Shown here: positions 1 to 64,000 of the stretch, piece by piece
Numbering within the stretch: position 1 is the stretch's first letter
How the letters are laid out: the number at the start of each line of letters is the position of its first letter
IMG/VR virus record: IMGVR_UViG_3300030118_007055
Location: 1 to 64,000 of that record
Reading direction: 5' to 3' (one strand)
DNA length: 64,000 nucleotides
From: a virus
Translations under genes and position numbers: made by a program
Notes under the pieces: generated by a model
What the model was told of the DNA's origin: nothing
The model's input: only the letters and a program-made list of their open reading frames with translations
The model's database searches: none

Positions 1-31
1 AGGGGTGAGCAAAAAAAACACAAAAAAGTTC

Positions 32-60
32 TTGCTTTTAATTCTAATCTGTGCTATAAT
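32..60 (+). promoter_or_regulatory. sigma70-type early promoter, probably leaderless
   Basis: TTGCTT-17bp-TATAAT with extended -10 TG and upstream A-tracts; ATG at 67 is 6 nt after the -10. Confidence 0.8.
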
Positions 61-66
61 TACATC

Positions 67-306
67 ATGAGAAATTCCAATATCTATAAATTCACTGTCA
101 CCGAGTATATGCAAAATCCGCCGTCTTGCGGGGGCAACTGGGAGTGCGGGGAAACCACGTACGTGTACATGTCCCGCTCTGCGAAGCGGGCCACCTCCAT
201 GGAGGTCCGTCCATCCATCCGCGAGTATGGTGAGCAGGGTGTGCCTATCATGGGCCGCCAGACGCTCACCAAGGGCAACAAGGTCATCTTCGACAGGTGG
301 GATTGA
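67..306 (+). CDS. hypothetical early protein
   Basis: 79-aa ORF directly behind a consensus promoter; ends just before repeat copy 1; GC-richer than flanks. Confidence 0.7.
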   Translation: MRNSNIYKFTVTEYMQNPPSCGGNWECGETTYVYMSRSAKRATSMEVRPSIREYGEQGVPIMGRQTLTKGNKVIFDRWD

Positions 307-323
307 CCCGCGTAAAAACCTTC

Positions 324-400
324 GTAAGTCGTTCACTATCAACGACTTACGCGGCGCGGGCAGCCCCGTCGGCGTAACTCGTTGATGCTCAACGAGTTAC
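324..400. repeat. 77-bp double-palindrome element, copy 1
   Basis: GTAAGTCGTT-cactatc-AACGACTTAC, 23-bp GC spacer, GTAACTCGTTGA-tgc-TCAACGAGTTAC. Confidence 0.95.
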
Positions 401-469
401 ATAACATTATACGTATATCCCTGTCAAATCTTTTTTTAATATTTAAATTAAATATTTAATACTTTTTAT

Positions 470-498
470 TTGATATTTATCTATTTATCGTTTATAGT
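470..498 (+). promoter_or_regulatory. sigma70-type promoter, probably leaderless
   Basis: TTGATA-17bp-TATAGT; ATG at 505, 6 nt downstream. Confidence 0.7.
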
Positions 499-504
499 TT
501 GATC

Positions 505-711
505 ATGAACAATAGAATTGATGAAATAATGGCGCATTTAAATAGTGCATCTATAGACGGCGGTTTCTGCCTCTTTGTTGAAAATGGTGAAATCGTTGCT
601 AAAGATCTTCTTCATAATCCTGATGAACTCAATGATCAACTTGAGTTTAATGTTAGGTATGTCGGCACTGATATCTCTGACATTGAAGCGAAACCCTTAA
701 CAAAGAAATAA
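505..711 (+). CDS. hypothetical small acidic early protein
   Basis: ORF track 499..711; start moved to ATG 505 from promoter geometry. Confidence 0.7.
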   Translation: MNNRIDEIMAHLNSASIDGGFCLFVENGEIVAKDLLHNPDELNDQLEFNVRYVGTDISDIEAKPLTKK

Positions 712-715
712 AATC

Positions 716-904
716 ATGGACCCATCAGCAACAGCATTAATGCATGACATAGGCGAAATACTCGATGACTTCAGAGCTGACATGATAGAATCATATGACC
801 CCGATCATATGAAGTTCAGCATTCAAGACATCGAAGAGAAAACCGATAATCTAATAAAAGAAATAAAAGGATTGTTTAGTTCTAGCTATTCTTTTAATAA
901 ATAA
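716..904 (+). CDS. hypothetical small acidic protein
   Basis: 62-aa D/E-rich ORF closely following the upstream gene. Confidence 0.7.
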   Translation: MDPSATALMHDIGEILDDFRADMIESYDPDHMKFSIQDIEEKTDNLIKEIKGLFSSSYSFNK

Positions 905-920
905 AAAAGCAAAAAAATAC

Positions 921-949
921 TTGCACCCCTTTTAAATCTGTGGTAGATT
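921..949 (+). promoter_or_regulatory. sigma70-type promoter, probably leaderless
   Basis: TTGCAC-17bp-TAGATT with extended TG; ATG at 956, 6 nt downstream. Confidence 0.7.
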
Positions 950-955
950 AGAGAC

Positions 956-1213
956 ATGAAATTACAATCCTTAAATCCAACTCAACTAGCGTCATACTTA
1001 GCAGGTAAAACTGTCAGGTATACAAACACACAAAACAAATCATCCGTTACTGATAACGGAGTGAGAACTTTTAAAATCGAATCCATTGATAGGGTCGGTA
1101 GACACTGGGAAACAAGTGAGCAATTCATAACTGCAAAGGTCTCAGATGTTGATGATTCTGGAGTAGAAAAATATAGAAATTTATATATTGACAGCATCAA
1201 TGTCATAGTATAA
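956..1213 (+). CDS. hypothetical early protein
   Basis: 85-aa ORF behind promoter. Confidence 0.7.
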   Translation: MKLQSLNPTQLASYLAGKTVRYTNTQNKSSVTDNGVRTFKIESIDRVGRHWETSEQFITAKVSDVDDSGVEKYRNLYIDSINVIV

Positions 1214-1217
1214 AACT

Positions 1218-1272
1218 GGAGTTAAGGACGGATGGCGAGATGTTCATGGGGGTGAGTCTCGTCATCCACTCC
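1218..1272 (+). other. intergenic stem-loop (possible RNA processing site)
   Basis: GGATGGCGAGAT (1230-1241) pairs with GTCTCGTCATCC (1256-1267) using G-U pairs; GGAGT/ACTCC outer stem; no U-tract. Confidence 0.55.
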
Positions 1273-1304
1273 TTAAAAACTAAACTTAACAACAATAATA
1301 TAAT

Positions 1305-1523
1305 ATGGCAAAACCAACTGAATCAGTTCGCATTGAAGTAAAAACTAAAGATCAAGCAATCTTGCTTAACTATGCTCTCGGCGTAGTTCATCAAGCTCTG
1401 GCAGAGAGAATGTCAGACACAGCAGATGATAAACTTGATCTATTCATTGATAATGTAAAGTGGACACGCAAACACGCTAATACATTAAACGAAAAATTTG
1501 CGTTAAACGCAGAACAATCCTAG
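1305..1523 (+). CDS. hypothetical early protein
   Basis: 72-aa ORF. Confidence 0.7.
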   Translation: MAKPTESVRIEVKTKDQAILLNYALGVVHQALAERMSDTADDKLDLFIDNVKWTRKHANTLNEKFALNAEQS

Positions 1524-1532
1524 GAGGGTATA

Positions 1533-1903
1533 GTCACCGAGTTTAGACTCAGCCCCCTACAGCACAAAAGTTGTAGGTAAGTGACGATGAAACAAATCTT
1601 ACGCCAACCCAAAGTCGCTTCGGCGATGAGACTCACCGAGTGGTGGTGAGGGGCTAAGTAAAAACCTTGGTATGGTTATAAAGGGATTTACCGCCAACTC
1701 TACGGAGAACAATCCCAAACCTAAATACTGGAGGCAAGCCCCAACGGAGCGCTCCCGCCAGTAGGGAAGCCGTCGATAGTGACAGAGCGGTCTTTAAATA
1801 GACCTTAATAACTCGAAAACTATCGGCGGTTTCTTAAAATAAAGCCGTCGGCAGGAATAAGAGGGCTGTTATGCTCTTCAGAAACTGTCGGCGGTTTTTT
1901 TTT
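1533..1903 (+). ncRNA. putative structured non-coding RNA, family unknown, ending in a terminator-like stem plus U-tract
   Basis: no ORF >=60 aa; consecutive multibranch stems, cUUCGg and cUACGg tetraloops, two tandem related long stems, T9 at end. Confidence 0.55.
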
Positions 1904-1921
1904 GTGCTGTTAACTGCTTAT

Positions 1922-1998
1922 ATAAGTCGTTCAGTATGAACGACTTACGCGGGCGCGGCCCCCCGCGCGGCGTAACTCGTTGATACTCAACGAGTTAC
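1922..1998. repeat. 77-bp double-palindrome element, copy 2
   Basis: aTAAGTCGTTCA-gta-TGAACGACTTAC, 23-bp GC spacer, GTAACTCGTTGA-tac-TCAACGAGTTAC. Confidence 0.95.
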
Positions 1999-2097
1999 GA
2001 ATGATTCTACTCATACGCCGTGATAACTTTGTCAAGTAATAATATAATAAATATTTGTCAAGCAAATATTTAACCTAAACTTTTTTGTTTTTTTCTC

Positions 2098-2126
2098 TTT
2101 ACTTTTTTGTTTTCTGCGGTTATAGT
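2098..2126 (+). promoter_or_regulatory. sigma70-type promoter
   Basis: TTTACT-17bp-TATAGT; ATG at 2136. Confidence 0.55.
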
Positions 2127-2135
2127 TACCTCATT

Positions 2136-2960
2136 ATGTCACTTATATTCGCAAAAAATAAACTGGAGCCGATCACACGCCCAAGCGCAGGATCGGTTTG
2201 GACTTCACATAACGTTGAGACTCTCTCTGTAGATGATCAAATTCGGGCGGTTAGAACACCCCCCAAAACGGATAGCCATACGCCTATCCCTCACAGCTTG
2301 CTTGTCGATAAAACTCGCAACGCTTTAGATCGTGCAGGTTTCACCATCACTGAAGAAGAACACGCTCTCGCTCGTGGCGGTCAGCGTTACTTTGGTGGAT
2401 TCGCTTTGACTGGTGATGATATCAAAGGTAAGGATCGTAGACTGGTTTTCGGCTTGCGTAATTCTCACGACAAGTCCACAGCATCTTCCGCTTGCATGGG
2501 TAATTCTATGTTGGTTTGCGACAATATGTGCTTTTCGTCTGACGTTAAGCTCGCTCGCCGTCACACTGTTAACATTCTTCGGGATCTTGATGGGATGCTT
2601 GCCAAAGCTATCGGTCGCATCGTTTCGTCATGGCATGACATGGGCGAGAGAATTATGGCTTACAAAGATTCTGAGATCTCTCCTGAGAGGGCTTCTAATC
2701 TTGTTGTGGATCTTGCCGAGATCAAAGCTCTTCCAGAGCGTGACGTTTACAAGACTGTTAAAGAGTTTCGTAATCAGCCCCACGAGCAGTTCAGAGGCAA
2801 CACCCTCTGGAATTTGTACAACTCCGTAACTGAGAATCTCAAGGGCGGTGATTTGTCCAAGCTCCCAGAGCGCACTATGAAAATGCAGAGTCTTTTTGAT
2901 TCTGTTGCAGGTCATACGCCTGAGATCATAGAAGCTGAGGAGGTCGTTTTACCCGCATAA
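2136..2960 (+). CDS. DUF932/DUF945-family protein
   Basis: motifs PIPH...GQRYFG...GLRNSHDKS...VCDNMCF...RRHT...TLWNLYNSVTE; start moved to ATG 2136 (MSLIFAK). Confidence 0.8.
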   Translation: MSLIFAKNKLEPITRPSAGSVWTSHNVETLSVDDQIRAVRTPPKTDSHTPIPHSLLVDKTRNALDRAGFTITEEEHALARGGQRYFGGFALTGDDIKGKDRRLVFGLRNSHDKSTASSACMGNSMLVCDNMCFSSDVKLARRHTVNILRDLDGMLAKAIGRIVSSWHDMGERIMAYKDSEISPERASNLVVDLAEIKALPERDVYKTVKEFRNQPHEQFRGNTLWNLYNSVTENLKGGDLSKLPERTMKMQSLFDSVAGHTPEIIEAEEVVLPA

Positions 2961-2983
2961 CTAGCCCCGCCTTACCAACCACG

Positions 2984-3015
2984 CCCGCATCCCGAAAGGG
3001 GTGCGGGTTTTTTTT
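2984..3015 (+). terminator. rho-independent terminator
   Basis: CCCGCATCCC-GAAA-GGGGTGCGGG followed by T8. Confidence 0.9.
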
Positions 3016-3053
3016 GTGCTTTTAACTTGACAAGGGTTTAAGTAATAACTTAC

Positions 3054-3130
3054 GTAAGTCGTTCAGTATGAACGACTTACGCGGGCGCGGCCCCCCGCAG
3101 GGCGTAACTCGTTGATACTCAACGAGTTAT
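3054..3130. repeat. 77-bp double-palindrome element, copy 3
   Basis: GTAAGTCGTTCA-gta-TGAACGACTTAC, 23-bp GC spacer, GTAACTCGTTGA-tac-TCAACGAGTTAt. Confidence 0.95.
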
Positions 3131-3194
3131 GAAGCAAAACTATATGTCAAGCTATAATTAAAATTAATTTTAATTATATTAAATGATTTTTTAT

Positions 3195-3223
3195 TTGACC
3201 TAGAATATATCATAGTTTATATT
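3195..3223 (+). promoter_or_regulatory. sigma70-type promoter, probably leaderless
   Basis: TTGACC-17bp-TATATT; ATG at 3230, 6 nt downstream. Confidence 0.75.
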
Positions 3224-3229
3224 CAACCT

Positions 3230-3442
3230 ATGATAGAAGACTATCCAATAAATATAGATAAAGATAAAAGAGACTTCCAAGTCTTTATGTTACATCAAAA
3301 TGGCGACCAAACAATTAACGGATGGTTTACTTATGATGGTGCGGTTCAGTATATCAAGAAATATAAAAGTGAAAACTTGGATACTGACTTAGAAGTGACT
3401 AAGTTTGAAATATTGTTAGACAACACAAATGTAGTAATATGA
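3230..3442 (+). CDS. hypothetical protein
   Basis: 70-aa ORF, ATGA overlap with next gene. Confidence 0.7.
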   Translation: MIEDYPINIDKDKRDFQVFMLHQNGDQTINGWFTYDGAVQYIKKYKSENLDTDLEVTKFEILLDNTNVVI

Positions 3443-4143
3443 GATACTTAACACTTAGCAACTCAAAAATTTTAAAGGGATTCCAAAAAGGTTTCATAAC
3501 TTATGGTCTTCACTTCGCACCGTCTACTTTGTCGGGGCGTAATGTTTGCCCGAACGCATCCCCTGGATGTGCAGAGGCTTGTTTAAATACAGCAGGTCGG
3601 GGCATGATGAACATGGTGCAAGAGGCTAGGATAAACAAAACAAATAAATTCTTTAATAATAAGTTTGAGTTTGTGCTTCAGTTGGTAAAGGATATCCAAG
3701 CAGGTATAAGGTTTGCGACACGTAAAGAAATGAATGTTTGCTTTCGTTTAAACTTAACAAGTGATATCCGTTGGGAAAAATATGGCATCATGCAAGAGTT
3801 TCCAAAACAACAGTTCTACGACTACACAAAGAGTAAACAGAGAATGAGAGCTTTCCTCGGTCGTGGTCTAGGATATAACTCTGAAATGCCTCACAATTAT
3901 CATCTTACTTTTAGCAGAGACGAAACAACAGACATTGAGTTTATAAAAGAAGTAATTAAAAAAGGTGGTAATGTTGCAGTTGTGTTTGATGAGATTCCAA
4001 ATACTTGGGAGGGTATGGATGTTATCAGTGGCGACGATCATGACTTGCGCTTTACTGATCCTCATGGTAAAATAGTTGGACTACAAGCAAAAGGCAAAGC
4101 AAAGCAAGATAACTCTGGCTTTGTTGTAAAAGTAAAAAATTAA
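3439..4143 (+). CDS. phage Gp88-like protein (Cys-motif, probable metal/Fe-S binding)
   Basis: NVCPNASPGCAEACLNTAGRG, FRLNLTSDI, QFYDYTK, NYHLTFS, GDDHDLRF, VGLQAKGKAK. Confidence 0.75.
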   Translation: MRYLTLSNSKILKGFQKGFITYGLHFAPSTLSGRNVCPNASPGCAEACLNTAGRGMMNMVQEARINKTNKFFNNKFEFVLQLVKDIQAGIRFATRKEMNVCFRLNLTSDIRWEKYGIMQEFPKQQFYDYTKSKQRMRAFLGRGLGYNSEMPHNYHLTFSRDETTDIEFIKEVIKKGGNVAVVFDEIPNTWEGMDVISGDDHDLRFTDPHGKIVGLQAKGKAKQDNSGFVVKVKN

Positions 4144-4145
4144 AT

Positions 4146-4319
4146 ATGAAAGATGATATAATATATAAATTGAAAATAATAGGAGGCCCAGAACATAACA
4201 ATGTAAAAGGTTTTTTTACAGCTGACCAGTTGAGAAAAAAAATCTATCTACTAAGAAAACAATTTGGCAATGACTGGTCTTATGATATAGTACCATGTAA
4301 ACAAACACATTTAAAATGA
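4146..4319 (+). CDS. hypothetical protein, 57 aa (below ORF-track cutoff)
   Basis: read by hand: MKDDIIYKLKIIGGPEH...; ATGA overlap with 4316. Confidence 0.6.
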   Translation: MKDDIIYKLKIIGGPEHNNVKGFFTADQLRKKIYLLRKQFGNDWSYDIVPCKQTHLK

Positions 4320-4588
4320 AAGAAGTTAACTACACAAATCAAATCCGTTTTTTACTAACTAAGACTAATGTTCTTATAGACTTGCGATACGATAATTCCA
4401 AGGGGATTACTCACGCAGTCAAGACCCATCAGTTAAAGATGTATAAACCTATAACTAATATAGATGGCTCAGAGGTTCTTGAGGAAATGCCAAGTTACTA
4501 CTCAGAGAGTGACGAGATGAATCAGAAAGCAATTGAGTTGATTTATATGGATAGGCGTGGTAAGTTATCCGAAGGGATGACTCTATAA
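4316..4588 (+). CDS. hypothetical protein
   Basis: 90-aa ORF in operon. Confidence 0.7.
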   Translation: MKEVNYTNQIRFLLTKTNVLIDLRYDNSKGITHAVKTHQLKMYKPITNIDGSEVLEEMPSYYSESDEMNQKAIELIYMDRRGKLSEGMTL

Positions 4589-4655
4589 AAAAAATGCCAC
4601 ACGAAATAAGTTTAATCTTTGTTTTAGCAATCGCACTTTTAATTTTAGCACTAAG

Positions 4656-4835
4656 ATGACAAGCATACCACACGAACCAGATATAAAAGACCAAGAAAAA
4701 AAAGAGGTTTATACTAATCTCGCTAAGGTCGTAGGCGATGCTTGCGAAGCATGGCTTCGCAAGAAAGGCATCGGCACATATGGATTCAAAGAACAAATGA
4801 ATAAAGAATATAAACAGGCAAAAGCAAAAAAATAA
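4656..4835 (+). CDS. hypothetical protein, 59 aa
   Basis: read by hand: MTSIPHEPDIKDQEKKEVY...; preceded by a 21-aa hydrophobic ORF (4594-4659) with ATGA overlap. Confidence 0.55.
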   Translation: MTSIPHEPDIKDQEKKEVYTNLAKVVGDACEAWLRKKGIGTYGFKEQMNKEYKQAKAKK

Positions 4836-4962
4836 AAGTTTTGTTATACGCAACAAATACGCACCAGTTAGGAGTAGAGCGCAGAGAGATCCTGCGACGG
4901 GTTGTTTTCGGGGAGTCATTACCCCATTCTTTCTAACCTTTTGTGATCACCTAGCTGGTGCT

Positions 4963-5039
4963 GTAACTCGTTCAGCATGAACGAGTTACGCGGGGCGGCG
5001 ACCCCGTACTGCGTAACTCCTTGATAATCAACTACTTAC
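4963..5039. repeat. 77-bp double-palindrome element, copy 4 (diverged)
   Basis: GTAACTCGTTCA-gca-TGAACGAGTTAC, 23-bp GC spacer, GTAACTCCTTGATAATCAACTACTTAC. Confidence 0.9.
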
Positions 5040-5062
5040 GATATATAATATATATATAAAGT

Positions 5063-5091
5063 AAAAGGCCCACATTCGCGGGCCTTTATTT
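5063..5091. terminator. probable bidirectional terminator
   Basis: AAAGGCCC-acattcgc-GGGCCTTT between convergent units. Confidence 0.65.
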
Positions 5092-5202
5092 AATACTGGT
5101 TATTTGATCTGGGCTTATTAGTTATTAAGTTATTTGATATTAGATATTAGATCTGGGTATTATTTGTATGTGTTTATTTAGCCCCACTTATTTGATCTGG
5201 GA

Positions 5203-5361
5203 TCATTTGAAACTAAATATAGCTATTAGTAGTCCTATTATTATGGTTACCAGAATCGATATTGGAATATCCCACGGAGTGGCATAAAGTTTTTTATATT
5301 GTTTCGCCTCTTGTTTATTACGCTTTCTCTGGTTCACCCTTGGATTCATTTCTTCTTCCAT
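5203..5361 (-). CDS. small membrane protein
   Basis: MEEEMNPR...ISILVTIIIGLLIAIFSFK, C-terminal TM segment. Confidence 0.55.
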   Translation of the reverse strand: MEEEMNPRVNQRKRNKQEAKQYKKLYATPWDIPISILVTIIIGLLIAIFSFK

Positions 5362-5526
5362 GTTTATTATTACGCTTATTTGTAATCGACTTGAAGAATA
5401 TTGTTGTTTCAATTATGTCACATAACTGTACAATACATAAATTACAAAAATAAAAAATAATAGATATAAAACCGACTCTATCCGTGTCATTTGTTTTGTT
5501 TTGTTGGGGGTTATATATATACTACA

Positions 5527-5652
5527 CTAACCATCGCTCCAGTAGTCATCTATATCATCGTCCTCATGTGATGTTTTCTCCCCCCCTGTAATAGAGAGTA
5601 TAAGTAGAGAGAAGAACATAATAATAAAGCCCCAAGGGTAAAAATTGTCCAT
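5527..5652 (-). CDS. 41-aa membrane peptide with acidic tail
   Basis: read by hand: MDNFYPWGFIIMFFSLLILSITGGEKTSHEDDDIDDYWSDG. Confidence 0.5.
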   Translation of the reverse strand: MDNFYPWGFIIMFFSLLILSITGGEKTSHEDDDIDDYWSDG

Positions 5653-5878
5653 AGTTATTTAAAATGATTAAAAATTATATTTAATTAATTAAAAAGGGTA
5701 GACAGTATATCCAAGCTCTCCATATCATATCTTTCCAAACAAACCATTTTATATTCTTATATTGTAGTATTATATATATATCTATTGTATAAGGGTCTGA
5801 TGTATTGTATATGTATATGGGGGTATATGGTAATGTCTATGGTTATATAATTACAAACGAAGTAAAAATAATTTATAA

Positions 5879-5992
5879 TTACTTTGTATGTTGAATGGTG
5901 GCATACCAGATATTGTAGTAGAACATAGATAAAAACACAATAAGTAGTATATCGCTTCCTAATATTATAGAACTAACTAGAAGAAATATCAT
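5879..5992 (-). CDS. 37-aa hydrophobic peptide
   Basis: read by hand: MIFLLVSSIILGSDILLIVFLSMFYYNIWYATIQHTK; ATGA overlap with upstream gene. Confidence 0.45.
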   Translation of the reverse strand: MIFLLVSSIILGSDILLIVFLSMFYYNIWYATIQHTK

Positions 5993-6189
5993 TGAAAGGT
6001 TGTTACTCCATCTACATATAGATCTGCTTTATCTATATCCTGACCGTGCAAAGTACTCCAATAATGTGATGGCTTTTCTTGTGCTACTTCAATAGCTAAT
6101 CTCTGAGCTTCTTCTTCGTTGTTAGCTTTGACTTCTATAGGAAGAGTTACTTCAGTTACTCTATTAACATCGATGATATAACTATTCAT
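5989..6189 (-). CDS. small acidic phage protein
   Basis: IEVKANNEEEAQRLA motif common in small phage proteins. Confidence 0.65.
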   Translation of the reverse strand: MNSYIIDVNRVTEVTLPIEVKANNEEEAQRLAIEVAQEKPSHYWSTLHGQDIDKADLYVDGVTTFQ

Positions 6190-6514
6190 TTGTAATTACA
6201 ATATTAACTTGCCATGGGTGAGTTTTCCAATCTTGACCTCTAGCCTTCAATGTAACTGTATCTCCGACTTCTGCAAACTTTTTTAAACCAGTGATAGATA
6301 TTCTTTTATCTCCTCTGCCTTTAGCCTTATAGAAAGACACTTTACATTTTGTATTATCTTTATATCTACCAACTAATTCAAATCTATCTCCTGCATCTGC
6401 ATCTGAATATTTAAAATCAAAACTCTCTGCAAAATCACAGACTGTTTTATTGGCATCAATTATACTCTTGTTGAGCATAGTGTTTGTTAATTTTATAATA
6501 GCTTTTTTACTCAT
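6182..6514 (-). CDS. stand-alone B3/EcoRII-N-like DNA-binding domain (putative)
   Basis: LTNTMLNKSIIDA...SFYKAKGRGDKRISITGLKKFAEVGD resembles the N-terminal domain of MvaI/BcnI-family endonuclease proteins. Confidence 0.45.
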   Translation of the reverse strand: MSKKAIIKLTNTMLNKSIIDANKTVCDFAESFDFKYSDADAGDRFELVGRYKDNTKCKVSFYKAKGRGDKRISITGLKKFAEVGDTVTLKARGQDWKTHPWQVNIVITNE

Positions 6515-6520
6515 ACTGCA

Positions 6521-6623
6521 ATAATAATCTATATTAAAGGTAAGTCAAGAATAAATTTGCCCCGAATTTAAATTAATTTTATTTAAAAAAAAATGTTGAC
6601 CTAAATTGGATATCATCTATAGT
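6521..6623. promoter_or_regulatory. divergent sigma70-type promoter pair, both probably leaderless
   Basis: minus: TTGACT(6548-6543)-16bp-TATTAT-6nt-ATG 6514; plus: TTGACC(6596)-16bp-TATAGT-6nt-ATG 6630. Confidence 0.7.
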
Positions 6624-6629
6624 TGTCCC

Positions 6630-6878
6630 ATGAGTAATAAGAAAAGTAATCGTGGCAGACCGAGAGGAGCCACATCATTTGTAAGGGTTTCATTGAGAGA
6701 CTTGACACAACAGATAGGAGAGAATGCCTCAGTGGTAGTCTCTAAAAAATGGCTAGAAAGTATTACTGGAGGAATCGATGAGCTTCCACCTGCTAATATA
6801 GAAACTTCACAGATCAAAGAAGTTGAGGAGCCAACACCAGAAATTGAAAGAATCCAGTTCACAATCCACGATGATTAA
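6630..6878 (+). CDS. small protein with AT-hook-like RGRPRG motif
   Basis: MSNKKSNRGRPRGATSFV; start moved to ATG 6630. Confidence 0.65.
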   Translation: MSNKKSNRGRPRGATSFVRVSLRDLTQQIGENASVVVSKKWLESITGGIDELPPANIETSQIKEVEEPTPEIERIQFTIHDD

Positions 6879-7773
6879 TGATTTGATAGGTCAGGAGCAA
6901 CTTAAAAAAAGGTTGCAGTTCTACACCGATTCTAAAAAAGCCACTGGTGTGATACCATTCTTAATGTTCAATGGAGCAAAGGGATTAGGTAAAACAGAAT
7001 TTGCAAAGCAGTTTGCAAAAACTTTAGGTAAGAAAATGATAGAAATAAATTGTTCTACTATCAGAAATGGTGAGCAATTTTTCGAGCAGATATTTATTCC
7101 TGCTATCATGGACAAAGATATAACAATTCTATTTGATGAGGCTCATGCTTTACCGAAGGATTTAGTTATGGCTTTTCTGACTATCTTTAATGTCGAAGGT
7201 GCTAAAACAAAAAGATTTGATTTTGGCGATAACAGTTTTGTTTTTGAGTTCGAGAGACAGACATTTATGTTTGCCACTACAGAATTAGACAAATTGTTTC
7301 CTCCGTTTAGAGATCGTCTCACAGTCCTTGATTTTGTGCCATACTCTCCTAGTGAGTTATCTAAGATTATGTCTAAGAAGATTAGTTGGGTTAACTTTAA
7401 AGATAATGTCATCGAAGAGGTGGCAACTACATTAAGAGGCAACGCAAGATCAGCAATCAAAAGAGCTTTAGAGATAAGAGCTTATTGTGAGGTAAACAAT
7501 CAAAGTGATTTTGGTCTTCAGGATTGGAACAGGCTTTGTGATTTAATTGATATTCGTCCGTATGGATTGAGTAATACAGAGATCCAGGTGATGCAATTAT
7601 TGAGAGATCGAGGTGCTTGTACTTTACAAATGATATCTGCTGTAACAGGAATGTCTCGCACTGCGATACAACGTGATGCTGAAGTTTATCTTTTAAAAGA
7701 GGGCTTCATGAAAATAGATGGCAAGCGTTGGATCACAGATAAAGGAGTAAAAGCATTAGATAAAATCAATTAA
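6871..7773 (+). CDS. ruvB: RuvB-like Holliday junction AAA+ ATPase
   Basis: LIGQE, GAKGLGKT Walker A, LFDEAH Walker B, ATTE...PFRDR, RGNAR, C-terminal winged helix; start at ATG 6871. Confidence 0.85.
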   Translation: MINDLIGQEQLKKRLQFYTDSKKATGVIPFLMFNGAKGLGKTEFAKQFAKTLGKKMIEINCSTIRNGEQFFEQIFIPAIMDKDITILFDEAHALPKDLVMAFLTIFNVEGAKTKRFDFGDNSFVFEFERQTFMFATTELDKLFPPFRDRLTVLDFVPYSPSELSKIMSKKISWVNFKDNVIEEVATTLRGNARSAIKRALEIRAYCEVNNQSDFGLQDWNRLCDLIDIRPYGLSNTEIQVMQLLRDRGACTLQMISAVTGMSRTAIQRDAEVYLLKEGFMKIDGKRWITDKGVKALDKIN

Positions 7774-8075
7774 TGGCTAGAGTAAAAAAATATGCCCCGA
7801 CTTCAATCGAGGTCGGTGGAGTAACTTTCAAAATCATTTATAAAGAATTAGAGGATTTCGGACAGATGGATATAGATAAAAAGACTATCTTTATTCGTAA
7901 GGGAATGTCTAATGAAAATACTTTTGATACTCTGATGCACGAATGCGTCCATGCTTGTCTTGCAGTTGGAGGAGTCAGTTATATTATAGATGAAGATAAA
8001 ATAGAAGAAGGAGTCACTAGATGCTTAGATAATCTAATGTTTCCAATTTATAAAAAAGAAATTAAAAAATTATAA
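7773..8075 (+). CDS. small HEXXH metallopeptidase-like protein
   Basis: DTLMHECVHA with downstream EE. Confidence 0.65.
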   Translation: MARVKKYAPTSIEVGGVTFKIIYKELEDFGQMDIDKKTIFIRKGMSNENTFDTLMHECVHACLAVGGVSYIIDEDKIEEGVTRCLDNLMFPIYKKEIKKL

Positions 8076-8077
8076 TT

Positions 8078-8626
8078 ATGCCAAACCACGTAACAAATAA
8101 ACTCACAGTTAGAAAAGGAACACAAAAAATTCTTCCTGCTCTTTACAGTGCAACTATCGAATACAACAGCATAGATGAAAAACTCTATGATATCTTACGG
8201 AACTTTTCTTTTAAGAAGATTATAAAAGAACCGCAAGTAACATTTGATTTGGGTAAATCTGTAAATTATACCGAATGGAGATGGGATAATTGGGGAACCA
8301 GAACAGATGCTTATGTTGTTGATGATCCTGATGAGTGGCAGAATAAAGATGAGACTATTAACCTAATAAATAGTTTTGGTCAGTTCGAGACTGCATGGTC
8401 ACCGCCATTAAAGGTAATTCGTAAGCTACAAAAGATGTTTCCAGATTATTCTTTTGCATTAGACTACATAGACGAACAATTTATGTTCTGCGGTACGATG
8501 GATGTAAAAGGTGAGGACAATCACACAGAAGAAGAAAAAGATTTAAGGTATTATGGAGCTTATCTCTTGCAATATTCACACAAAGATTTAGATGAATTCT
8601 TTGAAAGTTGTGAAGAAAATGTTTGA
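8078..8626 (+). CDS. YubB/DUF1281-like ferredoxin-fold protein
   Basis: MPNHVTN, WRWDNWGT, FETAWSPP, YIDE-FCG. Confidence 0.75.
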   Translation: MPNHVTNKLTVRKGTQKILPALYSATIEYNSIDEKLYDILRNFSFKKIIKEPQVTFDLGKSVNYTEWRWDNWGTRTDAYVVDDPDEWQNKDETINLINSFGQFETAWSPPLKVIRKLQKMFPDYSFALDYIDEQFMFCGTMDVKGEDNHTEEEKDLRYYGAYLLQYSHKDLDEFFESCEENV

Positions 8627-8658
8627 CATTGAATTAAAATTAATTTAAATTATTTAAA

Positions 8659-8838
8659 ATGAATTATTATTACACAGATGAAGCAGATTCAGTGATAGAT
8701 ACGCTGAAAGAACACAAATATTTAATTATGGAAGCATTCAATCCTATCGGAGATGTATTTGACGAGATGGAAGCACAGTTTGATTTGATGATTAATGAAG
8801 CAACAAAAGTATTAAACAATAGCAAGAGAGTAAAATGA
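8659..8838 (+). CDS. hypothetical acidic protein, 59 aa
   Basis: read by hand: MNYYYTDEADSVIDTLKE...; behind TTGACA(8623)-17bp-TAAATT; ATGA overlap with 8835. Confidence 0.6.
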   Translation: MNYYYTDEADSVIDTLKEHKYLIMEAFNPIGDVFDEMEAQFDLMINEATKVLNNSKRVK

Positions 8839-9302
8839 GAACAGATCAAGTAGCCAAAGATGGAGAGAGATATGAATATGAGTTATCTTTAACTCATGAT
8901 ATAGACCAAGGTTTCATAGTTGATTGTAGGGAGGATATTGTAAAAGATGATGATGTAGTATCATCTGAGTATGCAGAAGGTTTTATTTTTGATGATTATT
9001 ATGAAGCAGAAAAGAAACTTAAAGAGATCCAAGATCGACTAGAAAAACATAATCAAAAAATATTTGTTACTAACGAAGTAAAAACATTACATAATGTTAC
9101 TGGTAGAGAGATTAAGCCAAAACAAAAGCCAACTCTCTGGACAGTAGATCTTAATACAACATTTAAAAACATTCTGTTTGACTGCACTGAGGATGAACTA
9201 GAACAGAACGTTCAAGAGTTTGTTATTAGTGAATTAGAAAATTTAGACTGGACATATGAAAAAGCTGATGTTAATGTCGGCAAAACAATGATAAGATCAT
9301 GA
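8835..9302 (+). CDS. hypothetical acidic protein
   Basis: 155-aa ORF in operon. Confidence 0.7.
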   Translation: MRTDQVAKDGERYEYELSLTHDIDQGFIVDCREDIVKDDDVVSSEYAEGFIFDDYYEAEKKLKEIQDRLEKHNQKIFVTNEVKTLHNVTGREIKPKQKPTLWTVDLNTTFKNILFDCTEDELEQNVQEFVISELENLDWTYEKADVNVGKTMIRS

Positions 9303-9457
9303 GTGAAGAAAATAAAGAAACAAAGTATTTTAGTGCGTCTTGTAATTTAAATTTCACAGCAGGAAGTTATGAGGAGGCTTGTGACCAACTGCTAGATTAT
9401 TTAAAAGACTCAGTTACCGATGGAGATGTTACATCTTGGTTTATAAACGAAGAATAA
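9299..9457 (+). CDS. hypothetical protein, 52 aa
   Basis: read by hand: MSEENKETKYFSASCNLNFTAGSYEEAC...; ATGA overlap; resembles ORF 10284. Confidence 0.55.
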   Translation: MSEENKETKYFSASCNLNFTAGSYEEACDQLLDYLKDSVTDGDVTSWFINEE

Positions 9458-9459
9458 AA

Positions 9460-9621
9460 ATGATATTATTAAATCCAAACTATTGGGATTGTGAATGCAA
9501 AAGCAATTACATCCATAAAAAAACAGAAACACATCATTGTGTTAAGTGCGACACATATGAAGAAGATCAACCAGATTCAAGACAGGAGGAGGTAAATGAG
9601 TACATTAATAAAAGATATTAA
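9460..9621 (+). CDS. small Cys-rich (Zn-finger-like) protein
   Basis: WDCEC...CVKC; start at ATG 9460. Confidence 0.6.
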   Translation: MILLNPNYWDCECKSNYIHKKTETHHCVKCDTYEEDQPDSRQEEVNEYINKRY

Positions 9622-9805
9622 TTGGTTAGTTGATTATCTGTCTAATGTAGGAGCAGACCATAAAAGCTCTGGGCTTGATTCCACAGCAGAGGATTACCAA
9701 CTTTGTATTGACGTTATAAATCAATTAACTGATGTGATAGAAGAAGTAGATTTTGTGGATGAGGTAGACATAAAAGCAATTAAAAAATTTAAAAAAGGTT
9801 ATTAA
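9596..9805 (+). CDS. hypothetical protein
   Basis: 69-aa ORF in operon. Confidence 0.65.
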   Translation: MSTLIKDINWLVDYLSNVGADHKSSGLDSTAEDYQLCIDVINQLTDVIEEVDFVDEVDIKAIKKFKKGY

Positions 9806-10080
9806 TGGAGTGCAAAAAAAGCTCTTGCAAATATCCAGTAACGTGCGATCATAACGCAGATTGCATGGAGCAATTAGTAATTGAAGCAAATCGTAGAAGA
9901 AAAATGAACTATAAAGAAGCAATAGAAGTTATTATGTTTTTAGCTAATAGAGAGTTAGAAACTAATCAAAGTAATTATGATGTGCCAGTATTATTTAAAG
10001 ATGATAAGAGCATAAACATCGAAGCAATAGAACAAGCTTTTGAAGTTGTAGAAGAAGAATTAGAAACTTTACCTTATTAG
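9805..10080 (+). CDS. hypothetical protein
   Basis: 91-aa ORF with four N-terminal Cys. Confidence 0.6.
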   Translation: MECKKSSCKYPVTCDHNADCMEQLVIEANRRRKMNYKEAIEVIMFLANRELETNQSNYDVPVLFKDDKSINIEAIEQAFEVVEEELETLPY

Positions 10081-10081
10081 A

Positions 10082-10297
10082 ATGCAAGATAGGATACAAT
10101 TTAATTTAATCAATGGTTGGAGATTTGCAGTAGGAGTAGATGAAAAAGAAAACGTCCTTCATGTAGAGATAAAAAATGATAGTGAAAAACCATTAATTGA
10201 ATGGGCTTACTCTGAGGAGGAAGCGAAAGAAAAAGAACCTGTTGTTTGGAGACAAGCTTTTACCACAGAATTATTAGAAGAAGATGAAGAAGTTTAA
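10082..10297 (+). CDS. hypothetical acidic protein
   Basis: 71-aa E-rich ORF. Confidence 0.65.
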   Translation: MQDRIQFNLINGWRFAVGVDEKENVLHVEIKNDSEKPLIEWAYSEEEAKEKEPVVWRQAFTTELLEEDEEV

Positions 10298-10466
10298 AGT
10301 TACATTCCGAGATGAGATAGAAGCAGAATCAGAGGAGCAAGCATATAAAAACATTCGTGATTTTTGTGCAATGGTTTACAATAGTTCAGATGTTACAGCT
10401 TTTAAATTTGAGGAAGTTAAAGAAGATGGCAATGGGCATGAGATTAGAATGCCTGTAAGTCCATAA
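10284..10466 (+). CDS. hypothetical protein
   Basis: IEAESEEQA motif. Confidence 0.6.
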   Translation: MKKFKVTFRDEIEAESEEQAYKNIRDFCAMVYNSSDVTAFKFEEVKEDGNGHEIRMPVSP

Positions 10467-10470
10467 AATT

Positions 10471-10626
10471 ATGAAAAGTATTTGGCGGTTATGGGCAAAA
10501 GCATTGGGAGAAAAGCAAGGAAAAGATAATGAGGCTGATTGTGTCGCCCTTATTAGAACTTTGATAATTCTTCAAGCTATTATTTGCAATTTCTTTATTG
10601 TGGCTAATATTATAAAAAATTGGTAA
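10471..10626 (+). CDS. small phage membrane protein, 51 aa
   Basis: read by hand: MKSIWRLWAKALGEKQGKDNEADCVALIRT...; WAKALGEK family recalled from aquatic phages; TAATG overlap with next gene. Confidence 0.65.
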   Translation: MKSIWRLWAKALGEKQGKDNEADCVALIRTLIILQAIICNFFIVANIIKNW

Positions 10627-11093
10627 TGAATATATTTGTAGTAGACAAAGACCCCAAGATATCAGCACAGCAATTGTGCGACAAACACGTTATTAAAATG
10701 ATTTTAGAATCTGCTCAGATGTTATGCTCTGCATTCCCTAATGGAACCGCACCATACAAAAGAGCTTTTTACAATCACCCATGTACTATTTGGGCTAGAG
10801 AATCGCAAGAAAACTATGAGTGGTTACTAGATCATGCGTATGCCATGTGTCAAGAGTATACTAGACGTTATGGCAAAGTCCATAAATCTATTTACGCCAT
10901 TGAATGGTGCGGTAAAAACTACCATAAACTAAACTTATCTAAGATTGGATTAACTAAGTTTGCTCAAGCCATGCCAGAACAATATAAAAACAAATGTAGT
11001 ATTACAGCTTACAGATCATATTACAATGGAGAGAAAGCAGGATTCGCTACATGGAAAACAAGAAAAAGTCCTGAGTGGTTTGTAAAAGCATGA
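10626..11093 (+). CDS. pyrimidine-dimer DNA glycosylase (DenV/endonuclease V-like) family protein
   Basis: MNIFVVD...CDKHVIKMILESAQML...NHPCTIW...EYTRRYGKVHKS...QAMPE. Confidence 0.8.
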   Translation: MNIFVVDKDPKISAQQLCDKHVIKMILESAQMLCSAFPNGTAPYKRAFYNHPCTIWARESQENYEWLLDHAYAMCQEYTRRYGKVHKSIYAIEWCGKNYHKLNLSKIGLTKFAQAMPEQYKNKCSITAYRSYYNGEKAGFATWKTRKSPEWFVKA

Positions 11094-11359
11094 ATTTTTT
11101 TAAGCTTCTCCTTGCATACCTCAACATAATAGTTCCTACTCCTTCCGAGGAGTGGGAACTTATTTCAAATCAAGAAGAAACTAATTATTTGATTGTCCAT
11201 CAAAGTGGCAGATGGTATGAAAAAATAGTAGACAAAAACAAAAGACCCATTTACATTTCAAATAGCGAGCATCATAGGTACATGATCGAATGGAAAAATA
11301 ATAAACCTTCGGTTAAATACAAGGCTCCAAATGGTTGGAAATGGATTAAATTGAATTAA
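11090..11359 (+). CDS. hypothetical protein
   Basis: ORF track 11075..11359; ATGA overlap favours start at 11090. Confidence 0.6.
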   Translation: MNFFKLLLAYLNIIVPTPSEEWELISNQEETNYLIVHQSGRWYEKIVDKNKRPIYISNSEHHRYMIEWKNNKPSVKYKAPNGWKWIKLN

Positions 11360-11389
11360 AATTAATTTAAATTAAATTTAAATATTATT

Positions 11390-11782
11390 TTAGTCTCCGT
11401 TTGGGGAGTCCACTGGTGGAGGTGGGGTATTAGCCCAAGTTCTCAAAGCGGGAATAGCTACCAATATCGCATCCATTGCGGCTTTTACCTCTGGCACTTC
11501 ATCAACAGCTTGCCAAAAAGTTTTTCTTCCGTTAACTTTATTTGGAACGTGTATATGAGTTGCTCCCTCATTGTCAGGAGAAACAAGAACTTTTTTATTT
11601 TCTGCATCATAAGGTAACATTTGTATATTTATATTACCTTCATTTGGTGCTGCTTCTGCTGTATTTGGAGAAAATATATTTATACTTTGAATCCATACAG
11701 AATCAAATGTTTCTTCTGCTGATGCTGGTACAACAAACGGCTCCTCTCTTGGGATTGGTGATCCTGAATTTTCATCTGGCAT
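11390..11782 (-). CDS. hypothetical protein
   Basis: 130-aa ORF downstream of a minus-strand GTGTAA motif. Confidence 0.7.
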   Translation of the reverse strand: MPDENSGSPIPREEPFVVPASAEETFDSVWIQSINIFSPNTAEAAPNEGNINIQMLPYDAENKKVLVSPDNEGATHIHVPNKVNGRKTFWQAVDEVPEVKAAMDAILVAIPALRTWANTPPPPVDSPNGD

Positions 11783-11823
11783 AATATATAATTAATTAAA
11801 TTATTTAAATTTCTATTTTATAT

Positions 11824-11837
11824 TTACACTAGTGTAA
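11824..11837. promoter_or_regulatory. back-to-back GTGTAA motifs (putative bidirectional late promoter)
   Basis: TTACACTAGTGTAA palindrome between divergent genes. Confidence 0.5.
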
Positions 11838-11845
11838 TAATATAT

Positions 11846-12178
11846 GTGAATTTAATTGTTGTTTCTCATTTAACCACAAAAGAAGGTTTATATTTTAGAT
11901 ACCTCTCAAACGTTGCGAAACTACATTACAACATGGATGTTGTTGTAGAAGCAAAAAAAGAACAAATAGATTACTATTATAAGCTCCTTAAAAAACATGG
12001 TTTATATGATTTTGTTTCAGAGATTGTGCCACCAGAATATGAGGTAGATGGCATAAGATTAGACACAGAATTAAATTATCCTTTAACAATACAAACAAAT
12101 TCAATTCATGTTTTTAATGTAACTAATTTAATCGCACAAATTAAAACTTTACATAAGATACGAAAAGATTTATTTTAG
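11846..12178 (+). CDS. hypothetical protein
   Basis: 110-aa ORF, GTG start 8 nt after GTGTAA. Confidence 0.65.
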   Translation: MNLIVVSHLTTKEGLYFRYLSNVAKLHYNMDVVVEAKKEQIDYYYKLLKKHGLYDFVSEIVPPEYEVDGIRLDTELNYPLTIQTNSIHVFNVTNLIAQIKTLHKIRKDLF

Positions 12179-12256
12179 TTTTTTAGAAAAAATATAATCC
12201 TTTATTTGGAAAAATATCATTCGATCTGGAGCTTTTGTTTATTTGGCTCAATCCAA

Positions 12257-12817
12257 TTAGATCTGGGGGTATGGCAAAAAGAAAACGTTTTTACTTTTTT
12301 CTGAGAAAAACTCTTTTATTTCACTCACGTTAGCGTAAATTAATTCATCATAGTTTTTGTGACCATACGAACCTTTTCTTTTATATATTTTATATGGCAT
12401 GCCTTTAACATAACTATCCACTAATCTAGTAGTAGTAACATTTTTTTGAGTTCTCGCCTCAGCAAAGTCTTTGAGAGTTGACATATGATATATATTAAAC
12501 CCACCTTCAACTTCTTTAGCTAAGTAATCTGAGTCTCCATACATCCAACCATCATCACCTTTAGTATTCTTAAACTCTAGAGTAATAAAATTATCATCCT
12601 TTCCTTGATTTCTACCAGGAGTATTTCTATTCTTGACTTGGAACTTTAATATATTGTTTTCTTTTGTTTTAATAATGAAGTCTACTTTATTAACACAATC
12701 TTGTTCCTTATTTGCTTTGCGAACCTTATTGCCTCTACTAATCATAAGGTTTTTAAAATTGTTTTCTGTCTGACGACCTGCGGTTGCAGATGATTTGTAT
12801 GTATTTAGTCTATTCAT
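12257..12817 (-). CDS. putative PD-(D/E)XK-fold nuclease
   Basis: GRQTE...VDF...FQVK...LEFKN..GDDGWMYGDSDY. Confidence 0.55.
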   Translation of the reverse strand: MNRLNTYKSSATAGRQTENNFKNLMISRGNKVRKANKEQDCVNKVDFIIKTKENNILKFQVKNRNTPGRNQGKDDNFITLEFKNTKGDDGWMYGDSDYLAKEVEGGFNIYHMSTLKDFAEARTQKNVTTTRLVDSYVKGMPYKIYKRKGSYGHKNYDELIYANVSEIKEFFSEKSKNVFFLPYPQI

Positions 12818-13158
12818 TATTTGGCTTTATTTCGTTCGATCTTGGACCTTTCCTCAATCAGCATGGCTTTAGCTAAGATAGCATAGTTTATAATATCATC
12901 ACAAGCATCTTCAACTGTTTCGTTTGGAACAGAAAGTTCTTTGTCATTAGTGAAAGAATTTATTCTTTGTATTTTATCTATGACTCTTATTAGTAACCCT
13001 TTGACTGGGTGCAAGCCTATTATTTTTGATGAGTTAAAGTTGGCAAAGATATCATTAGCTGTTTTGCCACCAGTATAATCATTATTTTTCTTTACCATGA
13101 TTGATTTGCACTTGGAACAAGTGTCTTCATGGATTTCTAATAGTTCATTTATATTCAT
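12817..13158 (-). CDS. DUF1599-like nucleotide-modification-associated (MazG-like helical) protein
   Basis: KKNNDY, FANF, IRVIDKIQRI, ETVEDACDDIINYA. Confidence 0.7.
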   Translation of the reverse strand: MNINELLEIHEDTCSKCKSIMVKKNNDYTGGKTANDIFANFNSSKIIGLHPVKGLLIRVIDKIQRINSFTNDKELSVPNETVEDACDDIINYAILAKAMLIEERSKIERNKAK

Positions 13159-14144
13159 TCATTCATCTTTTCTTTGACTATTTTTTTTGCTCCCTCATGA
13201 AAATCCTCAAGTTCTTTTTCACTCATAGAATTATATTCTTCTTCCGTTAAATTTTCAGCTTCATAAAGGGCTATTTCTATTTCTTCGTCAGTAGGATAAC
13301 GTAACTCATCTTTCATATCCTCTGGAATAATACCAAGCCAACAAATGCTTTTTTCTTTTTTATTTTCTTGCCTACTAAAGTCTAACTCTCCTTGTTGTAA
13401 GTTCTCTTTTTTTCTTTTGTTCACATAATAAAAATTATACTTTATATAAGCCTCTCTCTCGGACATCCCTTTGCATGATTCTGGAATTGCTTGGTTTAAA
13501 TCAGGTATATGATTAGACCCTGTTATTTTATTGCAATAATTTATTACTTTTATATAAGCACCTTCCCAACCATCCGTAAGAATGAAAAAAGATTTTTTTT
13601 GGTTGCCGCCCTCTAATTCTGGCCTTCTTCTAAAAAAAGACCAACAACTACGAGTAAGCTCAAAACAAATAAATTTAGGTATTTTGTTGATCCTCTTTTT
13701 TGATTTTTTTATATTATCAGAATGACTTAACAACTGTAAATTGTCTTTTGTATCTGGTTTAATAACAAATAAATATTCTTTACCTTCAATTTCAATATCT
13801 TCGTCATGATCAACCATCAAGTCATTAATTATATTAAAGTAATCTCCTGCCTCTACAACTCTTGGATCATTTCCATTTAGCATGACGTAAGCAAGCCTAC
13901 TTAAACGGTATTCAGAGCTATGGATAGATAAGGAATACCTAATCTCATAAATACTTTTCATCGTTTTCCTTGGTTTTTTAAAAAAACTAAACCCCCCGCA
14001 ACGTTTATTATCAATGTAAGGAACTAAAACATCTTTCAAAAGATAACCTTTAAATCCAATATTTTCTCTTGGTGGGATAAAAATATCTTCAACTCTTAGT
14101 TCTAGTTTATCAACTAGTTCTTTTGGTATTGGTTTGAATTTCAT
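13155..14144 (-). CDS. putative HNH endonuclease (divergent)
   Basis: YRLSRLAY...MVDHDE...DNLQLLSHSDN. Confidence 0.5.
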   Translation of the reverse strand: MKFKPIPKELVDKLELRVEDIFIPPRENIGFKGYLLKDVLVPYIDNKRCGGFSFFKKPRKTMKSIYEIRYSLSIHSSEYRLSRLAYVMLNGNDPRVVEAGDYFNIINDLMVDHDEDIEIEGKEYLFVIKPDTKDNLQLLSHSDNIKKSKKRINKIPKFICFELTRSCWSFFRRRPELEGGNQKKSFFILTDGWEGAYIKVINYCNKITGSNHIPDLNQAIPESCKGMSEREAYIKYNFYYVNKRKKENLQQGELDFSRQENKKEKSICWLGIIPEDMKDELRYPTDEEIEIALYEAENLTEEEYNSMSEKELEDFHEGAKKIVKEKMNE

Positions 14145-14148
14145 AAAA

Positions 14149-14523
14149 TTACGCCCCCCACATTGCTACAACTCTTAGCATTTCTGCGTTGACCCAACTG
14201 TTAATAACACCATTTGAATCTTTATATTGCATTCTAACTGTTACATATTCATTAAAATTACTTCGTATGGGTGGCAGTGGTCTATACCATTCCCAGTTTG
14301 GATCTATCACTCCATCTGGTGAAACTTGCTTTACCTCTATGAGATACCAAATGGGTCGATCAAAAGTAGAGTCAGATATCCAACCAACGGTAGCTATTCC
14401 AGAGTATTGATCGTGCTCAACATTTATTTTAGGAAGTGGTGGAATGGTTCCCCAGTGGTCATCCGCTTTACAAAAAACACTAAGAAACAATAGTGTTACT
14501 ATTAAAATTGATTTTTTATTCAT
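14149..14523 (-). CDS. hypothetical secreted protein
   Basis: signal-peptide-like N-terminus, beta-rich body. Confidence 0.65.
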   Translation of the reverse strand: MNKKSILIVTLLFLSVFCKADDHWGTIPPLPKINVEHDQYSGIATVGWISDSTFDRPIWYLIEVKQVSPDGVIDPNWEWYRPLPPIRSNFNEYVTVRMQYKDSNGVINSWVNAEMLRVVAMWGA

Positions 14524-14525
14524 TT

Positions 14526-14732
14526 TTATGCTAAATTTTCAAAGTTTAATGGATCGATTTCTGGAATATCTTGCGGAGGATCTATTGGTGGCGGTTCTGG
14601 AAATATTAATATTTGTGGAATTGGTAGAGGCTCTTCCTTAAATTTGTCGTCGCTATCATAAAAAGAAGTGACGGCTACAGTCATAAAAACTGCAACCGTC
14701 ACTATTATGCCAACTGATAAAGTTCTTTTCAT
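14526..14732 (-). CDS. membrane-anchored Pro-rich protein
   Basis: MKRTLSVGIIVTVAVF TM then PEPPPIDPP; likely start 14732. Confidence 0.55.
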   Translation of the reverse strand: MKRTLSVGIIVTVAVFMTVAVTSFYDSDDKFKEEPLPIPQILIFPEPPPIDPPQDIPEIDPLNFENLA

Positions 14733-14736
14733 TTTT

Positions 14737-15039
14737 TTAACTGAAGTCATTATTGTTATTTGCTTTTTTTTCATTCATCCTTTTGATGTGCCTCTCCCAC
14801 ATCTGGTCTGCCACTGTCTCCTCATCTTGTATAGGTTTTTTGTTAACATTAAAAGCTTCCATTTTTAATCTGGTTATCTCTGCTTCTACAAGCGAATTGT
14901 AAATTCTTATAGGAAATCTAAAAAAAACTTGTAAAGTTGTGATTAAACCTATAAAAACTGACACAAATAAACCTACAGTAAGTGCAGCAATTATGGATAT
15001 TATAGCGTATATCACTTGTAGAATCTTAAAGTGTATCAT
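14737..15039 (-). CDS. membrane protein
   Basis: long N-terminal hydrophobic segment. Confidence 0.6.
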   Translation of the reverse strand: MIHFKILQVIYAIISIIAALTVGLFVSVFIGLITTLQVFFRFPIRIYNSLVEAEITRLKMEAFNVNKKPIQDEETVADQMWERHIKRMNEKKANNNNDFS

Positions 15040-15381
15040 CTATGGCTTTGAGTAATGTATTGTATAATTATCAGGCTTGATGCCTATAACATTAAAATCT
15101 ATGTACTCCACTGCTTCCTCTAAAGACATACCGTCTTCCTGAAAATGGTCAAGTATTTTTTCATATTCGTAAATCAAAAAACCTCTTTGATCTACTCCCG
15201 TAATACAGTGGTCTAAGCCTGTAAATTTTATGGCCTCATCAGCAACAAAGAAGTCCAATTCTTTTATTTCGTCCCAAGTTATATTATAAAATGCGCGATT
15301 CTTATTTGAACAAACAGAAAAAAATCTTAGCACTAATAATATTGTTAGCACCCACCCCAAAAATATGCACAAATATAACAT
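15040..15381 (-). CDS. conserved phage hypothetical protein
   Basis: GLDHCITG...IYEYEKI...GMSLEEAVEYIDFNV; upstream TTGACA-17bp-TAACCT. Confidence 0.65.
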   Translation of the reverse strand: MLYLCIFLGWVLTILLVLRFFSVCSNKNRAFYNITWDEIKELDFFVADEAIKFTGLDHCITGVDQRGFLIYEYEKILDHFQEDGMSLEEAVEYIDFNVIGIKPDNYTIHYSKP

Positions 15382-15413
15382 ATATTTGAGGTTAAATTAT
15401 TTAATATTAGCTG

Positions 15414-15641
15414 TCAAACTTTTTCTTCAGAATTTTCTTCTTTATCGCTCTCATCTGGTATTAATGTAGGCTCAGCAAAAAATGGCTCAACAATTTCACC
15501 TGGAGTTTCAGCAGCAGCTTGAACTTTTTTAGCTAATACAAGTGCAGCCTCTGCGACAGTTAAACCTTGAGCTTTAACAGCTACATCTAAAAGTTGGACT
15601 AAAACTTGTAATTCATTGTCCGTGTATTCAATAGTTTTCAT
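15414..15641 (-). CDS. hypothetical protein
   Basis: 75-aa ORF, LLDVAVKAQGL helical motif. Confidence 0.65.
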   Translation of the reverse strand: MKTIEYTDNELQVLVQLLDVAVKAQGLTVAEAALVLAKKVQAAAETPGEIVEPFFAEPTLIPDESDKEENSEEKV

Positions 15642-15731
15642 AAATAATAGATTATATAGTTTAAATGTATATTATAGTTATGTAACAATTTTTCTAAAAT
15701 TAGTGTAACTTATATGTAAATTACCGATATT

Positions 15732-18700
15732 ATGGCAGGGGAACTTTCTCAAAGAATTCATTCAAACTTTTCAACTGATGTGGCCACTTGGTCAGGATTT
15801 AGGGATGAAATAACTGGAGCATACATAAATAATCAAGGCACAGGCGCGGCTTATGTTGATTATTCTGATCATCTAATAAGAGAATACAACGATAAAATAA
15901 ATGATTTAAATTTTTCTAAAGAGCTTCTGATAGAACCCATGGATGCGGGTTTTAGATACGTAAATGACCCCGTTGTAGGGGCATTTCATAGTGGATTACA
16001 CTCATGTTTTTCCGCTAGAACCATAGGTTTTGGTGGCCCGTTAGTAAGGGTTAGACGCGCCTCTGATAATGTAGAGGTAGATGTGCGAGGAAATATAAAC
16101 GGTGAATTATCTTTAAACTCTCCAGTTATAGATGAAACAGAAAACTTATTACCATATTCAGAAGACATATCGGAATGGGATGAAACAAACAATTTATTTA
16201 CTAAAAACATAACAGGAAACGATTCGCCTTTAAGTCCTCACACTGGATATGAATTTACAAGCACTAATATAGATAGAATTGTAGATGGTAAATTAACTGG
16301 TAAATTAAGCGCTAATTGGGCATCTTCAAATTCTTCTTTAGTTAGCGTTAATGCTTATGTTTCTGGAAGACAATTAATTCAGAATACAGGTTTTGAAAGA
16401 AATGCTAATAATTGGACCCCACAGGACGGAAATATTTCTGTTGTTGCGGATAATCTTGTATCAGTCCCTACTTATCAGACTGGGGCAAATCTCGTTATTA
16501 ACGGAACTTATACTGGAGCTGGTCATTGGTCAAAATCTGCCGATCCAATAGTGGTTATTGCTAATGGCGTGGCGACATTTACCGTAACAGATGGTGGTTA
16601 TGCATTCATTTCCCAAGCTATTAGTCTTGTGTCAGGAAGACAATATAGAGTAGAAGCCACGGTAAGCGGAACTTCTGGAAAAGCACTTCGTGTAATGGAT
16701 AACACTTCGGATTTAGGAACGTTGAAGAGTTCTGAAACAGAATTTACTTTTGATGGGACCGAGCAAAATCTATCGTTTGATTGGACGGCAGGAAGCAATT
16801 CAAATGCTATTCAGTTTACTAGAAGAGGTGTTGGCGATTTTTCTTTTACATTAGACGATGTTTCCGTCTATCAGACAAACGCAACGAATATGTCGCGTAT
16901 AGGTTTAATAGATGGCCCAGACGCTTATGAACCAGGAGGATTTAGTCAAAACGCTGCCGCTATAAGAGAAACAACAGGAATTGGAGAGCACTCGTTTCAA
17001 TTCGCAGCAGATGAATATGATTTTGCTTTACCTACTGGCGCTAAAGTAACAGCTTCAAGTTTTTTAAGAAGTGTCGGCGGTAGAAATGTAGAATTAACTT
17101 TTTTTAATGGTAATTTTTCTAGTAGTAAATCGGCTAGGTTTGAATTGACGGGAGATGGAACTGTTGCATTCTCGGACGGAGACGCAGCTACCATTGAGCC
17201 TGTAGATAACGATTATTACAAAGTCAATTTTCAATTGACAACTCCTTCGACGAGTGTTGACGCTGCCATTAAACCATACGTAAGATTTAGGCTACTTCGA
17301 GATGATACTAACCTTGTGACCTATTCAGAAGATTTTAGTCAATGGAATGATGTAAATACAACTTTGACGGCAGGTCAACTAGATCCTTTTGGTGGGACAG
17401 GCGCTACTATTTTCACACCAGCGGGAGATGTTAATGACCGTAAAGAAATACTAACTTCTGTAACTTCGGGTACAACATACTTTGGAAGTGTTTTTGTAGC
17501 GACTGGAACATCAGATAACTTTCGAGTTCAATTTGTAGATAATGAAAACGGCTATGCCAACAGAGGATTGCTTAAAGTTGATATTGGAACCGATGGTTCT
17601 TTCTCTACAGATACAGCTACACTTGCTTCGAACGTAACATATACACCATCTTCTAATGGGTTTACTAGAGTAAGTTTTTCATTTACACCCACTGCTTCAA
17701 CAGATCAGCTTTCTTTTAGATTGTTTCCAGATAACGATAACGGAACAGCAACAACAACCTTTTTTGGAGCACAACTAAGCGATGAGGATACACTCCCAGA
17801 CTATGCTAAAACGAACGGCTCAACAATAACTTCAACGGGTTGGGCAGGAGATACAGGTAAAGGTATTGATCAATTTGAATTAAGAGTTTTTGAAGGTACA
17901 GAAACTCGCGGAAGAGTGTTGCCTACTTCTACAAGTAGTTATGTTTTTCAACCTTTCGCAACTGAAGCTGGTAAGCAATATAGAATATCAGCAAGCGGCT
18001 CTAGATCTTTAGAGACTGGGTTCGCTACAAATCTCGTTACTAACGGAACTTTTGCTTCAGATAGCAATTGGACTAAATCTACAAACGCTGTTATCGCTGA
18101 TGGTAAAGCTACGATGACAGTAATAAGTGGAGAATTTGAACAAGTAGCTCAAAATCTGACATACACAAATGGGCAAACTTATAGAGTAAGAGCTGATGTG
18201 AGTGGAACTTCAGGAGGACTCATGCGAGTTATGGATAATGGAGCTAATAATGGTGGTTTAACAACTACTAATGGCGTTCATGAATTTGATGGAACTAACC
18301 AAACAGTAGATTTTAGTTGGCAAGCAAATGCGAACTCTGCAAATATAAGTTTCGCAAGGCATAATCCTGCAGATGAATGGGGTAGTAGTGGTCAATTTAC
18401 CGTTGATAATGTTTACGTCTATCAACCAAACGCAACTCAAGTGCAGTTGCAAGCGCTTGATAATGAAAATTCTAACGCTTTTATAAAGGCATCTACCGCT
18501 GTTTTTGATGGCGATATCTCAATGGATTTTACAGCCGTGTCAGACACTTCAGCTATAGCACTACTAGTTAGTGATAATGCAGTCCCTTCTGCTGGCTTTT
18601 TCACAAATTGTTCAGCTAAAGAAATAGTTTACAAGGCTGCATGGAATACAACGAGCACACAAACTCTAACGCAATCAGATAAACTAGGAACAGTAGGTGG

Positions 18701-20399
18701 CAAAAAATATAATATTAAGTTTAGCATTTCTGATTATGAATCAGGAGCTATAAAATTATCAAATCCGACTCCATCAGAAGAGACTTTATTTTCAGGTGAT
18801 GGGACTTATGAAGTAGAGGTTATAAATGACGCTCTATTTGCAGGTTTCAACGATGTTCAATTTAAAAATCAAGGCACAACCAACTTAAAAATAACAGACA
18901 TATCTGCAATTGAATCGTTGCCAGTTTCACCATATTATCAAGTTTACAGCGTTCCTAGTGATGATAATACCATTTTATCTGAATCTACAGAGACTTTGAA
19001 TGTTAAGAGTGGGGATATTTTTACAGCTTCAGTTTATGCTAAAAATGTTCATACTACAGGTGGTAATTTATTACTTCAAATAAATAGAGGTGCTGGCGGC
19101 GCGTTCGAGGAGACTTTTCAACAACTAGATGCAGCTTCAACTAACGAATGGCAAAGATTTACTGCCATACATGAATTCACAGAAGCACACACACAATTAC
19201 GAGCAAGATTATTTGCTCCATCTGGTGCAAGAACATCAGGACAAATATTTGGATTTCAACTTAATAGAGGATCAGGTGCTGAGCCATACATTAAAACTGA
19301 GGGATCTCCTATAACTAAAGAAAAAAACCCAGCTCCTTTAAGAGACTTTTTATATGGATCAGAATTAGTAACTGATACTAAACTAAGAGATTCTAGTCAA
19401 TGGTCATCTCAAAGCACTGCTGGTACTGTTAGTTTTGGTGACCAAGGGGCCACTTTCACAATAACAGATGGGGGTTACGCTAAACTAAAACAAAACATTA
19501 CTTATGAGGTCGGCAAAACTTACATAGCAACTATAAATGCTGTTGGCGTGTCAGGTACAAAGCTACGTGTCCAAGATGACGATGGTGGCGCTGGAGGACT
19601 TTCAAATACTGTTTTCTTTAGCTTCGATGGCACAAATCAAACACTTACATTTCCATTTGTGGCTACCGCAGATTCAGATTCGATTCTTCTCTCTAGAAGC
19701 TCAGCTGGCACTTATAAAACATTGGTGAAATCAATTTCTGTTAGAGAATATGAAGATGGTTTTTGCACTCTTTGGTATGATCAATCAAACTTTGGGACTA
19801 AAGCTGAAAGAAATTTCCAACAGCCCACAGCAGCTTATCAACCAGCAGTTACTTTTAGTGGTACTATACCAACTGGAGCGAATGGCAAACCTGGAGTCAG
19901 GTGGGACTTTGGGAAAAATATGTACATCAGTGATCAATTCCCTAATAAATTAGATGCTTTTTTCGTTTCCGACTTTGATGTTTCTGACGCTACAGGTATA
20001 TTTAGACAAAAACATATTTACTTCACCTCAAGTGGTAATAAAAATTATATTATAATGGAGTCTGGATCTACATCCACTAGCATTGGCTCATTAGGTAATC
20101 TAAATAAAACACTACGAGTAAATGGAGTTGATTACGATCCAAATGATCCAGAGTTGACGAGAAGTGGCGCATTTGAATTATTAGACCACAATAAATTATA
20201 TTCAGTAGTCGGAGGAGTTAGCTCCACCTACACAGGAACTCACGATAATATATTAAATTTAGGTTTCTATAATAGCAATCCTTCCACTTCATTTAACTTT
20301 GAAGGTTTAATGCAAGAGACTTTAATCTATACAGGAAGCCAGTTGACTACTAGAACTGGCATAGAAAAAAATATGAATGATCACTATGGAATGTTTTAA
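15732..20399 (+). CDS. large virion fibre/spike protein with multiple carbohydrate-binding-like modules
   Basis: split VRVRRASDN / LWYDQS lectin-like scaffold, NLxxYSEDxSxW modules, three paralogous beta-sandwich repeats; GTGTAA at 15703. Confidence 0.7.
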   Translation: MAGELSQRIHSNFSTDVATWSGFRDEITGAYINNQGTGAAYVDYSDHLIREYNDKINDLNFSKELLIEPMDAGFRYVNDPVVGAFHSGLHSCFSARTIGFGGPLVRVRRASDNVEVDVRGNINGELSLNSPVIDETENLLPYSEDISEWDETNNLFTKNITGNDSPLSPHTGYEFTSTNIDRIVDGKLTGKLSANWASSNSSLVSVNAYVSGRQLIQNTGFERNANNWTPQDGNISVVADNLVSVPTYQTGANLVINGTYTGAGHWSKSADPIVVIANGVATFTVTDGGYAFISQAISLVSGRQYRVEATVSGTSGKALRVMDNTSDLGTLKSSETEFTFDGTEQNLSFDWTAGSNSNAIQFTRRGVGDFSFTLDDVSVYQTNATNMSRIGLIDGPDAYEPGGFSQNAAAIRETTGIGEHSFQFAADEYDFALPTGAKVTASSFLRSVGGRNVELTFFNGNFSSSKSARFELTGDGTVAFSDGDAATIEPVDNDYYKVNFQLTTPSTSVDAAIKPYVRFRLLRDDTNLVTYSEDFSQWNDVNTTLTAGQLDPFGGTGATIFTPAGDVNDRKEILTSVTSGTTYFGSVFVATGTSDNFRVQFVDNENGYANRGLLKVDIGTDGSFSTDTATLASNVTYTPSSNGFTRVSFSFTPTASTDQLSFRLFPDNDNGTATTTFFGAQLSDEDTLPDYAKTNGSTITSTGWAGDTGKGIDQFELRVFEGTETRGRVLPTSTSSYVFQPFATEAGKQYRISASGSRSLETGFATNLVTNGTFASDSNWTKSTNAVIADGKATMTVISGEFEQVAQNLTYTNGQTYRVRADVSGTSGGLMRVMDNGANNGGLTTTNGVHEFDGTNQTVDFSWQANANSANISFARHNPADEWGSSGQFTVDNVYVYQPNATQVQLQALDNENSNAFIKASTAVFDGDISMDFTAVSDTSAIALLVSDNAVPSAGFFTNCSAKEIVYKAAWNTTSTQTLTQSDKLGTVGGKKYNIKFSISDYESGAIKLSNPTPSEETLFSGDGTYEVEVINDALFAGFNDVQFKNQGTTNLKITDISAIESLPVSPYYQVYSVPSDDNTILSESTETLNVKSGDIFTASVYAKNVHTTGGNLLLQINRGAGGAFEETFQQLDAASTNEWQRFTAIHEFTEAHTQLRARLFAPSGARTSGQIFGFQLNRGSGAEPYIKTEGSPITKEKNPAPLRDFLYGSELVTDTKLRDSSQWSSQSTAGTVSFGDQGATFTITDGGYAKLKQNITYEVGKTYIATINAVGVSGTKLRVQDDDGGAGGLSNTVFFSFDGTNQTLTFPFVATADSDSILLSRSSAGTYKTLVKSISVREYEDGFCTLWYDQSNFGTKAERNFQQPTAAYQPAVTFSGTIPTGANGKPGVRWDFGKNMYISDQFPNKLDAFFVSDFDVSDATGIFRQKHIYFTSSGNKNYIIMESGSTSTSIGSLGNLNKTLRVNGVDYDPNDPELTRSGAFELLDHNKLYSVVGGVSSTYTGTHDNILNLGFYNSNPSTSFNFEGLMQETLIYTGSQLTTRTGIEKNMNDHYGMF

Positions 20400-20402
20400 A
20401 AA

Positions 20403-20633
20403 ATGAAATATTTACTTTTTAACACTAGAGAAGCAGCATTTGATAGGAGCATGCAAGAGGCCGATGTCAGATCATGCGGTCCCTCAACTAAATACTGGTG
20501 GGGAGCAAGTATAACAAAAGCTGGTAAGTGGGCCTTATGTATACCAGATAATGAAACAAGTCATCTTACGCCAACAGAAAAATCTAATCTAAAAGATTCT
20601 GTTGTTTGGCCTGACCCTGTAGATCCCAGCTAA
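20403..20633 (+). CDS. hypothetical protein (possible fibre partner)
   Basis: 76-aa ORF coupled to the fibre gene. Confidence 0.65.
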   Translation: MKYLLFNTREAAFDRSMQEADVRSCGPSTKYWWGASITKAGKWALCIPDNETSHLTPTEKSNLKDSVVWPDPVDPS

Positions 20634-20683
20634 AAAACCCCCAAGCCCAAAGGGGAGGGGGTGTCTAAGATTATAATTAAAAT

Positions 20684-20872
20684 TTACTCAGACTTCTGCT
20701 TGGCTTTACCAATATTAAGGGCTGCCCAATCAATGATTGCGTAAACTTTAGCCCAAATTGATCCTTTTTTCGGAGTAGGTGTGGCAGCAGCTATTGCTGA
20801 AGCGAGAGCTATGGCAGCTGTTACAACACCAAACCAAGGGTTGTTCTCTATTAATGAAATGATTGTATCCAT
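20684..20872 (-). CDS. holin-like small membrane protein
   Basis: MDTIISL...VVTAAIALASAIAAATPTP...ALNIGKAK; start 8 nt after GTGTAA. Confidence 0.55.
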   Translation of the reverse strand: MDTIISLIENNPWFGVVTAAIALASAIAAATPTPKKGSIWAKVYAIIDWAALNIGKAKQKSE

Positions 20873-20886
20873 ACTAATATTTACAC

Positions 20887-21465
20887 TTAATCTGGATGAA
20901 CTATGCATTTCTCGTCAGAGATTTCTTCATAAAATATACTCTTATGATTATCAAGCCATCTTTGATGAGCCTCTTTAGCAATTTGAAAGGCCACATCATG
21001 AGATTGCCATTTACCGACTTGAGTATCTGAATCTCTATCTATTTTATAAATTTTAAAAAATTGACGATAAATTTTAAGATGTGATGATTCAATATCATTG
21101 ATTGTTTTATACTTTTCTACAGGAGACCAATGAGGCACTGCAATAATTTTGTTATCTATTTTACCACCGTCAACAAATCCTAGCACCCCTAAAATTCTAC
21201 ATGATACCATACTTGCTCTATCAATTGGGTCATGGTTAAAAATCAAAACATCTAAAGGGTCATTATCTAAAGCAATTGTTTGAGGTATAAAACCATAATT
21301 AATAGGATATTGCAAAGATGAAACTAAACATCTATCTAATTTAAATATATTTAAATTCTCATCATACTCATATTTTGTGTTAGTTCCTTTAGGAATCTCT
21401 ATGATGCAGTTTACGTGATCGTAATTATCATCAGTTATAGGTATGTCATTTACTAAATTCATCAT
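20887..21465 (-). CDS. ppa: family I inorganic pyrophosphatase
   Basis: IEIPKG..KYEYD..LDR..YPINYGFIPQT..DNDPLDVL. Confidence 0.93.
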   Translation of the reverse strand: MMNLVNDIPITDDNYDHVNCIIEIPKGTNTKYEYDENLNIFKLDRCLVSSLQYPINYGFIPQTIALDNDPLDVLIFNHDPIDRASMVSCRILGVLGFVDGGKIDNKIIAVPHWSPVEKYKTINDIESSHLKIYRQFFKIYKIDRDSDTQVGKWQSHDVAFQIAKEAHQRWLDNHKSIFYEEISDEKCIVHPD

Positions 21466-21754
21466 TAAGTGTATAAAAAACGCAAAGCTCTTCAGCTTTA
21501 CGTATTGGTTTTACGGTATAAAGATTTCTTTCTTTACCTGTATTTAAAATAAAACAATTCGGGTGCTGAGAATGGTTTATAAATCCTCCTAATGGAGTTC
21601 TTATCCAGCCACGTTCATCATGTAATATATGAGTAATACCTAAGCAAACGCCAGCATTAATATCTTTAGAGCAAATCAAACCTAATCCATGTATGAAACT
21701 GTCGTCCACAGTTACATTATCAGGTAAAGGTTTATAAGTATTAAATTTTAACAT
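21446..21754 (-). CDS. SET-domain protein
   Basis: SFIHGLGL, GGFINHSQHPNC, IRKAEELCVFY. Confidence 0.85.
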   Translation of the reverse strand: MLKFNTYKPLPDNVTVDDSFIHGLGLICSKDINAGVCLGITHILHDERGWIRTPLGGFINHSQHPNCFILNTGKERNLYTVKPIRKAEELCVFYTLNDEFSK

Positions 21755-22047
21755 TTTAAATTTACAAATCTAGGCGCGATCTCCTCTATCTCTTCACATA
21801 ATCTACATATTTCATTTCTAGACATTTGAGGAGCATTATTTTTTAATTTTGTTACCTCCCAGCAAAATTTAGCATAGATCTCATCTTGATTGTATTTATA
21901 ATCAGTTTCATTATCGTAAATAAAAGTGTCAAAAACTTCGTACCTTGTGGAGTCTATACATTTCTCCATGGGGTCAAACATAGAGTTACCTATAACAAAT
22001 AAAAAAATGTCCTCTTTTTTGACTTTGATTTCGTGTTTGTCAAACAT
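21748..22047 (-). CDS. hypothetical protein
   Basis: 99-aa ORF behind TTGATA-16bp-TAATAT-6nt-ATG. Confidence 0.65.
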   Translation of the reverse strand: MFDKHEIKVKKEDIFLFVIGNSMFDPMEKCIDSTRYEVFDTFIYDNETDYKYNQDEIYAKFCWEVTKLKNNAPQMSRNEICRLCEEIEEIAPRFVNLKC

Positions 22048-22088
22048 CTTACTATATTAGTAAAACATCTACGAATATCAAAAAAAAA

Positions 22089-22712
22089 TTATAGAATTCT
22101 TATTCTGCTTCTAATACTAGAGACATGGCGTTTTTTCTCTAAAACCGAGCCGCCTTCACGACTACCAGCGCCATTTGTGTTTCCCTCAATAGTTTTTACA
22201 TAACCTCTAGAATCAATATCTTTGACAGCTAAGCCTATATGAGAGAAAGTAAAGACTACGATATCTCCAGCTTTAATATCCTCATTTGTAGGTTTACGTA
22301 AATCTATATCATTTGCAATTTCTTGTTTTGCCCAATTTTCAAAATCCCAAGCTCCAGCAGTTCTTGGTCTTTTGAATTTTACATCTTCATCCTCTATGGA
22401 TTCTCTAACCAACCAACAAATAAATGCGGCACACCAAGGCCAACCCTTACTAGCATCAAGCCATGTAGCCGCCTTGTATTGATCAACTCTTGGTCCACAA
22501 TTTGTCCCATCTACTTCGGACACGCCGATTTCTTCACGGGCTAATTGAACCATTTTTTCTGGTATATTACCTGAAACATTTAATGGTGAGTCTTTTGCAG
22601 ATAACTCAGCTAAGATAGTGCTCCAAGTTACAGGCCCATCGATTCCATCAGCGGTGATCCCTAAAACACGCTGCACTGCTCTAATTGCTTCTTTTTTTCC
22701 TCTAAAATTCAT
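22089..22712 (-). CDS. endolysin: peptidoglycan-binding plus CHAP domain
   Basis: VQRVLG..ADGIDGPVTW; PWCAAFICW, SHIGL, TIEGNT. Confidence 0.88.
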   Translation of the reverse strand: MNFRGKKEAIRAVQRVLGITADGIDGPVTWSTILAELSAKDSPLNVSGNIPEKMVQLAREEIGVSEVDGTNCGPRVDQYKAATWLDASKGWPWCAAFICWLVRESIEDEDVKFKRPRTAGAWDFENWAKQEIANDIDLRKPTNEDIKAGDIVVFTFSHIGLAVKDIDSRGYVKTIEGNTNGAGSREGGSVLEKKRHVSSIRSRIRIL

Positions 22713-22993
22713 TAACTACAATTTTTTTTAAATGATACACACACACCCATTACAACTAATAATACGATTGTCATTAACATCATCTCTTTAAAATCGCATA
22801 TTTTAGATTCAATAATATTAAATTTTTCTTTTAATTCGCTGTCATGACCTAAACCACAAAAATCACATGACCAAAGCTGAGATGAATCTTTTAAATCTAT
22901 AACTTCATTTATTTCATCCAATGCCGCGATGCCGCACCAACTAAAAATTATGCAAATAACTACTAAACAATAAACTAGATGCTTGGGTTTCAT
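22712..22993 (-). CDS. two-TM membrane protein (lysis cluster)
   Basis: N- and C-terminal hydrophobic segments. Confidence 0.6.
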   Translation of the reverse strand: MKPKHLVYCLVVICIIFSWCGIAALDEINEVIDLKDSSQLWSCDFCGLGHDSELKEKFNIIESKICDFKEMMLMTIVLLVVMGVCVSFKKNCS

Positions 22994-23310
22994 TATTTTT
23001 TAAAAAATTTAAATGGATTATTTTCAAAGTTTTGAGCTAATCTCACAACTCCTCCAATAATCTCTGGGCTTACAACGCCAATGATACCATAAGTTATAGC
23101 TTTGGTTAAAGATGATACATCTGTTTGTTCTAAAACAAACCATGCAACTCCAGAAGCTATGGCTGCGGTAACAATTCTTTTAAATTGTTGTTTTATCGAC
23201 AAACCACTATCTCCAGATAAAAGGCGAGCAAACATAGCCGCTGCACCAATTAAAGGCACTAGCCAACCCCCATTAAGGAATTCTTTTAAAAGCGACTTTT
23301 CAGGTTCCAT
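22993..23310 (-). CDS. putative holin
   Basis: three hydrophobic segments, upstream of endolysin, GTGTAA 11 nt upstream. Confidence 0.6.
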   Translation of the reverse strand: MEPEKSLLKEFLNGGWLVPLIGAAAMFARLLSGDSGLSIKQQFKRIVTAAIASGVAWFVLEQTDVSSLTKAITYGIIGVVSPEIIGGVVRLAQNFENNPFKFFKK

Positions 23311-23375
23311 ATAACTAATAGTTACACGAAAAAAAAGTCTAACAAAAGTTTTTAAAAATTTATTTTAAAATTTAT

Positions 23376-23666
23376 TTATTTGCTATAATAATAAATTTCT
23401 CTTTCTAGTTTTCTAAATCTAGTGTCAGAGTGCCAAATTTCAGTAGTTTGCGGCGTATAAACACCATCAATTGTTTTTATCTTTATCCCTTTCTGTAGCC
23501 TCAGTGTAGAAGGTTGATAAATGTTTAAATTGCCTACGCTCGGTGCTGAGGTAGTTTCGCAAGAGGTCAGCCCTATTAGCGCTATGGCTGTCACCCCTAA
23601 TCCTAAGCTCTTCAATTTCTTCAATAAATTTACGCTCTTTTTCTTTGAACTCTTTATGTAATTCAT
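23376..23666 (-). CDS. lipoprotein, o-spanin-like (overlapping frame)
   Basis: basic N-region, VTAIALIGLTSC lipobox; overlaps 23467..23739. Confidence 0.55.
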   Translation of the reverse strand: MNYIKSSKKKSVNLLKKLKSLGLGVTAIALIGLTSCETTSAPSVGNLNIYQPSTLRLQKGIKIKTIDGVYTPQTTEIWHSDTRFRKLEREIYYYSK

Positions 23667-23739
23667 AATAAAATTTTTTATTTTTTAGTTTTAAATATAA
23701 TTCTACTGATTTTATGATTGACTTTATTGAGGAAAACAT
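23467..23739 (-). CDS. coiled-coil protein, i-spanin-like position
   Basis: overlaps the lipoprotein gene in Rz/Rz1-like fashion; no clear TM helix. Confidence 0.45.
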   Translation of the reverse strand: MFSSIKSIIKSVELYLKLKNKKFYYELHKEFKEKERKFIEEIEELRIRGDSHSANRADLLRNYLSTERRQFKHLSTFYTEATERDKDKNN

Positions 23740-23745
23740 AACTAT

Positions 23746-24036
23746 TTAATTACTTTGCTCTTTAATTTCAGACGGTCCAATAGTAAATGGCATAAATTTT
23801 AATTGAGCAACACCAACATTTTGACCGCCATCTGATAAAAAGCCGTTTAAGTAAGCCGCCTCTGGACTAAATTCAACTTGCTTCTCCTCAAAAATAAAAT
23901 TTCCTGTTTTGTTTTTAAGTTCGAAAATAGTTGATCCTGTAGCTGATTTGCTCTTTGAGACTACCTTTAATTCTGTGTCTAATAGTTCTTTAAGAGTTTC
24001 ATTAGCTCCTACTACTTTAAAAATAATACCCCTCAT
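23746..24036 (-). CDS. hypothetical protein
   Basis: 96-aa ORF. Confidence 0.65.
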   Translation of the reverse strand: MRGIIFKVVGANETLKELLDTELKVVSKSKSATGSTIFELKNKTGNFIFEEKQVEFSPEAAYLNGFLSDGGQNVGVAQLKFMPFTIGPSEIKEQSN

Positions 24037-24113
24037 AGCATTTTATGTTTTAATTATTATATAATTTTACACTGTTTTTTATATTATAATATAGCAAAAG
24101 TGTAAGTATTGTT

Positions 24114-26045
24114 ATGGCAGAAGAAGGTAAAAATATAGTAGCAAAAAATTTATTAGATTTGCAGCCCTCAGCTGTTTTAGAATTTTTTCAACTAACATTA
24201 ATAGATCCTAAAACTCAGACAGAGCAGCAAGTTTTTTTTCATGGGGGTAGCTTATTTGGAGGCAGTGTAACTTGGCAAGGTAATAAATATAGCGCAGTGC
24301 CTATAGAATGTGAGGGTTTTGAAGTTTTAGGAGATAGAACATTGCCCAGACCTAAGATTAGAGTATCTAATAATAATTTTTTAATCACTGCTTTACTGCA
24401 AAGATTTAACGATTTTGTAAATGGTAAAGTCACTAGGAAAAAAGCCTTTGTAAAGAATTTAGATGACGTTAACTTTGATGGAGGAAACCCTTGGAGCGAG
24501 GCTAATGCTGGAGCAGAGATATCATCACAAACTTGGATTATAGGTAGAAAAACACAAGAATCTAAACTTTTTGTTGAGTTTGAACTTAATTCACCCTTAG
24601 ATTTAGAATCATTTAATGTAAACGATAGAAGTATAGTCGCTAAATATTGTTTTTGGAAATATAGGGGGCAAGGTTGTAGATACGAGGGTTTACCAATCGA
24701 AACAGAGGGCGCGAAAGCTTTTAAAGATAAAGATGGCAATGCAGTTACTCCTACATTCACTACATCGCCAGACAGTGACCAAACATTTTTTTTCCAAAGC
24801 CCTGAAGCTGAGTGGCAAATCGATAAAAATTATCAAAAAGGTGATATAATATATGTAACTGGCGAACCTATTCCATCAATACTTTCGTCATCAACGGATG
24901 GAAATGCGCCTACACAGCCTAGTAAAACTGTTTATGTTTCTGTAAGCGGTAACAATTCAGGCAATCATCCAAATGAGGGGCCGTCATTTTGGCAAAAGGA
25001 TGTTTGTGCAAAAAATTTATCAGCGTGTCGTAAGAGATTTAATTTAAATAATCAATTTACATATATAGCTACAGCTACAGAAGCTACTGGTTTTAAAGTG
25101 ATGAACTTATCAGGTAATAAAATAGTGGATCAATCTGATGCGTTTAATGGCGCTGGTCTTTTTCATGGACCAAAAGTTACAGGAGCTTTGACTGGAGCTT
25201 TTACAATCATGGGATGGGTAAGCGGAAATAGTTTATCAAGTCAAAAATCATCCATTTTAAGCACTACATCTAGGGATAATTTGAATAATTTTTTTAATTT
25301 AAACAGAAAAGTCACTGAGGATGAGAGCAAAGTTAATGATATTGAATTTAGTTACCTTTTAAATGATTCTACAAATAACCCACCTTATGCTAACGCTAAT
25401 TATACTGTCGGTGAGGTTGATGCGGGATGGAATCTTTATGTGATAACTAATCAAAGCGATAAAAGCATTAGATATATTAATGAAAGTAGCCCTACAAGCT
25501 TTACCGTAAAACGGGACCAAGCGCCGTATCCTTTTATAAAATTTAAACAAACTTTAAATTTAACATATAGAAAAGAAAATCCAAGCTTTTTACCTGAGCA
25601 TTTTACTTTAGGCGGCATCCCTTTAGGAGATGGTAAACACGCTTCAATAAATGGCGCACTTGGTCCGTGGGCGATATGGAATAGAGCTTTATCTGACGTA
25701 GAAATAAATTATTTAAGAAAAGATGTTTATACTCCTGCTAAAGAAACAATTGATTTTATGCCTAGAAATTATTATGAAATCACAGGAGATTTTGGAGATG
25801 TTACTGGGGATAGTTTATTAGCATGGTGGGACATGTCAACTGGCCAAATAGGGTCAACAACTTACACTGGGCTACTTGATATTCATACAGGTGGTAATCA
25901 TTTAACTGGTTCAGGGTTTTTTGAGACTGGCTTTTATAACATAATTCGGAATGATCAAATCGTAGTCTCAAACCCTAGTAGTTACTATCCTAGATTTGGA
26001 GGTTTCCCAGGAACAGATGGATTTGGTTACTACAAAAGTTTATGA
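24114..26045 (+). CDS. lambda gpL-like tail tip protein with LamG-like insertion
   Basis: VTWQG..Y..VPIECEGFE..LPRPKI; CFWKYRGQGC...CAKNLSACRKRF (4 Cys); terminal FGGFPG. Confidence 0.85.
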   Translation: MAEEGKNIVAKNLLDLQPSAVLEFFQLTLIDPKTQTEQQVFFHGGSLFGGSVTWQGNKYSAVPIECEGFEVLGDRTLPRPKIRVSNNNFLITALLQRFNDFVNGKVTRKKAFVKNLDDVNFDGGNPWSEANAGAEISSQTWIIGRKTQESKLFVEFELNSPLDLESFNVNDRSIVAKYCFWKYRGQGCRYEGLPIETEGAKAFKDKDGNAVTPTFTTSPDSDQTFFFQSPEAEWQIDKNYQKGDIIYVTGEPIPSILSSSTDGNAPTQPSKTVYVSVSGNNSGNHPNEGPSFWQKDVCAKNLSACRKRFNLNNQFTYIATATEATGFKVMNLSGNKIVDQSDAFNGAGLFHGPKVTGALTGAFTIMGWVSGNSLSSQKSSILSTTSRDNLNNFFNLNRKVTEDESKVNDIEFSYLLNDSTNNPPYANANYTVGEVDAGWNLYVITNQSDKSIRYINESSPTSFTVKRDQAPYPFIKFKQTLNLTYRKENPSFLPEHFTLGGIPLGDGKHASINGALGPWAIWNRALSDVEINYLRKDVYTPAKETIDFMPRNYYEITGDFGDVTGDSLLAWWDMSTGQIGSTTYTGLLDIHTGGNHLTGSGFFETGFYNIIRNDQIVVSNPSSYYPRFGGFPGTDGFGYYKSL

Positions 26046-26440
26046 GTAAATTTAATTCTCCAAAAAGCGCTTTAGAGCATATAAAAATTTTATGTAATAA
26101 AAGTTTACGTAATGAAATATGTGGTTTTTTAGGTTATTGCCCAAAAAATAATGTTTTTGTTGTCAAAGAAGCAGACAATATAGCTGATGATCCTAAAAGT
26201 TTTTTCTTAATCGATCCTTTAGAATACCTATTATTTAAGGAGGAATATTCACTTTTGGCTATATACCACAGTCATTTGATTGGAGATGAAGAGCCATCAG
26301 ATTTTGATAAGAATATGTCTGAGAATTGTTGCTTGCCATTTTTAATATTTAGTTTAAACACACAAAAAATATATATTTATGAGCCACAAAATCCAGATTC
26401 AGATGTAAATACATTAGAAAGGATAAAGGCTTTAGTATGA
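26042..26440 (+). CDS. gpK-like JAB/MPN tail assembly protein
   Basis: NEICG, IYHSH, PSDFD. Confidence 0.85.
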   Translation: MSKFNSPKSALEHIKILCNKSLRNEICGFLGYCPKNNVFVVKEADNIADDPKSFFLIDPLEYLLFKEEYSLLAIYHSHLIGDEEPSDFDKNMSENCCLPFLIFSLNTQKIYIYEPQNPDSDVNTLERIKALV

Positions 26441-27081
26441 CCACTGTATATTTACATGGAATTTTAAAAAAAGAATATCAGGATTATTTTAAATTAAATT
26501 TAAATTATCCAAGTGATGTTGTTCGCGCTATAGACTGTAACAGACGAGGTTTTAAAGGTAGATTAAATGAGTTAAGTCTCCAAGGTTTTAACTATGCTAT
26601 TTTAATTAATAAAAAATTAATTAAATCATCTGACGAATTAAAGTCTTTTGGTTCTTGTGAAAGGATAGATTTAGTGCCAATGATAATTGGATCGGGTGGT
26701 GGTGTAGGTGCATTTATCGCGGGTATTTTTGGTCTAACTGGTACAGCCGCGACAATTGCAGCAGCTGTAGTCAACATTGGAATAGCTTTTTTGTTAACTC
26801 CTAAACCAGACTTAGGGTTACCCGCTGAACAAGATATATCAGCAACCAGTAATGCTAATAAAGAGTCTTATGTTTTTTCATCAAATGTAAACTTAGCTCA
26901 ACAAGGTAGTTTTTTACCTATAGGTTATGGTAGATTAAAAATAGGCTCATCAGTTATACAAACTTCAATAAAATCTTTCCCAGTCATTAAACCTGATAGC
27001 GAGGCACTGCAATCAGATAACTTTATTAACAAAGTTGCTGCTGAAAATGATTCATTTTCAGCTAATTCTTTTAATACCTAA
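26437..27081 (+). CDS. gpI-like tail assembly protein
   Basis: VYLHGIL...IDLVPMIIGSG...SYVFS..NLAQQG..PIGYGRL.IGS. Confidence 0.85.
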   Translation: MTTVYLHGILKKEYQDYFKLNLNYPSDVVRAIDCNRRGFKGRLNELSLQGFNYAILINKKLIKSSDELKSFGSCERIDLVPMIIGSGGGVGAFIAGIFGLTGTAATIAAAVVNIGIAFLLTPKPDLGLPAEQDISATSNANKESYVFSSNVNLAQQGSFLPIGYGRLKIGSSVIQTSIKSFPVIKPDSEALQSDNFINKVAAENDSFSANSFNT

Positions 27082-30000
27082 TGGATCATATAATTAAAAA
27101 AACAAAACTGGCTGGAGCAAATACGCCTATGTATAGACCTCCCAAACTTGGTGAGATGTCATATGGCGCATCTTATAGTTTTGTAGAAACTTTAGATTTG
27201 CTAAGCGATGGTCCAATAGCTGGTCTTGTCAACCAACAAGGTCAAATTGTTAGAGACGCTGATCTACTACAAGGTGTTTATTTAAATGACACACCAGTGG
27301 CTGTTAACACCCAACCACAAAAAGCAGTTGATAAAATTTTTGAAAATACAAAAACTTCTGCACAGGTAACTGGTCAAATTCACATTACGGGTTTTTTTAA
27401 TCAATTAAATGGTAAAGACCCAACATCTTTGATAGTTGAACCAATTGGGCAAACAGCGCACACTGCGTTTAGCTCAACCAATTTAAGCGCGACGGCAGGT
27501 ATTGCTCCAAATTGGTCACATCTCAATAGCGCAGAAAGTAAAGTTCATAATGATTCAACTGAGGTAAATGTCAGTAATGCTTTTTTATATGGCTCAGTTG
27601 TGCATCATATAGCCGACAGATCTCTTAAAGGAAGTATGGTTAGCGTTAAAAATGATTTTAAAGCACATAATAATTTGTTTGGCCTTTACATGGGAAATAC
27701 CCCCAGGAGCACAAGTGATAGAAAATTAGAATATATAAGCGGATTTGAGCCGACTGCGCCAAATGCAATATTAGAGAGGAAATCAAAGAAAGGAGGACCA
27801 AGCGCACAGGCTAATTATAAATCTTATTTAATTTATTCTGATTTACAAGATGTATCAAAATCTATTAATACGACTAAAAGTTCATTCGCATCATCAGGCA
27901 CTATAACTTTCACCGATGGCGTTTATACTTTTACAAATGCAGCTGTAAATGGATTTATTCAAGAAACTGATAATACTAATATAGTTGAGGGTAGAGTTTA
28001 CAGAGTTCAATTCACTATTTTTGATTACTCTTCAGGTGCGATCAAAGTACGTCACCCTTTCAATAGCGCTAACGTTAGCGGCGATGGCAAATTCACCTTC
28101 ACGGCAGTAGCCACTTCAAGCGGTACTGACGCTGGGAAATTTATGCTGATGGTTCAAACTGCCGCAGCAAATTTTAAAGTTAAAGATATTTCTATATGTG
28201 AAATAGTTGAAAAAGTTCCAGATAATTACAAATTTTTGTTTGGTTTTGGTAAGCGAGGTCTTGAGAACATACCATCTAGAGGTCTAAAGTTTGAAAGAAG
28301 AAAATCTACTGATTCAAATAAAAATTTTAATTTTTTCACAAACCCAATAAAAGATACATCGTCTAACTCGAACTCTATATTTGAATTGACAAAAGTTTTA
28401 AGTGATGAATTTGCGACGATGTCTAATCTGAAAGCTGAGGGTGAGAGCAATACCGCAAATGGTGGTAAATATCAATCTCAGTTAGTGGATCAAGTTTTCG
28501 AGCGATTCACGAATGTACAAAGTTTGTCAGTTGAGTTCAATGGCGAAGCGGAAAGCTGGAAAAAATCTTTAGATAGTTTTTTCAGGAGAATTGATAAAGA
28601 TGCTTTTATAGTTTATAGACCTTTTACAAGCCAGCCAAATTTAAATTTTTCTTTGATAGACCCAAACTCACCAAAGATAAATGATTTTGAAAGTAATTTT
28701 ACTTACCAAGGTTTAATGGATTATGAGTTTAACTTTCAAAGCTCTGAATTATCTGATGGTATTAATTTAAAAGATTTTGCCTTAGCTAATAAAGAACAAA
28801 TAGAAGTTTTTGATTTTGTTCTACCTAAAATTGATAATAATGGAACTTTGTCTCAAGAAGTTGTTGGGTTTTATTTGATAGCTTTAAAGTCAGAATCATC
28901 TAGTAGCACAGATGAAAAAAGAGGAAAAGGCCAAAAGTATGATTTCACCACTCACTTCCATGGATTTAATCAAAATGTTGTAAATATATTAAAGAACATT
29001 ACGACTTTTAAATATCAACAATCTACTGCATTTAGTTCTAGTATTTTATCTAATCTTAATTCACAAAAATTTAATTACTCAAATGTTTTAGCTGAGTTAA
29101 AATTAGGAACGGAGCTTCAACAGCCTTTTAAATTTTTTAATAAAATTTATATTGATAAAATATATAACGAAAAACTTTTTGGACCATTTAGGCAAGAAGG
29201 TAATGTTCAAAGAATAATTTCTAATGAAAAAATGCTCTCAAAAAATGATTTTGAGACTCAATTAAGTGAAAGTGATGTAGAGGGTAGTCAAGATGAAAGG
29301 AAGGCAGATGGCAGTGCTGGCGAGATAAAATTTTTAAATTATTCTCAATGGGCTGATAATCTTAACCCTAGTTTTGATGAAGAAGCGTCTCCAATAACTC
29401 ACACCATTTATAATCCAAATGTAGATGAGGTTTATGTCACTTTGTTATTAGAGTCTTTAAAAGATACTTTACATAAAGAAGTTCGTCCAGATGCTTTAAA
29501 AGATGAGACTTTTGCTGCTGATAAAAAAATAGAACCAGCTAATACTTATCCATCCTTATTAGAAGTAAGAATAACAACAGGAACAGTTGACCCAAGAACT
29601 AATAAAAAAACTCCTAATGGTGAAGTAAGAGATTACAGATTTGTAGCGTTAATTAATACTCCTACTTTAGTAGATTTAGGTAATCCAGAGTCTTCTCCTA
29701 TGGACTTCCCTTGGATAAAATTAGGCAGTTTTCAAGATTCAGGAGCTGAAACAAATAAGATAAACACGCCTATAAGCTTGCCACCAGCACTGTTAGTGGA
29801 TAGAGCGGGTGTTGGCGAAGGTAATGAGTTACTTCCTCATAGGTATGTTGAGATTAAAAAAATATCCTGCGAAACAAATTCTGTTTTAATTGATAAAGAT
29901 GTAAAATTAAAAAGTGTTACTGAAATAATTCCAGTCAACTTGACTTATCCTTTTTCTGCGATAGTAGGCACTAAAATAGATTCAAGAACGGTTGATAACA

Positions 30001-32243
30001 TACCTGACAGAACTTTTGATTGCAAATTAAAATTAGTTAGAGTCCCAAGCAACTACCACCCATTAAGAGCTAATGGACAGGATAAGAGATACTATGCTAC
30101 TGAGCAAGAATTCAATAATGCTACAGAGAATCAAAAGAGAGTTTACATTGGAGATTGGGATGGCACTTTTAATCAAGAATTACAATGGACTGATAATCCA
30201 GCTTGGATAGTTTATGATTTACTAACTAATAAACGTTATGGGATGGGGCAGCATTTAGACAAAAATAAAATAAATGTTTGGGAATTATATAAGATTGGTA
30301 GATTTTGTGATGCAGTAAATGAAAAAGGTGTTTTTGTTGGAGTTCCCGATGGACAAGGTGGACTTGAACCTCGGTTTTCATGCAATATCCTCTTTAAACA
30401 AAATGAAAAAATATATGATGTTATAAACACTGTAGTATCTTTATTTAGAGGTAGTGTCTTTTTTGGAGATGATGAAATAAATTTTGTAGATGATAGACCA
30501 AGGAGTTTTATAAATTTAATCACAAATGAGTCAGTAAAAGGTGGGTCATTTACATATTCTAATAATAGGAGAGATCAGGTATATAATGTCATAGAGATAA
30601 GTTATAATGACAGATTTGATAATTTTTTACCAAAAATAGAAACCGTAGAAGACGAAGAAGATATACGTAGAAGAGGTGTATTTAAAACTAGAATTCAAGG
30701 TGTTGGCATAACATCAAGAGGAATGGCAAGGAGAGCTGCTCTCCATCACATGTTCCACAAAATAAATGAAAATCAAACTGTGTCATTTGTGGCTGGGTTG
30801 CCAACTATGCTATCACAACCTGGAGATTTAATCAACATAGAGGACGAATTAAAGACCAATAGTATTAGTTTTGGTAAAGTTTTAGGTGTTAATGCTGATA
30901 CACAGGAGATAAGAATTAGTAATACATTTGTTCCCAGTGAGATGACTGGCAACTTAACTATTTATAACCCAACAGGGATTGATACTATTTCATCAATAAA
31001 TAGTTTAGCTGCTAAAAATAGACAGAGATTAGTTGGCGGTTTTACCATAAGCGGTAATTTATCAAGTAACAGCGCAACCTCTACATGGACTGATAATTTT
31101 ACAGGTAATTATGATTTTTCTGGTTATAGACAAGGATATACTGGAGTTGAGGGCGGTTTTGAAGAATACGCAACATACACTGGCACTGGTTCTAATGTTT
31201 TATATTTTGACCCAAGTCTAACTGGATGGGTTTATAGTATTGGCGGTAGCTTTGAAAAGGATAATAGCTTTGCCAAATTTATTAGTGAAACTACAACAAT
31301 AGAGAAAAACACTTATCTAAGCGCTCTAAGTACGGGTGTTCTTGCTAATTATGATACCTCCACAGCGACTAATAGAGGAGTAGATAGATTTAGTGGTAGC
31401 GGAGCTTTTTCTGGCAGTATGTTACCTTCAGATGATGTCATTTATACTAAAGGTATATTAGAATCAGAAATAAGTATAACATCTCCATCTCAAATATCAG
31501 TACTCAATTTAACTGGAACTACTAATCCAATAAATCAAAATTATGGAACATTAGTATCGGGAGTAAAGAGTTCTCAAACTGGTTTATTAAATAACATAGT
31601 GATAGGAAGCCCTTGCAAATTTGAAATATCAGGAGCGTCTCCTACCACTTTTAAAATAATGGATATTAGAGAGGAAAACCCTAATGAATTTACTGTTACC
31701 GCAAATCTTTATGATACTGGTAAATATGATTTAATAGAAAAAAATATTAGTATTGAAAAACTAGCTAATACTTTCAGTTATCAAAAAGCTTCCACTCAAG
31801 TAAATAATTTAACTTATCATACATTATCTCCAGTTACCGCGCTAACATTGACAACTGGCACTGGGGTTGAAGATCCAAATTCAAGCTTCTCAATAACTGG
31901 CACTTGGTCAGATCCAAACGGCTCTAACTCAACTGGTTATTTAGTTGAGTTAACAGATCCTACATTATATGTAAACTCTCAAAACGTTGCAACTGCGACT
32001 GCGGCTTTTGATGGATTAGATACAATGGGAACTTACACATTAAAAGTTCAAGCATTAGGCGCTGCGAGTAGTGCTTTAAATTTTGATAGTTCTAACTTAA
32101 ATGCATATTACAATTCCGCTTTTTCAAACACATCTAAATTCATAATCGTTGACGATTTAGTAACTTTTGATTCATCGTTTTTAGAAGGTTTCACAATTGA
32201 GCCTGTAAGAAGAGGCGATATTACAATTTTTGTTCAAGAATAA
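27081..32243 (+). CDS. gpJ-like central tail fibre / host-specificity protein
   Basis: LDLLSDGPIAGL, YPFSAIVG, WDGTF..WTDNPAW, RYGMG, EPRFSCN, PGDLINIED. Confidence 0.9.
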   Translation: MDHIIKKTKLAGANTPMYRPPKLGEMSYGASYSFVETLDLLSDGPIAGLVNQQGQIVRDADLLQGVYLNDTPVAVNTQPQKAVDKIFENTKTSAQVTGQIHITGFFNQLNGKDPTSLIVEPIGQTAHTAFSSTNLSATAGIAPNWSHLNSAESKVHNDSTEVNVSNAFLYGSVVHHIADRSLKGSMVSVKNDFKAHNNLFGLYMGNTPRSTSDRKLEYISGFEPTAPNAILERKSKKGGPSAQANYKSYLIYSDLQDVSKSINTTKSSFASSGTITFTDGVYTFTNAAVNGFIQETDNTNIVEGRVYRVQFTIFDYSSGAIKVRHPFNSANVSGDGKFTFTAVATSSGTDAGKFMLMVQTAAANFKVKDISICEIVEKVPDNYKFLFGFGKRGLENIPSRGLKFERRKSTDSNKNFNFFTNPIKDTSSNSNSIFELTKVLSDEFATMSNLKAEGESNTANGGKYQSQLVDQVFERFTNVQSLSVEFNGEAESWKKSLDSFFRRIDKDAFIVYRPFTSQPNLNFSLIDPNSPKINDFESNFTYQGLMDYEFNFQSSELSDGINLKDFALANKEQIEVFDFVLPKIDNNGTLSQEVVGFYLIALKSESSSSTDEKRGKGQKYDFTTHFHGFNQNVVNILKNITTFKYQQSTAFSSSILSNLNSQKFNYSNVLAELKLGTELQQPFKFFNKIYIDKIYNEKLFGPFRQEGNVQRIISNEKMLSKNDFETQLSESDVEGSQDERKADGSAGEIKFLNYSQWADNLNPSFDEEASPITHTIYNPNVDEVYVTLLLESLKDTLHKEVRPDALKDETFAADKKIEPANTYPSLLEVRITTGTVDPRTNKKTPNGEVRDYRFVALINTPTLVDLGNPESSPMDFPWIKLGSFQDSGAETNKINTPISLPPALLVDRAGVGEGNELLPHRYVEIKKISCETNSVLIDKDVKLKSVTEIIPVNLTYPFSAIVGTKIDSRTVDNIPDRTFDCKLKLVRVPSNYHPLRANGQDKRYYATEQEFNNATENQKRVYIGDWDGTFNQELQWTDNPAWIVYDLLTNKRYGMGQHLDKNKINVWELYKIGRFCDAVNEKGVFVGVPDGQGGLEPRFSCNILFKQNEKIYDVINTVVSLFRGSVFFGDDEINFVDDRPRSFINLITNESVKGGSFTYSNNRRDQVYNVIEISYNDRFDNFLPKIETVEDEEDIRRRGVFKTRIQGVGITSRGMARRAALHHMFHKINENQTVSFVAGLPTMLSQPGDLINIEDELKTNSISFGKVLGVNADTQEIRISNTFVPSEMTGNLTIYNPTGIDTISSINSLAAKNRQRLVGGFTISGNLSSNSATSTWTDNFTGNYDFSGYRQGYTGVEGGFEEYATYTGTGSNVLYFDPSLTGWVYSIGGSFEKDNSFAKFISETTTIEKNTYLSALSTGVLANYDTSTATNRGVDRFSGSGAFSGSMLPSDDVIYTKGILESEISITSPSQISVLNLTGTTNPINQNYGTLVSGVKSSQTGLLNNIVIGSPCKFEISGASPTTFKIMDIREENPNEFTVTANLYDTGKYDLIEKNISIEKLANTFSYQKASTQVNNLTYHTLSPVTALTLTTGTGVEDPNSSFSITGTWSDPNGSNSTGYLVELTDPTLYVNSQNVATATAAFDGLDTMGTYTLKVQALGAASSALNFDSSNLNAYYNSAFSNTSKFIIVDDLVTFDSSFLEGFTIEPVRRGDITIFVQE

Positions 32244-35200
32244 ATGGCTACAATAAACATATTAGATACAAGCTCGACTGGTTTTATACCTTATTATGAT
32301 GAGGCGTTTACAGAATTTATAAAAGCCACTGGCGCTGGTAAAATTTATAATGGCTCTGGTTTGTATGACTCATTTCTAATTGGAATGAGCAAAGACATTG
32401 CAGACATAACCCCAACCATAAGTGGAACTCTTTCAGAATCTTTAACATTTGCATCTGGAAACACTATAGGCACAGTTGATATAAGAGGTACTGGTGATAA
32501 TTATTTTAATGGCCTTACTGGGTCAACATTTACTGGTCAAAGTTTAGACCCTAGCTCTACGTACTTTCATGGTTTATATGCTAGGATGACTGGTGTTCCA
32601 GGTATAGGAGGTGGTGTTGCAACTGGTATTTTAGGTTCTGGAGCAGATGCGACATCTTTTTCAAGTGGTTTATATAGTGGTTCATTTACAACTGACGCAA
32701 GGATATACAATTTTGATACTATATATAATACTGGCACTCAAAGTGGTAGTGGAATTTTTTTAGAAAAAAGCTCAGTAATAGGTTTATCAATATTTGATAG
32801 ACTAGGTGAAGATATAGATACAAATGAGGAGTTTATAGGCAATCCTTTTATATCAGGAGTTCACATAGATATTATGAACTCTGACGGGTCTATAGCAAAG
32901 TCTGGGTTTTTATCTGGATATAGACAAGCTGAATTTGTTTTTGGTGAAGGTGATAACGTAAATATATTTGGTTCTTTTGCCACGGACTATGGAATAAGAA
33001 CTAGAATAGTAAGTTTTGACGAAGACATCTCCACAGGTAATATATTTTTACATGGCAATAGAGTTGAAATTAATTCTATAAATGTTGTAGATGGGACAGG
33101 TTCATTTTTAGATGAAAATCCAATAAATTTCATAGCACCCAATACTGGCTTATCTAATGCGTTACCTTTTACAAATCGTCAAAAAATAAGTGATTATAAT
33201 ATAAGTGGAGCTATATCACTCAACCTAAAATTTGAGCCGACTAGAGCTAAGTTCAAGGATGTTCAAATTTTTGCAACTAGCGGAGATATTGAATCTTTAG
33301 TTTTAGACTCTAAATCTTTAATTAAAACACAACCAATATTTGGTCGCGTTGCTCCAATAAGATTAGTTAGCGATGATGGCTTAGATGCGAATAGGGATTA
33401 CAATTTTAAAATAATTCCTAGCTCTGATGTTGCTACTGGTAGACCTTGGGTTATTGGTCCTTATAGAATTGCAGAAAAGAAATTAGCGAATACGAATCCA
33501 ATTTTTTCTAATGTAGGATTTCCTCAAAACATTGAAAGTAAAATAGGTTTTGGTACAAGTGTGCCACCTGAATCTAATACTTTAGAAGTATATGGAACAG
33601 CTGCGGGAGCAACATCGCCATCAATAGTCGTTGGAATAGGCACAACAACGACCACCGCCACTGTTGGAATAGGAACCTCCACTGCCCCTACTGGCAAAAA
33701 TACTTTTGAGGTGGTAGGTATAGGTTCAACAGCGCCATCACTTGTAATTGGTACAGGAAGCGCAACCGCTGGTGTAGGAATCGGTACAACGGAAGCGCCG
33801 ACGGGTAACACTTTAGAAGTCGTTGGTTTAGGAACGACATCGCCATCAATCGTTGTCGGCATCGGATCAACGGCTACTGCGACCGTCGGTATCGGCACAA
33901 GTGCAGCGCCTACTGGTAAAAACACGTTGGAGGTTGTGGGTATCGGAAGTACGATCCCATCTTTAATTGTGGGTTCAGGTAGCGGAACAGCAGGAGTTGG
34001 CATAGGAACAACTCAATTATCATCAACTGGTAATACTTTAGAGGTTGTTGGTATTGGATCAACAATTCCATCTATCGCTGTTTCATGCGGAATCGGATCA
34101 ACAGCGGGTTTTGTTGGCATCGGTTCATCTGACCCAAGTTTTCCATTAGATGCCTCTACCATATCAAAGGCAAATATAGCCGCAGCAAATAGTTTTATTT
34201 TTTCTACTGGCTCAGCAATATTTGGAGGCGCTAATCATATTATAAGTGGAGACTTTAACGTAATAGCTGGAGGCTCAAAAGGTCAAATCTCAGGAAATAA
34301 TTTTAACTTTATTGGTGGGGGTACAGGGGTAAATGTAGACTTGAGTCAATTCTCATCGAGTATTGGAGGTTTTGACAATGATATAAATAATGGAAGTTAC
34401 TCAGTTATAGGTGGAGGTAGGCAGAACCTTATTAGTGGAGTAGATGGAGAATCTCACTCTGATAACAGTGCCATATTAGGAGGACAGGAAAACAAAATAG
34501 TCGCTGCTCCATATGGATTTATAGGTGGTGGGGCTAACCACTTGATAACTGGCTCAACGTCTATTTATAGTGCAATATTAGGTGGTAATAATAACCAAAT
34601 AAAACAATCTCAATTTGGTGTAATTCTAGGTGGAGATGGTAGTAAAATTACACATGCAAACCATGCTCTAACAGCTGGTAATTTTTCTACAGTACAATCA
34701 GGGCATAATGGAGCTTTTGTTTTATCTGATTCAAGAAGTGCAGAATATACATCTAGTGGTGCTAACACTTTAAATTTAAGATTTCAAAGTGGATTATTTT
34801 TAGACACTGATAGTGGTATTTTTATTAATGGTAATCCAGTAGTAACTGGAGATAACTCCTCAGATGTAGATACTTTACAAACTGTTACTAGTAGAGGCGC
34901 AACCACGACTAATGATATAACAGTTGCCGATCTACTTGTTCAAAATGATGGACAAGTAAGAGCAAATGGCGCTGGCGGTTTAACCCTTGGGAATACAAAT
35001 GGAGGAACAATTTTTGTAAGTGGAACTTCAGCTAAAAGCGTAATCACACCTAGAGTTAATCATCTTTATTTACAATCAAATAGAGATGAAGATGACATCA
35101 TTTTCCAAGCAGGAGAAGCTGATGTGGAAATGGCAAGGTTTGATTCCGCAAATCAAAGGTTTGGTATAGGGACAAATAATCCACAAGAAAAATTACATGT

Positions 35201-38200
35201 ATACAATGCGGGAACAGCAGTAGTTGAAGTAGAAGGCACTAATGGATCAGGAATATTTAAAGCAACAAACAGCCAAGGTTCTTACGCATGGTATGTTGAT
35301 GAAGATAACGATTCATTTAGATTGCATGATTTTATAGATTCCGCAGATAGAATAATGATTACTGGCAATGGTAATGTTTCTATAGCAACAACAGAAGTTG
35401 CTCCACACAAACTGAACGTAAAAGGCACAATTTCAAGGCTTAATAGCTCTAATATACAGGTTGTAAACCTTCAAACGGCAAGTGAGGCTGGTCAGGTATC
35501 AGTTCTAAATGCTGGAGGAACAGAAAGAGTTTTACTTCATTCTAATGGAGAAAGTTTTTTTAACGGCGGTAGTGTCGGCATAGGAACAACTGATCCAGAT
35601 GCACCTTTACATATAAAAACCTCTTCAAATGTAAACACCTTACGTGTTGACTCTGCTTATAATGAAGGAGCTGGCGCAGTTGCTACAATAAAAACCACAG
35701 CTAATGGAAATGTTTTAAGCCTAGAATCTGCTACAACTTCTGATAGTAGAGAAATTTTTGAAGTTAAAAATTCAAACGGTACAGTTCTTGAAGTTCAAGG
35801 TGATGGTAATGTTGGTATAAACAAAACTGATCCTGTATCAGCCCTTCACGTTGTTGGAGATGGATCAAATGCAGTGCGGATTGATAATGGTCATTTAAGA
35901 GTAACAACCACTTCTAATAATGACGCTATTCAAATCAATTCATCTGTTAGTAACGAAGCTAGAATACTTGCCTCTGATTTTGGAACATCCTCTGCTCATC
36001 CATTAAAAATAGCAGGAGATTATGTAAGAATTACTACAAGTGGAAATGCTGCTGCAACTGAAGTAGCAAGATTCACAGCAGATGGTGATGTTGGTGTAGG
36101 AACAACTGATCCTTTAGCAAAAATAAATACCAACGCACAATACTTCAATCCAATTACAGATGGAGAAAGCACGACATTAACAATTGGTACAAGTAATTCT
36201 GAAAGCGGTAAATCTAATATAATATTACAGAGTAATACTGAAATAGATAACGAAATTATGGGTGGAGTTTATTTCGCTCATGGAAGTGGACAAGCAGATG
36301 CTCACCGCACGGTTGCAGCTATAGAGTCTAGAGTTTCAGCTCATGGTACTACATCTTTGAATGGTGCAGATTTGTTATTCTTCACTAAACCAAAAGGCGC
36401 TGGAAGAGGAAGTGGAGACCCTCAATTATTTATTGGCGATAACGAAGAAGTTGGAATTGGAACTGGAAATCCAGCATGTAGATTTCACGTTAATTGTGAA
36501 GCTAATGAAGAAGTCGCTAGATTTGAATCTCAAGATAATGACGCTTTTATAAGAATAAAAGATAATACTGATAGTGTTTTTATAAGCCATGATGCCTCTG
36601 ACGATATAATGGGTCTTGGTTTTAACCAAAGTGCATCTTCTAGCAATCTTAACATCACTTCAGCAGGTAATGTCGGAATAGGAACAATTGCGGCTAGCAC
36701 AGTTGGAGGAACTGCGGCACTCACATTACAAAATTCAAGTGTGGCAATGGCTTGGGGTCCAAGTGTTGGCGAAGTAGTTTATCATAGAAGATTAAGTGCA
36801 GGTAAATTCCAAATCGTGCCATACTATGGAGGAAACATAGGAGAACTTCAATTGGCTCCTTACGGAGAAAATGACACTCCAGTTGTTATAGGAGCAACCG
36901 CTGCCGTGGCAGATGTGAAACTCCATGTAGAAGGAGTTATCTCTGGATCGAGTAATGCAATGTTTGATGGTAATGTTGGTATAGGAACAGTTAATCCAAC
37001 AAGCCGTTTTAGTGTCGGAGCGATGGCTGTAGGTAGGGCAGATGGCTCTGCGGTCACTGCAATGACTAAAACTATAGCCAACACCACCATTGGGGCGAAA
37101 CTTAGCTTCACTGGAGGAAACAACTCAAATAACAATATTATAGGTGGCCTAAGTATGGGTAATGAAGGTGAGGAATATGCAGGTATGTATTCTATTGATG
37201 GTGGGGCAGGTGGAGTAACTAACTTAGCTTTGTTTGCAGGAGACTCTACTTCAACTAATGAAGTTATGAGGCTTCAGAGTAATGGTAATATTGGTATTGG
37301 AGTAACTAATCCTCTAGCACCTTTACATTTGCAGGGATCAGCCTTAGCAGGTTATGAAGCTGGAGATGTGAGTGCAGACACCATGATGGTGATTGAGAAT
37401 GATGATAATGCGAGATTGGCTATTGTTGCTGCCGATCTTTGTGATGTATTCTTTGGAGATGCTGCGGATCAAGATGTAGGAAGAATTAGATATAATCATA
37501 GTGCGAATTCAATGGCATTTTTTACAAATGGCAGCGAGAAAATGCGTATTGACTCCGATGGTAAGGTAGGTATAGGAACAGATAATCCTAGTCAAGAATT
37601 AACCATATCCACTAAATCTGCTTCTGAAAATAATGCTACTTTGCATTTAGAAGTTGATGGCACTAACGTAGAGGGATTCATTAATCAAAATAACGGAGAA
37701 ATGCAATTCATTTCTCGCGAAAACACCACCAACGGTACATTTAAATTTCAAGGATCAAATGGTAGTGCATTTACTAACTACATGGTTATTGATGCTAATG
37801 GTAAAGTTGGTATAGGTAGCAATACTCCTGCTTACAAACTTGATGTTGCAGGTAGCATACAAGCCAAAGATGCTGGAGTTTTAGCTGGCGTTGGTGGTGA
37901 TGCAGATGGGTTTATATTTCATGACCTTTACACTGCTGGGGGTAATTATTGGGGATATAAGGCTTTAAGTAGCCCTAATAGACTTGCGATAGTTACTGAT
38001 GGAACTGAAGTATTAACCGTTGATTCAAATGCTAGAGTTGGTATAGGAACAAATAGTCCATCAGGGAAGTTAGATGTTGTTGGATTTTATAGAATAGGAA
38101 ATAACGTAACAAACAACAATAACAAATTATCCAGAATATTGGGTAGACATTATAACAACTCTGAGTTAGATCTTAATATTTTAACCTCAAATTCTACAAG

Positions 38201-39023
38201 CAGCACAAATCACATCAGTTTCGGAGGAGGTTCTTCGAGTTATAATCAGGCAACTACCATTGCTTTTTATACCTCACCGAATAACACTTCAGTTTATGCA
38301 GCAGGAACTGAAAGAATGCGTATAGATATAAATGGTAACGTTGGCATAGGAAACTTTTTTTCAGCTGATAATTCAAATGACCCCACTGGAACAAGGGTTC
38401 ATATAGCGGCTGAAGATACGAGTCCAAGTTTAGATGCAGCAACACTTGATGATTCCTCTTTAGTTGTTGGTAATTCTGATAGAGCCTACGGAATGGTATT
38501 TGGTGTTAGAAATGGTGGTCAAGGACAGATTCAACAGAGAAGAATGACATCTGCTCCTAGCGTCAATAACTATGCATTAGAACTCCAACCATACGGAGGA
38601 AATGTCGGAATTGGAACTGAAGACCCTAGTGACAAATTAACTGTAAATGGGTCTTTTTCTGCTAGTAGTAAAACTTTTAATATTGAACACCCTACGCAAT
38701 CAGGAAAACGATTAATTCATGGTTGTTTTGAGGGTCCAGAACATGGGGTTTACTTTAGAGGTAAAACACAAGATAGCGGTATACAAGCTCCAGAATATTG
38801 GTCTGCATTAGTTGATATAGAATCAATGACAGTTGATGTAACTCCAATAGGTCCGAATCAAAGTATTTATGTTGATAGAATAGAAGATAATGGGGATGTG
38901 TATGTTGGCGCTAATACTAGCGAGCCGCTTAATTATTTTTATATTATTTATGGTGAACGAAAAGATGTAGATAAGTTAGAAGTTGTAAAAGATAATCCTC
39001 CTCCAAACACAGGAACTGCTTAA
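32244..39023 (+). CDS. long tail fibre / adhesin
   Basis: many GNVGIGT repeats, GG-x-x-N beta-roll segment, C-terminal KTFNIEHP...HGCFEGPE..VYFRG domain. Confidence 0.85.
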   Translation: MATINILDTSSTGFIPYYDEAFTEFIKATGAGKIYNGSGLYDSFLIGMSKDIADITPTISGTLSESLTFASGNTIGTVDIRGTGDNYFNGLTGSTFTGQSLDPSSTYFHGLYARMTGVPGIGGGVATGILGSGADATSFSSGLYSGSFTTDARIYNFDTIYNTGTQSGSGIFLEKSSVIGLSIFDRLGEDIDTNEEFIGNPFISGVHIDIMNSDGSIAKSGFLSGYRQAEFVFGEGDNVNIFGSFATDYGIRTRIVSFDEDISTGNIFLHGNRVEINSINVVDGTGSFLDENPINFIAPNTGLSNALPFTNRQKISDYNISGAISLNLKFEPTRAKFKDVQIFATSGDIESLVLDSKSLIKTQPIFGRVAPIRLVSDDGLDANRDYNFKIIPSSDVATGRPWVIGPYRIAEKKLANTNPIFSNVGFPQNIESKIGFGTSVPPESNTLEVYGTAAGATSPSIVVGIGTTTTTATVGIGTSTAPTGKNTFEVVGIGSTAPSLVIGTGSATAGVGIGTTEAPTGNTLEVVGLGTTSPSIVVGIGSTATATVGIGTSAAPTGKNTLEVVGIGSTIPSLIVGSGSGTAGVGIGTTQLSSTGNTLEVVGIGSTIPSIAVSCGIGSTAGFVGIGSSDPSFPLDASTISKANIAAANSFIFSTGSAIFGGANHIISGDFNVIAGGSKGQISGNNFNFIGGGTGVNVDLSQFSSSIGGFDNDINNGSYSVIGGGRQNLISGVDGESHSDNSAILGGQENKIVAAPYGFIGGGANHLITGSTSIYSAILGGNNNQIKQSQFGVILGGDGSKITHANHALTAGNFSTVQSGHNGAFVLSDSRSAEYTSSGANTLNLRFQSGLFLDTDSGIFINGNPVVTGDNSSDVDTLQTVTSRGATTTNDITVADLLVQNDGQVRANGAGGLTLGNTNGGTIFVSGTSAKSVITPRVNHLYLQSNRDEDDIIFQAGEADVEMARFDSANQRFGIGTNNPQEKLHVYNAGTAVVEVEGTNGSGIFKATNSQGSYAWYVDEDNDSFRLHDFIDSADRIMITGNGNVSIATTEVAPHKLNVKGTISRLNSSNIQVVNLQTASEAGQVSVLNAGGTERVLLHSNGESFFNGGSVGIGTTDPDAPLHIKTSSNVNTLRVDSAYNEGAGAVATIKTTANGNVLSLESATTSDSREIFEVKNSNGTVLEVQGDGNVGINKTDPVSALHVVGDGSNAVRIDNGHLRVTTTSNNDAIQINSSVSNEARILASDFGTSSAHPLKIAGDYVRITTSGNAAATEVARFTADGDVGVGTTDPLAKINTNAQYFNPITDGESTTLTIGTSNSESGKSNIILQSNTEIDNEIMGGVYFAHGSGQADAHRTVAAIESRVSAHGTTSLNGADLLFFTKPKGAGRGSGDPQLFIGDNEEVGIGTGNPACRFHVNCEANEEVARFESQDNDAFIRIKDNTDSVFISHDASDDIMGLGFNQSASSSNLNITSAGNVGIGTIAASTVGGTAALTLQNSSVAMAWGPSVGEVVYHRRLSAGKFQIVPYYGGNIGELQLAPYGENDTPVVIGATAAVADVKLHVEGVISGSSNAMFDGNVGIGTVNPTSRFSVGAMAVGRADGSAVTAMTKTIANTTIGAKLSFTGGNNSNNNIIGGLSMGNEGEEYAGMYSIDGGAGGVTNLALFAGDSTSTNEVMRLQSNGNIGIGVTNPLAPLHLQGSALAGYEAGDVSADTMMVIENDDNARLAIVAADLCDVFFGDAADQDVGRIRYNHSANSMAFFTNGSEKMRIDSDGKVGIGTDNPSQELTISTKSASENNATLHLEVDGTNVEGFINQNNGEMQFISRENTTNGTFKFQGSNGSAFTNYMVIDANGKVGIGSNTPAYKLDVAGSIQAKDAGVLAGVGGDADGFIFHDLYTAGGNYWGYKALSSPNRLAIVTDGTEVLTVDSNARVGIGTNSPSGKLDVVGFYRIGNNVTNNNNKLSRILGRHYNNSELDLNILTSNSTSSTNHISFGGGSSSYNQATTIAFYTSPNNTSVYAAGTERMRIDINGNVGIGNFFSADNSNDPTGTRVHIAAEDTSPSLDAATLDDSSLVVGNSDRAYGMVFGVRNGGQGQIQQRRMTSAPSVNNYALELQPYGGNVGIGTEDPSDKLTVNGSFSASSKTFNIEHPTQSGKRLIHGCFEGPEHGVYFRGKTQDSGIQAPEYWSALVDIESMTVDVTPIGPNQSIYVDRIEDNGDVYVGANTSEPLNYFYIIYGERKDVDKLEVVKDNPPPNTGTA
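33540..34130 (+). repeat. five tandem ~38-40-aa repeats inside the fibre
   Basis: GIGTxxAPTG(K)NTLEVVGIGSTxPSxxVG units with synonymous divergence. Confidence 0.8.
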
Positions 39024-39066
39024 ATAATGAATTTGAATTTTTAGTATATTTTAATATATTAAATTA

Positions 39067-39750
39067 ATGCTTAAATGTATATTTTTAACGCCAATAGCTG
39101 ACACTTTATCAGGTAATCTTTTACCAAATTATTTAAGACTGCAATCATGGTGTGAAAAAAATAACTCTGCCATACTAACCTGTCATAGATTGTTTTTAAA
39201 TTTTGCTCGCAATTATCTTGCAACAGGAGGAAAAGGATTTGTTGATACTAGCCCACCAGAAGCAGAGTGGCTGTTTTGGATAGATTCTGATGTAAATTTT
39301 ACTATAGAACAAGTTGAATATTTACTATCAATTGATCCTAGTAAAAAATTTGTAACAGGTTGGTACAGATCAAATTATTCTGACAACGCAATGGTTGGAA
39401 ATTGGGATGAGGATTTCTTTAGGAAGCACCATCACATGCCTTTTAGCTCAGTCGAATGGCTCGATGAGCTTGGAAAAAAATCACCGAATAAACTAGTAGA
39501 AGTAGATTGGTGTGGTTTCGGTTTTACTAAAATCCATAGATCTATATTTGAACAAATGGATTACCCATATTTTCCATTAAATCATGCGGAAATAAAAGAT
39601 TGTGATAACCGACAGGGCGGCAAATTTAATTTAAATGATTTATCTTTTGAGGATGTTAGTTTTTGTCAGAACTGCTACAAAAAAACAGGCATAAAACCTT
39701 TGGTAGTGCCTTCAGTAAGATTACCACATTATAAATCATTCTTCGTTTAA
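39067..39750 (+). CDS. GT-A/GT2-like glycosyltransferase
   Basis: ARNYL, WLFWIDSD, VDWCGFGF, EDVSFC; upstream TTGAAT-16bp-TATATT-6nt-ATG. Confidence 0.75.
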   Translation: MLKCIFLTPIADTLSGNLLPNYLRLQSWCEKNNSAILTCHRLFLNFARNYLATGGKGFVDTSPPEAEWLFWIDSDVNFTIEQVEYLLSIDPSKKFVTGWYRSNYSDNAMVGNWDEDFFRKHHHMPFSSVEWLDELGKKSPNKLVEVDWCGFGFTKIHRSIFEQMDYPYFPLNHAEIKDCDNRQGGKFNLNDLSFEDVSFCQNCYKKTGIKPLVVPSVRLPHYKSFFV

Positions 39751-39969
39751 TTTTTCGTCTACTTTAAACGCTTGGAAATGCGGAGTATTTCCATTACTAA
39801 AATCATTTTTAAAAATACAAACTTTGTGGAGTTTGCCATCAATGTTTATATTGCCTGATAAAAAAGTTTTGCCGTTTGGTTGTTCTTTGGTCCAAAAAAC
39901 CCCAACTTTATTCTTTTTCCATTTCGATGGTTTTTTGTTCAAGGGCTTCGATGAAGTCTTTTCTTGCAT
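39736..39969 (-). CDS. small DUF736-like protein
   Basis: VGVFW...GKTFLSG...IFKN...PHF. Confidence 0.5.
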   Translation of the reverse strand: MQEKTSSKPLNKKPSKWKKNKVGVFWTKEQPNGKTFLSGNINIDGKLHKVCIFKNDFSNGNTPHFQAFKVDEKLNEE

Positions 39970-40078
39970 GATGCGGTAATGATTTATATTTTGATTTTAG
40001 ATTTCTGTAAACTCTCCTAGTAAAATCATTCATAGGAGGGCAAATTTTTCTAAGCCTTTTAGCGACTCTTCCATTCAT
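39908..40078 (-). CDS. basic hypothetical protein, 56 aa
   Basis: read by hand: MNGRVAKRLRK...RRVYRNLK; ATGA overlap with upstream gene. Confidence 0.55.
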   Translation of the reverse strand: MNGRVAKRLRKICPPMNDFTRRVYRNLKSKYKSLPHHARKDFIEALEQKTIEMEKE

Positions 40079-40533
40079 ATTTTAGCGACGTATGTTTCTG
40101 AGTCTTTTACAAAACCCATTTTTTTATAAAAATTACATATTTTTTCAAACTTATCTGACTTACAAACGGCAGACATACTAACATATTCAAACTCTTGTTT
40201 TTTAGCAAATTCTAATGCTTTAGCTAGCAATTTAAAGCTTGCTTTTGGGTTATTAGATATCCAAGCATATTCTACAAATATTTTTTTTGCAAACTTTTCA
40301 CTCTTATGGTTCATGAAAGATATAACTGCATCATAATTGCCATCGGTATTTAAATTAGCCCAAACAAAAAAATCCCATAATAAAACTTTACTGTTAGCGT
40401 AAGATGACATGATTGATTCTATATCATGTGGAAAAAACTGATGGAACCCATCCTGATCTTTTTCTCCAAATAAATTATAAATATCTCGTGCGACCTTTCG
40501 AAATTTATCAGGGTTTGTGATCCTCTCTATCAT
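40075..40533 (-). CDS. GNAT-fold acetyltransferase-like protein
   Basis: EYAW...KLLAKALEFAK...FYKKMGF. Confidence 0.6.
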   Translation of the reverse strand: MIERITNPDKFRKVARDIYNLFGEKDQDGFHQFFPHDIESIMSSYANSKVLLWDFFVWANLNTDGNYDAVISFMNHKSEKFAKKIFVEYAWISNNPKASFKLLAKALEFAKKQEFEYVSMSAVCKSDKFEKICNFYKKMGFVKDSETYVAKI

Positions 40534-41294
40534 TATTTTTTTAATACTGCTATTAACTTCCTAGCGTCTTTAGCTGATATATCTTCAAAAGAGGACCAGT
40601 CTCTTGCCTGTTCATTGCGATAAGTTTCTTTCTTCCAAAAATCTCTTAGTATCGATTTAAAATCATTAAATGATGTAACATTATGTTTTGTTTTAAGTAT
40701 TTTCTCTAAAAGATCAGTTGGAGTTATTGCAGGTGCATCATCATATTCAACGCTAATTGAATTATCGGCATTTTTAGATTTATCAATTTCATCTGCACCT
40801 ACGATATGCACATTCAAATAATTCCTCACACATCTTACAAAAGCTCTATTGCAAGCTATAGTCTCTAAAAATTTCATGCAAAAATCATCAGTATTTAGTT
40901 CTGAAGCGTTAGCAAAATCTGTATACGTAATGATAGAGTCGTTAGCGGTCTCGTAATTATTTGACCAACATATGGTGCATTTAGCAGTTACATAACTAGC
41001 TGACACATTCTTAACATCAAAATCAACTGATATATAACCTCTTAACTTAGCAAGCTCTTTTATACCACCCAACATGATTAGAAGTTGTCGATCCTCTAAC
41101 CCCTCAATTGAATCTGGTACAGGTTTTTTTCTAATATTAAACCAATCCTTATTAGGATATAAAAACTCAGGTTTAATCATAGCTCTCCAATTTACAGAGC
41201 CGTCATCATTAAAAATATAATTTACATTATCTAAAAGCCCGTGCTCATTTCTTTTATAAATATCGGGTCCATACTTTTTTTTAGCTTTGCTCAT
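40533..41294 (-). CDS. hypothetical protein, possible Rad52-like ssDNA annealing protein
   Basis: LGGIKELA, ETIACNRAFVRCVR..VGADE; start moved to MSKAKK. Confidence 0.4.
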   Translation of the reverse strand: MSKAKKKYGPDIYKRNEHGLLDNVNYIFNDDGSVNWRAMIKPEFLYPNKDWFNIRKKPVPDSIEGLEDRQLLIMLGGIKELAKLRGYISVDFDVKNVSASYVTAKCTICWSNNYETANDSIITYTDFANASELNTDDFCMKFLETIACNRAFVRCVRNYLNVHIVGADEIDKSKNADNSISVEYDDAPAITPTDLLEKILKTKHNVTSFNDFKSILRDFWKKETYRNEQARDWSSFEDISAKDARKLIAVLKK

Positions 41295-42423
41295 ATATAA
41301 AAAATTGTTGTGATTCTTGCCAGAATTCATCAATATCTATCACTCTATCATTATTGTCAAGATTTTTTTTCATGTGAGCCGCGCTAGCATAAACTTTTCC
41401 ATCTTTTAAAATTTTCTTCTTAGTAAAAAATTTAGATTTATGGTCTGTAACACAATTTTTAGCACTATCTATATTATAAGTTTGTATATTATAATCAAAA
41501 TATTGGTTTTGAATTTTTGGGAGTGATTTAATATTTTTAACTAATATTGTGTATTTTATATTTAATATATTTAAATTTTCAAAATACTCCGAATCAATCT
41601 TATCAGAGTCCTCATCAACAAAAATAAATATTTCTTTTATATTAGATTTATATGGCATCAATTGCTCCATATCAATCGCAAAATCAAAGAATAGTGAACT
41701 TTTATGCGCCGCACAATATTTTTTTAAAGAGTCCATGTCTAAGCCATAATCTGCTCTAATAAATATGTTATAATTTTTATCAACCTCTATGTTATGAAAA
41801 CTTGTGGGTACGATTTCTACAGCGGGATTTCCAAAGGCATGACCAGCTTGCAATGTTTTAAAATTAACTTTTAATTTTTCTATTTTAATTAACTTTAAAA
41901 TTGATTGAGCTATTAACTCTGGTTTGATAAAATTTATCTGTCTTTTAGGATCTTGAGGCGCAAAACAAGGATTTTTATCCCATTCTGGCTCTAAGTCTAT
42001 AACTTTAGATGAATCACCTAATAATGGCTTCGTAAGGCTCTTATAAATGTTTCCGTAAATGTTAACTGAGGGTATCCTTTTAAAGTTCGCTATCTGACTT
42101 AAAACTCCATCACAGCCAACGTAAAGCATACTTTTCGATATTATATAAGCTTGCTGTTTTAAAGGCAAATTAAGTGTTTTATTAACTCCCTCTATATGAT
42201 TAGCTGAACCTAACTGCACAACTTTTATGTTATGTTTATGGAATAAAGGTCTGAGTATATGTACAACTATATTAAAATATTTATAGTTTCTAGAATGAGT
42301 TGAATCCTCATTATATATGACTATATATTTATCAAATTCTAAGGGGAAAAAATGATCTTTAAATATTGGCTTAGATATTTTAACACCTAAACTTTTTGCA
42401 TATTCTTTTAATAAGTGGGGCAT
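41281..42423 (-). CDS. GT9/heptosyltransferase-like glycosyltransferase fold protein
   Basis: VVQLG, AYIISKSMLYVGCDG, IPSVNIYG, IKPELIA. Confidence 0.65.
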   Translation of the reverse strand: MPHLLKEYAKSLGVKISKPIFKDHFFPLEFDKYIVIYNEDSTHSRNYKYFNIVVHILRPLFHKHNIKVVQLGSANHIEGVNKTLNLPLKQQAYIISKSMLYVGCDGVLSQIANFKRIPSVNIYGNIYKSLTKPLLGDSSKVIDLEPEWDKNPCFAPQDPKRQINFIKPELIAQSILKLIKIEKLKVNFKTLQAGHAFGNPAVEIVPTSFHNIEVDKNYNIFIRADYGLDMDSLKKYCAAHKSSLFFDFAIDMEQLMPYKSNIKEIFIFVDEDSDKIDSEYFENLNILNIKYTILVKNIKSLPKIQNQYFDYNIQTYNIDSAKNCVTDHKSKFFTKKKILKDGKVYASAAHMKKNLDNNDRVIDIDEFWQESQQFFIYEQS

Positions 42424-44312
42424 TACGTTAAAGAAAATTGAATTTTATCTTTACCATTATGTAGATATGATATTTGTTTTTGAGTTGTAGCATGAGGATG
42501 AAAAATCATTTCAAAATAACCCTCATGATCTGAGCATCCTTCCATTGCTAGCGTGTCCTCTAAGATGGGACTATATGGTAAAAGTTTATGAATATTTGGG
42601 TGGTCATCGACACAGGAAAAATACTTTGGGTTTGTGAAAACATATATATTATGTTTTTTGTAAAGTTTTTTTACGTTAGTTAGTAAGCAATTAACAAAAA
42701 ATAAATCAATCTCAGATTGAGGTAAAACAACGGCAATTCTTTTTTCTTTACCTTCATTGTCAAGCAACTCGCTCAAATCCCGCGTAGATCTTTTAGCTAT
42801 TATATCTTGAGCGGTTTTTTTAAAATGATTAACAATTTCAATGGGTTTTACACCAGAGTTTATATGACCCATCCAATGTTTAAATCCTGCTGTATTCTCA
42901 TCTACGTCCTCATTTAAAATATTTTTATATATATCTATCAAAAAATCTTTAGAGCTTGGATAATTATTCTTTGGCTCATAATCAATATTAAAAAATAATT
43001 TTTTTAAATTAAAATCATAATCAACATCGGGCATCTCATCAATTATTTTTTCTAATTTTTTACCTATAACCTCTACTGAAAAATTGTCTATTACCCACTG
43101 CCTAGATTTTTGTCCTAATTTTTTTCTATCATCTAAGCTCATATCATGAACTTTTTTAAGATTTTCAAAAATACTATCTGGTGAAGTTGAAGCTTTAATG
43201 AACTGAGTCCCAGGTTCTCTGTACTCACTCCAAGTTAATGGCAGACCGCCGCTTTCATGTGAACAGCTATCCTCACCGCATGAATAATTAGTTACAAGAG
43301 TAATCAATTCTGTTAATTTAGCCTCTTGAACTGGTATCTCTTGACCGCCACTAGTAAAGGGATGGCAATAAACATCCATTAAATTATAAATTTCATTAAG
43401 CTGCTTCTCTGTAACCCCTTTATTGGTATTAGTTGTATTTAAGCATTTTTGCGCTCCACATTTATTACAATTATTTTCTTGCCCGCTAAAGACTTTAACT
43501 TGGTATGAATTACAGTTGCTACAAACATAAGTTGTTAAAATATCGTTTATATCAATATTTTTTTCCTCTAGCATCCTAGGTATATCCCAACCCTCAGCCC
43601 AATGAGTATGCAGTAATAATTTAGCTCTAGGCTGCACTTTTTTAAACAACTTAAAACCATCTAATAAATTTGGCACACTCTTTCTTAATTGATTTCTAAA
43701 AACAAAACCTATTATATATTCATTACTTAAATTATTTTTTTGTCTTAAAATGTCCCTATCTTGATCAGATAGTCTATGAAAACTACTAGTATCTAAAGAA
43801 CCTCTTAAAGTCTTTACGTGGTCATATCCCATTTCTTTGAAGGCTTTTTCAGCAAAAGTAGACCACACGTAATAATTTTTAATCTTAGGAGCGAAATCTA
43901 CAGCTTGTGGTAATATTGGTAGACTATCTAAAGTAGTCCAAATCATCGTATTGACTTTGTTCCACCAAGGTTTGCTAGAAAAATCACCAAAAGCCCAAAT
44001 ATCTTCTATGCCTATGTAAACATCAGGTTTAAATTCTTCTATAGCTTTATCCACTAACTTATTACCATACCCCTCCTTTCTTTGTTCATCTGGACTTAAT
44101 CCTTGTAGTTGATTATGAGGCGGTAACGCTCCTTTACATGTCCAAGGAACAGTTTTTGCATGAGCATCATCCCATTGTAAAGCGTTCGCTAACTCAACTA
44201 TGTTATACTTTCCAGTATTATAAAGATAACGTAAAATATTTTTTTTATTTTTGCCAAAACCAGTAAAAGCTCTGCAAAAATTAGAATGAATTAAAACTGT
44301 TTTTTTCTTCAT
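42423..44312 (-). CDS. GT4 (GT-B) glycosyltransferase with CxxC-CxxC insert
   Basis: TGFG, FRNQLRK, LLLHTH, LNEIYNLMDVYCHPFTSGGQEIPVQEA. Confidence 0.85.
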   Translation of the reverse strand: MKKKTVLIHSNFCRAFTGFGKNKKNILRYLYNTGKYNIVELANALQWDDAHAKTVPWTCKGALPPHNQLQGLSPDEQRKEGYGNKLVDKAIEEFKPDVYIGIEDIWAFGDFSSKPWWNKVNTMIWTTLDSLPILPQAVDFAPKIKNYYVWSTFAEKAFKEMGYDHVKTLRGSLDTSSFHRLSDQDRDILRQKNNLSNEYIIGFVFRNQLRKSVPNLLDGFKLFKKVQPRAKLLLHTHWAEGWDIPRMLEEKNIDINDILTTYVCSNCNSYQVKVFSGQENNCNKCGAQKCLNTTNTNKGVTEKQLNEIYNLMDVYCHPFTSGGQEIPVQEAKLTELITLVTNYSCGEDSCSHESGGLPLTWSEYREPGTQFIKASTSPDSIFENLKKVHDMSLDDRKKLGQKSRQWVIDNFSVEVIGKKLEKIIDEMPDVDYDFNLKKLFFNIDYEPKNNYPSSKDFLIDIYKNILNEDVDENTAGFKHWMGHINSGVKPIEIVNHFKKTAQDIIAKRSTRDLSELLDNEGKEKRIAVVLPQSEIDLFFVNCLLTNVKKLYKKHNIYVFTNPKYFSCVDDHPNIHKLLPYSPILEDTLAMEGCSDHEGYFEMIFHPHATTQKQISYLHNGKDKIQFSLT

Positions 44313-44800
44313 TAATTGCTAGACGATCTAAGATCTTTAGCTTTTTGCAATCTATGTAAGTAAAGTTCTTGCAAATAAACCTTTAAAAACTCCAGTAAAG
44401 AGTAAGCTTCAGACATTTCAACTCCAATACCAAATTTATTTGCTGAGTTTCTATTTATAGAGAAAGAAAACGCTTTTGTACCATCTTTTTTATTATATGG
44501 TTTAAAAGATATGGCTGTTTTATTATCTTGATAAGAATGAAAAGCAGAGAATTCGCAATAATTAGTTATTGCATTTATCAAACCGCCAACCTCTATCTCA
44601 TTAAGTTTTAGTGAGATGGATTTCTCTGTGTTTTTGGCGTTTTCCGAAAATGATCCAGTTCTTTTTTCTTGATTCCAAGAAAATTGTTTTATGGCTCTTA
44701 CAAAAATACAAGGCTCTTTATTTTTTTGGTTTGGCCCAATATCAAAGCTGACGGCACACCCAGTATTTTTAGAATTAGGCTTATAGTATTGTACAATCAT
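44312..44800 (-). CDS. putative Whirly/PC4-like ssDNA-binding protein
   Basis: QYYKP...AVSF...SISLKLNEIEVG; duplicated beta-sheet/helix pattern. Confidence 0.4.
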   Translation of the reverse strand: MIVQYYKPNSKNTGCAVSFDIGPNQKNKEPCIFVRAIKQFSWNQEKRTGSFSENAKNTEKSISLKLNEIEVGGLINAITNYCEFSAFHSYQDNKTAISFKPYNKKDGTKAFSFSINRNSANKFGIGVEMSEAYSLLEFLKVYLQELYLHRLQKAKDLRSSSN

Positions 44801-44968
44801 GTACGATACTATTAATAAAGTAGTATTTTTCTATATAAAATTACTTTTGAGCTTTTTTTATTTGATCAGTAGTAGGAGCGCCCTTATCTCCTTTTTTACG
44901 CATTTTTTCGCCTGATCCTCTTTTAATGCGTTCTCTTTTTTTTCTAATATTTTCCCAAAGACTACTCT

Positions 44969-46012
44969 TTACTTCGCCTTTTTTTTTTCTTTAAGAATTT
45001 CTTTATGGCGCTTCATGAACTGATCATGACTTCTTCCAGGCATATAGACGGGCTTTCCATCTTTACCTTTATGCATATGAATACCCTGCAAACCTAATTT
45101 TTTTGCATCTTTCATGGCCTCTTTAGCTGTAGGGAAAGAGTGATCCATAGGGTCGTCAGCAGCCTCTATTTTTTTCTTATGATGCATCCCAGCCTTAGTT
45201 TTTTCATCTTTGTGCATACCACCTTTCATTTTTTCCTTATCCTTGTGCATGCCGCCTTTCATTTTCTCTTCATCCTTGTGCATGCCAGCCTTAGTTTTCT
45301 TGTCCTCATGCATGCCACCTTTCATTTTTTTCTTGTCTCCGTGCATACCAGCCTTCATTTTCTTCTTATCCTCATGCATACCAGCTTTTGTCTTTTTCTT
45401 TTCATGCATGCCAGCTTTGCTTTCTTCATCTCCATCATGATAATTGGCCTCTTTTGTATCATAATGATGATTAGCTTTACCTTCCTCTTTCATTTTTTTA
45501 AGGATGGCCTCTTGTAAAGCTGGTGGCAACTTCTTTTGTTTTTCAGTAAGTTGGCCATTTGTATTTTCCATGAGCATTGGCCTATCCTTGCTATACTGAA
45601 CGCCACACGCTTTCATAGTATTATCCAAATTCATATCCTTGGTATCTATCATATCAGCGTCATTCATAGCACAATGACTCATATAGGATTTGAATATTTT
45701 AGTTTCTTTTTCGTCCATTTTATGACGATTAGATTTTGACTTTTCGTTATCGTGATAGCTAGCTTCGCTCATTTTAGTTTTTGGTTTATTAAAGTAAAAA
45801 AATAAATCTTCATCATCCCATGGACCTTTTCCATCTAAAAACTCATTTCCTACAGAAACAGAAGCTTTTTTGGATGCTTTTTCGAATTGTGATATGCAAA
45901 CAGCAACTCTTTGTTTATTATCTCCAAACTCCCCCTTTTCAGATAAATTAGCAACGCATCTACTCATAAAGTCAGAGCGTTTTTCTTTATCATTTGGCGT
46001 TGGAATTGGCAT
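44969..46012 (-). CDS. His/Met/Lys repeat protein (probable virion/late protein) with DUF3721-like C-terminal domain
   Basis: MPIPTP..FMSRC..QRVAVC; eight K(A/G)GMH repeats; EAMKDAKKLGLQGIH..YMPG; GTGTAA 13 nt upstream of ATG 46012. Confidence 0.7.
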   Translation of the reverse strand: MPIPTPNDKEKRSDFMSRCVANLSEKGEFGDNKQRVAVCISQFEKASKKASVSVGNEFLDGKGPWDDEDLFFYFNKPKTKMSEASYHDNEKSKSNRHKMDEKETKIFKSYMSHCAMNDADMIDTKDMNLDNTMKACGVQYSKDRPMLMENTNGQLTEKQKKLPPALQEAILKKMKEEGKANHHYDTKEANYHDGDEESKAGMHEKKKTKAGMHEDKKKMKAGMHGDKKKMKGGMHEDKKTKAGMHKDEEKMKGGMHKDKEKMKGGMHKDEKTKAGMHHKKKIEAADDPMDHSFPTAKEAMKDAKKLGLQGIHMHKGKDGKPVYMPGRSHDQFMKRHKEILKEKKKAK

Positions 46013-46037
46013 TTTGTATACAATATTACACAAAATA

Positions 46038-47090
46038 TTACTTTTTTGCACCTAAAATCGGCTCAGTCAATGATTTTAGAATGAAATCTTTATTATTTAT
46101 AAAAATAGGTATTTTTTTAAAATAATTTAAATTATTATGAAACTGACTTATGCACTCGGTAATGTGTTCGGCTCTTAGAAATTTTAAAAAATAAATCTCC
46201 CTTAGATACGTAGAAATTGTTTGTAAAAGTTTCTTTCTTACGGCGAATGCGAAAAAATTATTGAAATCTGCAAAGCTAGCATCTTTATAAGACTCTATAA
46301 AAGATTTAATCAAAAGGTTTTTTTGCGCCTCTGTTAAGCCCATTTCTAATATTAAATCGCATAAATCTATAAATGGGTGAAAATTACAAAAATTATCTAA
46401 TTTATCAAAAAAAATTAAATTTTCTTTTAAATATATAGAATTGGTGCTCATGTTACCTAAACAGGGTTTATAGCTAGATAATTCAGGCAGATGTTTTTCA
46501 AGATCTTTGGCTAAATCCTTATATATTTTTTCGAAACATTTATAATCACTGTTTTTATCTATATTAGCTTTGGTTTCAGTATCGAAATACGCAGTAAAAT
46601 TACACTCATCAAATAGCTCTTTTAAATAGCTTGTTTTACCTCTATTTACTTGTAAATCATCACATAAATATTGGTGAGTTTTAAATAAAGCATCTGAATT
46701 TTGTATGATAAAGGTTCTACCTAAATTTTTTAAAGATAAAGAATTTGGAAACTGAATAAGTGAGCAAACGATCTCCTCTGTAATTTGAATTTTTTTTAAC
46801 GTAATAAATTTGCCAGAGGCATAACCTTTAAGCTTTTTTAATATATTAGCCTCCCTCTTTAAATATTTGTCATTTATATCAAAAGATATTTTCAGTAGGT
46901 AAAATTTATTGTCAGAAGATGTTATTGAGTAAGTGTCATAATTTAGACAAGTATCAAAAAAATCTAAATTTTTAATATCTATAGAAGCGCCAAGTTTATC
47001 TAAAACTACGCGTAAAAACTTTTCAGATGAAGATTTAAAAGACGGGGTATTTATTATGTATGCTCTGTTATTAAATAAATTTATATTCAT
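46038..47090 (-). CDS. APH/choline-kinase-like fold protein, degenerate
   Basis: YLLKI...REANILKKL...CLGNM..NSI...HPFIDL; canonical HxD absent. Confidence 0.45.
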   Translation of the reverse strand: MNINLFNNRAYIINTPSFKSSSEKFLRVVLDKLGASIDIKNLDFFDTCLNYDTYSITSSDNKFYLLKISFDINDKYLKREANILKKLKGYASGKFITLKKIQITEEIVCSLIQFPNSLSLKNLGRTFIIQNSDALFKTHQYLCDDLQVNRGKTSYLKELFDECNFTAYFDTETKANIDKNSDYKCFEKIYKDLAKDLEKHLPELSSYKPCLGNMSTNSIYLKENLIFFDKLDNFCNFHPFIDLCDLILEMGLTEAQKNLLIKSFIESYKDASFADFNNFFAFAVRKKLLQTISTYLREIYFLKFLRAEHITECISQFHNNLNYFKKIPIFINNKDFILKSLTEPILGAKK

Positions 47091-47091
47091 T

Positions 47092-49533
47092 TTATGAACA
47101 ACATATACTTTTATTTTTAACTTTTAATTCTACTTTTTTTGCGTCACAATTTTTGATGAAGTGTTGAGATATTGGGAATTGAATAAATTTTTTAACAAAG
47201 CTTTTAATATCTCTAGCATGAATTTTTTTACTTTTTATTTCATTAAAAATAAATTTTTTAACATAGGGAGTTAGTTTTAAGATAATGCCCTTCATTTCTA
47301 ATTTTATTTTTAGATTATTTATCTCTTTGTTAATAATACTTAGATAAACAGAATCTTTTAAATCATTAAAACTTATAATTTCATCTATTCTTGAAATTAA
47401 TTCTGGCCTTAGATATTTTTTTAGAGCCTCACTTTCTAAATTTTTCGGTTGATCTTTATCTTCTAAGAAGCCCATGCTTCTTTTTTGTTTCTGTCGTTGA
47501 CCAATATTTGATGTCATTACGACTATGGTGTTAGTAAAATCAATTTTTCTATTCAAATTATCTGTTATATAGCCCTCATCTAGTAAATGCAGTAAAATAT
47601 CTAATATTTTTGGCTCGCATTTTTCTATCTCATCAAATACTACCACGCAGTTAGGGTTATTTCTTACGTGTTCAGATAATATGCCACCTTCTTCATAGCC
47701 AACATAGCCAGCGTTTGCACCAATTAGTTTATTTATGCTAGTTTTATCCTGATATTCGCTCATATTAAGTTGAATATATGATTTTTCACTACCAAAAAAG
47801 TATTTGGCTATATTTTTAGCAGTAAATGTTTTACCTACTCCAGTAGAACCTACAAACAGAAAACTTGATAGGGGTTTATTTTTATCTGATAGACCTGTTT
47901 TAGCGCATGATAGATTGCTATATATTCTTTCTAATGCGTCATCTTGGCCAAAAACCTCAGATTTCATATTTTCCATAAACTTAGAGAAAATATTCTTTTT
48001 TTGCATAATTGCTTTCTTTGATACGCCGCTTTTTTCACTAACTACATCTATTATATCATTTTCTTTAATTTTTCTTTTTCTACCCTTACCATTAGAGTTC
48101 ATAAATGTAGACATTGTAGTTATATAATCTTTTATGATTTCAGTAAATTTAGCCTCATCAAACTCTGAATTATCATCTAAATTTTTTATTAGGCCAGTAA
48201 AAGTCTCGCGAGCATCAATGACTTTATCTGAGTTTTTAAAATATTTTATCTTAGTTTTAGCTCCAACTTGATCAATCACATCAAAAGCCTTATCTGGAAA
48301 ATTTTTATTACTTAAAAATGTTTCACACAAATCTAAAATCAAATCTATTTCTTTTTCTTCATACTTAACACGATGAAAATTTTCGTAGTATTCTAAGGTA
48401 TTAATTATAATTTTTTTAGTATCTGATTTACTAGGCTGATTAACTAAAATTTTATCAAATCTTCGAGTGATTGCAGAGTCTTTCTCAAAGAATTTTTTGT
48501 ATTCTTGAAGGGTTGTAGCACCTATGCATTTTATATTACCGCGAGCTAATGCAGGTTTTAACATATTTGAAGCATCAACACCCCCCTCAGAACTACCAGC
48601 TCCAATGATAGTATGTATCTCATCTATAAAAAGTATAATATTGTCATCTTTAGAAACTTCATTTATCAATTGTTTAAATCTCTCTTCAAACTCTCCACGA
48701 TACTTTGTACCAGCTAACATTGAAGTTATATCAACTGAGTATATTTGCATTAATGCTAAATGACAGGGTACTTCTTGGTTTACAATCTTTTGTGCTAAAC
48801 CCTCTACTATTGCAGTTTTACCAACTCCAGCATCACCAATGAGAATCGCGTTACATTTATTTTTTTTAAGTAAAATCTCAATCAACTCATTGATTTCTGT
48901 GTCTCTGCAAGAAATTGTTGATGAATTTTCTGTTATAAATTTATGATTTAAATTAACGCAATACTTCTCTAATATTTGTATGCTTTTTAAAGTTTTTTTA
49001 GTGTCAATTTTTTCAAATGAAAAAACTTTTTTACCCTCTATGTGAAAAATATTTTTAACCTGATCTGTAGATGGTATTGATGTCTCTACAACATGAGCTT
49101 CTATGATTTCTTTAGCGTATTGAACCTCAACATTTTTTTGTTTTAAGAATTTTACAAAATCACCGTCCATGTCAAAAATAACGTACAGTATGTGCTCTAC
49201 TCCAATAAAATAGCTGTCAAAGTTGTCTGAAAAATCTTTAGCAAAAAATATCACTTCGTTCACCTCTTCGTGCCAACCTTCTTCATCAGTGTCATACAAA
49301 TCTTTTCTTTCTTTGCAGAACTGCTTGAATAATTTTAAAAATTCTTTTATATCTGGATCAAATCCAAAACTTTTAAGTTTTACAACACAACTATCAGATA
49401 AATTTACTAAACACCCATAAATTAAATGACTTATATTGATTAACTTATGGTTGTTAGATTGTGCAAAAGCTTTTGAATCCTTTATGCATTTCTTTGCTTT
49501 TGGAGTTAAATTGAAATCTGTTAAACCCATCAT
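47092..49533 (-). CDS. clpC: ClpA/ClpC-type AAA+ unfoldase
   Basis: Clp N-repeats, [47 protein letters not shown] loop. Confidence 0.9.
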
Positions 49534-49544
49534 AAATATTTACA

Positions 49545-52115
49545 CTATTTTATCTCAGATAACTTCATGTAGATCTTATCTTTTAAAGAATACATTTTTT
49601 CAATAAAAATAATATCCTCACCCAATCTACCATAAATTACGACAATATCTTCTTTTTTAGGTATTTTATTACCAGAATTTAAATAATTAGTTAATTTTTG
49701 CTCTCTATCAGAATCCATAAATAAAGCACTTATTAGCGCACTTTCATCTTGTAAATCTAATCTAACATACTTATTACCATTTCTGCTAGTTCTTTTTACA
49801 GAATCTGTTACAACACCTATAAATTTTAAATCTCTAAAAGCAGGAGACTCCTCATTAGATTCTATTTTGATTTGTTCAGCTGATACAAAGTCTTGAGATA
49901 AGTCAAAAATATCTTTTAATTTATGCGAATAACTGTACCCAAGCAATTTGTTTTCGAAAAACCAATTAGCGTATCTAAGATATTTTTTATTCATTTCATA
50001 AATATCTTTGTATGGACCATACTTTTTCTTAAAAGTCTGAAACCTTTTTTCAGTCATCATTAATCTGCCGTCATCACCGACAGACTTGCTAGAATATTGA
50101 TCATGGACTGCATTTAAAATATCAAAGTCATATTTTGCACCAAGCTCAATAAAATTACGCTTTTCTCTATCTGTTAATATATTAAACGTTTGAGCTTCAA
50201 GAACTAAACGGCATCTGTTTGAACACACAAAAGAATCTAATAATCCTGCTTGAATTAACGCTGATAAAATGCCTATGTTCATTCCTGCCTGTTTAGCAGA
50301 AACAAAAATGTCATATTTATTAGAAAAACTTTCTTCCCTAAAATTTAATAATGACTGTAGAACTTTATCAGAAACTCCTTTAATAGAATTTAAACCATAC
50401 CTTATATTTGAGCCTTCTATTTTAAAATCTATGTCCGATTTGTTTAAATCAGGTGGTAAAAGTTTAATGTTAAATGATGAAAGCTCTTGGGTGATTTTTG
50501 CTATCTCTTCATGAGAGTTTGGCTCATATTTTGCATATTTTAAAAGACTTAAAAAGAATTCTTTAGGATAATTAAACTTTAAATAAACTGTTATTGCAGC
50601 TAAATAGGCATAACTTATTGAGTGTGACTTATTGAAAGAGTAATTAGCTGAGTCTTCAGCCACTTTCCATAAAACTTTACCAATTTTTGGGTCTAAATTA
50701 TTGTCTTTTATTTTTTGTGTTATTTTAGCTTTCCAAGCTGGCATTTGCTCGGTTTTTTTCTTACCAATTATTCTTCTTAATTGTTCTGACTCATCTAAAC
50801 TAAAGCCAACTTTAACAGCCATTTTCATGAGCTGCTCTTGGTAAAGAGGTATACCGCCTGTATAGCTTAAAATATCGTCAAAAAACTCATGAACAGATGA
50901 AAAATCGCCTGTTCTAGCGTATGCTGCATAATAGTCTAAAAACTCTAAAGCTCCAGGTCTTGCTATAGCCACAACAGCAGATAGTTCCTCTAAACTTTTG
51001 GGGCATATTGTGCGACAGACTTTATAGTTTGTGTCGGCTTCAATTTGAAATAATCCTTGAGGAGATCGTAAACAAGATAAAGCTGCATATATTGATGGGT
51101 CGTGAGGATCTATGTCTTTTACATTTATTTTAAGCTGTTTGCAGACATCATTTACAACAGATAAAGTTCTTAAACCTAAAATATCAAACTTGACTGTTAA
51201 ACTAGCGACATCATTCATATCATAAGCTGATATTAGTGAGTCGTCATTAGTTAACTGTAAAGGCATGATATCCTCTAAATCAAAAAATGATATTGATATG
51301 CCTGAAGGGTGTACCCCTGTGTTTTTATTTAAACCCTCTAATTTTTTTGCTATGGCAAAAGCTTTTGCATGATTATCTGCATGCTTTTTAAAAGTTTCAC
51401 TCTCATCGCAAGCATTATTTAAACTTGCAACTTTACCAAAAGTTTTAGGTATGCTTTCACTAATTATATTGACATCAGTTTCAGAAAGCTCTTCAACTAT
51501 TTTACAACACTCTTTCATGCAAAGCTTACTGCTTAGAGTGTTCAATGTTAAAATTTTAGAAGTCCTACCTTTAAATTTTTTTTCAATGTATTCAATAACC
51601 TCAGATCTACGATCATAAGAGATATCATTATCAACATCAGCTAATAAGCTTCCATCTAAATATATTTCACCATTATGTTCTATTTTTTTAGCTCTGCTTT
51701 TAGATACAAATCTCTCAAAAAATAAATCATGCTCTATGGGATCTATGTCTGTCACGCCAATGACATACAGCACCAAAGATCCAGCAGCACTGCCTCTACC
51801 TGCGCCTACAGGAATATCATTCTGTACACAAAAATTTATTATGTCCCAGTTTAGAAGAACATAATCAATAAAACCAAGATCCTCAAAAATTTGTAGCTCC
51901 TCCTTCAGTCTATCATAGTAAATTTGAGCATTCTCTAATTGATCTATACCTTTTTGTTTTAGTCTATTAAAGCAAAGCTTTCTTAGGAACTGATAGTTAC
52001 CTTCCAGGTCTTTACAAGAAACCTCGTCGTAATATTTTTTTTCTATCTTGATCTCTGGCAATTTTACGCCAACTGGAAAAGGCGTTTTATATGGCTTATA
52101 ACTTGAAAGTTTCAT
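49545..52115 (-). CDS. dnaE: DNA polymerase III alpha catalytic core lacking PHP domain
   Basis: GRGSAAGSLV, FFERF, DVDND, HPSG, KFDILGL, YQEQLM, YSFNKSH. Confidence 0.93.
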   Translation of the reverse strand: MKLSSYKPYKTPFPVGVKLPEIKIEKKYYDEVSCKDLEGNYQFLRKLCFNRLKQKGIDQLENAQIYYDRLKEELQIFEDLGFIDYVLLNWDIINFCVQNDIPVGAGRGSAAGSLVLYVIGVTDIDPIEHDLFFERFVSKSRAKKIEHNGEIYLDGSLLADVDNDISYDRRSEVIEYIEKKFKGRTSKILTLNTLSSKLCMKECCKIVEELSETDVNIISESIPKTFGKVASLNNACDESETFKKHADNHAKAFAIAKKLEGLNKNTGVHPSGISISFFDLEDIMPLQLTNDDSLISAYDMNDVASLTVKFDILGLRTLSVVNDVCKQLKINVKDIDPHDPSIYAALSCLRSPQGLFQIEADTNYKVCRTICPKSLEELSAVVAIARPGALEFLDYYAAYARTGDFSSVHEFFDDILSYTGGIPLYQEQLMKMAVKVGFSLDESEQLRRIIGKKKTEQMPAWKAKITQKIKDNNLDPKIGKVLWKVAEDSANYSFNKSHSISYAYLAAITVYLKFNYPKEFFLSLLKYAKYEPNSHEEIAKITQELSSFNIKLLPPDLNKSDIDFKIEGSNIRYGLNSIKGVSDKVLQSLLNFREESFSNKYDIFVSAKQAGMNIGILSALIQAGLLDSFVCSNRCRLVLEAQTFNILTDREKRNFIELGAKYDFDILNAVHDQYSSKSVGDDGRLMMTEKRFQTFKKKYGPYKDIYEMNKKYLRYANWFFENKLLGYSYSHKLKDIFDLSQDFVSAEQIKIESNEESPAFRDLKFIGVVTDSVKRTSRNGNKYVRLDLQDESALISALFMDSDREQKLTNYLNSGNKIPKKEDIVVIYGRLGEDIIFIEKMYSLKDKIYMKLSEIK

Positions 52116-52744
52116 ATCTCTAAATCAAAAAGCTGTTTTTTAAATATTTTAAAATTCATCTCTATGTCATAAAGGGCATCATGAAGTTTTTTAGGGTCAT
52201 GCTTGATATTATAATGTTTTAATAAAAAACCCTGTGATGTTTTTAAGCCTCTTTCCTTGTAGTTTAAAAGTCTATATTGCCAGTTAATAAATTTATCATT
52301 GTTATATGGTATACTTTTAGCTATAGCAGTTGCTAAAGCTTTAGTATCTATGATTCTTTTTATATAACTCTGATCTAATTTTCTACCCATCGCTCTACGC
52401 CAGACATCAATCATATATACATCAAATCCAAGTAAGTTTTGACCGACTATCAAAGTATCTTCATCGTACAGATACTTAGAAAACTCATCCCATACTTGAT
52501 TTGGCGCTAAGCATTTAGAATAGTATTTTTTTTCTGAAAAACCTGTAACTTTAGCTGCCCCTTCAGATACATTTATATTAGGCCAATGTATAAATTTATC
52601 ATGCCTCTCTTGAATTTCATCACCTTTTACCACAAGCCAAGCGATTTGCCAAGGTCTTGATGTAATTAAATTCAAACCCTCCGTTTCAGTATCAAAAACA
52701 ATATATTTTTGATTTTTATTAAATCTTAGTAAGGTATCATCCAT
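52112..52744 (-). CDS. DEDDh 3'-5' exonuclease (epsilon-like)
   Basis: VFDTETEG, QNLLGFD, HDALYD. Confidence 0.88.
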   Translation of the reverse strand: MDDTLLRFNKNQKYIVFDTETEGLNLITSRPWQIAWLVVKGDEIQERHDKFIHWPNINVSEGAAKVTGFSEKKYYSKCLAPNQVWDEFSKYLYDEDTLIVGQNLLGFDVYMIDVWRRAMGRKLDQSYIKRIIDTKALATAIAKSIPYNNDKFINWQYRLLNYKERGLKTSQGFLLKHYNIKHDPKKLHDALYDIEMNFKIFKKQLFDLEI

Positions 52745-53456
52745 TTACGTACTCCTTAAAACTTTCAAAGCAAAATTCATTACTACCAAAATGATTCAAA
52801 TTTGGGCAACTTAATGTGGAGGGTCTGCCAAACTTCCTACCGCATATAATTTTATATGTCTGTAAAGCCTCTACATCATCTTTTTTTTCATACAAAACGC
52901 TTTTTACCAACTCTGTATCATATTTATCCTTACAATACTCAAAAACAGCTTGAGATATAATATCGTCAAATGGTAAATTGTTTTTCTCTATCCAAAAAAT
53001 AGGTTTAATTTTATTAAAATTAGGTATGCAATTTTTTAAGTATAATTGGTTTTGATATACAAAAGAATCGTAAAAAGGTATAACTAACTGCAAACTATCA
53101 TTATCCCATATTGTATTTAAATAATTAAAATCAACTTGACCTTTGTTACCTATATGAGCAAAAGAGTATATTTTATTTAACAACTTACAACCTTGATCGT
53201 TTTTTGCTAAAATTACAACTTTATGATCTGAATTATCATTTTCTTTTGATACGTCGTTGCAACAAGACACTCTCAACCCAAAAACTAGATGTATGTCATT
53301 TTGTTTTGTCAAGTTATGAGCTTTCACAAAACCAGTCATAGAGTCCTCAACTAAGACCAAAAACTTTTCATTAGTTTTTTTGTAAAGCTTTACTATGTTT
53401 TCTATAGTAAGAATACTTTTACCTATTGAATAATCTGACTTAAAAATTGGGGTCAT
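52737..53456 (-). CDS. stand-alone PHP domain of Pol III alpha
   Basis: KSDYSIGKS, LVEDSMTGFV, FGLR, ILAKNDQG; start 53456 lies 6 nt after TTGACA-16bp-TATATT. Confidence 0.8.
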   Translation of the reverse strand: MTPIFKSDYSIGKSILTIENIVKLYKKTNEKFLVLVEDSMTGFVKAHNLTKQNDIHLVFGLRVSCCNDVSKENDNSDHKVVILAKNDQGCKLLNKIYSFAHIGNKGQVDFNYLNTIWDNDSLQLVIPFYDSFVYQNQLYLKNCIPNFNKIKPIFWIEKNNLPFDDIISQAVFEYCKDKYDTELVKSVLYEKKDDVEALQTYKIICGRKFGRPSTLSCPNLNHFGSNEFCFESFKEYVNG

Positions 53457-53486
53457 GTAAAAAATATATGACCACATCATCAACTG

Positions 53487-54512
53487 TCAAGTTAAATGAG
53501 CAGGACAACCCTCATAATATTTTATTTCATATGTAAAATTTTCAGGTAATGATTTTTCATCAAAATCTTCTTCAAAAACAGATGAATGTAGATCGCCTTT
53601 TTCATCAAACACTTTGTAATAGAAAAAATCAAACTTCATAGGGCAATGCCATTTTGGATCGCCATCAATTTTTAATTCACCTTTTTTTGTAGCAAAACCA
53701 CATAAAAGTTTACCGCTAAATGACCCATCATTCGGAAAACCTTTATAGGCTGCGTAATTGCTTTTAGCGTCTTTTATAGTAAAATTATCTAAATATCTCT
53801 GTATTTCAGATAGTTGTAGCTCAAATCCATGCAATTCATCATTATCTAATGGTTTCATTTTTACAAGACCAGAATTATTAGAATTTTCATCTAAATCAAA
53901 CTTTAAAAACAAAAATTCACTAACTCTTGTAGAGTACTCAGGGAACATTTTTTTTACAGCTAAACTGTACATTAGGTCTTGAAGATTATCAGTGTAATCT
54001 TTACCTTTAAAAACTGATTTACTCGTTTTGAAATCTCTTATAATAGCAAATTTTTTTCTTTTATATAAAAACAGTTTATCTATGAAGCCTCTTATTTTAT
54101 ATTTTATATCGCCATTATTTTCTATTATTAAAAAATCTTTTTCAGAATAATCTTCAGTGGGTTTGCCTAGCTCTTTACCAAAAAAATCATAAGTTAAGCC
54201 ATTAAATATCATCTCCTTCATTAACTGCACGTTTTCATCATCAGAAACACCCTCTCTAACAGCATGTTTTAGTATTAGTTTTTTTATCGATGGGATAGAA
54301 AAGACATCTTGTGTTTTTATAATTTTATTAAAATATTTTTTTCTTTTAGGTAACCCTAAAACCTCAAATATTAAATGGCAAATAGACCCTCTTTTTGCGC
54401 CATCATTACTTTTATCTGGTAAATTTAATTTATATTTACACCAGTAAAGCCAAGAGCACGATTCAGCCGTTTTAATTCTGCTGGCAGATAAAGGTGTCTC
54501 AGGAATGTTCAT
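53487..54512 (-). CDS. PD-(D/E)XK RecB/Cas4-like exonuclease, probable Fe-S cluster
   Basis: LSASRI..C, RGSICH, RGFID, DFKT, QDLMY, three C-terminal Cys. Confidence 0.8.
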   Translation of the reverse strand: MNIPETPLSASRIKTAESCSWLYWCKYKLNLPDKSNDGAKRGSICHLIFEVLGLPKRKKYFNKIIKTQDVFSIPSIKKLILKHAVREGVSDDENVQLMKEMIFNGLTYDFFGKELGKPTEDYSEKDFLIIENNGDIKYKIRGFIDKLFLYKRKKFAIIRDFKTSKSVFKGKDYTDNLQDLMYSLAVKKMFPEYSTRVSEFLFLKFDLDENSNNSGLVKMKPLDNDELHGFELQLSEIQRYLDNFTIKDAKSNYAAYKGFPNDGSFSGKLLCGFATKKGELKIDGDPKWHCPMKFDFFYYKVFDEKGDLHSSVFEEDFDEKSLPENFTYEIKYYEGCPAHLT

Positions 54513-55572
54513 TGCTTAACACTAACGAAGTTTTTATTTCATTCTTAGTGAAGCATGAATTGTTCTTATCTATAAATTCTAAGATTTTTTGAAATTGTTT
54601 AGGTTGGTCTACGCTATCATAGTACCAATTTTTAAGTTCAAAATCGTCTAAATTAGCATCACCAAAATCATTATAAGGTTTTGGCGGCATTTTTATACTT
54701 AAATTTTGTAAATCAAAGTATTTCGATAATTTTAAATAATTTTTAACAGCTGCAATATGTCCTCTATTTTGCGAACTATGGTCATCATTATTAGTACAAA
54801 TATAGATATTGTTGACACACTTACTGCTAAGAAAATTAATAATATTGTTGTTAACGCATAAGCCAAATATGACAAGCACGTTCTTAATATTTTGTTCATA
54901 AAGGGCAAGAGCATCTCCTATACTTTCTACTAATATTACTGTTTTATTTTGTTCAATGGCCTCGTTAACGCCTGTTTTTACATTGAATGCAGGGTAAACC
55001 CAATTATTTCTTCTTCCTATGTGCTTCCACTTTGGATAATTATTGTCGTTATCAACTTTTCTTCCAGAAAATCCTATAATTTGTTTATGTTCATTATATA
55101 TTGGAAAAACCATTCGTCGATACATTTTTCCCACACCTGCTAAACCAACATCAAAGAGTTGTTGGGTTGCCTCAGATATCTTCCTATCATTATAAAATTT
55201 ATAATTAGGAAATAATTTTTCTAAAGATTTTGCAGGGTAAACTTTTTCCATTTCTATAGTCTGCTTTTTTACATATTGTTCTACAGTACCAGACTTAATT
55301 TTTGAAATGATTGAGCTATAATCCTCATTTCTTAATGATGCAGTAGCCCTAACAAGTGATTCAAAGGGTTGAGAACCTTTATTTTGGACAAAATCCATCC
55401 AAACTCCTGTATTTTTATATATTTTTACAGCAGTTTTATTATCTCCATTTCTATATAGAGCTTGAGTTCTCCAGTGATCACCGCAATCTATAAGATTGTA
55501 ACCCAAAGACTCTAAGGTTTGTTGAAAATCATCCGAGCTGATCAAAGTCTGGTATTTCTTGTTGCTGTCCAT
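54499..55572 (-). CDS. dnaG: DnaG-like primase
   Basis: RMVFPI..IIGFSGR..PKW; Toprim LVESIGD, NND. Confidence 0.82.
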   Translation of the reverse strand: MDSNKKYQTLISSDDFQQTLESLGYNLIDCGDHWRTQALYRNGDNKTAVKIYKNTGVWMDFVQNKGSQPFESLVRATASLRNEDYSSIISKIKSGTVEQYVKKQTIEMEKVYPAKSLEKLFPNYKFYNDRKISEATQQLFDVGLAGVGKMYRRMVFPIYNEHKQIIGFSGRKVDNDNNYPKWKHIGRRNNWVYPAFNVKTGVNEAIEQNKTVILVESIGDALALYEQNIKNVLVIFGLCVNNNIINFLSSKCVNNIYICTNNDDHSSQNRGHIAAVKNYLKLSKYFDLQNLSIKMPPKPYNDFGDANLDDFELKNWYYDSVDQPKQFQKILEFIDKNNSCFTKNEIKTSLVLSNEHS

Positions 55573-57049
55573 CTGTATTTAACTCAATGTCGCCATTTAA
55601 TACACGAGCTATATCTCTCAAGTCGCCCCTTTCGGTGATATTAAAATTATTAAAATCTAAATTAATTGAATTTTTTCTCAAGGTATCGCCAACTCTAACA
55701 GGCTCTACAGCGCCAGCTATGTCATTTCCTAAATGTCTAGATTTTACGTTTATCAGCTTGTGAGTGCCAAAAGATGCGCCCTCCCTCTCTATTTCATCAG
55801 CAGTTTTGTTTCTTAATATAAACATGTGCGAACAGAACTGTGTAATCCTATCAGATAATGAAACAACTGATTCATCATCTACTATTGTATCTGAGTTTCG
55901 GTTATTTGTTATACCATACCTATTGGATTGAACTGAAGTAATCATAGGAATAATTGGCTCGCTATCATACAAAATTTCTTTCTGAACGCATTTTTTAAAC
56001 TTATCGACCATCTCTCCAACGATTTGCCACTCTGATTTATTCATCATGGATTCAGAAGTTGTTTTAATGTAATCAAAAGAAAAAATCATCTGATTACCTC
56101 TACCAACTTTAGAATAATAAAATCTTTTTAAAGTATTTATCATTGAATCTACATCCATACCTCCCACATTGTAATAGTAAAATTTTAAATCTTTTACTTT
56201 GGCCCAAACTGATCTAACTTTATCTACAACTGTTTTACCAGCCTGTCGCCACTTACCACTCTCTAATAAATGCATGGGTATGTTTGAGAGAGCGGAGCAT
56301 TGTCTCATAATAAGCTCCTCTTTGCTCATCTCTCCGTTATCAAAATGCAAGACGGGAACATTATATTTTAGACTAACTTTAGTGCAATAATCCATACAAA
56401 ACTGAGTTTTACCAACTCCAGATCTAGCAACAACAACAGTTATATTTCCAGGTCTTAATAAAGATCCATATATGTCATTGATTTTCTCATGAGGACCAAA
56501 CATGCCAAACTCCGTAACAGGATTGTTACCTCTATCCTCAATAAGATTTTCCATGTCATCATATATGTTGACAGGAATGTCATTGCCGATCTCATATAAA
56601 TTTATTTTTGAATTATAAATTTTATCAGCCGCCTCGATAATATCTGCGTAAGATGTCTCAGGAGACATCCCCTTCATCTTTTTAGCTATAGTATTTGATG
56701 ATTTAAGTATCTCGCGTCTAATTGAATACTTTTTAAGTTCCTTAGCAGTTTTTATTGTATTTCCAGAAGGAACTTTTCTTAGACATAAAGACTTTATATA
56801 GTCTGATGGATTTAGATTGTCTTCAAATGATATACCTACTTCATTAACTCTTTGAGCTATAATAATTTCATCGACATCCTCGCCCGCATTTACAGCTTGC
56901 TCTATAATTCTAAATATAGTGCTATTTAACGATGACTGTTCAGAGTAAAAATCTGAAACACTTATAAAGTTGCATATTTCTGTTAACGCTTGAGGCTCTT
57001 TTAACAAACCTGCTAAAAGCTGTTTTTCTAATTCGTAAGAGTATATCAT
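55529..57049 (-). CDS. dnaB: DnaB-like replicative helicase
   Basis: ARSGVGKT, EMS, FDYIK, VQSNR, KSR. Confidence 0.88.
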   Translation of the reverse strand: MIYSYELEKQLLAGLLKEPQALTEICNFISVSDFYSEQSSLNSTIFRIIEQAVNAGEDVDEIIIAQRVNEVGISFEDNLNPSDYIKSLCLRKVPSGNTIKTAKELKKYSIRREILKSSNTIAKKMKGMSPETSYADIIEAADKIYNSKINLYEIGNDIPVNIYDDMENLIEDRGNNPVTEFGMFGPHEKINDIYGSLLRPGNITVVVARSGVGKTQFCMDYCTKVSLKYNVPVLHFDNGEMSKEELIMRQCSALSNIPMHLLESGKWRQAGKTVVDKVRSVWAKVKDLKFYYYNVGGMDVDSMINTLKRFYYSKVGRGNQMIFSFDYIKTTSESMMNKSEWQIVGEMVDKFKKCVQKEILYDSEPIIPMITSVQSNRYGITNNRNSDTIVDDESVVSLSDRITQFCSHMFILRNKTADEIEREGASFGTHKLINVKSRHLGNDIAGAVEPVRVGDTLRKNSINLDFNNFNITERGDLRDIARVLNGDIELNTDGQQQEIPDFDQLG

Positions 57050-57291
57050 TCTTCGTCATCTTGAGATCGCTTTTCTACAGTAGAACTCTCAAGAAAATCT
57101 TGCAAGCATTTACTTAGTGCAAGCTCAGTCATTGCACAATCAAATTTTCTGTATATTAAAGGCTTACCATTCTCAGATGAAACCGCCATTATAATTCCTT
57201 TGTATTTATCCGCGCCGCCTGAAAGCTCATATAGTTTATCAACCATCTCGCTTGGTATATGAAAATCACTTTCTTCATCTTCAATATTCAT
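57046..57291 (-). CDS. hypothetical protein
   Basis: 81-aa ORF in operon. Confidence 0.65.
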   Translation of the reverse strand: MNIEDEESDFHIPSEMVDKLYELSGGADKYKGIIMAVSSENGKPLIYRKFDCAMTELALSKCLQDFLESSTVEKRSQDDEE

Positions 57292-57695
57292 AGGTATATA
57301 TCTTGATTTTTAAATAATGATGCCTGTATCTCATCTTGAGGATAAACCTCTGCTAACTTTATGCCATTTGCTTGACAGAAATCAAGTTTCTTTTCATCCC
57401 TTTTTAGTTGGTCAGAATACTTAAAGTGATTTTTATGAAAAAATTTAACATACTTTGTATGTTGTGCGCCTTGAACTTCAACAGCAATTTTTTTATTGGC
57501 GTTATAAAAATCTAAAGTTAATCTAGTCCCTACAACTCTGAACTCCTCAAAAACAATATCGTTCTGCCAATATTCAAAAAGAAATTTCTTAACCTTTGTT
57601 TGAAATTTGCTACGACTAGGTTTATGCCAATCTATTAAATATTTTTTTGCGTTTTTAAGATTTCTTTGTTTACCATATTGATCAACAAACTTCAT
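57288..57695 (-). CDS. Vsr/DUF559-like endonuclease
   Basis: LDFY..KIAVEVQGAQH...QLKRDEKK. Confidence 0.75.
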   Translation of the reverse strand: MKFVDQYGKQRNLKNAKKYLIDWHKPSRSKFQTKVKKFLFEYWQNDIVFEEFRVVGTRLTLDFYNANKKIAVEVQGAQHTKYVKFFHKNHFKYSDQLKRDEKKLDFCQANGIKLAEVYPQDEIQASLFKNQDIYL

Positions 57696-58801
57696 GACGT
57701 TATTTGCTGTTTAAAGTAATCAATTAAAAATTTGCAAAGTTTTTCATCTTCATCAAGAACTTTAAATAGATTGTTATCTCCTTGAATTTGCTCAGGAAAC
57801 TCTAATTTATTATCATTTAATAAATCTTTGAAATCATCTGTAGGTTTAATCCAAGATCCTTTTTTTTCTACAAAGTCCCAAGCATAAAGTAAATCAACTA
57901 CCTCTTTTTCAATCCATATAGAGTTACCACCAGATCTATTATACCTAACAGGATAACTTAAAGTGACATTTGATTTTTCATTAGGAGATTTAGCTATTAA
58001 AACCTTTGCAAAATGACCGATGATTGGATTTTTTCTCTCATCAATAGTTTTTAAACTTGGGTTATGAAGAATCAAATCGGCTTTATACCTAGGTTGAAAC
58101 TGTATGCAAGTATTAGCATAATGCTGTAAAGCATATCCACCTGTAGCTACAGATTGTCTAGGCGGCTCTTTAGAATATTGATCTCTCATTTCTGATCTTA
58201 CCTGACTAATAAAAATAGCCATGTGACCTCTCTTGCCTAAAGCTATACTAGTTTGAGCACACCATCTAGCTGCAATGGACGCTCCAGAGGCTATTTTAGC
58301 AAACTCTTCAAAACCTTTAGATGCGTCATTTTTTGCCGTTAATCCATCAACAGAATCTAATATAAAACAATATTTTTGTGGGTTTTTTACATTATCTATA
58401 AGCTGCTTGATACAAGTCATAGCTGTTTCATAGATGTTGGTTTCTAAAACAAAGCAAGTGCCATCTACCCACTCATCTGCTGACCAAACAAACTTTACAC
58501 CTGATCTTTCCCTTATTTCTGGAGCGAGTCTACCTTCAGCTTTAATATACAAACCTCTTGGCTTCTCTACAGTCTTTAAAAAATTTTTCATTACTTCCAA
58601 AGCTTCAGAGGTTTTACCTCCCTCAGTCAGCCCAGTAAAACGATGTAATCCAGGTCCAAAGCCTCCATTCATGCAAAGGTCAAACTGCAAAGATCCACTA
58701 GAGACTTTGTAATCGTACTCTTTTTCAAAGTTATAATGATCGCTTTTGTTTGATTTCAAAAAATTACCAAGAATATCGTTTGGGTCTGGTCCTTCACTCA
58801 T
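57692..58801 (-). CDS. recA: RecA/UvsX-like recombinase
   Basis: SSGSLQFD, GLTEGGKT, ILDSVDGL, FISQVR, TGGYALQH. Confidence 0.85.
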   Translation of the reverse strand: MSEGPDPNDILGNFLKSNKSDHYNFEKEYDYKVSSGSLQFDLCMNGGFGPGLHRFTGLTEGGKTSEALEVMKNFLKTVEKPRGLYIKAEGRLAPEIRERSGVKFVWSADEWVDGTCFVLETNIYETAMTCIKQLIDNVKNPQKYCFILDSVDGLTAKNDASKGFEEFAKIASGASIAARWCAQTSIALGKRGHMAIFISQVRSEMRDQYSKEPPRQSVATGGYALQHYANTCIQFQPRYKADLILHNPSLKTIDERKNPIIGHFAKVLIAKSPNEKSNVTLSYPVRYNRSGGNSIWIEKEVVDLLYAWDFVEKKGSWIKPTDDFKDLLNDNKLEFPEQIQGDNNLFKVLDEDEKLCKFLIDYFKQQITS

Positions 58802-59141
58802 TTAAAAAATCTCTAACTGTTTTTTTATTATATTTAATATTGGCATCTTTACCAACCTTATCGCCAATACTATACTTCGGATATTTTGAAAAGTCTACCT
58901 TAAAATTAAAAGCTCTAAATTTTTCATCTAAAGTTTCTGTCAATTTGGGACTAGTCAAATAAGCTAAAGAGTCAAATTTTTTTGGAAAGCTTACCTCGCA
59001 CATAAACTCTTGTGAATATCTATCACATAGATCATTTAAAAGCTTCATTTCGCGAGAAAAAAAAGGTCTACGACCCTTTTCAGGAACTTCTAAAAGCTTA
59101 AATAATATTTCTCTTTTATTTAGCTTAAATTTTTTACTCAC
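58794..59141 (-). CDS. hypothetical protein
   Basis: 115-aa ORF in operon. Confidence 0.65.
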   Translation of the reverse strand: MSKKFKLNKREILFKLLEVPEKGRRPFFSREMKLLNDLCDRYSQEFMCEVSFPKKFDSLAYLTSPKLTETLDEKFRAFNFKVDFSKYPKYSIGDKVGKDANIKYNKKTVRDFLNE

Positions 59142-59143
59142 TA

Positions 59144-60208
59144 CTAAAGATTTAATTCTTTCAAATCTTTGTCAATCATTTTTTTAACAAGGTTTTGAAA
59201 TGAACTATTAGGCTTCCAATTTAACTCATTCCTAGCTCTAGCAGAATCACCCCAAAGAGCGCCAACCTCGGCTGGTCTATAAAATTTTGGATCAACCTCC
59301 ACTAATAGATCATCACCATGAAAATATTTAGCGTCTTCTTTAGTTCCTTCCCACCTACACATTGATCTATGAAAACCAGCGACATTGAAAGCTTCCTCGA
59401 CAAACTCTCTAATAGTGTGTGTTTCATTAGATGAAAGCACATAGTCATTAGGAGTTTTTTTAACTGCATCAGTTAAGTGCTTTTCTTGGTTTAGCATTCT
59501 CCAAACGCCGTCCATAAAATCTTCAGCATCACTCCAATCTCTAGTAGATTCAATATTACCTAATCTTAAAGGTTCAAAACTTTTTTTATCTGTATAGTCT
59601 TTAGATATTCTTGCTACATTTTTAGTTATTTTTCTTGTAACAAATTCCTCACCTCTTCTATCGCCTTCATGATTGAATAACCAACCTTGAACAGCATAAA
59701 TATTAAAAGATTCTCTATATACTTTAACTATATGTCTGGCTGAGCATTTTGAAGCTCCATAGGGGCTTCTAGGTCTTAAAGGGTGATTTTCATTTTGAGG
59801 TTCAAATACAATATCTCCAAATTCTTCAGAACTTCCCGCGTTGTAATAGCGACACTGCGGGCAATGCCTTTTTATAGATTCTAGTTGATGTAAAACTGCA
59901 ATTGAATTAGTTTGAATATGATTTAGTGGCATATCCCAACTACTACCTACAAATGAATTTGCGGCAAAATTTATAAAGTAATATGGCTTATATTTTTCTA
60001 TAACTTTATCTATATTTTGAGCGTCGGTTACATCTAAGTCTGCTAAAATAAATCTTGGGTTTTCAAGTAGGTTTTTTATATTTATGTGATTTTTAACACT
60101 TAATCTTCTAACTCCTCCAATAATAGTAAAATCTGTATTTTTTAGAAGATAGTCTGCCATTAAACTACCATCTTGACCTGTCACACCTGTTATAATTATT
60201 GTTTTCAT
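59144..60208 (-). CDS. gmd: GDP-mannose 4,6-dehydratase
   Basis: ITGVTGQDGS, SPYGASK, FVTRKI, RDW, YRPAEV. Confidence 0.93.
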   Translation of the reverse strand: MKTIIITGVTGQDGSLMADYLLKNTDFTIIGGVRRLSVKNHINIKNLLENPRFILADLDVTDAQNIDKVIEKYKPYYFINFAANSFVGSSWDMPLNHIQTNSIAVLHQLESIKRHCPQCRYYNAGSSEEFGDIVFEPQNENHPLRPRSPYGASKCSARHIVKVYRESFNIYAVQGWLFNHEGDRRGEEFVTRKITKNVARISKDYTDKKSFEPLRLGNIESTRDWSDAEDFMDGVWRMLNQEKHLTDAVKKTPNDYVLSSNETHTIREFVEEAFNVAGFHRSMCRWEGTKEDAKYFHGDDLLVEVDPKFYRPAEVGALWGDSARARNELNWKPNSSFQNLVKKMIDKDLKELNL

Positions 60209-60211
60209 AAA

Positions 60212-61123
60212 TTACTTATGATTAATATATCTTTTATTATAAGTTTTTCTAATGCCTTCCTCTAAAGATTTAAAAGTAAATGTCGGAAATTTTTGTAAAA
60301 ACTTTTTTGAACAAGCATCTTTACGAATTTGGCCATCAGGCTTGCTTGTGTCCCAAACTATTTCCAAATCATTAACATCTAAAGATTTCATAGCTATTGC
60401 TGCTATTTCTCTAATATAATGATTTTCAGGGTTACATACATTGTAAAGAAATGGACGCTGTTCATTTATTAATAATGAAATAGCTTTAGCTAAATCATCA
60501 GCATACATAAACTGTCTAAAAACACACCCTGTTCCAAAAAGAGTAATTTGTTTATGATCGTTAACTTTAGCTTGATGTATTTTGTGTATCAAACTTGATA
60601 CAAAATGAGCTTTATCTCCTTCAAAATGATCATGTTCAGAGTATAAATTACATGGTATTACAGAACTATAATTAGTTCCGTATTGTTTGTTATATGCGTC
60701 GATTTGCACTGACATAGATCTTTTTGCGTATCCGTATGCAAAATTACTTTTGGTTGGCGGCCCTGAATGCAATTGATCTTCCGTCAACGGATAATTCGTT
60801 ACATGATCAGGATATATGCAAGTGCTTAAAACTGATATTAAGTTTTTGCATCCACTTTGATAAGCATATCTTATAACGTTTGTATTTATTAAAACATTAT
60901 CATCAAAAAAAGTGGCGGGATTGTTTATATTATCCATTATACCGCCAACTTTAGCAGCTAAATGTATTATCAGATCTGGTTTTAAATCATTAAAAAGATT
61001 TTTAACTAATTTTTGATCTGTTAAATCACAATCTTTACTAGAAAGATATATTGCATCTGGTAGGTATTGTTTTAAATGTTTACCCACCATACTAGAGCCT
61101 CCTGTAACTAAAATTTTACTCAT
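60212..61123 (-). CDS. fcl: GDP-L-fucose synthase
   Basis: HLAAKVGGI, STCIYP, YGYAKR, PCNLY, KPDG. Confidence 0.9.
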   Translation of the reverse strand: MSKILVTGGSSMVGKHLKQYLPDAIYLSSKDCDLTDQKLVKNLFNDLKPDLIIHLAAKVGGIMDNINNPATFFDDNVLINTNVIRYAYQSGCKNLISVLSTCIYPDHVTNYPLTEDQLHSGPPTKSNFAYGYAKRSMSVQIDAYNKQYGTNYSSVIPCNLYSEHDHFEGDKAHFVSSLIHKIHQAKVNDHKQITLFGTGCVFRQFMYADDLAKAISLLINEQRPFLYNVCNPENHYIREIAAIAMKSLDVNDLEIVWDTSKPDGQIRKDACSKKFLQKFPTFTFKSLEEGIRKTYNKRYINHK

Positions 61124-61730
61124 TTATAGGATCTCTCACTAAGGGTTGAGAAAGGTTTTTTCTAATCACTTCTTGTTTTATACTTGGGCATTCAGCTCCT
61201 AAGTCATGTATTAAATCATAAAAAAGAATTAAACTTAAAACTTCAACCGTATGAAAGTACTTACAATTCAAATTAATCTCATTTACAGCGTCTTCCAAAA
61301 TACCTCTTGACTGTCCAGAGATCATTGCTGTTTTAAAATTATTTTCTAAAGCCCAGTGACAACATGATATCACATTTTTAGAACTTCCTGAACAAGATAA
61401 TCCTATTATCATGGATTTTTTACTCATTTTGCCGCTATTTTTTTGCAATTCAAGCCATCTTAAAAATAAATGATTATACCCGTAATCATTAGCTATGCTA
61501 GTCATTAAACATTGACTTTCCATAGCGCTAACTGATTTTTTAATTCCTGCTTTTACAAAAAGTCTAGTGCAATCGTCAGCAGCGTGATTAGCTACCGCCC
61601 ACAAACCTCCATTTGCGACTAAGTATATGTCATCGCTTTTTTTAAAATCTTCAGTTAATTTTTTCCACTCAAGGCTATTAAGAGTCGTATCAAATTTATT
61701 TTCTATATTTTCAAAATCAATATGCCTCAT
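61116..61730 (-). CDS. SIS-domain sugar isomerase (GmhA-like)
   Basis: ANGG, TSIANDYGY, GLSCSGSSKNV. Confidence 0.75.
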   Translation of the reverse strand: MRHIDFENIENKFDTTLNSLEWKKLTEDFKKSDDIYLVANGGLWAVANHAADDCTRLFVKAGIKKSVSAMESQCLMTSIANDYGYNHLFLRWLELQKNSGKMSKKSMIIGLSCSGSSKNVISCCHWALENNFKTAMISGQSRGILEDAVNEINLNCKYFHTVEVLSLILFYDLIHDLGAECPSIKQEVIRKNLSQPLVRDPINE

Positions 61731-61737
61731 GATAAGA

Positions 61738-62889
61738 TTATATACTTTTTTTAATTATTTCTAAACTTTGTTCAACTTCAATTTCTTTTACTGCTAAATT
61801 TGGCCTCATTCTAATTGAATTTTTTCCAGTAGGGTTACATAGCATGCCATTTAAAAATAATTTTTTATAAAATTTATCTCTTAAAACTTTAGACTCAAAA
61901 TCAAAGGCTAATAATAAACCTTTAGATCTTACATTATGTATATCTTTAATTTGCGATAACTGTGTAGTTAGAATCTTTCCCATTTTAGTAGCGTTTTCTT
62001 TTAGTTTGTTTTTTTTAATTGCTTTGATTATATAGTGGCATCTTATCATATCTATAAGATCGCCATCAAATGTTACGGACAATTTCTTTGGCATTTCAAA
62101 AACTTTAGAATGAGATTCTTTTACCATTATGCCAGAAACTTGTGATTTTTTGCCAAAAACTACAATATCAGGAAAAACTTCTAAATGTTCAAAATACCAA
62201 GTTTTACCTGTGCTACAAAAGCCTGTTTGAACTTCATCAAAAATCAATGGCACATTTTTCTCTTTGCATTTTTTGTAAAGAGATTGTAATTGATTTTTAT
62301 CTAGATAATTATCTCCAAAAGTGGATTGTATAGGTTCTACTAGAACTCCCTGAACTTTATCGTTATCATTTATAGCATTTATAGCTTCATCTATGGATGA
62401 GGCATGAATTTGTTTATCATGATAATCTCGAAAAATATCACCAAGCCTCTCATCCACTGCTGCGAAACGCGTTGTTAAAAAATTACCAACTGAATTAATA
62501 CCATGAAAGCTATTTGCTATTGAAATAATTTTGGCATCTGGATCTGGATTTTTATGCCACATGGCAGTTTTTACAGCCGCCTCATTTGCTAAACCTCCAG
62601 TACAAGTAAAGTGATAATTTTTGTAAACATCTAAACATGTAAACTCTTTAAAACATTTATAAAACTTATCAAACTCATCAGATAAAATTTCGCAATTAAC
62701 TAATTTAAGTTTGCAAGCTCTACTAATATCTTTTTTAAACTGTCTATTTTTAAATATTCTATGATTGTAACCAAGAGGAAGCGATGAATACATCCCCATA
62801 AAATCTAAATATTTTTTTTTAGTAGTTTTATCATAAATATAACTACCTTTGCTTTTGTCAAAATTTATTTTGATGTTAAATAAACTCAT
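61738..62889 (-). CDS. class III PLP aminotransferase (lysine 6-aminotransferase-like)
   Basis: MYSSLPLGYNH, SFHG, VEPIQ, FDEVQTG, FGKKSQV, TFDGD. Confidence 0.85.
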   Translation of the reverse strand: MSLFNIKINFDKSKGSYIYDKTTKKKYLDFMGMYSSLPLGYNHRIFKNRQFKKDISRACKLKLVNCEILSDEFDKFYKCFKEFTCLDVYKNYHFTCTGGLANEAAVKTAMWHKNPDPDAKIISIANSFHGINSVGNFLTTRFAAVDERLGDIFRDYHDKQIHASSIDEAINAINDNDKVQGVLVEPIQSTFGDNYLDKNQLQSLYKKCKEKNVPLIFDEVQTGFCSTGKTWYFEHLEVFPDIVVFGKKSQVSGIMVKESHSKVFEMPKKLSVTFDGDLIDMIRCHYIIKAIKKNKLKENATKMGKILTTQLSQIKDIHNVRSKGLLLAFDFESKVLRDKFYKKLFLNGMLCNPTGKNSIRMRPNLAVKEIEVEQSLEIIKKSI

Positions 62890-63262
62890 GCGACATAAGA
62901 TCTTTCATACAATTTTTCCAACTTTCAAATCTAAATGATTTGTCATCTACATAAAATACAGCCCTTGGTTTTTCTGAAGTTACGCTAGTAACAAAACAAT
63001 CTAATTTATATTTTTTTAACCAGTCCCAAATCAACTCATCTCCTGTTTTATTGTTGATAAGCATGCGGTCTTTCCTAGCTTTTGCGCTAAAAATTATTAT
63101 TTGATACTTCTCAGATAGCTTTTTTAAAGCATCGTAAACGCCCTCCACTGGTTCGTCATATACAGTCCCATCATAAAAACCTTTTGAATTTTTATGAATT
63201 ACTCCGTCAAAATCTATTCCAACTTGATATGTTTCGTCAGGAAATGAGTGTTCTCTAATCAC
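62876..63262 (-). CDS. small HAD-family phosphatase
   Basis: IDFDGVI, SAK, EKP..YVDDK. Confidence 0.75.
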   Translation of the reverse strand: MIREHSFPDETYQVGIDFDGVIHKNSKGFYDGTVYDEPVEGVYDALKKLSEKYQIIIFSAKARKDRMLINNKTGDELIWDWLKKYKLDCFVTSVTSEKPRAVFYVDDKSFRFESWKNCMKDLMSHEFI

Positions 63263-63998
63263 TTGAATCAGCTGGGTAAATGTGATTAATATCTTCTCTG
63301 TTTACGGCTAATCTTATAGACTGTTCAGATCCTATAGCAGTTATTTTATGGTGTTTATATCGCTCAATAAATACAATATCGCCTTGTTTTACAGTCATAG
63401 TTTCGCCATCAACAAACCACTCCCATTCACCTTTTACTATGTACCACCACTCATCCCAGTCACTATGATAGTGTAAACGATTTCCCTCTCCAGGCATTTG
63501 CGCTATGAGCGTAACACAAGTTGATTTAGAGTTTATTAATGTATGAGACCAAAACTTATCTTTTGGATTATTATCTATTATTTGTTTTATAGAAGCTACA
63601 TCTTTATTAAAATTATCCATGTTGTTATTATCCGTAACACCATCCTCTAATAAAACTCTTAATCTATCATTATCATAAACTTCTCCAGCTTGATAATATT
63701 GCACTTTAAAATTTTCTTTTGATTTTAGATAACGAGCAGTTATCTCAGCTAATTGAAAATCCTCCTCAGTGTCTATGTCTATAGTAGAGTAACCTTTTAA
63801 GGTAAAATATCCAACTTTGCCATCTCCCCCATGATAAGCCGCGTTATATTTTTTCATATTTTCTAAAAAATTAGACTTATCCCAACCCATTAAAGAGCAA
63901 GCGTAAGTTTTTATAGGTTCTAATTCTTGAGACGGAGGCGTTACTTTTTGTTTATCAAAGTTTATAGAAGTGCCTTGATACAGAGACTCTATTTGTTG
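63255..63998 (-). CDS. NeuA/KdsB-like cytidylyltransferase fused to a cupin domain (5' end outside window)
   Basis: frame open to window edge (..PPSQELEP..), IDIDTEEDFQLAE, then HYH..DEWWYIVKG...HKI cupin. Confidence 0.75.
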   Translation of the reverse strand, partial: QQIESLYQGTSINFDKQKVTPPSQELEPIKTYACSLMGWDKSNFLENMKKYNAAYHGGDGKVGYFTLKGYSTIDIDTEEDFQLAEITARYLKSKENFKVQYYQAGEVYDNDRLRVLLEDGVTDNNNMDNFNKDVASIKQIIDNNPKDKFWSHTLINSKSTCVTLIAQMPGEGNRLHYHSDWDEWWYIVKGEWEWFVDGETMTVKQGDIVFIERYKHHKITAIGSEQSIRLAVNREDINHIYPADSSD

Positions 63999-64000
63999 AT

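Follow-up and report, generated by a model that had tools for sequence, protein, structure and literature searches.

What are the paired palindromes that separate the small early-gene cassettes of this uncultured marine phage, and how do they work? In the window, i.e., the whole 64,000-nt stretch analyzed here (positions 1–64,000 of IMG/VR record IMGVR_UViG_3300030118_007055, a contig of 84,209 bp), a sequence-only reading had described four 77-bp elements, each made of two palindromes at a constant 50-bp offset around a GC-rich spacer. All four were recovered at 324–400, 1922–1998, 3054–3130, and 4963–5039, with palindromes starting at 324/374, 1922/1972, 3054/3104, and 4963/5013. The elements (repeat family D1) are 75–94% identical to one another and, in keeping with their GC-rich spacers, have a GC content of 52–57% versus 33% for the remaining window. 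The pattern GTAASTCGTT-N7-AACGASTTAC, with at most three mismatches, matches eight times in the 64-kb window and never in 100 shuffles; a scan of the whole contig gave no further copy, as had been stated for everything past 5.1 kb. In element 1, a left dyad (324–350, core TTCA-cta-TCAA) and a right dyad (374–400) enclose the GC spacer (351–373). Element 2 combines a left dyad of the TTCA..TGAA variant (1922–1948) with a TTGA..TCAA right dyad (1972–1998), and element 3 is 94% identical to it (90% in the spacer). Element 4 has an intact left dyad (GTAAC/GTTAC) and a degenerate right dyad with two mismatches, in which TTGATA forms the −35 box of an 11/12 promoter match at 5021–5049. The TTCA..TGAA form is found in three of the four left dyads, where either arm thus has a G at the C that is conserved in WATCAA. 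Three hairpins per strand are predicted in each element, with z-scores against shuffles of about −6 to −7 for copies 1–3 and −3 for copy 4. None of the four copies shows a visible target-site duplication, and a cmscan search of positions 1–6000 (E ≤ 1) matched no Rfam family to the elements, its sole hit being a chance match to STnc410 outside them (19 bits vs. a gathering score of 50 bits).

The cassettes delimited by these elements are all on the plus strand. Cassette A (31–306) comprises a promoter (TTGCTT-17-TATAAT, 31–60) and a leaderless ORFan of 79 aa (67–306; 55% GC). Cassette B (470–1905) carries, behind a promoter at 470–498, four small ORFans (505–711, 716–904, 956–1213, and 1305–1523), about 380 nt of structured noncoding DNA, and a T-run hairpin around 1882–1903. 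Cassette C (2098–3012) consists of a promoter (2098–2126, or alternatively 2020–2048), a DUF932 gene (2136–2960; 47% GC), and an intrinsic terminator (2983–3008) followed by T8. Cassette D (3195–4962) contains a promoter (3195–3223), a GP88-family gene (3439–4143), and ORFs 3230–3442, 4146–4319, 4316–4588, and 4656–4835, and ends in a structured noncoding stretch (4861–4961). DUF932 and GP88 are the only named cargo, all other cassette genes being ORFans, and PADLOC returned no match for the cassette genes, for which an anti-defence role had been suggested. The layout proposed earlier, with U-tract terminators before copies 2 and 3, sigma70-like promoters after copies 1–3, and cassettes of contrasting GC content, is borne out by these features, the ORFs other than 67–306 and DUF932 having 30–38% GC. 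The dyads themselves do not qualify as intrinsic terminators: the scan that found 2983–3008 and others, which required a GC-rich stem directly before a T-run, accepted none of the eight on the plus strand, and only the minus-strand reading of dyad 323–351 passed, with a weak tail. From dyad centre to −10 box, the distances in the window are 101, 106, and 136 bp, with no common helical register.

The repeat is not private to this phage. At least 120 IMG/VR stretches contain its exact palindrome, usually in doublet form, and a relaxed scan of these listed loci (at least 120) yielded 825 palindromes, whose neighbor spacings peak at 50 (183 cases), 58 (61), 42 (32), and 52 bp (30). The length of 27 bp given for the palindrome holds in the window but not in the wider family, where the dyad spans 29 bp (13 + 3 + 13) with the consensus cGTAAsTCgTTGA-nnn-TCAAcGAsTTAcG. 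Spacers are near-identical within a genome and different between genomes, i.e., homogenized. Those of the 52- and 58-bp classes are true hairpins, flanked in the 52-bp class by an A-run and a T-run, while the spacer of the 50-bp class (87% GC) folds hardly better than shuffles (−8.0 vs. −7.1 kcal/mol). Family-wide, the median distances to the neighboring genes are 69 bp on the stop-codon side of the element and 100 bp on the start-codon side; 64 elements lie between convergent and 31 between divergent genes, and a stringent sigma70-type promoter occurs in only 70 of 530 flanks. In the window's contig, as in the relative G001, no element lies outside the early region. The eight doublets of the G001 array, together with one metagenome contig in which window position 12 is joined to the end of an element, support the suggestion that the array continues to the left. 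As to the suggested action on first-injected DNA, the G001 array is internal to its contig (25.5–32.4 kb). Among the matches listed, 53 of 120 short loci contain a PhoH/Zn-ribbon/sigma/F13 block. The family consists of widespread, apparently undescribed intergenic boundary repeats, carried by a lineage of uncultured aquatic phages with a PhoH/Zn-ribbon/sigma-factor block beside the array.

Cassettes are gained and lost exactly at the elements, which supports their earlier description as cassette boundaries. At the junction that a single chimeric element occupies in the window, the closest relative, L069, carries two elements with an additional 1.5-kb cassette between them; in G001, this junction also holds an additional cassette, but not the same one. 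The chimera, element 1, joins the left part of L069 element 4947–5022 to the right part of L069 element 3328–3404, with the switch point falling within TCGGCGTAACTCGTTG. Window positions 1–402, like the cassette A segment, are 97% identical to L069, versus 76% from position 313 onward. Crossovers occur inside the element. In 31 cross-contig pairs with one homologous flank, homology stops at several different element positions, and this scattering of breakpoints over the element indicates ordinary homologous recombination; a UvsX-like recombinase is encoded at 57692–58801. Metagenome (Logan) contigs also join element to element (350>1962 and 3096>5009), these contigs being short and their joins possibly assembly artefacts. 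The genome G002 contains two 96.5%-identical paralogous segments, one with an element and the other with about 36 unrelated bp instead. Rearrangements are also found away from the element, namely two genes swapped in G001 and indels in the noncoding stretch 1594–1716. A dedicated, integron-like form of the cassette shuffling envisaged in the sequence-only reading is not supported by these scattered breakpoints, nor by our searches of the window's contig (G000), G001, and the complete 148-kb relative G002, which found no serine recombinase and neither the tyrosine recombinase (PF00589; controls positive) nor the HUH nuclease (Y1 transposase/RAYT, PF01797) that this reading had named as possible partners.

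To see what is conserved in the dyads, we used an unbiased sample of 164 partner palindromes chosen by position only. In each arm, TAA, T10/A18, and TTA are 91–99% conserved, whereas Watson–Crick pairing reaches only 51–76% at five arm positions, without compensation; C–A mismatches outnumber G–T wobbles, and on average about 3.4 positions out of 13 lack pairing. The view that sequence varies while symmetry is kept is correct for copy 4 but fails family-wide, as the G/C position is Watson–Crick in only 51% of the partner palindromes (CG 56, GG 33, CC 29, and GC 27). Symmetric double changes do occur (TCCTT/AAGGA, TTCA/TGAA), and arm position 8/20 is paired in 51% of cases versus about 32% expected from column frequencies, which together point to some symmetry pressure or arm-to-arm conversion. 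Because half-site sequence is conserved and pairing is not, the arms are best read as double-stranded protein sites, not hairpins, and the independent conservation of four half-sites fits the earlier alternative of a docking site for two protein dimers. The family half-site profile (W 76%, A 41% [a plurality], T 84%, C 82%, A 100%, A 86%, N4, then T, T, A) agrees at nine of nine specified positions with WATCAANNNNTTR, the IHF consensus as quoted in 10.1101/382655, a match that makes IHF a candidate reader of the dyads. Conservation in the family is also fairly strong at the "N4" positions of this consensus (cGAs) and at the outer cG, which suggests a reader more specific than Escherichia coli IHF, and the TTCA..TGAA dyads should, from their sequence, be poor canonical IHF sites. 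Searches of G000, G001, and the complete G002 for a phage HU/IHF gene (PF00216) gave no match.

The exact palindrome also occurs 26 times in bacterial genomes, versus about 0.1 expected from a uniform-composition estimate. These copies are almost all intergenic and in FCB/PVC phyla (Bacteroidota, Fibrobacter, Akkermansia, and relatives), where they adjoin tRNA 3′ ends, an integrase, plasmid RepA, and argS (in three Akkermansia-like MAGs), or lie at one conserved Fibrobacter locus. In Bacteroidota chromosomes, a T-run lies 3′ of the palindrome, which often stands directly behind a tRNA gene. With Shine–Dalgarno sites at only 7 of 57 genes, the phage itself may have a Bacteroidota-like host, but its early promoters resemble TTGACA/TATAAT.

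The interpretation we favor, with a probability of about 55%, is that each element is a protein-binding boundary module and a crossover point for homologous recombination, with a PeSL-like mode of working and a new architecture. The unit is double-stranded DNA bearing four half-sites: two 29-bp dyads, at a spacing of 50 bp, flank a 21-bp core with a GC content of about 87%, and each half-site reads W-A-T-C-A-A-c-G-A-s-T-T-A-c-g outward from the dyad center. Because the half-site corresponds to the IHF consensus, a host DNA-bending protein of the IHF/HU type would be the most likely reader, with one bend per dyad flanking the stiff GC core. The unit stands between early cassettes, behind the terminator of the first and roughly 60–140 bp ahead of the promoter of the second, and may serve early transcription units as an architectural boundary or as a module upstream of their promoters. 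Sequences of about 29 bp recur from one cassette junction to the next and among related phages, which is why general homologous recombination also crosses over at the elements, deleting, inserting, and exchanging cassettes.

It is possible, if on balance unlikely, that the dyads are instead operators for a sequence-specific regulator encoded by the phage, for example, an early-gene shut-off repressor or activator from the conserved block, with cassette exchange as a by-product. The arrays do adjoin a block whose members include a Zn-ribbon protein, a sigma factor, and two unknown proteins, the elements are restricted to the early region, and conservation exceeds the IHF consensus (cGAs, outer cG, 29-bp dyad symmetry), while TGAA replaces TCAA in three left dyads of the window. 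However, no candidate DNA-binding gene could be tied to the element, the PhoH/sigma block is absent from the array-bearing 84-kb contig (itself incomplete), and the identical palindrome recurs at conserved intergenic positions on the chromosomes of several bacterial phyla, among unrelated genes, as expected of a host nucleoid protein and not of a phage regulator. We find it quite doubtful that the elements act as nucleic-acid hairpins, either as a two-way transcription stop or as an RNA-stabilizing 3′ structure of three adjacent stem–loops. Separate canonical terminators precede copies 2 and 3, no T-run follows the dyads, the 50-bp class spacer is not selected for folding, no Rfam family matches, and the arms keep sequence rather than pairing, with more non-wobble mismatches than wobbles. 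Such a role would nevertheless account for hairpins that fold far better than shuffles on both strands (z of −5 to −7), for the spacer hairpins and A-run/T-run flanks of the other spacing classes, for the T-run behind the Bacteroidota palindromes, and for the 64 copies between convergent genes.

Transfer by a specialized enzyme deserves less credence still. In attP, IHF-type sites flank a core, and the element could by analogy belong to a site-specific cassette system, integron/attC-like or Xer/att-like, in which an unrecognized recombinase cuts the dyads or the GC core and the IHF-like sites are accessory arms; we regard this as very improbable. The cassette-sized indels that end exactly at elements, the element–element joins, and the G002 paralogs would agree with it, but the joins may be artefacts of short contigs, homology stops at several positions rather than one, and none of the enzymes sought was found in the three genomes searched. 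Moreover, tyrosine recombinases use overlaps of 6–8 bp and serine recombinases of 2 bp, so that a 29-bp dyad with a 3-bp center fits neither class. Hardly any weight falls on a selfish REP/BIME-like or MITE-like repeat that spreads by transposition without function for the phage, although doublets of palindromes with discrete linker classes are BIME-like (PMC3333891, PMC2817692), spacers are homogenized within genomes, and an element is present in one G002 paralog and missing from the other. That no Y1 (RAYT) transposase was found in G000, G001, and G002 and that no target-site duplication can be seen at the four copies speaks against it, and strict confinement to early arrays with half-sites conserved across very divergent phages argues for function.

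How, then, does the protein-binding boundary module compare with known systems? Like lambda H′ and H1 (10.1101/382655), it appears from its letters to offer IHF-type sites, every half-site matching the nine specified consensus positions in the family profile, and its bacterial counterparts occupy IHF-typical contexts (tRNA plus integrase, a plasmid replication gene, upstream of promoters). Classical IHF sites, however, are not symmetric: only one of their sides bears the consensus, the opposite one often having an A-tract, whereas the family dyad consists of two overlapping inverted consensus halves, has a conserved N4, and in some copies reads TGAA. Integron attC sites are likewise imperfect palindromes at the 3′ end of every cassette in an array. 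They conserve, as folded single strands, structure with extrahelical bases rather than sequence, and they need IntI; the element family does the reverse, with half-site core positions far better conserved than pairing, and it lacks PF00589 in G000, G001, and G002. RIP and RIB elements combine an IHF site as linker with REPs as GC-rich hairpins, a layout inverted here, where the IHF-like dyads are outside and the GC core inside. With the BIMEs and REP doublets of enterobacteria, the family shares paired palindromes in alternating orientation with few discrete linker lengths (here 42, 50, 52, and 58 bp; PMC3333891, PMC2817692), an intergenic location usually after gene ends, and an association, putative in the family, with nucleoid proteins (IHF, gyrase). 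It differs in being found in phage early regions in few copies per genome, and its foot is CGTAA, with no GTAG/CTAC and no PF01797 in the three genomes.

A close parallel is found in the promoter-early stem-loops (PeSLs) of T4-type phages, as described by Arbiol et al. (2010; PMC2839356) and Comeau et al. (2014; PMC4122927). In these descriptions, PeSLs are short conserved intergenic motifs repeated between small nonessential early genes in hyperplastic regions, and close relatives differ by cassettes deleted, inserted, or replaced when one copy recombines with another, as we observed for the element 1 chimera and the 31 pairs. A PeSL, so described, contains a strong sigma70-like promoter and a terminator stem–loop in the repeat itself. 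In copies 1–3, promoters and terminators are outside the 77-bp unit, and only copy 4 overlaps a promoter match; the element is instead two 29-bp dyads around a GC core, flanked by a terminator and a promoter that are not part of it. Its carrier, a siphovirus-like aquatic phage with DnaE, belongs to a lineage unrelated to the T4-type PeSL phages. Despite similar working, the architecture of the element is new relative to PeSLs.

The four 77-bp double palindromes at 324–400, 1922–1998, 3054–3130 and 4963–5039 (elements 1–4) were recovered by two approaches. The palindrome pattern of the sequence-only reading, searched with up to three mismatches and with 100 shuffles as control, returned eight palindromes and no others in 64 kb and none in the shuffled sequences, the starts in each pair lying exactly 50 bp apart, which confirms the four-copy, 50-bp-spaced array. 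A repeat search delimited an 85-nt family at 319–403, 1917–2001, 3049–3133 and 4958–5042. A scan of the whole 84,209-bp contig and an Rfam search, both proposed in that reading, the latter as a check on novelty, yielded no further copy and nothing relevant to the element, respectively. The elements have a GC content of 52–57%, versus 33% in the AT-rich phage genome, and both of their strands fold into three adjacent hairpins (z about −6 to −7 for copies 1–3). Copy 3 is preceded by a canonical terminator (2983–3008 plus a T-run) and copy 2 by a T-run hairpin, and copies 1–3 are followed by sigma70-like promoters. The degenerate right dyad of copy 4 shares bases with an 11/12 match to a sigma70 promoter (region 5021–5090), whose −35 box is the TTGATA of this dyad; the promoter points straight into a GC hairpin at 5064–5087, which could correspond to a very short transcript or to a boundary with leftward genes beyond. 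The enclosed genes differ in GC content, as had also been claimed (55% for ORF 67–306, 47% for DUF932, and 30–38% for the remaining ORFs).

The contig, for which IMG/VR gives a linear topology and about 76% completeness, begins with the first base of the window and encodes lambda-type tail genes, a DnaE-type polymerase, a DnaB helicase and a UvsX-like recombinase. Searches of 50,697 phage records with window 1–5400 (megablast) and with one element (blastn) gave no match, and the best tblastn matches of the DnaE polymerase did not exceed about 32% identity; no near relative was found among these deposited genomes. The phage is present in marine metagenomes from 16 studies. A Shine-Dalgarno-like motif precedes only 7 of its 57 longer genes, a scarcity that hints at a Bacteroidota-like or similar host. 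Because the first gene of each cassette starts 6–9 nt past a −10 hexamer (window 55–69, 493–507, 944–958, 2121–2138 and 3218–3232), these genes are probably leaderless.

Exact matches to TAASTCGTT-N7-AACGASTTA were found in at least 120 IMG/VR stretches, many of which, among the matches listed, hold more than one copy. A relaxed scan of these listed loci gave 825 palindromes, whose neighbor spacings peak at 50 bp (183), 58 bp (61), 42 bp (32) and 52 bp (30). The consensus of the family is a 29-bp dyad, cGTAAsTCgTTGA-nnn-TCAAcGAsTTAcG. The 21-bp spacer of the 50-bp class has a GC content of 87%, versus 41% in the flanks, and folds only marginally better than shuffles (−8.0 vs. −7.1 kcal/mol); the spacer of the 58-bp class is a true hairpin. 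Spacers are near-identical among the copies of one genome and different between genomes, and in 193 copy pairs the same spacer is found between flanks that are unrelated. Since a conserved block encoding a PhoH-like ATPase, a Zn-ribbon protein, a sigma factor and a protein of unknown function adjoins the array in 53 of the 120 short loci among the matches listed, the family is a hallmark of one phage lineage. Beside the arrays of the relative G001 (locus L129, 18135–19851) and of a related phage locus (L041, 3333–8097), this block comprises, in addition to the PhoH-like ATPase, the Zn-ribbon protein and the sigma factor, which has regions 2 and 4, two unknown proteins of 280 and 350 aa and an ERCC4-type nuclease that carries a C2H2 finger. 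The PhoH, Zn-ribbon and sigma-factor block is absent from the window's incomplete contig. The array of G001 contains eight doublets (25.5–32.4 kb) and abuts the block, which indicates that the window's array is truncated at the contig end and extends further left, as the sequence-only reading had supposed. A metagenome contig also links window position 12 to an element end. A literature search for a prior description of such an element returned only PeSL, REP/BIME and IHF papers.

Does the double palindrome act as a folded strand or as a double-stranded protein site? We addressed this issue by starting from each exact palindrome and scoring the partner found about 50 bp away, however degenerate (n = 164), a design that avoids ascertainment bias. 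Among these partners, TAA/TTA and T10/A18 are conserved at 91–99% in both arms. The G/C position pairs in only 51% of them (CG 56, GG 33, CC 29, GC 27), the two arms being essentially independent; the other variable arm positions are Watson–Crick in 51–76%, and C–A and similar non-wobble mismatches are commoner than G–T. A typical partner has lost about 3.4 of 13 pairs. Because arm sequence is conserved while pairing is not, the comparison argues for four independently constrained double-stranded half-sites rather than a selected RNA or single-strand hairpin, and gives weight to the earlier idea of a docking site. Symmetric variants are nevertheless in some excess (TCCTT/AAGGA in the family; in the window, three left dyads with TTCA/TGAA and copy 4 with GTAAC/GTTAC), and arm-to-arm conversion or a mild symmetry preference therefore acts too.

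Read outward from the dyad center, the half-site profile is W (76%), A (41%, a plurality), T (84%), C (82%), A (100%), A (86%), then c, G, A, s, T, T, A, and it covers all specified positions of the IHF consensus WATCAANNNNTTR, which we confirmed in the literature (10.1101/382655). In this consensus, WATCAR lies between two kinks 9 bp apart and TTR in the flank (10.1101/382655), so that each dyad would offer at most two overlapping IHF registers, in opposite orientation and about 2 bp apart. A placement of the two kinks at AA/TT steps with a 9-bp interval, centered on the dyad, was dropped, as the same source gives another geometry. As caveats to the consensus match, three of the four left dyads in the window have a G at the conserved C of the consensus, and its N4 positions are conserved in the family half-site. 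A search for HU/IHF-family genes found none in the window's contig, none in G001 and none in G002, a complete relative of 148 kb. In one-genome-per-species bacterial collections, the exact 25-nt dyad was found at 26 places, where our own uniform-composition estimate predicts roughly 0.1, and nearly always in Bacteroidota, Fibrobacter, Akkermansia and other Verrucomicrobia (including Verrucomicrobiales), or Lentisphaerae. These dyads are intergenic and lie in unrelated gene contexts: directly 3′ of tRNA genes, in one case followed by an integrase (in seven cases no more than about 15 bp separate the dyad from a tRNA 3′ end, and a T-run follows); next to the RepA gene of a plasmid; in three Akkermansia-like MAGs upstream of argS, where they adjoin a TGTTCC-N4-GGAACA palindrome; and at one conserved locus in Fibrobacter, which accounts for seven loci. 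A few matches come from short MAG contigs and have the doublet layout with a GC core; mis-binned phage DNA is their probable source. This distribution is better explained by a host nucleoid protein than by a phage-specific regulator and, with the scarce Shine-Dalgarno sites, hints at an FCB/PVC-type host. The best-supported reading is that the element is a double-stranded protein-docking module, most likely read by an IHF/HU-type bender. The consensus match and the dyads in Bacteroidota, Fibrobacter and Verrucomicrobia chromosomes turn it into a testable prediction of the binding protein as well as of the type of host.

The cassettes between elements have been exchanged among relatives, in support of the earlier suggestion. 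Compared with the closest relative's locus (L069), the window is 97% identical over 1–402 and 76% identical from 313 onward. In a three-way alignment, element 1 corresponds to L069 element 4947–5022 from its left edge through the spacer, and to L069 element 3328–3404 with the promoter behind it from the right-dyad loop onward, the switch point being inside the shared TCGGCGTAACTCGTTG. A 1.5-kb cassette encoding 333-aa and 134-aa ORFans, absent from the window, lies between those two L069 elements, and G001 has a different extra cassette at this junction. The DUF932 cassette is element-flanked in every relative, with varying upstream neighbors. In 31 cross-contig pairs (one flank ≥80% identical, the other ≤45%), homology ends at one or the other edge of the element, where dyad and spacer meet, or within the far dyad, as expected from crossovers driven by homology in either conserved dyad and not from one fixed cut. 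Neither tyrosine or serine recombinases nor Y1 HUH enzymes are encoded in the window's contig, G001 or G002, and the dedicated recombinase previously envisaged thus finds no support. Placing the breakpoints at the element holds for element 1 and the 31 pairs but not for two changes away from elements, a swap of two genes in G001 and indels within non-coding 1594–1716. Being repeated between cassettes, the element would be a crossover point for their gain, loss and exchange through general recombination.

The swapped genes (505–711 and 716–904) are in opposite order in G001 (L129 13889–14343 vs. window 505–925) with no element between them, and a 28-nt direct repeat at their ends (686–713 and 841–868) may have mediated the swap. 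The G001 cassette array is also inverted and on the other side of a conserved stretch at window 8093–11359 (L129 600–3700 and 9750–16400 vs. window 1–11400), a large early-region rearrangement. G002 carries a 5.8-kb segment twice (loci L130, 1578–7282, and L131, 8907–14653; 96.5% identity) with DUF932 and about 15 small genes; one duplicate contains a double-palindrome element, the other about 36 unrelated bp instead. Logan contigs, which are short and break at repeats, show joints at element edges, which are suggestive of circles or variants but are no proof of either.

Among the cargo genes, Pfam, PHROGs and PADLOC gave names only to DUF932 and GP88, and an anti-defence role is a guess. The suggestion in the sequence-only reading that the docked proteins act on first-injected DNA likewise finds no support. 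ORF 67–306 encodes a 79-aa Cys-rich ORFan found in 10 related loci; its GC contrast with the phage and its presence in relatives, with 95% identity in L069, suggest that its cassette was recently exchanged. Inside cassette B (470–1905), about 380 nt of GC-richer (48%) non-coding DNA at 1524–1905, without Rfam match, lack about 1596–1716 in L069 and about 1594–1662 in G001, and a metagenome contig joint of 1594 to 1667 is seen in two runs. Directly 5′ of element 4, a roughly 100-nt non-coding stretch (4861–4961) is closed by a 12-bp stem (GCACCAGTTAGG/CCTAGCTGGTGC; MFE −40 kcal/mol, z −3.2); ARAGORN found no tRNA in window 1–7000, this stretch included.

Across the family, the median distance from stop codon to element is 69 bp and from element to next start codon 100 bp. 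A stringent promoter is present in only 70 of 530 flanks, with small distance peaks at 65–67, 84–86 and 105–107 bp; the element–promoter distances in the window (101, 106 and 136 bp) share no helical register, and no polarity of the doublet was found (3.23 vs. 3.15 mismatches in upstream and downstream dyads). The IHF/HU-type docking module would sit downstream of one early unit's terminator and ahead of the next unit's promoter. In a bolder scenario, which we regard as rather unlikely, paired nucleoid-protein U-turn sites around a GC clamp would physically insulate each early unit, in a lineage-wide "plug-and-socket" arrangement working without recombinase and making socket-flanked cassettes exchangeable. 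Because the same socket would be found in hundreds of aquatic phages, any cassette between two sockets could pass between co-infecting phages by ordinary recombination. If true, phages would have their own equivalent of the integron, based on architecture and not on an integrase.

The element provides a simple sequence marker for the early/accessory islands of a large group of uncultured phages, the expected place of counter-defence and host-takeover genes, and it marks cassette borders precisely. We regard it as a new architecture for a system of a known kind. Integron attC sites are recognized by an adjacent integrase, IntI, and by conservation of structure rather than of sequence, neither of which applies here. 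BIMEs have a similar layout, but the element has no RAYT and no GTAG foot. In function the element is like the PeSLs of T4-type phages (PMC2839356), but it falls outside their definition, as the repeat here is neither promoter nor terminator. If our reading holds, the element would be a second, independently evolved answer to a problem for which T4-type phages use PeSLs, namely keeping small, fast-turnover early genes individually expressed yet freely exchangeable, and one that appears much wider spread, in at least 120 IMG/VR stretches from marine and other aquatic samples.
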